Source: Stegostoma tigrinum
Taxonomy: Eukaryota
Assembly (NCBI RefSeq): GCF_030684315.1
Contig: NC_081379.1
Location: forward strand, 29,527,947 to 29,591,946
Length of the DNA: 64,000 nucleotides
Direction: 5' to 3'
Positions 1-64,000 of this stretch are shown one piece after another. Each line of letters starts with the position of its first letter. Position 1 is the stretch's first letter. The notes beneath the pieces are model-generated. The model saw nothing but the letters and a program-made list of their open reading frames with translations. It made no database searches and was not told the origin of the DNA. Made by a program: the position numbers and the translations under genes.

Positions 1-1059
1 AAGCAATACTTGTTTAAATTATGCAGTTCCAACAGCAGTTAGTGGGAAACCAGTTATCAGACAGTGATTACACTATTATCAATGTAATCTGAAAGACTTT
101 CTAAAGCAAAACATCAAAGCAGAAATGGCTCTAAAAATGTAAATGATATGTCAAGGAAAGTAAACAACTATTGTCTGAAAATAACTTCCATATGTAACAT
201 AAAAACAAACTGTTCTCCAGAGGCATCTTTTAATTACAAATCTGTACACTTGAGTAGCCAGGACTGATGACTATGTTTCATGTTGCATATTATTAACAAA
301 CTCATCCACCAACTCATACTTGTATGTTTTCACTTGCTGATCAATTATTCTCATACTTTCTGAATGAATGTATTACTTTTCATATCCATTCCCTGATTGA
401 GCATTGGCTTCCCATAACTCTTTGCCCTTTTAGCAGGTCATGTTTGCAGAGCGTACCCATCAATTGTACAGCTGTTCAATATGCCCAATTGTTCAATATT
501 TTAAAGTAAGTATTATCTATGTTTGATTGTTTTGATAACTGAGCCACAAAGTCACATCAGGTTAATGACAACTTATTAAAGTCTGGGATGAGTTTTTTTG
601 GTAGCTTTACATCCTGGAGAAGAGTAACACATGCAACATGCTCACAGACTACCAACGTGTAGTTGTGACTAATTTTGGTTGATCAAGCTATTGGCATGTT
701 TTGAGGTTTTAGGCCATTTTCACAGCGATTACATTAATTACATTTAAACGTATATTCCAAATGAAGGAACTCTTCAGAGCCCAGCATCTCATCACCAAAA
801 ACCTTTATTTCCAACTGTATAGCTTTTGACAATACCACCGTCTCTCACTGAGTCAAACATTCAGCAACTCAGTATCCCTGACCATTCATCCTTTAATGTC
901 AGCCCAGGCTCCCTGTTTGGACCAGATCACCAGCCACAATCAGGGAACTCCTATTCCCTGATTGGGGAAAAGAGGTCCAGCTGCCTGATCTTGTTACAAT
1001 CAAATTAAAGTGAAGTGCCAAATGTTCATGTTCCTTCTTACAGACATAGCATAGTAAAG

Positions 1060-2240
1060 TAGAAATAGAAGCAGGAGTAGGCCATTTGGTCCATTAAACT
1101 TTCCCTGCTCCTCAATCAGATTATGCTGATCTGACTGTGGTTTCAAATTGATCTTCCTGCCCTCCCTCAGTAGTCCTTGAAAACTTTGTCAAGCAAAAAT
1201 CTGTCATTCTGAGCCCTCAATAAATTTAATATTCCAGCCTCTATTTTTTCCTGTGGAAGAGCACTCTGAAGACTGAGATAAGAAATTCCTCCTCATTGAT
1301 TTTTAAATAGGGGAGTCTTCACTTTTAAATTGTGTCCCCATTCTAGGTAGCCCCACTTAAAGAAATATCCTCTCAGCATCCGCACTCTCTGAGAATCATA
1401 CCTGTTTCATAAGATCACCTTCCATTCTCCATAAACTCCAATGAGAATGAGCTGATGCTACTTAAGCTTTCTGCTTTGGACAACCCTGTCGTTTCAGGAA
1501 TCAGCTGAGTGAGCCTTCTCTGAACTGCTTCCAATGTGCACATACCCTTCCATGGCTAAGGAGGCCAAAATTGCACAAAATACTCTAGTAGAGGTCTCAG
1601 CAATGTTCTGTGCATTTGAGGCAAGACTGTTCTAGTTTTATACTCCATCCCCATTGCAATAAAGGACGAAATTCCATTTGCCTTCCTAATTACTTGATGT
1701 ACATAGTATCTTAATATTTTATAATTCATGCTCAAGGACAACAATATCTGCCTATACTGCAGCATCCTGCATCTCTCATTTGACAATATTATATCTTTTA
1801 ATTCTTCCTGTGAAAATGGACAGCCTCATATATTCACTCATTAGATTCAACCTGCCAAATTGCCTACTCAGACAACCTATCTATAAATCTGTGCATACTC
1901 TGTATGCATCCCTTAATGTATTTTCCTATCTTTATATTGTATTAAATTTAGCTAAAATACAATTGGCCTCTTCATCTAAGTTATTAATATAGATCAAAAT
2001 AGTTCAGAACTCCACAGTAATCACTCTGGCACTTTGGTCACGAGAGCCATGAGTGAAAATAACCTATTAATTCCCATTTGCTCTTCTTGTTAGTTGACTA
2101 GTCCTCATTCTATGCAAATGTATCACCGTCAAAAACATGAACTCATCATCTGCAATAATCTTTCATTTGGAATTTTATTAAATATCTTTTGGAAATCCAA
2201 TATATTACATCTATTGGTATTCCCTTCTCCACCCTGCTTG
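1060..2240 (-). mobile_element. Old CR1 LINE 3' fragment (ORF2 C-terminus and 3' UTR)
   Basis: Minus-strand translation gives HRTLLRPLLEYFVQFWPP, matching the CR1 ORF2 motif YxxLVRPxLEYCVQFWSP. The CR1 3' tail appears as agaagcaggagtaggccatt at ~1067-1087. Many stops. Confidence 0.8.
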
Positions 2241-2244
2241 TAAT

Positions 2245-2400
2245 AACATACAAATTAGGAACAGTATTAGGCCATTCAGCCTTACAAGCCCATTCCACTA
2301 TTCATTAAGACTATGACTGATCAATGTGTTCTAAATTTCACATTCGCATCTACCTCCAGTACCCTGTGATTGCCTCGCTTAAAAGAATCTTTTTCACCCA
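2245..2400 (-). mobile_element. CR1 3' UTR fragment
   Basis: aggaacagtattaggccattcagccttacaagccc resembles the reverse complement of the CR1 3' hairpin/tail seen in other copies (29765, 32345). Confidence 0.55.
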
Positions 2401-2419
2401 CAATGAACACTGAGAAATT

Positions 2420-2580
2420 TGTCAAACAGAACTCCCTTTCACATAGCGGTACCTACACCAGAAGGACTGCTGCAGTTCAAGAAAGCAGCTCGCTAATACT
2501 TTCTCAAGGGCAACTAGTGATGAACACCAAATGCTGTCCAGGTCAGCGATGCCTACTTCCCATGATTGGATTAAAAAGAA
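2420..2580 (+). mobile_element. 3' end of CR1/L2-group LINE (same family as 12365-13770)
   Basis: ggactgctgcagttcaagaaagcagctc...ctcaagggcaactag...aaatgctg matches 13665-13745. Confidence 0.6.
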
Positions 2581-4779
2581 GGGCAATTCAAAAGTTGAGA
2601 TTCTGCAGAAAGAACTTGTCGCTTGATTTTGCGTTGGCTTTGTCTAATCAGAAAGCTTTTCAATTCTGCCCATTGCCAGTGCCCACATGAAGCATGTGCA
2701 AGTTGCATGTTATCTATTGTATGACTGAGGTGGATCATAGTGATGTCCTTTTTACACTATTGTATGGCTAGCTACTGGTAAGTGAAAAATTAAATGTCAG
2801 AGTTAAGAACTGGCACCATTGAATCAATGATGCTCTCTATACCAGAAATTTGTAATATCCTGGGGAGGGCAGTGGAAAATGGTCATTTATTTGACCGTAG
2901 TTTCTCTCTACCATGATACTGAAGGATTTCCAGGATTGAGGAACTACCAGGAAATTACTGTTTATTTTTCATTTTCCCTTGTGTAACTTTTCATTTTTTT
3001 TTAAAAGTCGATGTTCAGTTGTAACTTGTCAAACATATCTGGAGGAAGGTGACACAAAGTCACAGAAAACTATTCTCCATGATCCTTTTCTTCCAGTCAC
3101 TTTTCTATTCTAAGGCAGTGACTCATGCTGGGCTATTTTTCACAAGAGATTGCAGTCCGTCGGTACCTCATTCAAATAGACATTTTTGTTTGGGACCCAA
3201 GATAGTCAACAGATTATTTCATGATGGTGGTGTCATAGCAGGAGGACAGTTATCTCTCTAAGTGGCAATAACCTCAATCACTGTTACAAGCAGACAAAAT
3301 CTTGGTTAAATATTTCATCTAAAAGATAGCCTTTTTAAAAATACAGTATTTCTTCAATAATGCCATGATATGTCAGCTTAGATTATGTGCTCAGTCCTGC
3401 ACTGGAGCTTGAATGCATAAATCTGAGATGAGAGCATAACAAACTGAACATAGCTTAGCATTGGAATGGGAAGCTGATATTATTAGCCTAGAGGATCCTG
3501 AGGCCATTAAATGGCTTTGTGTTTGAGAAAGCTGACAGCTGTCTGCATGTAACCTGGTTTGTGAGTGTGTGCGTGTGCGCGCTATGGTTTTGTCAGCTGT
3601 TAGCTAAGTGAATATGGACTGGGATTTGGACCCGGTCTGTACAGCTGACTATCACGTCACAAGAGCATTTATCCACAAAATCATAAACTCATCCTTTCTA
3701 CACTTTTAATGACATCTCAGCTCACTTATGTAGGCAAACTCCTTCACCTTGTTCCCCAAGCCAAGGTCATTATTTAATTGTTGTAAGGATGTACAGATCA
3801 CCTCTGGTAGCACAAGCCTTTTGTACCGTATGCATTTTATGCACCATTCTGGCTGCCAGTGAGAAATGAAGACTTACACAATTTGGTGTTTAAGACTGAT
3901 ATCACAATAGGCTAGATATCCTCCAGCATCATTTTGCCTGAAGGATGCATCATACATATGTATCATTAGGCACTTACTGTATAAAGCTAATAAATTAAAC
4001 ATTTGTTTTATGTATTTTTCTTCACATAGGGCATCTTTTTTCTCCCTAACAAACGGCATGGGCAATGGTTGGAAATGTGGCAAATTTCAGCAAAAAATGG
4101 AAAAAAATCAGAATCTCGACTGATAAAATATATTTGATTTTGCCCTTAACTTTAATCTGACTAACAAACAGTGACTACATTATTTCCATGCATTGGTGTG
4201 TAATTAATACTACAACTTGCCTCATTTCTGTGCAGCTTCCAATTCTCTTTTCTCTCCCTGACAAAGTAGATGGGGCTAATTCCTGACATGAAAGCATTTG
4301 ATGCTTACTTCTCCAACCTTTCATCCATGCCAATCTTTATCACAATATCTTTACATGCTCCATGGACATTGTCCTCTTTCACCCTTCATCCACGCAAGTC
4401 AGCATCAGCAAACCACCAGCCTCATTTCATCATTGTTGGGTCACTATCAGTCCTATAGGTCAAGTCCATTAGTCTGGGAGTCACATGTAGATCAGTTGAG
4501 TGCGGTAGAAATGTAGCCTTGGGGGTGGGCAATGAGAGGTAGGGAGAGAGCATGTGTTTTGGAAGTGGATGCATGAACTGGTGATACAGGCAAGGTGTTG
4601 AGGTGTTTCCATTGAGTGAGTAGGAGGCACAAACTATACAAAGGGTTAGTTGTCTGGGAGGATGAGGTGGATAAGAACTGTTGAGTGAAAATAAAGCATG
4701 TAATGATGATGGTTGTATTCCATGAGTTTTGGTGAGAGTAGTGGCAGAGTGAGTGATGACCCTGAGTGTAAGGTAGTAG

Positions 4780-4972
4780 AGAATGGATAGCGGCACATTT
4801 CCTTGTGTTTCACCCACGCTGACCCAGGCCACTATCTCAGTCTTGGCTAGCAGTATGGCCTCCTTTGACACTCAGCAGGATGCAGCACAAACCCCCTTTC
4901 CATCATGCCATCCGCCAGCACCTTCAGGTCCCTGTTGGTAAACCAAGGAGCTTATCTCCCACTCTGTGCCAT
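4780..4972 (-). mobile_element. PIF/Harbinger Myb/SANT-like gene relic
   Basis: Minus strand from ATG at 4972 reads MAQSGR*APWFTNRDLKVLADGMMERGFVLHPAECQRRP. This fits the N-terminus of Harbinger Myb/SANT (NAIF1-like) proteins and parallels 55850-55940. Confidence 0.6.
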
Positions 4973-6597
4973 TTCCTGAGGGAAGACAGTGCAGGGCACT
5001 GTGTGAAGGGCAGTAGCTGACTTGCAGCATCTGAAGTGATGCACACCTGGAATTTAAAAGTAGCATCAATGGTGCGAGAGTCACAAGGGCCTGACAGCAT
5101 GACCTCTCTCCATGAGAGGAGTGATGTTGAGCCCAGAAGCTTTAATGAGTGAGATGAAAAGTGGAAGACTCCTGCAGCAGAAGAGTTAACGTGGGTCACA
5201 ATACACACACTTTCACTGTGCTCATGCATTCCTATACCTGAAAACACGACATTTATTACATTGATATTTTGAAGCTATGTTCAACTACATATCTGTATTT
5301 GGTAGTGAAGTCCCTTAAAATAAAATTTTACAATACAGAAGGGGGGCCATTCCACCCATTGCATCTGTACCAGTTCCTGAAAGAGCTATCCTGCCAGTAC
5401 CATTCTCTCGCCCTATCTCCATAGCCCTCTAAATTCATTACTTTCCTTGGAATTCAAAAGTGGTAATGTTTAAAAATGAAAGCAATGAGGTTACAGAGAC
5501 TCCTGAACTGTGATGACAAGGCTATTACATTCTTGACTAATGACAAGAATTGCCTCCTTTAATGGAACATTCATGTAAGTTTTGAACCCCGAATGGCATA
5601 AATTGGACTTGCATATTTAAAAGGATCACTTTGCCAACATACATTAGGCTAAATGCTACAAATCTTAGAAGTCTTAACAGGTGGAATTGTTCAATTATTT
5701 TGTGAACAAATAATCTTTCCAAACACACCTGTAAATGAAAATTAAAAATCCTTTCCTAAGCAACGTAAAGATGTGACACAGCATTTTGCAGTTTTTATTT
5801 GCACAATATATCCAAAAGATAACAGTTTTGAGATTTTCAACATAGAAGGATCTAAGTTGCTTTTTTTGTGGGTCACACAGGCACACACATTATTGAACAT
5901 TGGGGGATGATATGTAAATTTTGAAACTGTTTCTGTTAATCAACAAATTTTGTGATGTTCCTGGAGTCAACAGTTCTTGGATTTGTAATTTTGAATTTAT
6001 GCATTAGTCAGGGTGGGATGGAAACCACCAGATCCTAGTGAAATTTCAGTATCTATGTAACGTCCCACCAAAAGCAATAGCAGGCATTTATTTTAAAAAG
6101 ACTAGTGCTCTTGCAGGCACGGGAAAACTCACCAGGAATAGAATTTAAAGAAACAATTAGTAAGAGTGGGATGTTTTAATGGGGGTTGCAAACTGAAGGC
6201 CAGTGGAGAGAAGGGACTAAAGGTTGTGTTTTTTTATTTCTGGGTAAGGAGTGCATGACTTTTCAGTCTGCCCATGACCAGTCCAATTGAAGTAAACGTC
6301 TTGTGAATGTCATACTATCTCTTTGTTAGAACCATATGGGCATATAGCTGAGTGTGACCCATGCTGCTGGCTTACTGGCTGCACAGCAACAGGTTTGTCA
6401 GCTTACATGGCTAGCAGCAGTTCTACCCAGCCTGTATATGAAAGCATCTTACCTTATTCATTAGAAGCAACTACTGCTGATTGTCCTGTGGTGCAATTAA
6501 GCGTAAGTCGATGTTCAAGAATAGACCCCCAATAAAAAAGCTTTTAATTTTGTAGGTATGATGTTGAGATCTTAGTGATGAAGGCCAACAGGAGGAA

Positions 6598-6600
<3 letters not shown>

Positions 6601-6631
<31 letters not shown>
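6601..6631. repeat. (GT)15 microsatellite
   Basis: Directly visible perfect dinucleotide run. Confidence 0.98.
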
Positions 6632-6632
<1 letters not shown>

Positions 6633-9600
6633 CGCGTGCAGCACTGCCTGAGGGCTGCTGTAAGAACATCCCTCACCAGCCATGCTGCAGTCATGGGGCA
6701 GAACAATGCAGGAGAAGAAATGGCTGGAGAACTCCATGCATGGCACGACATAGAACCATAGTCTTTTTAGTAGTGATAGTCTAAATGCTAGTGATTCAAT
6801 CACTTACGTTTCTCAAGTGACCTCTCAATAAAGATTACAAAGTGTGAAGCTGGATGAACAGATTTGTCTGCTTAGCAGGAAGCTATACTTGTAACAGTTT
6901 CTGGTGCTGGGATGCACAAAGGCATTGAGGGTTGCATGATTATGTGGCATTTCCATAGTACTTTCCATAGCTTCAGAATGTCCCAAGTTGTTTCACAGCC
7001 AATGACACACTTTGGAATTACAATCACCATTGTATATAATAGTATACATTTTGTGTGGCATTTGAAACAGAAATATGATAAAATCCAAATAATCCATCTT
7101 AATGGTGCTAGTCGAGAGGCAAATGTTGATTAGAACATTTGGAGAAACACATTGCTTTGCAATTAGTATCATTAAGTCTTTCAAGTCTACTGGAGAAGAC
7201 ACACAGACCTTGTTGACACTTCTACAGGATCAACCCAAACCATATGCATAGGTGGGGGTCCTGAGGTCAAGTTCCTGATTCTGAAGCAAGATAATGCTGC
7301 CATTAATGCAAGGATTGTGAGAAAAAATTCAACAAACAAATTCCAGTTTCTTTCTTAGCTACAACAGTAACTTTTAATTTTGAAAGAAATTTTCAAACAA
7401 AATAAAACCCTCAAATTGTTACCATTTGGTAAAAAATGTGATTCAATTTAACCATCAGAATTGTATTTTATCTGCTTTAATTCCTCTGGCAGCGGCAGGA
7501 AACACCAAAAGCTTCACAGGCAGGGCCTGGGGAATGTGGAAGTCAAATGTAGTTCAGGGAGAAACAAGGGTGGACAGTGTTGAAAATGGAAAGTGCTTCT
7601 CTGCTTGAATCATGATAGGAGAGGCCCGGGATAGTGGGTACCCGGGGAGAGGTGGAGGTGCCTGCTTGTAATAAATTGAAGTATATTAAGCAATTTGATA
7701 GAGAAGAGGAAACTAGCCCAGAAGTTGGGTTTGCCCCAGGGAAAGACTGTAGACTCACTTACTGTGGTTATGACCTGACTTTTTTTTAAAATCAGGGTGA
7801 AGAGGTAATCAGGAGGATGAAAGCAGGAGTTAAGAGGTGACAGTGGACCAGTTAAAGCATTAAATAGGCTTGCCTGTATTAGAAGGAATGATAGCATAAA
7901 TGTACCCCACCAAACATTTTAACTTTGGCAAAGTTGAGTGGAGCTGTCTAAGAGGCCACAGTAGACACCTTGCAAATTTGAAGTGGTCTGGTAACAGGGC
8001 TGACTGAAGAAATCAGGCAGTGATTACCTTTGTAAAATATGAGAGTTAAGTGCATTATTGCTGGTGAAAATATTACTGCCCTTCAATCTTGCTTCATTCA
8101 GTTTTATGAAAATCTGAAACCTCCCACATGTTTGCTGTAATGCCATTGGATTAGACCTTCATCTGGGTGTGCTTTTGAGTCCAAACTTTGCCATAGCATC
8201 TTAACCTCTCGTGCAACTTACCGATATCTGTTGTATCTACACACAATGCTGTCCAAAATTGTGCTCAATTTTGCCCTTTCTTTTTACCTGCCACTCATCA
8301 CCTGCCTCATAAAACACATGGAACTGGTCCAGCGTTCCCCATTGGAAACCCAAAATGAGGGAACTGCACAACCAGTCACGCAGTACCCAGAAAAATATTA
8401 CAAATATAGCAGATTCTTTTTTTTCCCCAAAAGAGAGTCTATGTTTAATTCACATAAGAACATGGGAGTGTACAAAATGGTCTTGGCCAGGAATGTAAAC
8501 AGGATGAATTCAATTTTCTGCATTTAAGTGGTGGAGCCTACATTCACTTTTGTTGTCATGAATGAAATGAAAATGGGCAGAAGGTATAATGGGCAATATC
8601 ATTCCTTTACATCCCTGCCTTTGTATAATTTCACCCTAAATAAATAGATTGTTGATGCCGACTTTCTCAAAGTATCAAGACATATTGAAGGCTGGAAGAG
8701 AATGTAGATCGAATAAATGTGGAGCTTATTACTATGACATAAACTATCTTGTCGATGTCTTTTTAAATAATGTGATATTTCTCAGCATTATTAACCATAG
8801 AGGCACAGCCCTTGAATGACAATGTCTCTGATTCCTGACGGAATTTATCACTAACAAACCGCATGATTCTTAATCTGTTCTCAAAAGAGCATCATCAAGC
8901 TAAAATGTATTTACAGATTTAAGTACCATTAGTGACAAGGAGCATGCAATGATTGGTTTACAGACAAATTCATTTAATTGCAACTGCTCAAGAAGCAACA
9001 AAAATCAATGCTGGTTTGATATCTTTTTGCCTAAATTTCTCATACAGCCTTACAATAAGTGGCATCAAAAAATATACAACATAACATCCTGAAAATTAAC
9101 TTTGAATTTTTTTATGCTGTTTCAGAAGCAGACTTGTGTCTCTGTACTTTTTCATGAACAGAATTGTGGGTCATTTTCTGAGGCACCAGAAAAATATATT
9201 GAATGCTTCAAATCTTTCCACAGAGTGCTGTGAGCTCATTAACTTTGGCTTTCAACTGACACCTGGCTGGAAGGATTGCACTTTTGCACCTAAGCATTAC
9301 TTCAATAAGATCAATTATTTTACTTGCAGGCTTTTGCTTGTCTGTCACAGTACTCATTCCTTTTCCAGTTGCTCGAGTTGCTTGCTTTTCGGAGAATTTG
9401 AAATGCTGTGCCTCTTTGTGAATAGGTTTTGAATCTTCAATTACTTCCAAAGCATCCACTTTCCTACAAGTCACAGCTGATTTGCTGTTGAACCATCTTG
9501 AAATTTGACTTCCTTCCTCCCTCACTAATGCAGCACCAGCACAAACTGGGTCAAGCCAAATTCTCAGCACCTGGGCCATTGATTCCAATCAGATAACAGA

Positions 9601-9849
9601 GGCAAAGTCTTGGAATCAGAAGTGACAGGCTTTGCTAAAGGATAAATGCAGGAGTTGCAATTAACTTGATTGTGATAAAACTAACTTTTCAGAGTTGAGC
9701 ATGTATGAGGAAATAGTGCCATAGGAACAGTTGTATTAAAACATGAATTCCAATTAAGCAAGTTAGAAACAAACTAGTACAAAAGAATCCTTTGAATTTA
9801 AGTGAGTGCGCAATCGAGAAATTGTAGAAGACACAGCGTGGCATTGGAG

Positions 9850-9960
9850 GAACAAGACAGGCTTGGCAACATCAGAGGAGCAGGAAAATTAACGTTTTGG
9901 GACCCTTCTTCAGAAATGAAGTTATCTCTGATTCCAGCATTTGCAGTTCTTACTCTCTCT
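9850..9960. mobile_element. Degenerate Penelope-like pLTR fragment (inverted arms)
   Basis: Minus arm catcagaggagcaggaaaattaacgttttgggacccttcttcag carries a decayed hammerhead. It is followed by a plus-strand 3' tail ttatctctgattccagcatttgcagttc. Confidence 0.7.
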
Positions 9961-12364
9961 CATCAAGAAGTTATGCTGTCTTACCTCAGCATACTTACAA
10001 ATTTGTAGAATTTAAAAAGGCTACAAGCACTGAAACAAAGAGTTGCAAAATATATAGCTTTACGGTCCAAGATTTCTGTGGCATGTTTGCGTGTTGCCAG
10101 AATAAGTTTAACAGTAGATCAAGGCTGAATGCTTAGTAACCTTTCAAAATCATATAACATGCTGCAGCTCTGAATCATTGATTTAGGCAATTGTCTGAGT
10201 CCAATTCCAGCATTCTAAATGCACTTTTGCTTCACCCACCAGATGTCTCCTATTCAGCACAACAAGCCTAATTAACTCATACTTCTTCACACAGGCAAAT
10301 AGATCAATAAAGGAATAAAACATAAGTTTACACTCTGAAGATACGAACTGCATAAATCAAGATGCTTTGGCTATTTTATCATGCATCCAAAAGGTTCTCA
10401 ACAGAATCTGAGCCACTTTATCATATTTTATTGATAATGTTGTGCTTGTGGGAATATATGTCTGCATGAATGTAGCATTTCCCTTGGAATTCTGGTTGCT
10501 CTGGGCGAACCATCTGGTGTTATCTGTCAAGTGGTTCAAAAGGACGAAACAGATACCACAAGCATTGGAATGTAAAAGTGCTCTAATTCAGCTGCAAAGC
10601 TATTTCCACTCTAGCTGTATGTGAACAAGATTACAGGAGATCCCCTAGTATTATAATAGGTCAACACATATTTAGCAGATTAACAGAGTTTAAGGAGGGA
10701 ATCATCCATTGGGTGAAGTTATACATGTGACTGTAATGGTAACGATGCTGTAGTTAACAGTTTTGTTTTTTTTGAAAAAGTCAGACGACCACAAAAATAT
10801 AATTTGGAATGCGTAACAGGCATTGTTGAGATAGAAGAGGCATTGCCAAGTGAAATTTGGAGCAGCAAGTATGGTATGTTATTTGTTGAGGCAAGCCAGT
10901 CTTAGGAATCTTGCCTTTAGGAATTAGCTTTGTGAACCTATTGTGGAAATATTGAGTACATTTGGCTTGACAGTCTTTCTCATCTTTGTTTATGAATTAA
11001 TGAGAAGTGAAGTTTTAAAAAACATCCTGTCTAATACATTAAGTAATTTTCCATTTGAGAGATAGTGATTGAATTTTTATATACAGGTTTTTAAAATAGG
11101 CTTTCGGGTAGATTCAGTGTTGAGATCAAGTCAGTAGCCATGTTAATTCAGATCATTGTGCATTTTTCATTATCTCCCATCTATTGAGGTACCAAAATGC
11201 AGCTCAGCAGCAAGAATTTAGCTCAATGACTGGTAAATAGTTGAAGAAATAGGTACGTGCCATGATTAGAAAATTGGAAATTTTCAAATGATGGTTTTAC
11301 TTGCCAAAATCAGCAACCTTCATAGACAGTCCATTTGTGATTATGTCACAAAGTCTAAATAGAATTTTAGTGCCCTGTTTGACAGACACCATAGAAGATC
11401 TAACTCTCACCATTTTATTCCATGTAGCCTAAAGCCAAAGAAACTGTAACAAAGGAAACCACCCACTTCAAAGATGCAACCAGATTGTTAGACTGCCATA
11501 AAGTCCTAATGAGTTGTCAGTACTCAATAAGGGCAAACTGTAACCTTTGAGTTAAGTTACAAATTGAGACGAATTTTCTTTTTGAGCTTTTATGTATTGA
11601 AAAGAATGAGCTGTTGGGTGTTAAATAAGAAAAGCCCTTTGTCTGTGCTTCCAGTTCTAAATTGCATACTTCAAAGGGATTTGACTGCCTTCTTCTTAAT
11701 TACTTCATTCTCTTTGAAGTTGACAAATCGTCCTTCGCAATGAAATTCTGAATCCAGTAACTGCTAAATTTGTATGAATGATGTTTTTACTTTTTTTTAA
11801 AAAATAGCATCAGGTCAATACTCATTATATCAACCAGGTGACATGTTCTAATTCACTTCAGAGTGTCATTCTTGTATTTATGTGTTGGATATGTTCATGA
11901 TATTCAGTTTGTAGTGTCTTTGTATTTGCAATAATTCATTGCTGGGTTTATGTGAGCTTCATTAGGTGAGAACAATAAGGCAAATGTGCATTGAAACACC
12001 CGTTACATTAATGGAGTTTATCTTCTCATTAATATTCCATGGGGCTGTATTCTGAGTATTATCATCTAATCCTACATGAATGCTCAGAATATGCAGTATT
12101 GTCACAATTCAGAAAAATTGCCGTGCTATTTCTGGAGAATGAGTAACTTAAAATAAATGGATTTTCTTCCTTTGTTCTTATTGGTTTCAGTAGACGTGCT
12201 CCATATGAATGGCTATGACAAACATTAAGCATTTTTCATCCTTTGATTAGTTATTGAATTCTTCCTTGCTAATCATGTCACAACAAAGATTGAGTTGCAA
12301 GTTGTTGTGTAAGTTGCAGTGAACACACAACCCTTGGTTTAAACATGAGCAAAAGAGCTGAATT

Positions 12365-13770
12365 CCAGAAGTAAAGTGAGAGTGACGGTCCTTGATGTCA
12401 AGGCTGCTTATGACCGAGTGTGGCAGCAAAGAGCCCTAGCAAAACTGGAATCAATGGGTACCGGGGCAAAAGTCCCATCTATTGGAATCGTATCAAGCAT
12501 ATAGGAGGATGGTTATGGTTGTTGAGGATGAGTTATCTCAGTTCCAGGACATCTCTGCACAATTCCTCAGCGTAGTGTCCTGGAATATTTTCACTGCTTC
12601 ATCAATGACCATCCCTCCATCATTACATCAAAACTGTGGATGTTCGCTGATGATTGCATAATGTTCAGCATCCTTTACAACTCTTCAGATACTGAACCTG
12701 TCCGTGCTCATATGCAACAAGATCTGGACGATACACGTGATTGGGCTGACAAGTGGCAAGTAACATTAGTACCACACAAATGCCAGGCAATGACCATCTC
12801 CAATTAGAGACAATCTAACTATTGCCTCTTGACATTCAATGGTGTTACTATCGTTGAATCACCCACTCGCAACATCCTGGGGGTTAAAATTGATCATAAA
12901 TTCAAGTAGGCTTACTCTGTAAACATAGGTTCCAGAAGAGTGTCTGTGTGAGTTTCCGCTGGGTACTCTGGTTTCCTCCCACAGTCCAAAGATGGGCAAT
13001 TTAGATGGATTGGACCTGCGAAATTAGCCATAGTATTCAGTGATGTGTAGGTTTGGGGCATTAGCCATGGGAAATGAAGGTTTATAGGGATAGGGTAGGG
13101 CAATAGGTCTGGGTGGGATGCTCTTCAGAGGGTCAGTGTGGATTTGTTGGGCCAATGGCTTTTTCCACACTATAGAGATTGTATGGAAAGGGCAGGTCAA
13201 AGGCTAGGAACATTCGGTGAGTAACTCACCTCCAGACTCCTCAAAACCTGACCACTGTCTACAAGGAACACATCAAGAGTGTGAAGGAATAGTCCCCGCT
13301 TACCTGGATGAGTGCAACTTCAACAACACTTAGGAAACTTGGCATCATGCAGGACATAGCATCCTGCTTGATAGGCACTATATCCACTCCTTCTAGTACT
13401 GACACTCATTAGCAGCAGTGTGTACTGTCTGCAAGATGCACTGCAGAAATTCACCAACAATCCTTAGACAATGCCTTTTAAACCCACAGCTACTTCCATC
13501 TAGAAGAACAAGGGCAGCAGACAATGGGAACACCACCCCCTCCAAGTTCCCCTTCACGCCATTCACCATCCTGACTTGGAAATATATCATCATTCCTTCA
13601 TTGTCGCTAGGTCAAAATTCTGGAATTCTGTCCCTAAGGGCACTGTGGCTCAACCTACAGCACGTGGACTATAGTGGTTTGAGGAATCAGCTCACCACCA
13701 CCTTCTCAAGAGCAACTAGATGGGAGCAATAAATGCTGGCCAGCCAGCATAGCCTACATCCCACGAGTGA
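12365..13770 (+). mobile_element. CR1/L2-group LINE, decayed RT domain plus 3' end
   Basis: Plus-strand translation gives VRVTVLDVKAAYDRVWQQRALAKLESMG, PQRSVL, MFADDC and WADKWQVTL. The 3' end is caataaatgctggccagcc...catcccacgagtgaattaaagaaa. Confidence 0.85.
12935..13185 (+). mobile_element. HE1-type shark SINE, 5'-truncated, nested in the LINE
   Basis: gggtactctggtttcctcccacagtccaaagatg...aaattagccatagt...tttccacactatagagattgtatg matches copies at 30748 and 38439 and interrupts the LINE RT region. Confidence 0.8.
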
Positions 13771-14099
13771 ATTAAAGAAAGCTATTCCAAGGGTTAAAGG
13801 GGGCAGAAGGATATGTGGGAAGTTAAGGTCCCTTGTTTCCTGGGTAACATTACATTCACACTTGGTGCTGAACAGAGGAAGTTCTTTGTTGCCACAGTTG
13901 CTTGGAACTCTTGTATGGTCAGTTTGTTGCAATCAAGTTTCATACTGCTGGCATCATAGCTGTGGATTAAACAGCAGTCCAACAATCTATCTGCCAACAC
14001 ACTGTTGGTGTTATTGAGCCATCAGCCCAAGGATATGACTGCAGTATCAAATATGAGGATGTCAGTAATCATCATCAATCAGTTAATGAACTTCACTCT

Positions 14100-14560
14100 T
14101 CCTGCTCTACTGACTGTCAGTCAGCCAGCTCCCACACTGCTCACCCATGTGAGGTGGTACAGTTCCAACTTGGACCTTATAGTTTTAGGTGACCCAACAG
14201 TGGCAGTCTTCAGTCTTCCCTACTGCTAGACAGCAGCCTTTGTGCAGGGTTGCATGTGTAGAATGGCTTGAGGATCATCCAATGCACAAGACAGGCACAA
14301 GGGAGTGCTTGGTTGAAAACCAGTTTGTATACAATATTGCAATGTTTGGTTTGAGGTGGAATGTTTGTTTTGTGATGGCTTTTACATTTTGCATTCTGAT
14401 CCAAGTGGATGCTGTGATCCTCAGTAACAGTGGAAAGACAAGGTGGCGGGGTATTTGTAAATGAGGAACCATAATTTTTGTTGGATGAGGCAATCACAAA
14501 GAACAAGGCCAGAGAAAGTCTCTGCTGGAAAGATCTTGACTTCTTCCTCCTCCGCATCAG
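14100..14560 (-). mobile_element. Possible Harbinger transposase N-terminal relic
   Basis: Minus-strand fragments FQQRLSL and VFPLLLRITAS loosely resemble HARBI1-family YRxRLSF and LPVAVKVTAAL. Very decayed. Confidence 0.3.
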
Positions 14561-14885
14561 CTGGCCACCTTATATAGCTGGCTATGCCCTAATGGTGATG
14601 AAGTTTTGCAGCATATAACAGTCTACAGCAAATTGTGACACATGTTCTGCTGAATGCTTGAATGCTGCAACGCATAAGCACTTCAGTGATCTTCTCAATC
14701 TCATTTTATGTGGCGGCACTCCTTCGATTTTATGCGTGTTTGCCATGCGTTTATGCAATCTGTACTGAAGTCAAGAGCCACATGTTTAGTGATAATGGGA
14801 ACTGCAGATGCTGTAGAATCCAAGATAACAAAGTGTGGAGCTGGATGAACACAACAGGCCAAGCAGCATCTCAGGAGCACAAAAG

Positions 14886-14917
14886 CTGACGTTTCGGGCC
14901 TAGACCCTTCATCAGAG
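14886..14917 (-). ncRNA. Minimal type I hammerhead ribozyme motif (PLE pLTR)
   Basis: The reverse complement reads CU-CUGAUGA-A-GGGU-CUAG-GCCC-GAAA-CGUC-AG. The core boxes are intact and helix III is the palindromic ACGU. Confidence 0.75.
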
Positions 14918-15532
14918 AGGGGGATGGGGAGAGGGAGCTTGAATAAATAGGGAGAGAGGGGGAGGCAGACCGAAGATGGAGAGAAAACAAGATAGGTAGA
15001 GAGGAGAGTATAGGTGAGGAGGTAGGGAGGGGATAGCTCAGTCCAGGGAAGACGGACAGGTCAAGGAGGCGGGATGAGGTGGTAGGTAGGAAATGGAGGT
15101 GCGGCTTGAGGTGGGAGGAAGGGATGGGTGAGAGGAAGAGCAGGTTTGGGAAGCGGAGACAGGCTGGGCTGGTTTTGTGATGCAGTGGAGGAAGGGGACT
15201 GGAGGCTTGGGGTCTACATTGGGAAACCAAGCGGAGGCTTGGGGTCCGTTGTACCTGGTGTGGCTTCCTCTACATTGAGGAAACCAAGCAGAGGCTTGGG
15301 GACCGCTTTGCAGAACACCTCTGCTCGGTTCGCAACAAACAACTGCACCTCCCAGTCGCGAACCATTTTAACTCCCCCTCCCATTCCTCAGACGACATGT
15401 CCATCAAGGGCCTCCTGCAGTGCCACAATGATGCCACCCGAAGGTTGCAGGAACAGCAACTCATATTCCGCTTGGGAACCCTGCAGCCCAATGATATCAA
15501 TGTGGACTTCACAAGCTTCAAAATCTCCCCTT

Positions 15533-15640
15533 CCCCACTGCGTCCCAAAACCAGCCCAGCTCTTCCCTTCCCCCCACTGCATCACAAAACCAGCCCAGCT
15601 CGACCCCTCCCCCCACTGCATCCTCAAACCAGCCCAGCCT
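15533..15640 (+). repeat. Three imperfect ~38-bp tandem units inside the PLE 3' region
   Basis: ccccactgc(g/a)tc...aaaccagcccagc is repeated three times. Confidence 0.85.
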
Positions 15641-15884
15641 GTCTCCGCTTCCCTAACCTGTTCTTCCTCTCACCCATCCCTTCCTCCCACCTCAAGCTGC
15701 ACCTCCATTTCCTACCTACTAACCTCATCCCACCTCCTTGACCTGTCCGTCTTCCCTGGACTGACCTATCCCCTCCCTACCTCCTCACCTATACACTTCT
15801 CTCTACCCATCTTCTTTTCTCTCCATCTTCGGTCCGCCTCCCCCTCTCTCCCCATTTATTCCAGTTCCCTCTCCCCATCCCCCT

Positions 15885-15916
15885 CTCTGATGAAGGGTCT
15901 AGGCCCGAAACGTCAG
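15885..15916 (+). ncRNA. Minimal type I hammerhead ribozyme motif (PLE pLTR)
   Basis: ctctgatgaagggtctaggcccgaaacgtcag: CTGATGA at 15887-15893, GAAA at 15907-15910, GUC cleavage triplet at 15912-15914. Confidence 0.78.
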
Positions 15917-17689
15917 CTTTTGTGCTCCTGAGATGCTGCTTGGCCTGTTGTGTTCATCCAGCTCCACACTTTATTATCTTGGAAGCCACATGTTTAGTCT
16001 CTGTTTCCCGGCAAGTTTTTGCTTATTGCTCAAATGTAGCAGACACAGCAACCTTATGCAAAGTGTAGGCATCATGGCTCCTGCCAGGATAGCAGGCATT
16101 GAATCACATGCTCTGCTGTATAAGGTTGCAAGATGTTGAGGAAATGGAATATCCTTACATCTCAGAATTGACATGAGCCTGAAAAATGAAGGGCACACAC
16201 TGAATGATACCCTGTGCATGGGGTTCCTGTAATAAGTACACATGAAGCTGCATGCTACTGTGCCTTCTACAGCCTAAGCTGGAGTGAATTAAATGCATCC
16301 CTGTCTGGAACACAGGACCTCAATGACTTCCCTTATCCAACAATGGATGGCAAACTGGGAGATGTTGCAAATGTTTCAGTCCTGGTGCATTAAAGTACAT
16401 TGCCAGTGTTATGATCTCAAATGGTAAGTCATATTCCAGACAGAAAACTGGCTTGGCAGATCATATTTGGATTTATTTTGATTCTAATAGTGGCATCTCA
16501 CTAAAACATAAGCACATGATGCTGCAGATTTTGCTTTCACAATAAAATAGAAATTCATTTAACAAAAGAAATAAGGACAAAATAGAATAAATCAGACCAC
16601 CATCTTATAATAAAAATTCAAAGATTTCTCAATATGCAGTAAAAGTATAATCCCATTAATCTGAAAACACTCCTTCATAAATTGAAAGGCAAAAGTTAGC
16701 ATTTGTACAGTACTCAAAACGTATTTCCAGCACAGGACCCCAAATCACTGCCCAACAATACTCACGCTGGTGTCCCTGTATCAAAAACTTCAGTACAACT
16801 AAGTTATGTGTGACTTCAACCTTTAGACTGGAATTGTAGTTAACTTCAAACTGGAGCTATCATACTACTGAGCTTAAGTGTACTTAACTTTAAATAATCT
16901 CTTCAGGGTTTCATCCAAACACTCATGGTCTGAGACTAACTCTAAACTCTTCACTCTAATATAATCTAGCTCAGTATATACCCTTCCTTTCTTAGGAACA
17001 TTGGTCTATACAGCCATAGTCTTCCAAAGACTTCACAGGCCTGTTCAAAACTCAAGGTAAAACTGAAATCAATTATCTCTCCCCCTGTGCTATTAGTGTT
17101 TTCTCTAAGTTTAAAAGAGCCAAGTTCCAGATGTCTCGAACAAACCTTGTAAGTCCATTATTTGGCTTGCTGGGTCACTGAATGACCTAAGATAAAAAAA
17201 ATGTTAATGTGCACACTAACCCATTCACTCTAAAGACAGGCCTCAAAAATTGTTTTAAAAATAAATCATTGCAGCTACACAAATGCTTACAGTTATTTAA
17301 TTTCAAATACACAAAAAAACCCTACAGCTTACAACTGAAAAATCAAACTGAAGCTTGCAACAAATATATTTACTGTCTACATCACAGTACTCAACATGGC
17401 CACTAGTAATTGCATCTTCATCCTGCTCTGCGGCCATATTTATGGCTCTGGATGGTGAAAAATTTCAGTGAAAGTCATCTTAGTGCATCAGAGGTGTGTG
17501 ACACACTAAAATTCAGATGACAAATTGCTTCCTGAACACTGTGTGGCTATGACCTCCAGCAGAAAGCCTTTCTTTCTGTCCTGATCCTCTCTGTTCAACA
17601 GATATTCTTGATCAAAGCTACTTTGCCTCATTGTCTGTGTGCTGCTGTCATCCAAAGATAATGAACACCACAACAGAATCAGGGCTTAC

Positions 17690-17975
17690 AGTTTAAGGGT
17701 ACAGAGTAGGCCATTTAGGACTGAGATGAGGAGAAATCTTTCCACCCAAAGAGTGGTAGCCTATGGAATTCTCAGCCACAGAAGCCAGTGGCCAGAAGCC
17801 GAAAATATTGAATGATTTCAAGAAGGAGTTCTTCACCCTAAGGGTGAATTGAAGGATATGGTGTGAAAATGGGAGTAGGGTGCTGAATTGGATGATCAAT
17901 CATGATCATATTGAATGGCAGGGGAGGTGGAGGGCTGAATGCCCCACTTCTGTTTCCATTTTCTATGTTTCTGTA
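17690..17975 (+). mobile_element. CR1 3' end
   Basis: ggccatttaggactgagatgaggagaaatcttccacccaaagagtggtag...ttctatgtttct, typical of the CR1 ORF2 terminus and tail. Confidence 0.8.
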
Positions 17976-19974
17976 GGACATCTACGTCTCAGAGTGACAG
18001 GTTTGCCTGGAATCCTTTAAGTCAGCAAAAACCCCTTTCACCAATGTCAACATTCAAAAATCGGCCAACCTAAAAAAAATCCCTTCCATGGTAGTAATCA
18101 ATACAAAAATCAATAACTAAACTAAAAAATAAATCCTCCTTATGGTGTGCATGTTTCTTCTAGCTTTACATTAAGTGTGTATAAGAAGTGTTTCATACGG
18201 AAGTTGTTGAAACAGTGCTGCTGGAAAGGTCTTGCTGCTTCTGAACATTAGAGCAGTTCTGCCAGGTGATCACAAGGTGCTCGCTGCTTTGTTGAGCTCC
18301 ACAGTTACAGCGCTGGCTGATGCCACAACCTGCCTACCCTGCAGGTGTCTGGCTAATGATCTCCGTGTGCATGACACCATGTTCTCCAAAATGGCACCCA
18401 GTGCAGTCAGCACCGAAAAATGAGTACAGACCCTATGGGAACCATTTTACAGGCAAAAGGGCACTTCTAGCAGTGAGAAAGTGGCCCCTGCAGATTTTTG
18501 TGGCCAGAGCATTTGCTTCTGTAACTAAGTAATTGTGATTTAATTGGCTTAGCCTTAACCCTCATGAAGGTTGATTTGCAAGTCATACTTTCTGTCATGT
18601 GAGACTGATGACATACTGTAAATCTACCATGGAGAAAATTAATTGCTGGGCTGTGTTTTATCATCAGGAGGTGCAATTCACTGATAGATTTTGTGAATCA
18701 AATAATTTGAAAAGAAAGTGAAGTTTGAAAAGTTCAGTCAGAACAGTTGGTTTATCTTTAATGTAAATTTGAATACTTTTGTCCTCTTTGTTACCTTATC
18801 AAGGGATCATGGTGGCTTGGAAACATTTCTGAGCTTAATTTTTATGAGGAAGCTTAATTAACATCAGTAAGTAGGTTCACTTACTTAGTTATTTTCTTAT
18901 TTTATATCAGTATATTCATTCTGCTCAGTTCCCTCATACTGCATTGCTGTAACACATCCTAATTCCCCTGATATAATTAATATTCAGTACACTGGCAGAA
19001 AGTATTCAGAAAGCTAATAAAATAGTCATGTAAACATAATATTGTATTAACCTGAATCATAGTACTTTTTGACCGCATGATGTTTGAGTGGGATTCTTAT
19101 GGTGGGACCTATGCTTAAGAGAGCATTTCATGGTAGTTATTAGCAGCAGAAGAGACAATTAATGTAGTGACTGATGACAATCTGCAAAAGTCTTCTACAG
19201 CTACGAAAGCCAACAGAAGTTGCAGAACATGGCTCATTTGCCAGGGTCAGCATATTTAATGTAGATGCTTTGTGCAGCTTGTATTTCTATCCAGCTGCAC
19301 TCTGACATTGTTGCCTAACATTTTGTGCAGAAATACAAATACTTAGGCTCGCAATTGTATCTATCACCGTACATGATATTGGAATGTTATGAGAATGGTG
19401 AAATTGAATGAACTTCTGATATGTTTCGAATAATGGAGTACTTTTTAAAAGAAAAACTTGCTTCGTATAATGTGAACTAGCTTTATGTTAAATCCATACA
19501 ATAAGTGCTTGATGAAAATACTTGTAAAATACTACACCATAGTCTAAATCTAGCCCCAGCCAAGATCTTAAATTTCTAAGTTGCATCACAGGCTGGCAGG
19601 CATTAAATGGGTATCTTGGTCTCTGTATCCCTATCATAATTCCTTAAGTTTCAGTGGTGCAGTGGTAAAGATTGGTGAATTTTTTCCATCATCAACACTG
19701 TAAATTCAGGCCCTTTTCTAACATGTTACTTGGTATAATAGCCATCACCCATCACAGTCTCATGTCCCCTTGTTGCCGGTGGTAGGATTTGTCAGCCTTT
19801 AATTTTAGGTTTGGATCAAGTTGAGTCTGTGCTGCTGTTGATGGTGTGCCATCAAAGTTCATTGAGGTTTTCAGGTCCTTCTGCAGATTCCAGACTACCG
19901 ATAAAACATTGTCCATTTCTTTGGCCTCTTGTTATGTTTTGTTTTGGTACCTCTATTCTCTTTGAGTTTGCTTT

Positions 19975-20340
19975 TTATCTATTCAGGGATGTGGGGGTGC
20001 ATCACTGGTTGGGCTAGCATTTATTGCTACTGCTGGTTGCCCCTGAAATAAGTGGTGGTGAGCAGTCTTCTTCACCAGCTGCAGTCCATTTGCTGAGGGT
20101 AGACCCACACTATCATTAGGAAGGGAGTTCCAGGATTTTGACCCATAGACAGTGAAGGAACGGCGATACACTTCCAAGCCAAGATTGTGAAGAACTTGGA
20201 GGGAAATGAGCAAAAGATGCATTTCCCATGTGCTTGCTGCCTTTGTCCTTCTAGATAGAAGTTGTTGTAGTTTGGAAGGTGGTGTCTAAAGGGTCTTGGT
20301 GAATTTCCTCAGTTGATTTTGTATGGTACACACCGCCACT
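19975..20340 (-). mobile_element. 3' end of CR1/L2-group LINE
   Basis: Reverse-complement match to 13420-13765 (gggatgtggg...gctagcatttattgc...ttccaggattttgaccc). Confidence 0.8.
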
Positions 20341-20524
20341 ACTTTAGCCATATTTCTCACCCTGCCATTAACTGTACATTTCCAACAAGCAAGCTGATCT
20401 CTGCAATGTTTATTATGTGTTTTAAAGTTCTTTTCAAGCATTTTCTGGGCTACCTCTGACACCAGGCTTTCCTAATGACCCCCGACCTCCCCAGATTCCA
20501 CTTCCCTGTCTTTAAAGATGGCCA

Positions 20525-21260
20525 TCCCTGGGTGAGAATACAATGATGCACAATGTAGCTAAAGCATATTTCTTAAATGGTTAGAAGCTGGGAGGTATTG
20601 AACTTCAAAGAGACTTGAGTGTCATTGTTCATGAGTCAGTGAAAGTTAAAATGTATGTACAGCAAACAGGAAGGCAGATGGTCTGTAGGCCTTCATTACA
20701 AAATGATTTGAGTATAGGTGTGAAGATGTCAACTACAATTTTATAGAACATTGGTGAGACCACGCCTGGAGAACTGTGTGCAGTATCGGTCTCCTCAACG
20801 ACAGAAATATATACTTGCTATAGAGGGAATGCATCAAATTCATGACAAGTGTTGTTCTAAGGGGAAAGCTTAAACAGACTGGGCCTTTATTCTTTGGAAT
20901 TTAGAAGAATGAGAGGGTAACTTCATTCAAACAAACAAACGTAACTTTTTGGGGAATCTAGAACCAGCAGCACAGTACCAAACTAAAAAGTAGTCTATTT
21001 AGGAGTGTGGTGAAATTAAAATTCTTTACACAGAGGAAAGTGAATCTTCAATATTCTCTGTCCTAGAGTGTTGGGGAAACTCAATTGCTGAGTATGTCCA
21101 AGATTGAGATTGATAGATTTCTATATTTTGAAAACAAGGATACAGGGATAGTGCAGGAAAATGATGTTGAAGTAGCTCAGCCCTAGTCCCATTGACTGAT
21201 GGAGTGGTTTGAGGGCCAGAATGGTGTTCTGCTGCTCATGCTTCTTATTTTCTTTCATCT
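20525..21260 (+). mobile_element. Old CR1 3' fragment
   Basis: Translation gives YRTLVRPRLENCVQYRSP. The CR1 3' UTR is at 21170-21250. Confidence 0.8.
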
Positions 21261-22859
21261 GTTCCTCTGATGTGTCCAAATGGCCACTGCTCCTGGTGAT
21301 GCTGCCTAGCTCACCTATTGGGCTGTCAGCGCTGTGGAGCGCCAGGCCAGACAACTCTCTTAATTGGGGCCCCTGGCAGGATCCGCTTATTTGGGCACTG
21401 TACATTAAACGCAGCCCAGTCCCACTGCCTACTTCCTTGGGGTCATGTTACAATCCCCAACAATAGGATCTCTGCCACCTCTAAATAATCCTGGCCCATG
21501 TCTTATGATATTCTCAGATATAATGAAACCAAACTTCCATACATTTGTGTGGTATGAAAAATACACCATAATATGCCTGAAAATAAATTAGCTCTGCGTT
21601 ACCAACCTTTCTATCTTTGCACTGTATTTAAACACCTCGCTGTGGGAGTATTGAATTCATTTTGCACATTATGGAACTGAAGCAGCTTGAATGGCTTTTT
21701 AAAATTTCATACAGTGGAAAAGAAATCATCACTGTAAATGAAAAATTGAGGTGGAATTAGTGGTCCAGATCTAATCTCAGGTCACTAACAGGTTCCAGGA
21801 ATCAATGGAGAATAATAGGAGCAACAATCTTTAAAAGTTCTTATTCACTCAATAGTTCTGCTTCTCTTTTCATAGGAACTTATCTGTACCTTTCGCCAGT
21901 CAGAACTATTACACAGTATAATTCTTTTAATTTGAAAATCCTATCCCTTATACACTAGATGGTAGTATCATATGTAATTACTCCATCTAATTATTATTTT
22001 CCTCATCAAACTATCTTCGCTTTTGTTTTCAGCCTGCACTTGGGTCTTCCATCACAGCTTTGTAATCTAAAGGAATAAAACTTAACTCAATTTACCCAAT
22101 CTAAACACAGAACGTGAGCACAGGGCAAGGGTGGGGTGTGCAGTAAGTAACAAGCTTGAACTGCCGTCCCAGAATGAGGGCTAGGCCATTTTAACATCTC
22201 TGCTGCCCCTTTAGCTGAGAAACCAGATCAAACAGAGCCTCCAAGAATATATTTCAAAGTTTTCACATGAAACAGAGTGAAGATCTTGAATGCCTTTTTG
22301 CATTTATCAATGGTTTTACAGTGACTGTATCTTTGACTCTAGCCTGTTCAGTGTAACACTTCACAGAGGCTTTCATCGACTACTAACTTATGGATTGGTA
22401 ACCAACTGTTTATAAAGGGATAGGTTTATTTTGGTTTGAAACCACCGCATTACTTTGAAGGTTCTTTTGGTGACATTTGACTTTAAAGGTAATTTTTTAA
22501 TCTTCAAACACTTCTCATCCACTTTCTCCTGCCTTTTTCCTGCTGTTTTAGCTTCCTCAATTCTGTGCTGATGCAGCTGATATTTCCATTCAGGCCTGGA
22601 TGCCTTCTTGATGATGAATTAGACATGAAGGTAACAAGTGGAAGGACAGAAAGTGATCCAAGCTGACAATTGTTCTCAACCACTGAATCGCTGATCTATT
22701 GATTTTTTTTCTGGAGAATGTTAACAACAAACAATTCTTCAGTAACAGCTTCCAGTCACATGGATGTAAAAATAAGCCCCTTACATTGCAGAAAATAATT
22801 TAAATGATTCATGGAACTGTCTACTACATGTCCAGAGGGATAGAATATAAAGGGGCAGC

Positions 22860-23300
22860 AACAATGTGTACAGTCTACAACTTGCACTGCAGAAATTCAC
22901 CAGGTCCTCTTAGAAAACACCATCCAAACCCATGGTCATCATCACTTAGGAGGACTAGGGCAGCAGTTACGTAGGAATGCTACCACCTGCAGGTTCCACT
23001 CCAAGTAACTCACCATCCAGACTGGGAATATATCGCTGTTCCTTCAGTGTCACTGGATCAAAATCTTGAAACTGTCTCATTCTACCCAAAGCAAATGGAT
23101 TGCAGTAGCACACCCATGAATGAATAAAAAATACTAATTTAAAACTGAGATTGATAGGTTTTAGTTAGCCAAAGGTATTAAAGGATATGAGTAAAATGCA
23201 GTTGTAAGGAGTTCAGTTGCAGCTCAGCCATGATCTCAATGAGTGTGAGAGTTGGCTAGGGAGCACCCAAGTGATCTCCTCCAGTTTCTATATTCCCCAG
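22860..23300 (+). mobile_element. CR1/L2-group LINE 3' fragment followed by a CR1 3' UTR fragment
   Basis: 22860-23130 matches 13415-13770 (gcactgcagaaattcacc...catgaatgaataaaa). 23140-23300 is CR1-tail-like (gagattgatagg...tcagccatgatctc). Confidence 0.65.
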
Positions 23301-24399
23301 TTACATTAAATCTGGATATGCCATTATCTTATTCAATTATGTTGTTTTGTCTCCTCCTAATCATTGACATTGTGCAGAATAATTGCTGAAAAAAGTCTTG
23401 GACAAAAGTCGCTGTGATCCAAATGATCCAAGTATGAGGTCAACTACCATCACAGTGCATTTATACCTAATTCCACTTCTTATCAAATTGTCCTTTTTGT
23501 TATTAGTTGCTTTGTGGATTCTTGCGGGAATGTAAATAATTTATTGATTTGAACAAAGGGAGTGGACTTCAAAAAGCATAAAATTAGGAATACATGAACT
23601 TTTTCTTGGGAGATGGAAGGTCTTTAAAAAAGCATCAAATTGAGAAAGGGTTGAATAGGCTACGTTTGCATTCACTGGAGTTCAAAAGCCTGTGCGATAA
23701 CTTGATTGAAACATAATAGATCCTGAGGGGCCTTGACAGGGAAGGTGTGGGGAGCATGATCATAAGCTTATTAGAAACCAGCTAAGTGTACTTTTGGAGA
23801 TTTACATGGAAAGTTTCACTCTGCAAGGACTGACAAATTTTCTCATGCTATCCTCCCACACTTTATTAATCATGCAACATGACCTTCTGGATCCACTCGT
23901 CTTATTTTCCAACTTGTTATGGACATAAGTTCCTGCCATTTTGGGGATATCCCAGAATCCCGAGCATCAGCACCTTCTTTGAACTTCAGAATGCCCCGGT
24001 TGCATGATGGCAGCCTGGAGTTGCCCTTCATCACATCGGACAGTAACCACTAAGCAGTGCTATGCAGGCACATTGATGGCTTGGCTGACACTTCATTTCA
24101 CATTCAAATGCACATTCTTACATTTGTCGCTATTTAAGTATCTAGCCACATAGCTTATTGGTCCTTTGTTACATCTCATTTTACAATGCTATCAAAGTCA
24201 TTGTTAGTCTTTCCTCAATGCCTATTGTGGCCAAGCATCTTCTCCCAGTTGAATGTAGGACCATCACATATAAGAAAGTTTTCAAATGTTTCAAGCTACT
24301 CACTTTTATTTGGCAACAAAAGCCAACAGAAAACAAATCTTTTCAAGAAACAGATTGCTCGCTTTTTGAGCTTGAATAATTTTACAACCAATGAATGAT

Positions 24400-25450
24400 C
24401 ACTACATCCAGCTCTCATCTGCTGGACATGAGCATCAATTAAGTCCTGCCTAGCTTGTTGCAGCTGATGCTGCTGTGCTGTATCTTGGAGAAAGTAATAT
24501 TCCTTCTGCTCAATATTCTCATCCTCCTTCTTGGAATACTGTTCCTACTCCCCTGCTCTTTGGCATCCATCATGTTCCCTCTTTCTCTGCTCCAGTTGTA
24601 GAGAGTAAGTTTGCAAAGCCCTCTCCAGACTGATCCAAGCATCAGACTCTCATCTTCAGAAGGCCATTTGTCAGCCCCTTGATGGGCCTAGTTGAAGAAT
24701 GGGCAGTGTATCTATGCTGCACCTCTGTCACGTTTTGTGTTGTGAAGCCATCAGCCATGGTCAGAAAGTGGATCTTGTTGCCCAATAACCATCCTTGTAA
24801 AGGCATCTGAGCCATCGAAAACAGCAGGAACATGACAGCTCTCAAGGATCTAGGCATCATGGCAGCTGCTAGGGTACCTGATGCAAACATCTAAGAGGTG
24901 GTACTAATGATCAGAGCTTACTTGCATATTATTGGAATGGAAACCTTTCCTTTTGACGAACTCCATTGCGTTATAATGTGACCCTCCCAACGTGACAATG
25001 TGTGTACAATCTATCCCACTCTGCACCTGGGGTGGTTGGGGGTGATAGCCAGCCACGTGAGAGAATCATGCTGCCTGGGCTGCACCACTGACCCCATCAC
25101 GGGGAAACGAGATGGAATGGTATGATCCAGCTCAAATGGTATCAGTAAGAGCCTTGATACATTGTGAGTGGACAATTGAGTGAGATCCTGCACAGGTTCC
25201 CAGTGGCTGTTTGGAAGAAGCTGGTTGTATAAATGTATAAATAACTATCGCTTTGACAGCCACTGGGATAGGATGGGCACGCACTGCTCCGGATTGCAGG
25301 TCCCACTATGCACCTGGCATAGCTAAGTGACAATGCCCTGGGACACTTCAGTCTGTACTGACACTGCACCTCACTCATCTGGAGGAAATGGCATTGACTC
25401 CGGCCCTCCTGTACATCTTGTACATCCTGAGGGGATCTTCAGCTGCAACC
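24400..25450 (-). mobile_element. PIF/Harbinger (HARBI1-family) DDE transposase relic
   Basis: Minus-strand motifs in the correct order: FLQMSEVQCQYRL, HPIPVAVK, FFQTATGNLCRIS, QVQSGIDCTHI, FVKRKGFHSNNMQ, RYPSSCHDA*IL, LQGWLLGNK, GLLKMRV*CLDQSG. Multiple stops and frameshifts. Confidence 0.85.
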
Positions 25451-26404
25451 TCTTTTTTTGGAGCCTGTTCAAAATCTGCTGGAAGTTGCTGTTGCTCCTG
25501 GGCTTCCTGTCACATCTGTTCGTCTTCCATTTCTCTGTGCCTTCGCTTCATCATGTCAATGGTAACCCTTGCAGTGGCTGGATCCACTTACAATAAACCT
25601 GCATGTGAGGAGCATAAGAAACAGAACAGGTCCTGAGTGACAGCAACAGTCAGCACTCACGTCATTCGCAAGTGAGAGTTTAACAAAATATTCCGTACAG
25701 TGGGATAAGGAGCTTTCTGAAAAGGAGGGCAATGGAATGCCTTCATATGGAACTTCAAAAGTTATTCTGATGAATGCAGTGCCAGTCCACTCTCAAAGAG
25801 ATGTATGAATACTGAGTCCTTGTGCACCCAGCTCCATATCATCCAAGAAAGGCATCATTGCATACAACAGCATATAGCAGAATATGTGCAGTTCAAGGTG
25901 AGAGGAGTCAGTTCCATGCTGTTGTGTAGCCCAGGAGTTCATATACTCTCGTTCCATATTGTGGCTTTTGGCTAGCCACTTTTAAAGTTGCCTGTAATTA
26001 TTTCTGCTTCACAGTGATGATTATGGCTAGCCTGCAATCACAAGATTGTGTCCAGGATTTACACAGATGGATTTCACACACAGGGTGTGACGGCTTTACC
26101 CTGTACTCTGCAAGCATTGATCAATGCATTGCCTGTGGAAGGGGGTCCCATCACTCACAACTGGAGCCTGCATATGGGGATGGCTTAAAAAAAACATTGA
26201 CTTCACCCACTCCTAGTGTTGATGCAACCATTTTCCATTTGCAGTTCACATTTAGGAGTCAGGTGATCATGACGGGAAACGTTGGTCAAACTTGGCCACA
26301 GCGAGTCACAGACTCAGCATGATATAATCAAGTGACCACACTGAACCTTCATCTTTCTTCCTGGTATTTCCTTTGAACCTGTCGCTATTGATCCCCCACA
26401 TGTT

Positions 26405-26540
26405 CAGAGCTGTTCTGAAGAAGTTTCACTAAACTTGAAATGTTAACTCTGCTTTCTTTCTTCAGATGCTGCCAGACCTGCTGAGTTTCTCTAGCTAGTT
26501 CATCTTTGTTTCAGATGTCCAACATCCACAGTTCAATGTT
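26405..26540 (+). mobile_element. Solo Penelope-like pLTR with hammerhead-like motif
   Basis: gtt-CTGAAGA-agtttcactaaactt-GAAA-tgtt-aac (26412-26447), then agatgctgccagacctgctgagtt as in the 34700 and 35605 copies. Confidence 0.7.
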
Positions 26541-27095
26541 TAATTTTATGCATGGGTAGACTTGCTTGATTTTGTTTCCACTTGTGGCAGGCAGAAAATC
26601 AGGATACAAAAACCAGTGGATAAATCTACAAGGATAGAAATTGGGAAGATTAGGTCGATAACAATGAAGGATAATAAGGAATGAGCAATAAACTAATCAA
26701 AATTGCAAATTACCAGATCCACCACAATTGTAGAAATGTTACGAAAGGCTTTTATCACCCAAAAGGAATCACAGACCATTCTGAACATTTGGGCTTGTGC
26801 TTATTTCAAGGCGTGAGGTATTACAAAACAGATGACATTCTTAAACTAAAGTGAGAGCAACTTGACAGCCAGGTGAAGAACCTGTCTCCTGCAGATTATC
26901 AGGTAAATGGATTTGACAGTTTCTTGATTGTTACAAGAGAGCTGGGATATGTAAAATCTCTGCATACATCATGTGTAGAATTTTTTAAAAATAATTTTTC
27001 TATTAGAGTTGAGCTGGGTCAGTGAAGCAAAATAGTATGCAGATGTGGTACAGCCACAACCGTTGCCAAACAGGTGGAGCAAGTTATGAATACTT

Positions 27096-27122
27096 TATAT
27101 ATATTATATATATATATATATA
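27096..27122. repeat. Imperfect (TA)n microsatellite
   Basis: tatatatattatatatatatatata. Confidence 0.9.
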
Positions 27123-27269
27123 AACATGAATCTTTATTATTCCAAATTTATCATTGTGAATTTAAAAGCTGTCATCTCTAATTGAAATTCACATTGCAGT
27201 GAACTATAATGTTGCTTATACACCACAGACTAAAGTGACACATATCATTCTTTGAAGCTTGCACCGCAA

Positions 27270-27920
27270 ATACAGAGGGTGGTTAAGAAGGCACTTAGCA
27301 CTCTTGCCTTCATTGTTGGGACCACTGAGTAGAGGAATTGGGACATCATGTTGAGGTTGTACAGGATGTTGGTGAGGCCTCTTCTGAAGTACCCTGTGCA
27401 GTTCTGGTCACCCTGCTGGAGGAAGGATTTATTAAATTGGAGAGGGTTCAGAAGAGATTTACCAGAATATTGCTGGGAAAGGAGGGTTTGAGTTATAGGG
27501 AGAATCTCGACAGGCTGGGACTATTTTCACTGGATGTTGAGGGGTGACTTTACAGAAATTCATAAAATTATGAGAATCACAGATAAGGTGAATAGGAAAG
27601 GTGTTTTTCCATAGGGTGGGGGGATTCAAAACCAGGGGACATATTTTTTAGGTGAGAGGAGAAACATTTAAGAGGGATCTGAGGGGCAACTTTTTCACAG
27701 AGCGAATGGTTCTTGTGTGGAGCAAACTACCAAAGAAAGTGGAAGATGCAGGTGCAGTTACAACATTTAAAAGACATTTGGATAAGTACAAGAATAGGAA
27801 AGATTTAGAGGGACATGAGGCAAACACAGGAAAGTGGGACTAGTTTATGTAAAGCTTGGCCGACATGGATGAGTTGGACCAAAGGGTCCGTTTCTGTGCT
27901 CTATGAATCTATGACTCTGT
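27270..27920 (+). mobile_element. CR1 3' fragment
   Basis: ORF track gives IKLERVQKRFTRILLGKEGLSYRENLDRLGLFSL and FKRDLRGNFFTERMV..W. The tail is ctatgaatctatgactct. Confidence 0.9.
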
Positions 27921-29108
27921 AATGTCAGAGATCTGCTGAGATTGTGAGCTCTTCATCCAGCTATTGATATTCCTTCATCATTCTGCTGTCACCATGCCAA
28001 CTGCTCCCATTTCTGAAGCTGTCAGATATTTTTCAGAAGGTTAGGAGTTGTCTGGTTGCCATCCACTGCTATTATGGCAAGTAACGTGCAGTTGAATATT
28101 CTGATAAAACACATGACTAATTTGCCAGAACATATTTGCTTGCATCCTGAAGAGGGTAACAGTATCAAAAGGACCAGAAAAGCAATGATTCTATCACAGC
28201 TTATTTAATAATTCATTCTGTTATTAAATCCGAATTAAGTATGACGAAGCCCAGCAGATGACTCTTAATGGAAACACTGTTGTGACTAATTTTTACTTTA
28301 GCTACTTATCACTATTAGTGAAGAAATAGCCTTTATTTAGTGTGCCTATTGCTTTTAACATTAAGATAATCAAGAGTTGGTCGTTATTTGTAATGTAGTG
28401 TTACGCCCTTAAATTGGATGTTCCAGCGTCAGTTTTTCAAAAATTAAACTGTTATGGCTAAAGATGAAATTTACACACTTTTGGGTCTACAAATCATTGC
28501 ACAATCTTCTGTCAGTCAATGAATGCTAATATCACTGGTAAATTTGTAAGGGAGGTACTGTTGTTTAAGTCATGTAAGGATTTGAATTGTACTCATTATG
28601 GCTAAAATGACATGGCTGCAGATGTAGTCAAATTTTCACTTCTACCAGTGAAGTTCAGTTCCATTGTAATGTTGGATTAACTAGCTCCTCATGGTTACTT
28701 TCACTCATTCTGTCAATGAGGAGTATTTTGTAAATGTTACTTCCAGACCATGGTAATGTTCCTCAATTTGTTACAGTTTCAGCTGGGGTACATCAATTCA
28801 TTAAGCTTGCAGATACAGAAGGAAGAACTGGCTCTCCTTCATTATTCACCCAACTCCTTGCTAAGTTACAACAAAGTTAATTTTTAAATCGATCCCTTCA
28901 CTTGCGGATACGTTTCTCCTAGATTCAAATGAACTTGTTTTAAAAGGAACAAATTTAAACAGACTTTCTTGAAATAACAAAGAGTGATTCATTTATTAAT
29001 TACTAGAAGTGGGAAGAGTTTATAGTACAAGACACATATGCACAGAATAATATTAAGGAGGGGGTCCAACAAGGTAAAAGTGTAAAAATAAACACAGATA
29101 TATGGATC

Positions 29109-29479
29109 AGTGATACCAAGGTGTAGAGCTGGATGAACACAGTAGGCCAAGCAGCATCAGAAGAGCAGGAAAGCTGGTGTTTTGTGTCTGGACCCTTCAA
29201 GATGTAGGGGTCCAGACCCAAAACATTAGCTTTCCTGCTCCTCTGATGCTGTTTGGCCTTCTGCATTCATCAAGCTCTACACCTTGTTATCTCAGATTCT
29301 CTAGCATCGACAGTTCCTACTATCTCTGAATCAATTTTAATCCCACTGTGAAGCCAGAAGGGCCCAGACCCATAACATCAGCTTTCCTGCTCCTCTGATG
29401 CTGATTGGTCTGCTGTGTTTGTCCAGCTCTACACCTTGTTATCTCAGATTCTCCAGCATCAGCAATTCCAACTATCTCT
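29109..29479. mobile_element. Penelope-like pLTR cluster: one inverted plus two tandem copies
   Basis: A minus copy at ~29109-29198 is followed by plus copies at ~29207-29328 and ~29357-29479 (gacccaaaacattagctttcctgctcctctgatgctg...ttgttatctcagattctc). The hammerhead cores are truncated or decayed. Confidence 0.85.
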
Positions 29480-29764
29480 ATATAATCAGTCTCTGAGTTG
29501 TTGCTGAGGGTGGATATTTGAATATAGTGGTCATTGCAATGGAGGTTACTGGCGGTGCTGATGTTGGTCATTGCATAGTTGTTTTCATGATCCTTAGTTT
29601 TGTGGATTGGTAGAGATTTTGTTGCTCTGATTCCTTTCAGCTATGAATGATTACCAGTACTCAGGATGAGACAGAGTTCGCTTTGTCTGGTTTCCTTTAA
29701 CCTGACTGCTGACTAGCTAACTTTGAGCACTTGGAGTAAGAAATGGGGTTTATAAGCCCAAAAG

Positions 29765-29925
29765 ACCATAAGACATAAGAGTGGAAGTAAGGCCATTTTG
29801 CCCATCAAGCCCACTCCGCCATTTAAATCATGGCTGATGGGCATTTCAACTCCACTTCCCTGCCCTCTCCCTGTAGCCCTTGATTCCTTGTGAGATCAAG
29901 AATTTGTCGATCTCCGCCTTGAAGG
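29765..29925 (-). mobile_element. CR1 3' UTR fragment
   Basis: gaccataagacataagagtggaagtaaggccatt is the reverse complement of a CR1 microsatellite tail and hairpin. Confidence 0.8.
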
Positions 29926-30747
29926 TTTAGCTGCAATACAGGGGTGACTGGTGACTGTTGTTTATCTGCGACTTTCACAGCTTGTTAAAAGATCAGTCAA
30001 GAGAATGTTCATTCCCATTAGCACAACCCAGTAGGGTTGAAAGTTGCTTTTCACCCTCTGTCCTAGTGTCTTCTTCAAAGGGAAAAACACAAAATGTATC
30101 TGCAGTTTGGGATATAATCTGCAGGGGTGGGGGTGGCTTGCCTCTTGTTACTTTTGCAAGAGATCACAGTCAATCTCATCTGTCTCATCTCTTCTACCCC
30201 TTGAAGGGCTATTGTTTGAAGTTTGCCTCAGACTCTTAGGTACAACATTCTATGGATCTTTCTCTCCTGGCATTCACTGAATTTACATCTGCAGCCATTT
30301 TTAGTTGTATCACATTTTTAAAATTATTAGTTAAAAATGTTCACAGTGTGTGGTTCTGACCAGTAATAATGCTAAACATATCAACAGAAATAATCAAGGT
30401 ATAAAACTGGTCCCAATTGTTTTTTGAGATTCACTTAGTAAAAATGTGCTTACAGCGAGGATTCCTCTTTAAAAGCTTTTAATTGCCATCATTAGACACT
30501 TGTGGAAAATTTGATAGCTTTTTATGTCCTGCTCAAGAAATTACATTCTGGAGATATTAGGACTTGAGCATTATTGGGTGGCAGTTTACATCATTATTCA
30601 TTGTTATTGGAATTTGGGACATGAGGAGTTTTGTGAGAAAATCTGCTGCATGTTTCAGACCAAATCATGATACCAGACTATTATTGCAGATGAAGTGAAA
30701 GGGTTTAGCTGAACATTATATTGACAGTGAAGTAATACACTGTGTGT

Positions 30748-31077
30748 GGGTGGCAGAACGACTCAGTGATTAGTACTGATGCCTCACAGCACCAGGGACC
30801 CGCGTTCAAATCCACAGTTGGGGCTCCTGTCTGTGTGGACTTTGTGTCTTTGTGGATTTCCACCCGGCACGCCAGTTTTCTCCCACAGACCAACAATGTG
30901 CAGGTTAGGTGGAGCGACCAAATTGTCACTGAATTGTCCCATAGTGTCCAGGGATGTGCGGGCTAGATGGATCAGCCATGCGCAATGCAGGGATGGGTAT
31001 GGTGGAATTCTCTTTGGAGGGTCAAAGTGGATTTGATGGGCCAAAAGGCCTGCTTCCAGGCTATAGAGATTCTATGA
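30748..31077 (+). mobile_element. HE1-type tRNA-derived SINE, near full length
   Basis: Pol III A-box-like gactcagtgattag and B-box-like gttcaaatcc. The 3' end aggcctgcttcc...gattctatga is CR1-derived. Confidence 0.85.
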
Positions 31078-32344
31078 ACACATGAATTTTACCAAATAAA
31101 GTCTCAATAATTAGTGGCATCATAATGATAGTAGTACTAAGTCATTTCACACACCTATCCAGTAGCTTTGGTACTTCCTCTGATATAAAGCAAAGTCACA
31201 AGTTAAGTTACTATTTCAATTATGGGTGGAGTGAAATTTTAAAAATAACCATTATTTACAGTTTGAGGACATTGAAATATAAAACATTTAATTTGGTCCA
31301 CTTGGTTTTGTACTTTTGTAAAGTTACCTTATTACTAAAATTTCAGTTTTTCACCTTCCTTGAGGTGTTTGGAGAAGTTGTTCAAATGGAGGAAGATTGA
31401 GGGGAAATTGCACTGATTACCGGAGCTCCATTTCCTGCTGTCGATTGCCCATAGAGGATACAATCAGTGGTAAGATTTACTGCTGAATTCTTTCTTATTG
31501 TCTTTTGTCAAATCATGGAGCAGAATCCAGCTCAAGATGTCTCAACTCTGTCCCACAGTTGTACATTAACCCAAAATGCACAGCAGCCTCTGATGCTGCA
31601 CAAAGGTGATATTTCCATTTGCCACACCAGCTACCCTTGTGGCAGAGGTGAGATGGTCAATTTCACATTAACTGGTGTGCAATATCAAGGCATTTTATAT
31701 TGTGAGCTTGCTGCCACCAGAAACTGAAATGAGATGGTTGAAACCCCATTCCTTTATTCATCCTCTCTGTCATCTAAGAAGAGGCCATTTCCTGCTTGAT
31801 CAGTGTGGCTTACACTGGAACCCATAACTGTATAATTTTAACCCACCTTCCTCTCAAGACTTATGATCTTATCCGATAAGTAATAACACCATGAGTTTTC
31901 CCAGTGAAAGAAAATCATATTTCAATGAACCTGCTCTAGATAGGTAGAAGTTTTGCAGGCAGGTGTGAGTTGGGAGCAGGGCTGAAAGTTACAAATTTAA
32001 CTCCATCAAATGTTTATTTGCCTTCTATAGGACTCCCCATTTCCCTCCTGCCCCTGAAAGACACACTGTCAGGCCTTGCTCCTTGTCAGTTGGCTGCATT
32101 CCACAGGAGTAGTCAGGGAACTAGCAATTTCCATTGCAAACTTGGTTGAGGGGGATCTGATCCCTCAACTTTGGGGATGGATCAGCTCAATACCCAGATA
32201 CAACAGGATCAGATGCCAAGTCACCAAAGTTCAATTGGAAATATCTTTGTATGGGGTGAGGGAAGGTGTATCTAATTTGAAGGGTTGCCTAAGAGGCCAC
32301 TGGGACTACCTCTACTCCTCCTGGCTCACAGGTAAAGACATATT

Positions 32345-32820
32345 ACATCAGACCATAAGTACCAGGAGCAAGAATAGGCCAGTCAGCCCCTCGAACCTGC
32401 TCTGCCATTTGATACAATCATAATTGATCTCATCTTGACCTCAACTCCACTCTCCTACCCATTCCCTACAACCTTTCTAATTAATGTTAATTAAAAACCT
32501 ATCTATCTCCTTAAATTTATTTCATGTCCCAGTGTCCACCACACTCTGGGGTAGTGAATTCTACAGACTTATAACCCTTTGGGAGAAGTAATTCCTCCTC
32601 AGCTTTCTTTTAAATCTGCTACCTGTCATTCAAAAACTGTGACCGCTCATCTTAAATTGCCTCACAAGGGGAAACATCTGCCCTCTGTATACTTTGTTAA
32701 TCCCTTTTGCATCTTATATACGTAAATCAGATCTCCTCTCATTCTGCAAAACTCAAACGAGTTTAGGCCTAAACTATTCAATCTCTCCTCACAGGACAAG
32801 CCTTTTATTTCTGGAACTGC
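32345..32820 (-). mobile_element. CR1 3' fragment
   Basis: gaccataagtaccaggagcaagaataggcc tail plus ORF2-terminal similarity to the other CR1 copies. Confidence 0.75.
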
Positions 32821-33874
32821 ATTGTTTTTGAAGCTCCCATCACAGCACCTCAGCTGTTGGGTATTCTAAGGCTTTGAAAACCATGCTAACCGGAGTTAAT
32901 TTTCGGGCTGCCAGCATCATTGAAATACAGGGGTTCTCATTATTCACAGAAGATACATTTCAGTAAAGTGAAAGAATGAAAAACAGAGATTTAGTTCCTA
33001 CGAGACATAATTAATTAATTTTTGGCAACACCCTGAAAAAAATGATGTAAGTGCGAAGTAGTATAATGGGGAGGCGTATACACATCAATAAGTACCAGGG
33101 CAACAATTAGCACAGACCCCCATATGGAATTTGTTCCCGGGGAAGAGACTGACTGTCTGCTCTTTGCCCTATGTCCGTTGAACACAAATGTGGGCAGGTT
33201 GGAAGTGTGCTGGAGCAGTTTTGTTCATTACATAGTTTCAAATCTCGCAGAACCCAAGCAGCCTGTATTTTTAAGGAGTTGAGATTCGGTCTGATTCTTC
33301 TGCTGGATATCACAATGTTACGTTGATGTTAACACTGTTTCCCATTTGCCAATTATGACTTATGAGATCTCCCTAACCAGTGATATATAAACAAGATACA
33401 TTCTACAACTTCTACAGAGGTCAGGAAGCTCTGAAGCTTTGCTGCTTTGAAAAGATACTGTTATTCACATATTTACAACTTGGCATTCATGAAGACCTTT
33501 TATTTCTTGGAGTTAAACTTAATTTAAAACTGTGAATATAAGATGCAAAGGGATTTAGACTAAATCAGGTCCTGTACATCCATTATTAAGATTAGAATGT
33601 AAAATATCATATTTCTAATATTTCAGAAAATGAGTACTGTACTTCCCTGTGTAAGCATGCTGTTCATCTCATACCACTTTGCAAATGATTTTGGGCAAAA
33701 CCACTTTCACTTGGGCAAACAATTTCCACAGAGGACATTTATTAGAAACAGAAGAGTGAAGCGCAGAAACCCCAGAAGATTAGTATAAAATGAAGAAAGA
33801 ATCTCATCAAAGTACATTGCTGTAAAATTTTACAATTACTTTTATGTCACCAAATTATCATATCATCCAAGGTT

Positions 33875-34040
33875 TTATTCATATTCTTGAGTAGGAAGTG
33901 GGTGTCACTGGCTGGGCCAGTATTTATTGCCTGTCCCTCGTTGTCCTTGAGAAGGTGGTGTTGAGCTGTCCTCTTGAACCACTGGAGACCATGTGCTGTA
34001 GGTAGACCCACAATGCCCTTGGGACGAATTCCAGGATTGA
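33875..34040 (-). mobile_element. 3' end of CR1/L2-group LINE
   Basis: gctgggccagtatttattgcc...cttgagaaggtggtg...ttccaggatt, cut off by the PLE that follows. Confidence 0.75.
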
Positions 34041-34575
34041 GCTATGGGGTTCCCAAGAGGAAAATGAGATGTCGTTCTTCAAACTTGCACTGAAGCTTGC
34101 TAAAACACTGCAGACGTGTTGGAGTGGGAACACAACAGTGTGTTAAAGTGGCATGTGACTGAAACCGTTGGGTCATTGTTGTGGACAAAATGGGTGTGTT
34201 CTGCAAAATGTCATCCAGTCTGCATTTCATCTCCCCAGTGTAGAGGAGACCACTCATTTTCCATTTGGGTCCCCTGCACCTCTGGGATTCAACAACTTTA
34301 ATTCAACAACTTAAAAGTTCAATAAATTTAGAGCTTGATTCCATCCATCTATGTCTTTTACTCATCCCCACACCCATTCCTGTCATGACATGGATTGCTT
34401 TTAGCACAACCAATCCATTCTCACTTACTTTCAGGCCTATTATCCCGTTAATATGGTTTGCTTTCAGCACAGATTACTCATTCTCTGCTAGCCTCAGCTC
34501 TCATTATCACTATTTCAGCTTCTCTTCTGTTTTGGCCTGGCATTCATAATCCTCTTGTTTTACCTATCCCTTTCA

Positions 34576-34614
<39 letters not shown>

Positions 34615-34805
34615 GCTCCATGACTCCTCACATCTCACTTTAGCCTCACCCCCTCCCCAAACTTCACCTTCAGCACAAACACCACCTTCTCCTTGCTGCT
34701 ATCAGTTCAGATGAAGAATCACTGGACTTGAAGCATTAACTCTGTTTTCTTCCCACAGAAGCTGGCAGACCTGCCAAGGTTTGCCAGCAATTTCTGTTTT
34801 CTGTT
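34040..34805. mobile_element. Old Penelope-like fragment with inversion
   Basis: Minus 34040-34250 encodes GLLYTGEMKCRLDD...EERHLIFLLGT (GIY-YIG C-terminus). Plus 34253-34805 is the 3' region with a decayed hammerhead ttcagatgaagaatcactggacttgaagcattaac. Confidence 0.75.
34579..34612. repeat. (CT)17 microsatellite
   Basis: Directly visible. Confidence 0.97.
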
Positions 34806-35604
34806 TGTTTTTATTGCCTGGTATATTATCTTTTTAATCTGCCAAACTTTCATTGAAAATATTTTCCAAATGGTAATTCAATTTGGCAATTTTCCATTGT
34901 ATTTAGATATTTAATACGTTCAGTTAAATGTTCCTCACTAACATTTTCAAGTTATTGTTTGGAATTTATCCTATGCACAGATACCCTACCTTTTTGTTTG
35001 TGTTTTATTCAAATGCTGCTTTTGTTCAAATAGATATAGATTGACTTAGAGCAATGATTTATGATTGAGGGCTAAATTGGATATCCCCTGTGAACAGACG
35101 GAGGGATTGCAATGTGCAGTTAATATATATGTTTTCAGTGTAATGCAGGCAGTATGCCAACTTGAATGATTGCTGTGGGCAGCCAATGTTAACATTACTG
35201 TTCATTGTCTGTACACATCAACAGGAGCTCCGAATCCATAATTTGCTAGCATCAGTTACAGCTAACTTGTGCCTCATAAAGGGAAAGCGCATTGTGGTTG
35301 GAGCAGGAGCTTGCAGTCATACAAGAAGTAAATCCACTTTGGGAAATAGTGAAACCTGACATAATTTGCGGAAAGTGGTATCCAATGCTTTTAAATGCAG
35401 CATTGGAGGTCTGGAAGAGGGTGGAAAATAGATGGGAATTCCTATCCCTGCAGATGGTCAGAAGGCTCTCCAGACATGTGCTCGAAGTGCAGTGGTAGCA
35501 GATAGCAAATCAACCACGATAGCCTTAGCAGCCAAACAAATTGCACCACTCTCAGTTCATATTCTCTCTTAAAAAATGGTGGTATACTTCTGGAGTCAAT
35601 AGCA

Positions 35605-36195
35605 ATAAAAACAAAGTTGCTGGAAAAGCTCAGCAGGTCTGGCAGCATCTGTGAAGGAGAAAACAGGGATAACGTTTCATGTCTGGTGACCCTTCCTCAG
35701 AACTGGTGGTGGCTGGGAAAATGTCAGTTTATATTCAGGAAATAGGGAGGTGTGTGGGGTAGGGAGTAAACGATAGGATAGAGCCCAAAGAGAGAGAAAG
35801 GCAGTTGGACAGACAATGTTGCTAATGATCAGGCTGGGAGGTTGAATAGTTGTTAATGGGGGCTGTTAGTGACTAACAACAGGGGGTGTGTAATGGCAGG
35901 CTATGTGGTAACAAGGCCTGATGTGTGAGGTGGGGGCTGGGACGTGGGAGAGTTTAGGCCCTAAAATTATTGAACTCAGTACTGAGTCCAGAGGGCTGTA
36001 GGGTCCCCACATGGAAAATGAGGTGTTGTTCCTCCAACTTGTGTTGGTCTTCGCTGGAACACTACAGCAAGCCAGAGACAGAGATGTTGGCCAGGGAGCA
36101 GGGTGGTGCATTAAAGTGGCAGGAAACAGGTAGTTCAGGGTCTTTTTTGCAAGCAGAACGTAGATGTTCTGAGAAGCGGTTGCCATGTCTACACT
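35605..36195 (-). mobile_element. Penelope-like 3' fragment (GIY-YIG C-terminus plus pLTR)
   Basis: Minus strand encodes ...KLEEQHLIFHVGTLQPSGLS. The pLTR carries gtt-CTGAGGA-agggtcaccagacat-GAAA-cgtt at 35668-35703. Confidence 0.85.
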
Positions 36196-36635
36196 TCGAG
36201 TCAATAGGAGGCTCACTTGCTTTGTCCATCCCTGATGGTGTAGATGATGTTGGTCATCATTGAGGCATCTCCTGCTGTGGCTCTGTCCAGAAGTGGGGTT
36301 GGTACCAGTGAAAAATATGATATCTTCATAATTAATTCACCTTTTTGACATCAGCCCTCCACAAAATTGGAAAATGGGAATAGATCATCCATTGTCTTTC
36401 TAATTCCTACAACGATTTTTGTGCTAGGAAAAGTTGAGAATGATAATTCTGCTCAGATGCCATTAAACATTACTTAAGCGCTTTCTCCTACCATCTCTGG
36501 CATTCCACCAGCAGCAAACCAAAGTATGCTCCACCATGTGGGGATAATGCCCAATAAAATACGGCATTTTAAAAATATGGCCTCATCAACAAACCCCCAT
36601 CTGGTCACAGAGACTTGTCTGACCAATCTTTTTTT

Positions 36636-36965
36636 TTTAATTCATTCACAAGATGTGGGGTCATTGGTGAGACCAGCATTTATTGCTCACCCTAACTGCC
36701 AAAGGGTACATTACTATGGATCTGGAGTTATATGCCAGACTGCATAGGCATGGCAGATTTCCTTCCCTGAAGGACTTTCATGAACTAGATGGGTTTTTCC
36801 TGACAGTTGACAATGGTTTCACTGTTACCATTGGACGCTTAATTCCAATTAATTTTTATTGAATTAAAATTTCTCCATGATGGAATTTGAATGCAAGTCC
36901 CAAAAACATTATCTGGGTCACTGGATTAATAGTCCAGCAATAATACCATTGGACAAAACCTCTCC
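36636..36965 (-). mobile_element. tRNA-head shark SINE (SacSINE1-like)
   Basis: Minus strand starts with tggtattattgctggactattaatccag and a B-box-like cattcaaattcc. It ends in the caataaatgctgg...gaatgaat tail shared with the LINE at 13725-13770. Confidence 0.7.
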
Positions 36966-38438
36966 TACCTCATGCGCACTACCGCTCCATCTCAGCTTGA
37001 TGTCAATGCTACTCCTCTAGGCCGGCTGCAATCCCAGCAGTGACCACTATGGTGCTGCTGAGAGGCTAGAGTTACCAGCCCTCAGATCAGTCCGCAATGC
37101 CTCTCTCCAAAGAGAGAAAAGATGTAGAAGGCGTGCCGGATGGAAGCAGAATTGAGTTGTGGCTCCCTAAAGAGGCTGAGGTGGAGCTCTACAAACCCCC
37201 GCTAGATTCCTGACCTACTGTCTGGGCGTTGTAGCGAGCAGCGTTCAAAGGGACTTGTTCAAATGGAGCAGTTTATTGGGCTTGATGTGTTGCCCCCCAC
37301 CCCGACCCCGGTATTGGCTCCACAGAGCAAAAATAATCTGATATTCTCTCTCAGGTTCACACTAGTTGCCCTTGCATACTACTACTCTGTCAGTGCCCTT
37401 GCTGTTATTTATCAACAAACTAGCTCAGATTGCTGCCACCTATACCAAGATAGTGCACTCTGAGGCTGTGACTGTTGGCCCCTGAGCTGGTTGAGGCTGG
37501 TCGTCAAGGCCGTCTGCAGTCTCCTCCACTGAAGGGCAGCAGCGTTCCAGCAGCTCAGCAACCCGAGTAGCTCTGACAGGGAGCACTGGCAAATATCAGT
37601 TCCTGGTTTCCAATGCTTGAGTATTTTGCATGTGTACATGTGTTATTCGGAGAGTCATCAGTCTGATTTCCAGATATCCTTTGTCATCCAGTAGCCATCA
37701 TTTAGTTTGTTGTGAGGGCTCAAATGTAGCTGGCACTAAATGCCACAGAATTAAAGCACCATGATTGCTACCAAAATACCAGGCTTTGACCTAGTTGTAT
37801 GATTCATTTCTGCAGCCACACACCAGCTAGGCTTTCAGTGAGTGGAATCCGTTCTGGTTCCAGTGTATGATTGGGTTGAAAAACACAGCAGCATCTGCAA
37901 TTCTTTTGGTTTTTATGATTGGATTGACATGTGATGCCTGAAAAGTGAACGTGTGTGTGGTCATTGAAACTGCAACATGTGGAAGCCTGTAATCCTGACA
38001 AAGCTGTGTGCTCCATTTGTCGCTGGCAAGAAATGATGAAATGTACTTGGTGTCTTTTGAATAGAGAGCCTCAGTGACATTCCTTACACGACAGTGAACT
38101 GAAAATTGTGAATAGTTGCAAAGATCTCCACTTCCAACTCAGAAGAATTTAATTGCAAAAAAAAAATCTGTGGGCACCTTCATAACCTTTGGCAATGCCA
38201 TTCTGACTCTTCTCTCAGGAGATTGGTGAGGCAGCTGCAAGTGGCAGGTTTCATTGAACATGTTCTTACTGAAATGCGGATGTCTCATATGTCTCCCTGA
38301 ATATCTTGGATATCTATGACATTCTGTTAAGAAGTCTACTCCCATTTTTCTCCTCCTTCTTCGTGAAGCTTTGGTCTGCTTTGTCTGACCTCTGTTCATT
38401 CCCTAAGAAAGGGCAAAACTGGGAAAAAGTAACCATTA

Positions 38439-38748
38439 TCATAGAATCCCTACAGTGTGGAAACAGGCCCTTCAGCCCAACAAGCCCACACTGACACTCA
38501 GAGCATCCCATCCAGACCCACCCCCTATAATCCACCTAATCTATCTGAACACTACGGGCAATTTAGCATGGCCGATCCACCTAACCTGCACATCTTAGGA
38601 TTGTGAGAGGAAACCGGAGCAGCAGAGGAAAGCCATGCAGACACGGGGAGAAAACGCAAACTGCACACAGACAGTCACCCGAGAGTGGATTCAAACCCAA
38701 GTCCCTGGCGCTGTGAGGCAGCAGCGCTAACCACTGAGCCACCGTGCC
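38439..38748 (-). mobile_element. HE1-type SINE, full length
   Basis: Minus strand reads ggcacggtggctcagtggttagcgctgctgcctcacagcgccagggacttgggtttgaatcc (A and B boxes) through gggcctgtttccacactgtagggattctatga. Confidence 0.92.
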
Positions 38749-38779
38749 TTGATGTGCATTTTCATTGGGATAGCAAGTG

Positions 38780-39585
38780 AAATAAACCAATTTGAAACAT
38801 TAGTCCCAAATCTAAACAAGGGAAATTATGATGGTATGAAGGAGGGAGTTGGCTGCAATGGAGATAATAAGAACTGCAGATGCTGCTGGCAACAGTTGAG
38901 AGGCTCGAAAAGCACAGCAGGTCAGACGGCATCAGAGGAGCAGGAAAGTCAATGTTTCTGGCTGAAACCATTTATCAAGATGAAAAGTTGCCTGTAATGG
39001 GCTGGGTATCTTCATTAAAAGGGATGACTATGCATTGACAATGGTTTATATTTAAAGAATAAATCCATATATCACTACAGTTAGATATTCTTTTTGTGTG
39101 AAAGAATGCAGCAGGAGAGGTGGCACAACCCTTAATTTCTTTTACTAGCCGTGGTTGTGTTAAATCCAAAGAGAAGTCATATGAAGCTGCTAGACAATAG
39201 CAGCAAGCCTGAGGACTAGGAGCAATTTAGAATGCAATGAAGGAGGACCAAGAGTTTGATTAGGAGCAGAAAATTATGGTATGAGAGTAAACTTCCAGGA
39301 ACATAAAAGCAGACTGTAGGAGCATCTATGAATATGTAAAAAGAAAGGATTAGCACAGATAAACGTAGGCATCTTCCAGTCTAAAAATGGACAATTGATA
39401 GTGGAGAACAATATGGCACAGCATTTGAATAACTACTCTAGTTCTGTCTTTATGGAAGAAAATTCAAATAATTTTCCAGAAATACTAGGGAAGAAAGGGT
39501 GTCTTAGGAAGGAGAAATTGAAACAGATTTATATTACTATAATTAGTACTGGAGAAATTAACGGGACTGAAAATCGATAAATCAT
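38780..39585 (+). mobile_element. Old CR1 ORF2 mid-section, interrupted by a PLE pLTR
   Basis: PNLNKGNYDGMKE at ~38805 and decayed YESKL..NIKADCRSIYEYVKRK at ~39280-39345. Confidence 0.7.
38860..38980 (-). mobile_element. Penelope-like pLTR fragment
   Basis: gagataataagaactgcagatgctg...catcagaggagcaggaaagtcaatgtttc, the reverse complement of the pLTR/tail. Confidence 0.75.
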
Positions 39586-41074
39586 TCTGCTGTATGCTAA
39601 TTGATATCATAATTTGCCTGCTCAACATAATTCCAGCGTAAGTTCACTGTGTACATGTGTACAGCAAGTGGCATCCCATGCAATTGGACCCAGAAGGGAG
39701 ATCATAAGCATCAGTTTGGAATTCTAAGGGCAATCATAACGCCAAGAAAATGAACACTAATAAGTCAATTTCTTGCCTTGTGTCTTTGCATTCTCTCAAT
39801 CCAGTAATGTCATGACATTGTGCAAACAAGATGATTTATTATGCAGTGTATATTGCTATCTTTTATAATGGAATATAATGCTGAGACTAAATACTCTTTC
39901 AATATACCCTGCTGCCACTCTTCAATGTGTGCGCCCATAAATTAATCATCTTCTGCATCAGAAATAGTATTGTGAAGTTATCCCCTATCTATTTTCTTTA
40001 TTCATTTCATGAAGGTACTGTCTCATGGTGGAGGCACAGATGCCAGAATTGCTCACAAGTGATCAATCTTTGTGTGGTAGTTTCAACAATGATTATGAGC
40101 TATTCAATTATGGTGGCAATCACAATCAAGTCATGCTATGTCTGACTCAGTAACCATTTTCCAGCAGGAATACTTGGCTGATTATGTTTTTTTTAACTCC
40201 CTGTCTAACTCAGTAACTCCAAGGTTAAGTACAAAACCACTATTTTGGTCCCAACTAATTTAAAGTTTAATTAAGAGGTTGAAAAAAGTAATCAAAACGG
40301 CATCAGTACAGTCTTTGTAGACTGGGAAAGAGATTTTATAACACACCTAAGTGAGACCTAGAGCATAGTTTATTGCAAGAATATGCCAAGTGCCTTCATC
40401 ACAAAGTATGCACAGATAAAAACCATATTCCTCCAGGATTTATGAATAATGAATGTTTTTTTTTAAACATTGTTTTAAGTAAAATTGCTTCTAGCATTTT
40501 GGAACTTTTAAGGAACTGTGCTAAGACCTGTGGCTGACACTGAAAGAGAATTGGGAGTGTCAGCATGGCAGGAGTTTTGCCTCTGCAATACTATTGAGGG
40601 TAGCAGCAACATCCACTTGCAAGGCTGCTGCGACAGTTCAGAGCTCAACTACAACCGCCACAGGCACCAGTAAGCCCTGAAGTCATAGAAAGCAAATAAT
40701 ATTCTATCACTTTACTTTCAACCTCTCAAGAGTAATTAAAGATATATTAAAGCATTTGTCTCAATTGCTGATTTTCCAACATTTTGGGACAATCATATTC
40801 TTTGCTATTTCCAGCACCTGACTAATACACTGGGAAGAATTCCATCCTATGGTAAAAGTTGGCTGCTCAACTTTAGTGGAAGCTACATTTTTTTTGCTGA
40901 ATGTTGAGACTGCCACCTGCATCTGAGGAGGAAGTCCTGACTTTGGAATGTCTAGGGGCAATCTGATTGGCCATGAGCATTTCTGGCAGTGTCAGCTTCA
41001 AGCGGTGGGCACTATTGGATGACAGGCAGCCCCTGAAATAGAGGAGGTCATAAAAACAGACTGCAAGGTAAGTC

Positions 41075-41325
41075 ACAGAATGATAGAACCCCTACAGTGT
41101 GGAAGCAGGCCATTTGGCCCATTGAGTCCACACTGACCCTCTGAAGAACATCCCATCCGGACCCATCCCCACCATATCCCTGTAACCTCACATATCCCAC
41201 GGCTATTCCACCCAGCCGGTACATCCTTGGATACTATGGGCAATTTAGCACGCCAATCCAACTAACCTGCACATCTTTGAACTGTGGTAGGAAACCAGAG
41301 CATCTGGAGGAGAATGTGCAAATTG
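41075..41325 (-). mobile_element. HE1-type SINE, 5'-truncated
   Basis: gatagaaccctacagtgtggaagcaggcc...taacctgcacatctttg matches 38439-38650. Confidence 0.85.
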
Positions 41326-41349
41326 ATTAGAGATGCCCAAAATGGCTCC

Positions 41350-41990
41350 AAGCCTCGGTTTGGCCTCACCGATGTTCAGGAGGCCACACCAGGAGCAACC
41401 AATACAGTAGACTAACTTGACGGATGTACAGCTGAACCTCTGTCTGATATGAAAGGTTTATTTTGAGCCTTGAATGGAAGTGAGGTGCATGGGCAGGTGT
41501 AGCACTTCCTGTAGTTGCAGGGAAAGGTGCCGGGCGTGGTATGATTGGTGGGGAGTGTGGAGCAGATGAGGGAGTCGCAGATAGAGCAGTCCCTATGGAA
41601 AGCAGATAAGGGTGGGGAGGGAAATATATCCTCGTTTGTGGGGTCGGATTGTAAGTGGCGGAAGTGGTGGAGAATGATTTGCTGGATGTGGATGTTGGTG
41701 GGGTGATATGTGAGGACCAGGGGGATTCTCACTTTGTGGGAGGGGATGCGAGGGTAGAAGTGTGGGAATTGCAAGAGATGCAGTTGAGGGTATTTCCGTG
41801 GTGGGGAGGTTACGGTCTTCGAAATACGAGGACACCTGGGATGTTCGGGAGTGGAACACCCCATCTTGAGAGCAGATGCGGCAGAAGCGGAGGAATTGGG
41901 AGTAGGGGATTGCATTCTTGCAGGAAGGCGGGTGAGAGGACGTTAGTCCAGGTAGCTGTGGGAATTGATGGGCGTGAAATAGATGGCTGG
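41350..41990 (-). mobile_element. Inverted Penelope-like arm (RT thumb to GIY-YIG)
   Basis: Minus strand encodes KNAIPYSQFLRFCRICSQDGVFH and YCIGCSWCGLLNIGEAK. It is homologous to ~43445-44190 (+). Confidence 0.9.
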
Positions 41991-42150
41991 AATTTACCTG
42001 TAAATTCACCTGGAAAACACCTTTCACTCCAAGCTCAAATTAACCTGGAAGCTTCACTGTATCAGTGCTGCCTCACGTTCCCATGAGGAGCTTGAACAAG
42101 TCATCGACTTGACTAACACCTTTCACCCCAAACTCAAATTCACCTGGACC

Positions 42151-44730
42151 CAAACTCTGCCATGTCTTCACCATCCCCCTAGGCCTTCCCCTCACTGAGG
42201 ATGAACTGTCAACCCTCAGTAAAGGACTCAACTTCATTCCCCTCTGCCAACACATCAATGAATTCCGTTCACACTTGGACTTCAAACTCTTTTTCCACTT
42301 CCTCTGCCTCCGCACCGATTTCTCTAACCGCAACTCTGTCCCACACTCTGCTGATCCCTTCTCCCACCTCCAGCACACCCCCACCTTCTGAACACCACCC
42401 CATGGCCTCCTACCCTCCTTCAACCTCTTCATTTCCAATTGCAGTCTCAGCATTGCTCGCCTCAATCTCTCCACCCCCTCACTCACTCCAACCTCTCCCC
42501 CAGGAATGCACCACCCACTCTTCCCTCTGCTCCAACCCTAACCTCACTGTCAAACTTGCGGACAAGGGTGGCACAGTTGTAGTATGCCACACTGACCTTT
42601 ACATCACTGATGCCAGGTGCCAACTCTCTGACACCTCCTCCTACCGCCCCCTCAATTATGACCTTACCCCTGATCACCAAACCATTGTCTCTCAGACCAT
42701 CCATAATCTCATCACCTCAGGGACTTCCCAACTATCCACAGCCTTCAACCTCTTCGTTCCCCATCCCCACACCACCCATCTCCAACTCCTTTTCAAAATC
42801 CACTAACATGCCTGGCCCGGCCAACACATTGTCTCTGTCTGCTCCTGACCTCGGAACTTACCTCCGCTTACCTTGACTCTATTTTCTCACCCCGGTCCAG
42901 GAATTCCCCACTTATGTCCAGGACACCACCCACACCCTCCACCTCCTCCAAGACTTCCAGTTCCCTGGTCCCAACACCACATCTTCACAATAGACATCCA
43001 GTCCCTATACTCTTGTATCCCCCATGCGGATGGTCTAAAAGCCCTCCACTTCTTCATTTCCCACAGGGCCAACTAATCCCCCTCCACCACCATCCTCATC
43101 CGCTTAACAGAACTTGTCCTTATCCCGAACGACTTCTCCTCTAACTCCTTCCAGCTCCTACAAACTAAGCGAGTGGCCGTGGGCACCTGTATGGGTCCAA
43201 GCTCTGCCTGCCTCTTCTTAGGATACGTGGAACAGTCCCTTTCCTGCTGCTACATTGGGACTAACCCCACCTCCATTTTTGCCACATTGATGACTGTATC
43301 GGCTCATGCTCACATGAGGAGATTGAACGGTTCATCAACTTTACTAACACCTTTCATCCCAACCTCAAATTCACCTGGACCACCTCCAATACCTCCCTCC
43401 CCTTCCTGGACCTCTCCGTCTCCGTCTATGGTGACTGCCTCAAACTGAAATCTATTGCTGGGTGTGAGGGGCTGTTGCGGGGGGTGGGGGGTGGGTGGCG
43501 ATGCAAGATGTGCAACAGGTTTTTGGGGAATAGGGGAGTAAAGAGAAGGCCACCTATTTCCGCAGCTACCTAGACTACATCTCCTCTCTCCCAACTTCCT
43601 GCAAGAATGTGATTTCCCCCTAGTCCTAATTCCTCTTCCTCCACGCATCTGCTCCCAAGATGAGGCATTCCGCTCTCCAACATCCCAGATGTCCTTCTAT
43701 TTCAAGGACCGTAACTTTCCCCCTCCAGTGATCGAAAATGCCCTCAGCTACATCTCTTGCTTCTCCTGCACTTCTGCCCTCACTTCCCTCCTGCCAATGA
43801 AAATAAAGTCAGAATCCCCCTTGCCTTATATATTACCCCACCAACCTCGGCATCCAATGTATCATTTTCCGTCACTTCCACCACCTACAATCTGACCCTA
43901 CAACCAAAGAGATGTTTCCCTCCCCATCCTTATCAGTCTTTCGTAGGGACCGCTCTCTCTATGACTCCCTTGTCTGCTCCAAACTCCCCACTAACCCCAC
44001 CATCTTTGGCACCTTTCCCTGCAACCACTGGAAATGCTACACCTGCCCCTACACCTCCCCCCTCACAACCATCCGAGGCCCAAAATAAACCTTTCATATC
44101 AGACAGGGGTTCGCCTGTGCATCTGCCAACTTGGTCTACTGTATCTGCTGCTCCCAATGTGGCCTCCTCTCCATCTTGGTGAGACAAAGCATAGACTCAG
44201 AGACCATTTCAAAGAGCATCAGTGCTCTGTTTGCGACAAATGACAACCCCTTCCGGTTGCCAACCATTTTAAGGCCCCCACCCACTCCCTGATTGACATG
44301 CCCATTCTGAGCCTTCTCCAGTGTCACAATGACACCAGCCACAAACTGGAGGAGCAGCACCTCATATTCCACCTCAGGAGCCTACAGCCCAATGGCCTAA
44401 ACATGGATTTCACCAGTTTTAAAATCTTCCCACCCCTGGCATCATCTCATGTCCAACCCTTCCTCTTATCCCCGCCTCCTTGACCTGACACAACCTGTTT
44501 ATCTTCTCTCCCACCTATTTGCCCCACCAATCCCACTGACCAATCCCCACTACTCCCTACCTGCACTCACCTATCACAATCCCACCTGCTTTCCCCTGCC
44601 CCATCCCTTCCCACTCTCTCGTTATTTCCCTTCCCACTCCCCGTCTCTGAAGAAGGGTCCTGACCCGAAACATCAACTTTCCTGCTCCTCTGATGCTGCC
44701 TGCCCTGCTGTGGTCCACCAGCTCCACACT
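42151..44730 (+). mobile_element. Penelope-like retroelement, near-complete decayed ORF (RT plus GIY-YIG) and pLTR
   Basis: LTEDELSTLSKGLNFIP, VKLADKGGTVVV, IDIQSLYSCIPH, VAVGTCMGPSSACLFLGYVE, HIDDCI, LVYCICCSQCG, GETKHRLRDHFKEH, KLEEQHLIFHL, then the pLTR. Many frameshifts. Confidence 0.93.
44645..44676 (+). ncRNA. Hammerhead-like motif in PLE pLTR (probably decayed)
   Basis: ct-CTGAAGA-a-gggtc-ct-gaccc-GAAA-catc. The core is intact, but the helix III palindrome is broken (ACAT instead of ACGT). Confidence 0.6.
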
Positions 44731-45829
44731 TCAAAAGTATTTTATTGGTTGCAAAGTGTTCTGTGACTTCCTAATGTCATGAAGATAGCAAAATAGATAT
44801 AAATCTTTCGTTTTCTCTAGAAATGTTGTATGTCTGCAGAGGGCAGTACTTTTTTTTAATTTCTCAAGGGAATACTTGTTCGCTAGAATTGTAAATTAAT
44901 TCTTTGAACGTCTCCTATGTTTATCTTTAATCTAACTTCCCAATTTTAATGCCTAGAGCTTTCAAAAACATCCAAAAGTCTGAAGTACTAGGACCCCAGG
45001 ACATGCCATAGAGAGAAAACTCAAAGTGCAAACAAAATAGCTCAGAAATAGACCGAACATTTTCCACTTCATGAACGTGTTGAGCTCTTAAAATTTATTT
45101 CCCTATAAGCTGGGTATCTAGTGACTGTTGGTAATCTGTATACAAGGGCATAACGGACAATGTGCACTTGTATGTTTGAATGTCGGCAAATCAGGTACAA
45201 ATCTAAATGGTGTTTGCTGAGTTTAATTTAAATGTTGCTATAAAACTCTCACTTATTTAAAGCAGAACATTATGTTTTAGAAGACAGGTAAATGTGGGAA
45301 TAAACAGATTGCAAACTCAGCAGCAATCTGCCAGAGCAATCATCTGCTCAATTTTTTATCACGTTGCAGCCCACATGGAGTGTAAACAGTCTTGCCACCA
45401 GCCCTATTGCTTCCTAAATCATTTCAAATGCTTTCAACTTTACTGTATGTAAGAATCTCTTTTAAATTACTGGCGCAGTGCTGGGTGTGAGGGGCTGTTG
45501 CGGGGGGCAGGGGGTGGGTGGTGATGCAAGATGTGCTACAGGTTTTTGGGGAATAGGTGAGTAAAGAGAAGGACAGAAAGCAATCTGCTATCATTCCCAA
45601 AAGAAATAAAGTAACCAAGGAAAAATGTGTGATTATTGCAGAAAAAATATTTTATCTTATAGTCACAAAATACAGTCAAATATAACGAAGTGCTGAGCTG
45701 TTGGAACCCCAGAGATCTCCTTGCAGTTTCCCTCCAGGTATGGAACTTCTATTTGGAAACCTGTGGTTTCGTCAAAGTTAAGGTACAAGAAATTAAACTG
45801 ACAAATTTTTTTAATAGCAAAATTCCACC

Positions 45830-46060
45830 AAAGGACATGTGCTTAGAGGAATGCCTGAATTCCAGGTACCAAAGCAAATCATCTTCGCCCAGCTCAAGGA
45901 AGGCACTCGAATGGAAGGAGGACAATGGAAGTGTTTGGAAGACTCCCTGAAAGCTTCCCCGAGGAAATGCAATATTGATGTCAATGCATGGGAGATCCAC
46001 AGCCAGAACAGCCACATGGATGATCCACTTAAAATCCATGATATCACAGATTTTGGCCAT
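45830..46060 (+). mobile_element. RTE-clade LINE C-terminal fragment
   Basis: MPEFQVPKQIIFAQLKEGTRMEGGQWKCLEDSLKASPRKCNIDVNAWE fits the RTE terminal motif RxPKQxxYxELxxGxRxxGGQxKRxKDxLK. Confidence 0.8.
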
Positions 46061-46584
46061 GAGCCAATTTGATTTGTTCCAGACAACATCAAGAATCTGA
46101 AGAAACTGATGACATCAAAAGCTATAGACACAGACAACATTCCAAACCAGTTACCTTTACCTATACCATCCTGCTCCTATTGTTTAGTATGCAGGTCTGT
46201 GTTGTACCTTCACTAGGGAATGCTCACTTTCTTTTGAGGAATGCCCAGCAATTCTTCTACACTGCTTATTGAACAAGAGCTGATATCCTACCTTGATGAT
46301 AATGGAGGCATGAGGGATATATGCAAAACCAAAAACTGTTGTAGAATACTCATAGATGTTCCCCTTGCCCTCATGATAAACAAATATTTCCTGAAATGTT
46401 TGGTCTTTGGGTTGGTCTTGTTAATAAATCAGGATGGATTTGAGGATGCTTTTGTTACAGAATTCTTTTGGGAAAGGGTAATATTCTATTACCTCATTTG
46501 GCATTGTTGATCAATCAAAGTTGGATGCAAGATTTCATTCTCAGTGGAAAGAAATCACTATAATCTTACCAGACATTGAGTCTG

Positions 46585-46760
46585 CACTCTTATTAGAGAG
46601 AGATGACTAGTAGCGGCTTAACCTGAGGGTCACCACTCCTCAGGGGAAGGACAGGTTGAGAAAGATGGCCCTTCATGATGTCCTCAGCCAGTGCAGGAAC
46701 TGAACTCATGCCGTTGCTGTCATCTTGCATTACAAACCAACCAACTCACCTAATCCTCCC
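46585..46760 (-). mobile_element. tRNA-derived SINE fragment (same family as 52705-52860)
   Basis: Minus strand reads gacagcaacggcatgagttcagttcctgcactggctgaggacatcatgaagg, matching gccaacagcatgggttcagatcccacactggctgaggttaccatgaag at 52747-52796. Confidence 0.65.
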
Positions 46761-47369
46761 CCTCTTGCGATTATCTTGAATGTTTCAATTATTTTGCTTG
46801 ATTTGCAGGTTTCTCTTTCACATGGTTTCTATTTATGAGCCTAAGTGGTTGTGGTAGTTAGAAAACCAACTGGAGATGCTTTCCTATTCATCACAACATG
46901 CCTTTGAGGTCACCTGTATTCTATTCCCTATTTGGTTTGCTTGAAAAGAAATGGATTTGCAGTTTTTGTATGGACTTTGAACTGTTTCAAGCATTGCTCC
47001 TACAGAATGAACAGTGTCTGTTATAATTGAAAGGTTAATTGGAGCAGCAGATCCATCTTATGAGTAACATCCAGAGTAGAGGCCCCTGATTTTAGCCTCT
47101 GATTGGGAGAAATGCTGCCAGGCAGGAAACAGTCTGATATCACTGAGGGATAGTTACTGTGTTATTGGAAATGCAATATTGTATTACAATTGTGATAATT
47201 ACCTGGAACTGACATTCTACAAACATTGCAATTGCATATTCAGTCCATTACTGATTTCTGTTTAAAGAAAGCGCGAACAACAGCAATGGTCCATCGGCAC
47301 AATTAATCTAGAATATTACCATTTCATGGCATGAATGAAATGTAATTGCTGTTGAGGATGTAATTTTTT

Positions 47370-47725
47370 TTTATTCATTCACAATATGAGGGCATTGCTG
47401 GCTAGGTGGCAAAGGGATGCGTAATAAATGCTGGCGCCAGAGGGCAATTAAGACTCAACCACATTACTGCGGGTCTGGAGTCATAACGTTGGTTGGACCA
47501 GGTAGAGATGGCTGATATCCTCCCTGAATGACATTAGTGACGCAGATGCAATTTTCCTGACAATCGACAGTGGATTCACAGGCATCCTTAAACTCTTAGT
47601 TCCAGATATTTGTTGACTTCAAATTCCACTGTTTGCCAATGTGAGATTTGAACCCTGGTCCCCAGAACACTACCTGGGTCTCTGGATTAACAGTCCAGCG
47701 ATAATGTCAGTAAGCCATTGTCTCC
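47370..47725 (-). mobile_element. SacSINE1-like SINE
   Basis: Homologous to 36636-36965. B-box gggttcaaatctc on the minus strand. Contains an internal micro-inversion. Confidence 0.75.
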
Positions 47726-47884
47726 TCAAGCCTGCACTGTAACCTGCAAAAAAAACTTTGCTGCCTTCAATTTCTCCACATGTATCTGTGTTTGGAAGCT
47801 CTAAAGCAGAATCCCACCTCCCTCTCTAACTCAGGTCTAGATCCGATCTGCAACACCGTGTGACTGTGGACTAGCTAATTAATT

Positions 47885-48215
47885 TTTATTCAGTCATGGG
47901 ATGTGGGCATTTCTAGCTGGGCTAGCATTTATTCTCCTTCTCTAATTGTCCATTAATTTGAGAGACCTGCTGGTACCATTTCAGAGGGCAGTTACAAATC
48001 AACCCCAAATTATTGAGAGTCTGGAATCACAAGTATGCCAGGCCAGGCAAGGACCAACCTCAAGGACATTAGTGAAACAGGTGAGTTTAATGGCAGAGGT
48101 TACATGAGCCAACCTTTACTTCCAGGTTTTTATTTAATTTGAATTTCACTATCTGTTTTGGTGGGATTTGACCATGCATCCTCAGAACAGTAGTGCAGAG
48201 AATTACCACTTCCCC
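47885..48215 (-). mobile_element. SacSINE1-like SINE, older copy
   Basis: gggatgtgggc...gctagcatttatt...gagggcagttacaaatcaacc...aaggacattagtgaa...gtgggatttga. Confidence 0.65.
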
Positions 48216-48259
48216 ACACACCATATCAATTCTGCAATGTTACTGAATTGGAATATACA

Positions 48260-48800
48260 TTGGAATATGAAACAGGGGTAGGCCATTCAGCCCTTTGAGC
48301 AGGACTGTCATTCAATGGTATCATGACTAATCTGTAACAAAACCCACTCCAATTTCCTTGGTTCAATATCATTTTCTACACTTGTTTGTGAAGATCCACT
48401 CATTTTAACTTAAAATGAGCTTGTACCTGTTGCTTTTTATGGGAGAGAGCTCTACATTTCTGTTGTCCTTTTTATGTGGAGCAGTGTTTCCTAACTTCCC
48501 TCCTGATTGGTTATCCAGTCTAAGATGCCCTTTCAAGACTTCTCCACTCATGGAAATGCATTATTTAATTGCTTTTTCCATTCCTTTGAAAATCCTAAAT
48601 ATTTCAATCAAATCACCCTTTAGCTTTTACATCCCGGGAGCACATCATGGTTTTGAAAATCTCTCCTCAGTGTGTAACCACTGGGGCCTTGTTAGTGTTC
48701 TGGTGAACCTGCATTGCACTTATTCCAAGGTTAATAGTGGTGCTCAGCGTGAAACACACTTCTCCAGATGTGGTCTAACTGGTGACTTGTAGAGCTGTAG
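48260..48800 (-). mobile_element. Old CR1 3' fragment
   Basis: acaggggtaggccattcagccc tail, and acacacttctccagatgtggtctaactggtgacttgta (LVRPHLE on minus). Confidence 0.7.
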
Positions 48801-49516
48801 CTATTATATCGACTTTATTTGCACAGTCAGGAACATTCTGTGAGCTTTTAAAATGGTGAGCAAAACACGGATGTGAAATTCCCACCAATGTTTTTGACAG
48901 ATCCAGATATGTCAGCCTATGAAAGGAAGTTATGCATTAATCACACAGGAGCAAATCTTGAACTCAAGATAAATTTAGCTTAATGCTAAGTTCAAACAGA
49001 TTCTATTTCAGTTGTCATTGTGCCTTAAACTACAAAATGGGAGCCATTAATTGATTGTGTAGGAATTGACACACTTGAAAGATAGATAAAGTCTAGTTAA
49101 GCATTATAACCTGACAATTTTTGAATCTACCACTCTTTAAACCTGAAAAGAAAAGCTGAAGCTGTCAATGAGGGCGTACTCTTTGCTGGAGTACTTTAAT
49201 TGATGCACCATTTGACGTACATTTAAAACACACTATCTGGTCATTGTTGAAATTTCTTTGTTGAAATTTCTCCAAGACTATTATTATGTCATGATGAAAA
49301 GTTAGCTGAGATTCTAGAATTATCTCCGTGATGAGTTCACATTTTAACTGCTGCCTTAAAGAGACTACAAAGGGATTAGCTGTCATTGATGTAGGGTTTG
49401 AATGTGTAAATGTTTTTATTAAAGATTAACCAATTTCTCAACTTCAATTGCCCACTTTGCTAGCTAAGATCCAGCCCTGACATTTCATTAGCTTTTTAAA
49501 TAATTTTTTTGTGCCA

Positions 49517-51635
49517 CATAGAACATTACAGCACAGTACAGGCCCTTTGGCCCTCGATGTTGTGCGACCTGTCATACCAATCTGAAGCCCATCTAACCTA
49601 CACTATTCCATGTACGTCCATATGCTTATCCAATGACGACTTAAATATACCTAAAGTTGGCGAATCTACTACAGTTGCAGGCAAAGCGTTCCATTCCCTT
49701 ACTACTCTCTGTGTAAACTACCTCTGACATCTGTCCTATATCTTTCACCCCTCAATTTAAAGCTATGCCCCCTCGTGCTCGCCGTCACCATCCTAGGAAA
49801 AAGGCTCTTCCTATCCACCCTATCTAACCCTCTGATTATTGTACATGTCTCAATTAAGTCACCTCTCAACCTTCTTCTCTCTAACGAAAACAGCCTCAAA
49901 TCCCTCAGCCTTTCCTTGTAAGACCTTCCCTCCATACCAGGCAACACCCTAGTAAATCTCCTCTGCACCTTTTCCAAAGCTTCCGCATCCTTCTTATAAT
50001 GCGGTGACCAGAACTGTATGCAATACTCCAAGTATGGCTGCACTAGAGTTTTGTACAGCTTCACCATAATCTCTTGGTTCCAGAACTCGATCCCTCTATT
50101 AATAAAAGCTAAAACACTGTATGCCTTCTTAACAGCCCTGTCAACCTGGGTGGCAACTTTCAAGGATCTGTGTATATGGACACCAAGATCTCTCTGCTCA
50201 TCTACACTACCAAGAATCTTACCATTAGCCCTGTACTTTGCCTTCCGGTTACTCCTACCAAAGTGTATCACCTCATACTTGTCCACATTAAACTCCATTT
50301 GCCACCTCTCAGCCCAGCTCTGCAGCTTATCTTGTCTCTCTGCAGCCTACAGCATCCTTCGTCACTATCCACAACTTCACCGACCTTAGTGTCGTCTGCA
50401 AATTTACTAACCCATCCTTCTACGCCCTCATCCAGGTCATTTATAAAAATGACAAACAGCAGTGGACCCAACACGGACCCTTGCGGTACACCACTAGTAA
50501 CTGGTCTCCAGGATGAACATTTCCCATCAACTACCACCCTCTGTCTTCTTTCAGCAAGCCAATTTCCGATCCAAACTGCTATATCTCCCACAATCCCATT
50601 CCTCTGCATTTTATCAGGCAGGGAGGAAGCTGTAGAGCGTGGGAGCCTACTGTGGGGAACCTTATCGAACGCCTTGCTGAAATCCATATACACCACATCA
50701 ACCGGTTTACTCTCATCTACCTGTTTGGTCACCTTCTCAAAGAACTCAATAAGGTTTGTGAGGCACGACTTTCCCTTCATAAAACCGTACTGACTATCCC
50801 GAAACAATTTATTCTTTTCTAGATGATTATAAATCCTATCCCTTATAACCTTTTCCAACACTTTACCAACAACTGAGGTAAGGCTCACTGGCCTATAATT
50901 ACCAGGGTTGTCTCTACTCCCCTTCTTGAACAGAGGAACCACATTTGCTATCCTCCAGTCGTCTGGCACTATTCCTGTAGACAATGACGTGTTAAAGATC
51001 AATGCCAAAGGCTCGGCAATCTCCTCCCTGGCTTCCCTGAGGATCCGAGGATAAATCCCATCTGGCCCAGCGGACTTATCTATCTTCACACTCTGTAGGA
51101 TTTCTAATACCTCTTCCTTGTGAACCTCAATCCCACCTAGTCTAGTAGCCTGTATCTCAGTATTCTCCTCGACAACATTGTCATTTTCTAGATTGAATAC
51201 TGTCGAAAAATATTCATTTAGTGCTTCCCCTATCTCCTCTGACTCCACACACAACTTCCCACTACTCTCCTTGATTGGTCCTAATCTTACTTTCGTCATT
51301 CTTTTATTCCTTAAATACCTATAGAAAGCCTTAGGGTTTACCCTGATCCTATCCGCCAACAACTTCTCATGTCTCCTCCTGGCTCTTCTGACTCTCTCTT
51401 TAGGTTTTTCCTGGCTACCTCGTAGCCCTCAAGTGCCCTAACTGAGCCTTCACATCTCATCCTAACATAAGCCTTCTTCTTCCTCTTGACCAGAGATTCC
51501 ACTTCCTTCGTAAACCACGGCTCCCACGCTCTACAGCTTCCTCCCTGCCTGACAGGTACGTACTTATCTAGGACACACAGGAGCTTTTCCTTGAATAGGC
51601 TCCACATTTCTGATGTGCCCATCCCCTACAGTTTC
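49517..51635 (-). mobile_element. Young 5'-truncated CR1 LINE (ORF2 RT domain plus 3' UTR)
   Basis: ORFs 51338-51622, 50268-51362 and 49702-50298 are frameshifted pieces of ORF2: [57 protein letters not shown]. The 3' hairpin gggccaaagggcc and tail gttctatg are present. The endonuclease domain is absent. Confidence 0.97.
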
Positions 51636-52704
51636 ATCTGTAAGCGAGGGCTGGATGTATTGTGGTTGTAACATTCAATGAGCATTTGGTGAATAATCCT
51701 TGCCTTGGATAATCCCAGTTGTGGGCTTAATTTTAGCTGTACTGCTTTTGGCAGATTTGCTTTTGTCAGGAAAAAAAATCAAAATCTATCTATTTTTATT
51801 ACTTTCCATGAGCATGAGTGCAGTTTGAGTTTAATCACTCCAATGAAAATTAACAAAATGCATCCAGTCAGACATAAGTGTCATTTCAACCTGACATTCC
51901 AGATTTGTGATCTAGTTATACGGCAAGCCTGCATTCCTCCATTACTGTCTTTTCTTCTAATGCTTTATTCCTTTAAGACCCTGCCCAACAATTTTCCAAA
52001 AAGCCTTCCATTTCTCATAGGAGTAATAATATCCTTTTTGGCTGTTCATATCAATTGTTATAAATTGCAATGTCTATTTTTAAATGGAGTAATGGTTTAC
52101 AATTGTAATTTTGCTGAAAATTCAAAGCTTTTAATTCATTTCTTTCCTTCCATATAACCTAATCTTGTCTCAAAATTCAATGATAATTTATAACCAAATT
52201 AATCAGGGAAATATCATTAAGGTCAATTTGAGAGATGTCTTATGAATGTATGATATCATTTGAATTGGGACCATCTCTGTGCCACTTTATTGACCTTTGA
52301 GTGGTGTACAGATTGTGCATATATAGTGCTATATATTGTGTTTCTAAGCCTGTAATGCATAAATCTTCAGCTCATAACTCATTACACCAGTTCACTCCCA
52401 ATATAAAATTATGCAAGTATTACTGATTCGCCGACTGTGTTTCTAGATGAATTACAGCAGTATGACTTTAAGCAAGTTAAAATCATGTTGTGCCGTACTA
52501 GTTACAAACATGTCAGGAAATTTCTCTGCCCATCTTTGAAGAAATGCCAGTATATTTAAAATTGTGCATCATTTGCAAACTGTTTTTAGTAGCAATTGGA
52601 GAATCTTAAAATGCAGACATTGCAAATGTCTCAATAAAATCCCATGCTTATCCACAAAGACTTAGGGCAGAATTTTCCCATTTGAAGTTAAAGTATGGTG
52701 GTGA

Positions 52705-52860
52705 AGGGTTTGGTGAGCTGGACGGTTGGTCTATGAAACAGGGTAATGCCAACAGCATGGGTTCAGATCCCACACTGGCTGAGGTTACCATGAAGAGCAT
52801 TTCTTCTCAAACTCTCTCTGTGCCTCAGGTGTAAGACAATGGTGACTTGACCTTTATCAA
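52705..52860 (+). mobile_element. tRNA-derived SINE fragment
   Basis: B-box-like gggttcagatccc. Homologous to 46585-46760. Confidence 0.6.
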
Positions 52861-53299
52861 AGATGGTGTGCATATTGGATAAAACTGAAAAACACAGGTG
52901 CACATTGGATGGATCTGCCCCCACTTCCACAAATTTCCCAAGAAAAGGGCAACCAATCAGAGAAAAGCCACCTCACCCTCCAATTAATAGATTGGAGAGA
53001 ACCTGTGATGAGCTATTCCTCCAATCAGATGCTGGTTTACTCCCATGCTTGCTGCTGATGCGTTCACAATGACCCTATTAGCCTCAAACTTGATAAAGAT
53101 ACAGCCTGTGATTGGAGGAACAGCACATACAGCTAAAAAAGTCAACGTTAGCATTGAGGTCCACCCCAGTCCAACACTGGCACTTCCTAACCATGCCTAT
53201 TTCTTATATTCATCTTTGGTCATTAAGGATATTCTTTTGCTGGGGTGAAATTTTGCTGAGGCTTGAAGGGCCTTGTTGAGATCCAACAGTTCTGCCTTC

Positions 53300-53690
53300 T
53301 GATGGGGGGGATCTTGACCGGGGAAGTCTGAGGGGATGGTGGGGTGGGGGGAAATAGGTCTCTGCAAGAGAGTTGCAGAAGAATTTCCAGCCTCGTTTGA
53401 AGTGGGGTGAGTGGGGAGAAGGAAACTGCAAGAAGTGTGAGGGGGAGGCTGTAAGAAGAGGCTGGGGGAGAATGGGGTTGCAGTATGAGTGTGGAGAGAG
53501 AGAAGGGGTCTGCAAAAGGTGTAAGAAGAAGAAGGTGGCTGCAAGGGTTGGGGGAAAGAAAGCTCAAGAGTAGTGTCGGGTGAGAGGGACTCAAGGAGGT
53601 ACCAAATAGAAGCAGGAGGCTGCAAGAAGGTTTGCTGAGGTAAACGTCTGTGAGAGAAATGTGGGTGTTGGGGAGAAGGGGGAGAGATTT
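53300..53690. repeat. Purine/G-rich low-complexity tract with decayed internal repeats
   Basis: Recurring ggctgcaagaag / gtctgcaa / ggggagaa units. Confidence 0.6.
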
Positions 53691-53929
53691 CCACCAGTAG
53701 TTTAGGGCAAGATTTTCACAGAGCTGGGAGTATCAACTACATATTTGAAAGAAGAACTGAGCATTTTATTGAACAATGAGCAAGCCACATCATTAGAAAT
53801 GTGCAATAGCAGAGGGCTAAATGCAAAAATTCCTCAACTGAAATTATAGGTAACAAATAGAAAACCTCCATCCAGCTAATCATCCTGGAAGTGTGAGAAA
53901 ACAACCAAGATAATCAAAGACCCCCTCCC

Positions 53930-54234
53930 ACTGCAGTTATACTCTCTTCCACCCTCTTCCATCAGGCAGAAAATACAAAAGTATGAAAACGTCTGTTAAC
54001 AGATTCAAGAACGGTTTCTTCCCAGCTGTTTTCAGACTTTTGAACAGTTATCTCATGAAAATAGAGTTAATCTTTCTCTGCACTTTCTCTTTAGCTGTAA
54101 CACTATAATCCTACATTCTGTTCCATTACTCTGATGTACTTATGCAAGGTATGACCTGTCTGAATAGCATACCAAATAACACTTTTCACTGTATTATAGT
54201 ACATACGATAATGATAAATCAAATCAAATCAAAT
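53930..54234 (+). mobile_element. Rex1/Babar-type LINE 3' end
   Basis: Translation gives LFHPLPSGRKYKSMKTSVNRFKNGFFPAVFRLLN, matching the Rex1 terminal motif LPSGRRYRS...RxxxSFFP. It ends in an (aaatc)n tail. Confidence 0.8.
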
Positions 54235-54259
54235 GAGTGGCCATAAGGTTTATTTCTGT

Positions 54260-55200
54260 CCTCTCGGGCTCGGTGTGCCATTGCCCTGAAGTGTTCTCTT
54301 TGCTGCTCCTGGTGCACCTCAGGACCATCCTCCTCATCTTTCTCTCCAGAGGATTCCTCTTAGAACTGCATCTTCTCCTCATCCGGCACAGTCTCCCTTT
54401 TCCAACTCATTATTATCAGCGCCCCATTATGATGTAGGAGACGCTGTCTTGGATGTACCACCTACCACTGCCCAATCAATCTGAGCATCAGAATCTAATC
54501 TTCAGTCACTCTATGGTCTGTTCTACAATGGCCCGGGTTGATGGGTTATACCTTTGCCCTGCACAACCTGATGATTTCTTAGGAGGGGCCATGAGCCAAG
54601 TTTGGAAGGGATATGCCTTGTCATTTGCCAACCAGATCAGTATAGGAAGATGATGTGGAATGAAGCTGGCATATGGGAGTGTCTCAGAATGTACAGGTCA
54701 TGGTAGCTCTGTGGCTATGTAGTACAGGCCTGGCAAATCTTGATGATTTGCACCCAAAGGATTTAGAAATCTTTTTAAAACAGATACTGTGGGTGGATGA
54801 TAGGATGCTATAATAGCCATGTGGGTGTAATTGTTGCACCCTTAACCAGTAAGAAGCCAGTGGTGGATGAGAACCCTAATGCCCTAGCTGTCTGACTGGT
54901 CAAGTTGATGGGGAACAAAGTGAATCGGCAGGCTGCTCTGAAGAGAGCATTGATTGGATCCCAGATACACATGAGTTGAAGCCTGTGAAATGCCACAGTT
55001 TCTCTCTGAAATGACCTGCTTACAAAGAAATTAAGGGTACCTGAGAGTTACTGGGATGGGAGTTCCATCAAGGCTGGTGGGTTCCTGCCATTGTCCCATA
55101 GCTGGCCCAAGTGAGATAGTGATGTCTCAGGTCACCTTTCTGTATTTGCAGCTAGCTGAGGGGTAGTGGGCTGAACATGGTTCCTCCTCCAGGTTGGTGC
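54260..55200 (-). mobile_element. PIF/Harbinger transposase relic, near full length
   Basis: Minus motifs in order: PIPVTL, TLNFFVSRSFQ, INALFRAACRF...QTARALGFSSTTGF, PQSYHDLYILRHS, WLANDKAYPFQTWLMAP, STRAIVEQTIE*LKIRF*CSD, acidic tail EESSGEKDEEDG. Confidence 0.85.
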
Positions 55201-55849
55201 CTACTGGCAATGGCCTGCAGCCTTGTGAGGAAGGGGAACACAGAATGAGCTCAAGGTCTCTCATTTCCCTGGCGCCTAGCTATTACTGCATAGCACAATG
55301 GCTAGAGCAACAGAGTGCAGGTTTATGTGAATTTCCAGCAGACTCTGAGACTGCTGGACCTAGCTCTCACTATGGAAGCAACAACAGCACTGCTGCAGTT
55401 TTGCAGCCTTTGTGAGTGGTTGCCCAGGACCTCCAGCGTACCTGACTGCTGCTCCTGTGTTTGTTTGTGTATATGTATGAAGTCTCAGATTGTTGACGCC
55501 ATGAAACCCTCCCCTTTCTGAGCTTGAGCAGGTGCCCAGCATTCAGAAGTTCTCCTGGTGCCAGCAACATGCCAGTGAAATGCTTACCTGAAGGTGCTAA
55601 CAACTGTAATCCAGTGAACGCGCCTGTGTCTGAGCTGGTAGGGGGATGGTGCAGAACGTGGCCTTGCCAGTGCTTTCTCAAGGGGTCCACACACTCTTCT
55701 TCAATGGTGGAGGTGGGCATGACTTGCGGAGCAACTCTCTACATTGTGGCCACCATGAACGTACCACTAGTAACTGGAGTAGACAAAGGAGAGAAAACTT
55801 GCAGCGCTGGGCATTTTGTGGACTGTGGACACTGCACTGACCTGAGGAA

Positions 55850-55940
55850 CATAACATACCTCTTCTGCACCATTTCATTCACCAAGGCCTCCAGGTCCCT
55901 GTCAGCAAAGTGCTGTGCCAATTTCCTCTTGTCTGCCATG
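55850..55940 (-). mobile_element. Harbinger Myb/SANT-like partner gene relic
   Basis: MADKRKLAQHFADRDLEALVNEMVQKRYVMF, within ORF 55739-56128, lies upstream of and co-oriented with the transposase. Confidence 0.65.
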
Positions 55941-58129
55941 TCCACAGTGAAGTTCTTTAACTGTGCAGGGCAGCTCTGGACTGATAGAACTTGCGTGGGT
56001 GTATAATTGCCATTTAAGTTGGTCCTGGCTCCAGGGATACTGGAATATCTCAGGCTGTACCAGCAAAGGCAAGTCCTGCCAGCCAATTCGAGAGGGTGAA
56101 TCAGGGTAGCATCAGAGAAGAGGGGCACTACAGAGGCATGGTAAGTAGTTAATGAGGATGGTTTGGAACAATTGTGCGAGAAAACTCTTACAGTTCCTCA
56201 CTGTCTGCTGAAGAGAAATCTTGTGTTACTCTACACAAATGACGCAGCCAAAATATGGGAAGGTTGTTTCAAATACAGTCATGGGTTAATTCACATGTCC
56301 TTGTCTGCAAAGTTGTCTATGGAGGCACAAGTTAAATAAATAGAAAAGAAGGGATTTCTAGTAGCTAGTATATTACAATGAATAAGTTCCTGAATAAATC
56401 GTGTTAAGTCTTCAAAGGAGATTCATATTTTTGTGGGCTACTTGGGCTAGCTATTGATTTTGTTTTTCATTCATAAATAACGTCTGTAAAAAACATTACT
56501 GCCTAATTCCACTCAGATATCTTTCAGCAGAGATGTATTTGTTCTCTTTCACTTTTCAATAGAATTCATTTGCTGCAAGGATTTGTGGTAATTCTTTTGT
56601 TTCTTGCATGGGTTTCTAATGTCTTTGTATTTCCAGGAAAATACAACACTGTGGCTCTTCCCATGGGGATTTTCTGCAACTGATTTATTTCTCACTGGAA
56701 ATCAACATGATACGCGCTTGCAACAGTTTGTCACGTGATCATTGTCACAACATGTCATTGACATTCCAATTTCGTACATCTGCTGAATTTGATAACCCTG
56801 TTCTTTGAAGCAGTGCAGAAATAGCATGCAATGTTTTCCCCTGATTCACTACAATACTGCCACAGAATGATAACAGTACCGCTGTTTCAATGTAATTTGT
56901 TAAAGCATCCTGCCAGTTTACAAGGTATTTAAATAATTTATTGTGATATTCCTCTTACAGTGGAATGCTCCTACACTGATTTTTATTTGTTTTTGAAAAG
57001 ACACTTTTCAGTTTGTAATGTTTGAATTGAGAAATTTTGTGCAGCTTGTAATCAACTTTCACATGGATACTTAAGTCACAAAGCATGTCATGAATGAGAA
57101 GTAAATTATGCGTTAATGCTTCTTTAGTCTTAATGTATGATGAATAGTATAATTTTTATGACTAGTATAACTTGAGTAATGAATTCTGTAATTTCTAAAA
57201 TGAAGTTTCCTAATATGGAAGTAATATCTTGACAGCAGTGGATGTTAAAAGTTCTGATATTCATATTGCAAGCTTTTTTCCAGGTGCAGGTCAGAACGTG
57301 AAGTCTTTGGCTGCTAAAGGCTGAAAAAAATCAGTTTACTTTTCAAGCCATGAGGACGCTCTGTACTGTTCTAACAAATAAACATTTTTAGCAACATTTA
57401 TAAAAAGGTACTTAATCTACACAAACCAGTACAGGTGGGTTTGAACATGCTAGCTGCTACTAAAATAGACCAAGATGAACAATTAAAGAAGGATTAAATT
57501 GTGACAGAGATGCCTTTAATTGCCTTTGCACTTTCAGAGAAGCGGAAGGAATTGATGAGCCCCTAGTGGGTTTATTAGCTCCATTCTGCCTTGTCTCTCT
57601 CACCGGCATTCTTATTTAATTCTCTACTTCTGAAGTGATTAAATATTTTTGAAAAATATTACTTTGATGTCTAGTTGCCTATGGTCTCCCCATTGGTGAA
57701 AAATGAAGCCTTTGAATTTCGAAAAGATTTTGCAGCTGAATGCTGTTAATCATCATTATGATTTTTGGTGGGGGGGGGCACACAGTAAATTTATCATGAT
57801 TGTTTCCATATATGAAAGATTCCAATACATATTCTATTAATTCAATACCATTGTCTGTGGACTGAGATTCATGTAGGTCAACTTTTGTAGGTTAAAATGC
57901 CTGGAAAGTTTATACAATTATGTTGAGCTAATAAATTATAAGGTAAGGCAATTTATGTAATTAGGGGATCCAGGCTACCTGATCAAACACCAGAATAGAA
58001 ATTGTGATGTTTTTAGATTGCCAGAGTGCTCAGACTAATTGCCTAATTCCCATGTGCCATTTAAAGCATCATTTTAAATATGACCTGTCATGGCTACAGC
58101 AGAATTCCATGCTGTTTCCAATCTCTAGT

Positions 58130-58640
58130 GAGTAGGTCTGGCCTCCATATTGTGAAAAGGATATCCAGGCACTGGAGAAGGTTCAAGATGATTTACAAGG
58201 AAGATATGGCAACTAGGGAAGTACAGCCATCAGGAAAGATTAAGTAGTCTGCAGCTTTGTTCCGTGGGATAGAGAAATTGGAGGGGAACAGTAAAGGTTG
58301 TTGTGATTGTGAGATGGTTCATTAAGATAAATTCAAAGGAGTTGTTTTGGTTTCCAGTGGAGGCCAGAAGTGGGGTCAATAAATATTAAGTAGTCACTAA
58401 TAAATCCAATAAGGAATTGAGGAAAACTTTCTTCATGTAGAGAGCGGTAAGAATATGAATGCACCAGCACATGGAGTGATTTGAGAAGAATAACATAGAT
58501 GAACAGCATAGATATCTGTATGATGAAGATAAATAAACAGGAGAAAGAAGTAACAAAGTTGGTTAGTAGGGGTAATTGAAAATGAGTGGGAGGATGCTCA
58601 TATGGAACATAAAACAAGGAAGAATGGCCTATTTCCATTC
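58130..58640 (+). mobile_element. Old CR1 3' fragment
   Basis: KDIQALEKVQ at ~58158-58187, and aataaatccaataaggaattgaggaaaactttcttc. Confidence 0.7.
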
Positions 58641-60600
58641 TGTTCATTTCATATGAATCCACTGTGTTTTTAACCCACACGCAATGAAAAATAGCTAGGA
58701 TTTAGAATCATTCTGGGCTTAGGCTGAGATCCGTACAAGGATCTGTATACCCATGATCTGAGAGAGAACTTTGACTGTGGAGTGAAATTTGCGTCGGTCA
58801 AGATTCAAGACTGCTTCAACCTGGAAATAACTTGAGTGCAAGCTCAAACAGGATGACTCACTAGAAGTCTACAAGAAATAAAAAGCAAATTTACTTTCAA
58901 AAAGCATTAGATTTTTGCTGGCTGCTGATCCAGGATCAGGGATCACAAACTGCTGGGCAACCAGGATCTGAGGACAGTTGTCATTCTTCAGTGTGGTATA
59001 TAATCACTAGTAATAAGGGTGTAAATAGTTTACATGCAGCCTAATCAGCAACTATTATTAAGACCACCAAATTTCAATTTTAAATTGAACCTGAATGGAG
59101 ATCCAGGCGATGCAACAATTAGAATATTGGACAAACAAATGTGATTGGGCAGGCTTCTATTAATAGACATGAATGGATGTTCAATATCAATTGACAGGAC
59201 ATTACAGCTGTGATTTTCCATTAAAATGTTTGCTGCATGTAAAACCCTGATACTTGTGTGGGCTTTGAATAAAATTCAATCCATTAAATGTCCATCTGCT
59301 GACATCTTCACTAGTTATTTCAGTGCTACAATTCTATTACTTCTGACCTTTCAGCTTCCGGACATTTTTTGTGAAGCAATATGAATTCTTCCACTGCAAG
59401 AATGACCCACCTGGGTGTTTCTGATGTAACATCATCCCTCTCTCTACACTTCACTGCAGCACAATCCATTCTGTTATGCTGCTCTTTGTATCAATGCTAT
59501 ACCATGCTTGTATTCTGAGCAAAATGCCAAGGTATCGACAGGGAACTTTTCTAAGGCTACAATCGGAGCCAAACACAAGCGTAGAATTGGTTTATATTGT
59601 GGTTCTGTCCTGGAGATCATATGGCAATGACTCTCACTATGTGTGAATAGGAGCTTTCTCAAGGCTATTGTTTGTTTCTGTTTCTCAGCTCCATAACCAC
59701 ATGCTTGACCAACAGCAGACAACACAGTGAGCAGTTATCAATCCCACATAATCAAACAATGAACAAACGAGCACAACATTTCCTCCTGTTGTAAAACTAA
59801 AGAACCTTATTATAAATTAAGCTATCATAAACAACAAAAACATGAACATTGAGGTCTATTTCTTACAGTTCAGAGGATACCCATGTTCTCTAAATCCTGA
59901 AATACATTTGGAAGTATGAAAGTCCCTCGTGACAGATCTGGGGTCTCTGAACTTGACGTCAGGATGCAGCCTGATCATCTCAATGATGGGGTGATTAACA
60001 TTGCATTTGCTCATCTGAAAAGGAAGTACATCAGACTGGAAAATACTGGTCCATTTGCTAGTTAGCTTCTTGCATTCCATTTTGTGCTATTTTCAAACAG
60101 GTATGTGTTGGTACCAAGTATTGTTTCCAAGTACTGTTTAACTTGTTTTGTTTTTGGTGTTTGTGATGTGAGTATTCTGTTGCATTCTGACCATTTGTCA
60201 TGAACACAATCTCCGATTTCAAATCATAGTTTCCTTGTACACATCCATTTGTATGCCTTTACTTTATATTGTTACTTTGTGATTTTTTTTTCTGTTTATA
60301 TTTTAACCTTTATCATTGTGAAGTGCTATAGTCTTCAAAATCAGTGGCAGGATAACTTATGACCCGTTATAAGTTTGACCTACATCTATCTGGTCAGAGG
60401 ATGTAGGAAGGATCGATATGTCTGAGGTCAGATATGGATGGATTGTTCGAATGTCGTTTTCACCATTTTGCTTGCTCTCAGACTGTCCGAGATCACCTTT
60501 TTGAATCAGTCGTTGCTACCATTCGATTGGTCACAATGTCAGATGGTGATGAACCTTGTAGTTTGGTTGGAATCCGTGAACTGACTGGAAATAGAATGCA

Positions 60601-60785
60601 AGATAACGAAATGTGAGGCTGGATGAACACAGCAGGCCCAGCAGCATCTCAGGAGCACAAAAGCTGACGTTTCAGGCCTAGACCCTTCATCAGAGAGTGT
60701 CCTGAGATGCTGCTGGGCCTGCTGTGTTCATCCAGCCTCACATTTCATTATCTTGGATTCTCCAGCATCTGCAGTTCCCATTATC
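60601..60785. mobile_element. 185-bp palindromic mini Penelope-like insertion with 17-bp TSD
   Basis: The TSD actggaaatagaatgca is at 60584-60600 and 60786-60802. Arms 60599-60654 and 60700-60755 are near-perfect reverse complements. The 3' tail is gattctccagcatctgcagttcccattatc. Confidence 0.93.
60664..60695 (-). ncRNA. Minimal hammerhead ribozyme motif in the hairpin loop
   Basis: The reverse complement ctctgatgaagggtctaggcctgaaacgtcag differs by one base from 15885-15916. Confidence 0.7.
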
Positions 60786-63737
60786 ACTGGAAATAGAATG
60801 CAGATCATTATCAGTCTTGATAGTCTGTAGCAACCTCCATTTAGTTTAGAATATCAATGACTAAGTGGTCCTAATGAAATATACCGTAGTTATTTTAGCC
60901 TCTGTATGTCATGATCAAGAAACAAAAATAATTGATTTGTAAGGGCTGCTTGCACTGTCAGTTGTTAGCATGATATTGTTTACCACTGGGTCCACTGGAG
61001 AGATGTAAGACATTTTTAGTGACTGTAGAGGCAGCACGTTATCTGATGAACTCTTGTGTGGATCGATCTATTGCTGGCCACCAGACACCTTCACAGAATT
61101 GTTCTTCCACCTTGACAGCACCTGGATGGCCTCCATAGGCAAGATGCATCACTGTCTGCAGTAATCCTTTTGGGGTAATTGCCCTAGTTCTACACGCATC
61201 ATATTTGTCATCAGGCAATGCAACTCATTGTGACTGTTCCTTCCCCTACTTCATGATGCCACTCATTTTTTTGTAGTCTGCAGAAAATTAGCCTGTACCT
61301 ATCTTTCACTGATTCTGCCTTCAATTCTCACATTACTCAATGGCATGAGCCATTGAGATACTCAATCTTGAACTTGTTCTCAGTAAAACATTCTGACCAT
61401 TTATAGATGTGCATAGGTCACTGACTGATTCTGAACCAGTTAACAATGTAGTCAGCAGTTTATGATCACACAGAAAATACATTTTCTCCCACAGAGGTAC
61501 ATGTGCCAACGTTCACAAGCTCTGATGCAGCTATTCACTTCGTTCTATGTACAGTGAGCGTACTGTTGCAATTCCAGTTTCTAATTAATTTATGACGATA
61601 CATGTTTCTACAAGTGGTTTGAAACATGTGGGGACTGCTGGAGATTCTGGCTTTGTCTTTACTATGTCAAATGCTGTTCGCTGTGTAATTGTAATCTTTA
61701 CACAGCAGGCTTTGGAAGAGATTCACAATCTCTGCATCCTTAGGAATACATCTGTGATAAAAAAAAAATGATCGCACAGACGAATGATGCCAACACTACC
61801 ACGTTGGGTGGGGTCAAAAGTATACAAATAACAATTATGTTATCTTCAGGCTATACTACAGCTGCTGTCACTTTGGACAGAATCTTACAGGTGTCTGAAC
61901 AATGTGGGTATGATGAGGTCTGTAGCTGAATTGGACAAGATGCCTAGCATGGCTGATCCTGACATCAGTAAGACCTCACCGTGTCTTTTATGCCTTTCAC
62001 AGTTGGTGGGATGAGTTTCTTAAATGGCAAAGGTGAGATTGCTTGTTAAAGGCCTGTTGACAGAGCAACTCACTTCATTAATATTCAGCTTTCTGTCTTA
62101 CCAATCTCAGTAAGCAAACTGGGCATTGAGAAATCTCAGCAAGGAAGTCTGAGTATGTACCAGGTGTTTTCAGTTCATTGCTTCCAACAAACTTCATATT
62201 GCAAACCCTTTCAGACCCCATTCTATGGGCACTGGTCACATGCGCCCCTTGTCCATGGACATTGGCATCTGACATGTGCAAACTGCGAAGAATCCTCATG
62301 ACACATCTCAAATCCACACACAAGATGCTACTGCACTTCAATGTTGCATCTGCAACTCTCATTGTAATGTTGACACGAGGACAACTACACTCAGGGATAT
62401 GCACCCAGCTCACGGAAAGAAGGAGGAGCTTTCCTCATTGTCTTAGCACTCACTTACTTTGATTTTACCTGGGTGCTCATGGTATTCATGCTGTGGCTTG
62501 CTATTTTATCCTTTTCCTCCTCAACCTAAGATGTAACGCTCATATTACTCCGTCCTCACCTTGCTATTTAGCACAGATACAGAGGGAGGAAACTTGTTGT
62601 GGTTGTCAGCAGGCCTCAGTCAAATTGAGACGGTTAAGCTTTGGTCAGGGAGTCCCGGTGTAGTAAGCCGCTGATACCAGTCCATGGGCTTGGACAAAGT
62701 CAGTCAGCCACATGGGGTGGTCAGAGTTAGGTCCTGCTCGTTTAAAGGGGTAAGAAGATAATTGTTGGTCAACCCAGCAACCACCTTGACTCTTTCTGCC
62801 CTCTTACATGCTGCATTCCTCCTGGAATGAGAGACGGTCAGGTATTCAGGGAGATGAAAATGGACGGTGTGATCATGCAAATGCAGGCCCAAAATTGGAC
62901 ATTCTAAATTGACCCAAGTCAGAGAGATCAGGCCTGACAGAAAATTGGTTGAACCCACTTAAACAACACCTAGCAGCTTTTAGCTACAGAGAACAGCAGA
63001 AACCGAGGTCGAAGAGGTCACAAATGTTCGGAGGACCGAATTACAACCAGCCACAGGGTTGTGCATTGGAGAAGTGGTGATCAGACTTTCTAGCACCTTG
63101 ATTTCCAGCCAGTACCTGAGCATATGTACTTTACACCTCCTCAGCATGGCAAGGGTGTTGGTGTAATTCCGTTGGATGCCTTGAACCCCGCTCATAGCCC
63201 CATTGGGCAAAGACCGCAGGACATTCAGGAAGGTCTGGGGTGAGGGGGATAAAAATACACACCTTGGAAGACACTCCCTCAGCAAAGACTCTCAGCGAAG
63301 ATCCAGGCAGAACACAATATGACTACACAAAAACACCAAGGAGAAGATTCATCCTGACCTGCCAGACCCACTTTCTTGGAATAGTGCCAACCCAACATTG
63401 GAGAAGTAGGAGAATTGAATGGCCAGTACAAACATGGATCATTGTGGATAATATCCTTTCTCAGGTGGAAAGAGTTAGAGTATAAATAGTGAAAATTTGA
63501 GAAATGCTCACATGGTTTTCTTAATAAGAATAGTTTTATTGATTAAAAAGAAGTTGAACTACAAACCAAATCCTGTGCCCCTTTGTTCACCTCATTGACA
63601 AGAGTGGTTGAGTAAAATGTTTATAATACATAAACTGGTATTGATCTGTGATCAAAATGGTTGACACGTTTATGTATAAAGCAACTGTCATTCGATCATA
63701 AACAGAAGCATTTTGTGTGAAGCACAATGAGAAATTT

Positions 63738-63860
63738 GGAACATAGAACATAGAGCACTAAAGCAAAGGAACAGGCCCTTCGGCCCACGATGTTGTGCTG
63801 AACATGGTGCCAAATTAAATTAATCCCTTCTGCCTGCCCTTGGTCCATATCCCTCCAAAT
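63738..63860 (-). mobile_element. CR1 3' tail fragment
   Basis: gaacatagaacatagagcac...aggcccttcggcccacgatgttgtgc, the same tail type as 49517-49565. Confidence 0.85.
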
Positions 63861-64000
63861 TTCTGATAACAGTAGCAAACGGTTCTGTAAAATTCATCCT
63901 TTTGTTAATTGAACAATGAAATTAATGGGTTAGTCACAGGATTTATCATTGATAGTGTCAGGGTGATTAGCCAGTCTCAAACAGGATACAGAGATATGTG

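Follow-up and report, generated by a model that had tools for sequence, protein, structure and literature searches.

What happened at a junction where a retroelement meets an inverted copy of itself, and where several short copies of one element segment stand in between? The question is raised by a locus near 42 kb in the stretch of shark DNA analysed here (64 kb in all, and referred to below as the window), at which pieces of reverse transcriptase (RT) sequence are lined up between the inverted arm and the main body of a Penelope-like element (PLE). In the accessible sections of two papers, both the completion of PLE insertion and the formation of inverted junctions are called undefined (PMC11167929, PMC8557442). 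A preliminary description of the locus proposed that the polymerase had engaged one template site several times, in a manner resembling the repeat addition of telomerase.

The Penelope-like element and the array at its inversion junction

The main body of the 42-kb element (42149–44732, plus strand) is a 5'-truncated, decayed PLE with RT and GIY-YIG coding regions and a 3' terminal repeat region, as recognised by tblastn with two proteins, P0001 and P0006. It aligns colinearly to P0001 (E 2e-125), the shark proteins being annotated from whale shark and zebra shark, and this colinearity with an RT plus GIY-YIG protein bears out the Penelope-like identity assigned in the preliminary description. 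In P0001, Pfam recognises a C-terminal GIY-YIG domain above the cut-off, and the match to RVT_1 stays below threshold. None of four broken frames of the window itself gave a relevant Pfam match, and a sequence search with P0001 against solved structures found no RT. The 3' end of the body is common to other copies, and its terminal repeat contains a hammerhead-like core (44647–44670, plus strand). By motif scan and folding, such a core with stem II occurs four times, always in PLE ends; Rfam returned nothing at gathering thresholds and no hammerhead family at E values up to 10. The family is very abundant in these genomes, with 2,397–4,559 contigs per run matching 481 bases. A search for paralogues together with their flanks gave no match to the 3'-end pattern in metagenome and viral contigs, and none of 71 metagenome stretches returned by an alignment query was confirmed.

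Beside the 5' end of the body lies the inverted arm (41315–41985, minus strand), a 5'-truncated copy of about 43449–44238, of which 41971–41315 matches 43550–44238 at 79%. Its inner end corresponds to approximately body base 43449; at its outer end the element's last ~500 nt are missing and no target-site duplication (TSD) is visible. A SINE-like repeat (41080–41302), with related copies near 12940–13185, 30762–31077 and 38438–38738, adjoins this outer end. Inside the body, 43456–43552 is a 97-nt direct copy (94%) of 45479–45575, some 2 kb downstream. It is younger than the element and sits about 7 nt inside the start of the arm homology, that is, at the foot of a possible arm/body stem, and it may mark breakage at the base of a hairpin.

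Between arm and body, five pieces of 5, 11, 12, 34 and 93 nt tile 41987–42148 in a right-justified alignment, all on the plus strand. All five end on body base 43379, and their length grows strictly toward the body; after the longest, 1231 nt of body follow before the same base is reached again. The normal place of the repeated segment is 43293–43379 (plus strand), within the RT, from just inside the YIDD-equivalent motif to a 'KFTW' stretch. Nearest the arm, and preceded by a 1-nt filler at 41986, is P0 (41987–41991), a 5/5 copy of 43375–43379 and the weakest piece; it is placed outside the arm because paralogous contigs of the arm diverge from the window behind 41984–41985. There follow P1 (41992–42002; 11 nt, 9/11 identical to 43369–43379) and P2 (42003–42014; 12 nt, 12/12 identical to 43368–43379), a 1-nt filler at 42015, and P3 (42016–42049; 34 nt, 30/34 identical to 43346–43379). 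A 6-nt filler (42050–42055) separates P3 from P4; together with the next 3 nt it matches 43337–43345, just upstream of the P3 start, at 7/9 positions, a resemblance that is weak and was noticed post hoc. P4 (42056–42148; 93 nt) copies 43293–43379 with 75/87 aligned columns identical and one 6-nt gap, retaining 6 nt that are missing from the body. The two bases at 42149–42150 are common to both and can be read either as the end of P4 or as the start of the body. With the end fixed and local composition taken into account, the chance of a match is 4e-8 for P2, 1e-4 for P1 and 3e-4 for P0.

Four of these pieces had been noted in the preliminary description as copies of 43293–43381, and local alignment recovers them where they were placed (identities 77/89, 30/34, 13/13 and 9/10). 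The claim that they share one end and rise in length also stands, with two refinements: the common end is 43379, and the fifth piece, of 5 nt, had been missed. In assembled contigs, paralogues align from 42147–42150 onward, and the consensuses of loose ends fall at 42056 and 42150. Among the contigs listed (assembled contigs at 80% likeness, from 4 of 17 runs), one that bridges the array was found in 0/4 runs, a hole that is uninformative if contigs were filtered or fragmented. Similarly, the bin 41996–42012 was uncovered in all four runs, including two that contained 0.65–0.67 of the locus words, against 0.11 in a second organism, and fragmented contigs could explain this. The hole therefore counts neither for an artefact nor for an array unique to this locus. 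Apparent joints to the opposite strand in the contig mapping were rejected: they come from paralogues of the ordinary, colinear kind, which match P4 first and the arm next.

A second array and the extent of the pattern in the window

The same signature, as had been pointed out before, recurs at 15201–15301 in an independent insertion. Here the inverted arm (14791–15199, minus strand) is followed by a 1-nt filler at 15200, by Q1 (15201–15212, plus strand; 12 nt, 11/12 identical to 15290–15301, p about 3e-7) and by Q2 (15213–15244, plus strand; 32 nt, a copy of 15269–15301 with one substitution and one gap). The body (15245–15983, plus strand) comprises the end of the GIY-YIG ORF and the 3' region. 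The common end point is 15301, which lies 57 nt from the body start, so that the series reads 12, 32, 57. A 6-bp hairpin has its foot at this end point, and the start of each piece coincides with a predicted hairpin loop or adjoins one (15250–15370; fold z −2.7); the 42-kb end point has no notable RNA structure (fold z −0.72). In the 3' region of the 15-kb element there is also a 39-nt tandem of ~2.7–3 copies (15533–15649), inside which the arm ends.

A 15-nt TSD read from the sequence (left copy 14776–14790, plus strand; right copy 15984–15998) encloses the 15-kb insertion, and the arm carries a 28-nt 'tail' (14791–14818) that is not present on the 3' end of the body. Since this tail lies inside the TSD and the body end lacks it, the arm was primed separately and is not a fold-back of the body; a fold-back origin is ruled out for this copy. 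The 60-kb copy likewise has a one-ended tail (about 31 nt) and a TSD (17 nt), the tails of the two copies being on opposite sides. According to the available part of one study, purified lizard PLE protein, a predicted dimer, cuts both strands and extends them from a pair of start sites between which the tail lies (PMC11167929). In the 42-kb copy neither tail nor TSD is visible, and separate priming of its arm is carried over by analogy because the outer end has been lost.

Both strands of the window were scanned for two adjacent pieces that share an end with a third place, gaps being allowed, with 120 block dinucleotide shuffles as the null. The two arrays scored 38 and 37 and the shuffle maximum was 22; the 39-mer tandem near the 3' end of the 15-kb element, whose units are equal in length, scored 42. 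Nested arrays of unequal length above the shuffle maximum are only these two in 64 kb, and both are at PLE inversion junctions. A further candidate (53435–53629, score 22) was rejected, as it equals the null maximum and is a G-rich degenerate stretch. An inverted 5'-truncated copy beside the 5' end is found at 29 kb and 60 kb as well as at 15 kb and 42 kb, so that an array is present at two of the four PLE inversion junctions in the window. No weight is given to a Fisher comparison of 2/4 with 0/10 (p 0.07), whose denominator was an assumed figure. The junctions at 29 kb and 60 kb have none, the latter (60584–60802) being a clean inversion, with its tail on the right-hand copy, that serves as a negative example. 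The sample is thus two arrays, one of which was selected for the feature.

Other observations in the window concern related sites. At 29102–29480, a short PLE unit combines an inverted arm with two copies of the terminal repeat in sense orientation; on its 3' side the upstream copy is ~27 nt longer than the last one, and the hammerhead-like core is close to the break in each of the three parts. A more distantly related GIY-YIG PLE family (47% to P0001) is represented at 35595–36202 (minus strand) by a 5'-truncated copy, in which neither an inverted arm nor stutter was seen. At a non-Penelope site, inside a CR1-type RT reading frame, 50614–50647 is a 34-nt perfect inverted copy of 51519–51552.

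All seven pieces are co-terminal within their own array (5/5 and 2/2), and the size order is strictly monotonic in both; the chance of this is 1/240 for all pieces, or ~1/24 if the 5-mer is dropped and a tie between 11 and 12 is allowed. The end point falls in the RT coding region at 42 kb (43379) and in the GIY-YIG coding region at 15 kb (15301), and lies ~70 nt and ~300 nt, respectively, upstream of the arm stop point. Overlap at the 42-kb junctions amounts to 1, 1, 0, 0 and 2 nt, and both 15-kb values are 0 nt, the junctions into the two bodies being scored on their right-hand side only. Fillers (1, 1, 6 and 1 nt) occur at four of nine junctions, both arm junctions counted. There is possibly a terminal-base preference at the piece starts, in that the first base on the plus strand is T at three 15-kb junctions (15200, 15213, 15245) and A for P1–P4 (41992–42056), numbers that are too small to weigh. 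At 42 kb a 7-nt stretch complementary to the nascent end lies 32 nt inside the arm, and 24 of 1270 body positions have such a complement; there is none at 15 kb, and snap-back of the nascent end onto the arm was therefore rejected as a general stop signal.

At 42 kb, pieces and body differ at 18/144 sites (12.5%), compared with 129/625 (20.6%) for the arm. For P3 and P4 taken together (16/121) the difference from the arm has p 0.06, or p 0.31 without CpG-type sites, and a similarity equal to that of P4 is seen in 3% of the arm's 87-column windows. P4 and the body share none of nine amino-acid departures from the shark homologue consensus, and in the P4 region the body is ancestral at all four listed differences from the family majority (33 further table rows being not displayed). 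At 15 kb, the pieces differ at 2/44 sites and the arms at 23/386 (6.0%). With a divergence similar to that of the arm, the pieces would date roughly from the insertion, and judged by their sequence the arrays are about as old as the insertions that contain them, with a somewhat later origin possible at 42 kb. Copies that have diverged in this way also argue against an assembly duplicate.

Possible origins of the arrays

The anatomy of the array, its common end, its size order, its scarce microhomology and its approximate age are matters of observation; it is its origin that has to be argued. We tentatively favour serial end-to-end jumps of the element's own RT onto one free RNA 3' end, the 5' side of this RNA shrinking meanwhile. 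Enzyme, template and direction are all putative, and the reading is a plausible one that stops somewhat short of being probable. The array would then be the scar of the insertion reaction itself. Before the cDNA ends were joined, the end of the body cDNA would have been extended repeatedly by jumps onto a free RNA 3' end that lay at base 43379 (15301 in the other copy), slightly upstream of the point at which the arm cDNA stopped. Followed along the first-strand cDNA, the body would have been copied, the RT would have returned to one base, runs of 93, 34, 12, 11 and 5 nt would have been made in that order of synthesis, and the arm would have been joined, host end joining presumably sealing the last piece to it. 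The shrinking of the runs, the weakest step, may be understood because the RNA fragment would lose part of its 5' side in each round.

The fixed start, the almost complete lack of pairing and the untemplated fillers favour end-to-end jumps, being consistent with them but not exclusive to them. The position of both significant arrays at PLE inversion junctions also counts for this reading, as do the separate priming of the 15-kb arm, which matches the lizard PLE biochemistry, and the finding that P4 and the body share no departures, the body bases being ancestral. Against it, by our own reasoning, reuse of the same 3' end requires that a 93-nt RNA:DNA hybrid first come apart without loss of that end, and nicking of the hybrid should give several 3' ends and not one. 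Microhomology is symmetrical, so that overlaps of 1–2 nt fit the opposite direction, and synthesis by Pol theta, equally well. Local structure, in the form of the 15-kb hairpin and the 7-nt complement at 42 kb, offers other causes. The slightly greater closeness of the pieces than of the arm to the body, which would allow a later origin, counts against serial jumping too, and so does the absence of arrays at 29 kb and 60 kb in a sample of only two cases.

It is possible, although rather unlikely, that the pieces are instead products of aborted second-strand priming, in which the end of the arm cDNA finds a priming site on the body cDNA just upstream of a block at 43379 and is extended only as far as that block. 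The obstacle would be RNA still hybridised or a bound protein; the synthesis would be the work of either the PLE RT or a gap-filling polymerase of the host. Because the product covers the template, each priming would fall further upstream (5, 11, 12, 34, 93 and finally 1231 nt), and only the last would pass the block. Such a scheme accounts for the strict size order without any decay of the template; it also suits the confinement of all pieces to the extent of the body, the continuation of the 15-kb series by the body start, and the resemblance of the 6-nt filler to the stretch abutting the P3 start. In the available part of one report, moreover, the R2 RT positions the second-strand primer poorly, and this is also where it jumps (PMC13000458). 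A primer must pair in order to start internally on single-stranded DNA, however, and at the junction of Q1 and Q2 there is no pairing (a G4 end faces a pyrimidine-rich upstream stretch), as is also the case at two of the 42-kb junctions; nor is there a known reason for a block at base 43379. A host origin of a more general kind, namely templated insertion of the Pol theta type, either when the cDNA ends were joined or at a later break in the hairpin-prone arm/body junction, we consider unlikely by a clear measure. Cycles of primer–template switching with 1-nt priming are established in the accessible text of PMC5068794 and PMC4912351. The window holds two single-piece local templated insertions (43456–43552 and 50614–50647), so that such repair operates in this lineage; the pieces are perhaps slightly younger than the arm (p 0.06), and host-dependent extra nucleotides are described, in the part of PMC4245944 available, as common at fish LINE 5' junctions. 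Yet the mapped inserts in Caenorhabditis elegans came mostly from within 20 bp of the junction (PMC5068794, in the sections seen). The 15-kb template is roughly within the flank of the junction (the first 57 nt of the body), whereas at 42 kb the distance from the body start to the template end is 1231 nt, and the orientation of the template is wrong for it to be the arm end. If synthesis cycled on the opposite end, the pieces should, we infer, share a start with the flank and not an internal end. Outside the PLE junctions, no array in the 64 kb rises above the null, and both of the other templated insertions are of a single piece.

The remaining explanations are far less credible. It would be very surprising if an assembly or sequencing artefact had produced the arrays: inverted repeats do trouble PLE assemblies (PMC8557442, in the portion available), but the copies differ from one another and from the body through substitutions at scattered positions and an indel of 6 nt, their divergence being close to that of the arm, and the divergence of the arrays scales with the age of the element (12.5% against 20.6% at 42 kb; 2/44 against 6.0% at 15 kb). 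Ordinary tandem duplications and deletions of later date can scarcely be entertained. P0–P2 on their own do resemble a 12-nt tandem of 2.6 copies, and P3 and P4 both differ from the body at one shared position (with different bases), but the suffix copies stand before the long piece, which is itself 1.2 kb from its source, and several deletions exactly at unit boundaries, without microhomology, would be needed twice in 64 kb. Equally hard to credit is true repeat addition of the telomerase type by the PLE RT, with realignment on a defined template region, in view of two different end points inside coding sequence, unequal units and no alignment region.

Relation to telomerase and to known template switching

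Repeat addition by telomerase depends on a dedicated template, a uniform unit and an alignment region. The arrays resemble it in that one template position would be reused by a related RT, and differ from it in having none of these three. The preliminary description was right that simple slippage does not account for the anatomy of the array, and repeated re-engagement of one template point is still the simplest way of describing it; what does not hold is the framing as repeat addition. The restart point is in the RT region in one element and in the GIY-YIG region in the other, the units range from 5 to 93 nt, and the junctions share 0–2 nt, from which it follows that there is no fixed template or alignment region. 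The signature is not evidence of telomerase-like activity.

There are closer parallels elsewhere. As far as the accessible sections go, the RTs of group II introns, L1 and R2 enter at an acceptor 3' end with 0–1 bp of pairing, make non-templated additions and jump serially (PMC8363836, PMC10830420, PMC11371274), so that the behaviour is not special to relatives of telomerase. Entry at a 3' end, 0–1 bp, untemplated fillers and concatemers are common to that work and to the arrays. In the parts of those papers available, template jumping was shown in vitro with an excess of templates of equal length, whereas the present case is a genomic inference with shrinking units and a putative PLE RT. The elements themselves agree with head-to-head PLE units already described (PMC3846280, PMC8557442, PMC11167929, each in part): they have an RT with a C-terminal GIY-YIG, an inverted 5'-truncated copy beside the body, a tail at one end only (30–40 nt in the known units), a TSD and a candidate hammerhead-like core. 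The junctions reported in those portions of the same papers include palindromes, overlaps and partial tandems, but no series of internal fragments graded in length and finishing at a single base.

Among genomic precedents, the closest one found comes from L1 and is called 'twin priming and 3' switching': as described in the available part of the preprint, synthesis at the inversion junction jumps back once to a position lying downstream on the RNA (bioRxiv 10.1101/2024.08.27.596794). Common to both is a non-inverted, distant piece of the element at the inversion breakpoint, for which the explanation given for L1 is a shift of the cDNA end to a different site on the RNA. About 3,600 L1 insertions yielded 3 such cases there, each with one jump, whereas in the present arrays two to five jumps would return to the same base; and what is inverted in L1 is an upstream segment, while it is the 3' end that the PLE arm repeats. 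Switching by Pol theta (PMC5068794, PMC4912351, both in their accessible portions) shares repeated abortive synthesis, 1-nt priming and a mixture of templated and untemplated bases. Its templates are usually within about 20 bp, while that of the array is up to 1.2 kb away, gives a 93-nt piece and is co-terminal in the body. No description of graded co-terminal arrays at PLE junctions was found in the titles, abstract openings and available passages of the papers listed by full-text searches, few of them subscription papers or older work on Penelope and LINE junctions, and all of them taken without supplements, where such sequences could well be shown; nor does such a pattern appear in the available parts of PMC11702581, PMC9977147 and bioRxiv 10.64898/2026.07.22.740005.

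The array is thus a real, twice-seen junction signature of Penelope-like insertions and a variant of known template-switching chemistry, working like serial template jumping or like abortive priming, both of which are known processes. As two fossils the finding is modest; it becomes more telling since the family is abundant and the rival explanations make distinct, countable predictions. These concern the end point relative to the arm end, the size order, the microhomology, and whether or not there are pieces that extend past the body's 5' end. With an abundant family, and an array at two of four junctions, a survey of one genome could therefore separate RT jumping from host repair. If the process were generic repair, the arrays would be only a tidy example of something already known. 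That graded co-terminal arrays are frequent and Penelope-specific in shark genomes, and record a PLE RT that held one RNA 3' end and copied it again in vivo, is in our estimate unlikely. If true, it would mean a crude reuse of template, with untemplated boundaries, in the closest retroelement relatives of telomerase, which could be read from thousands of fossil junctions.
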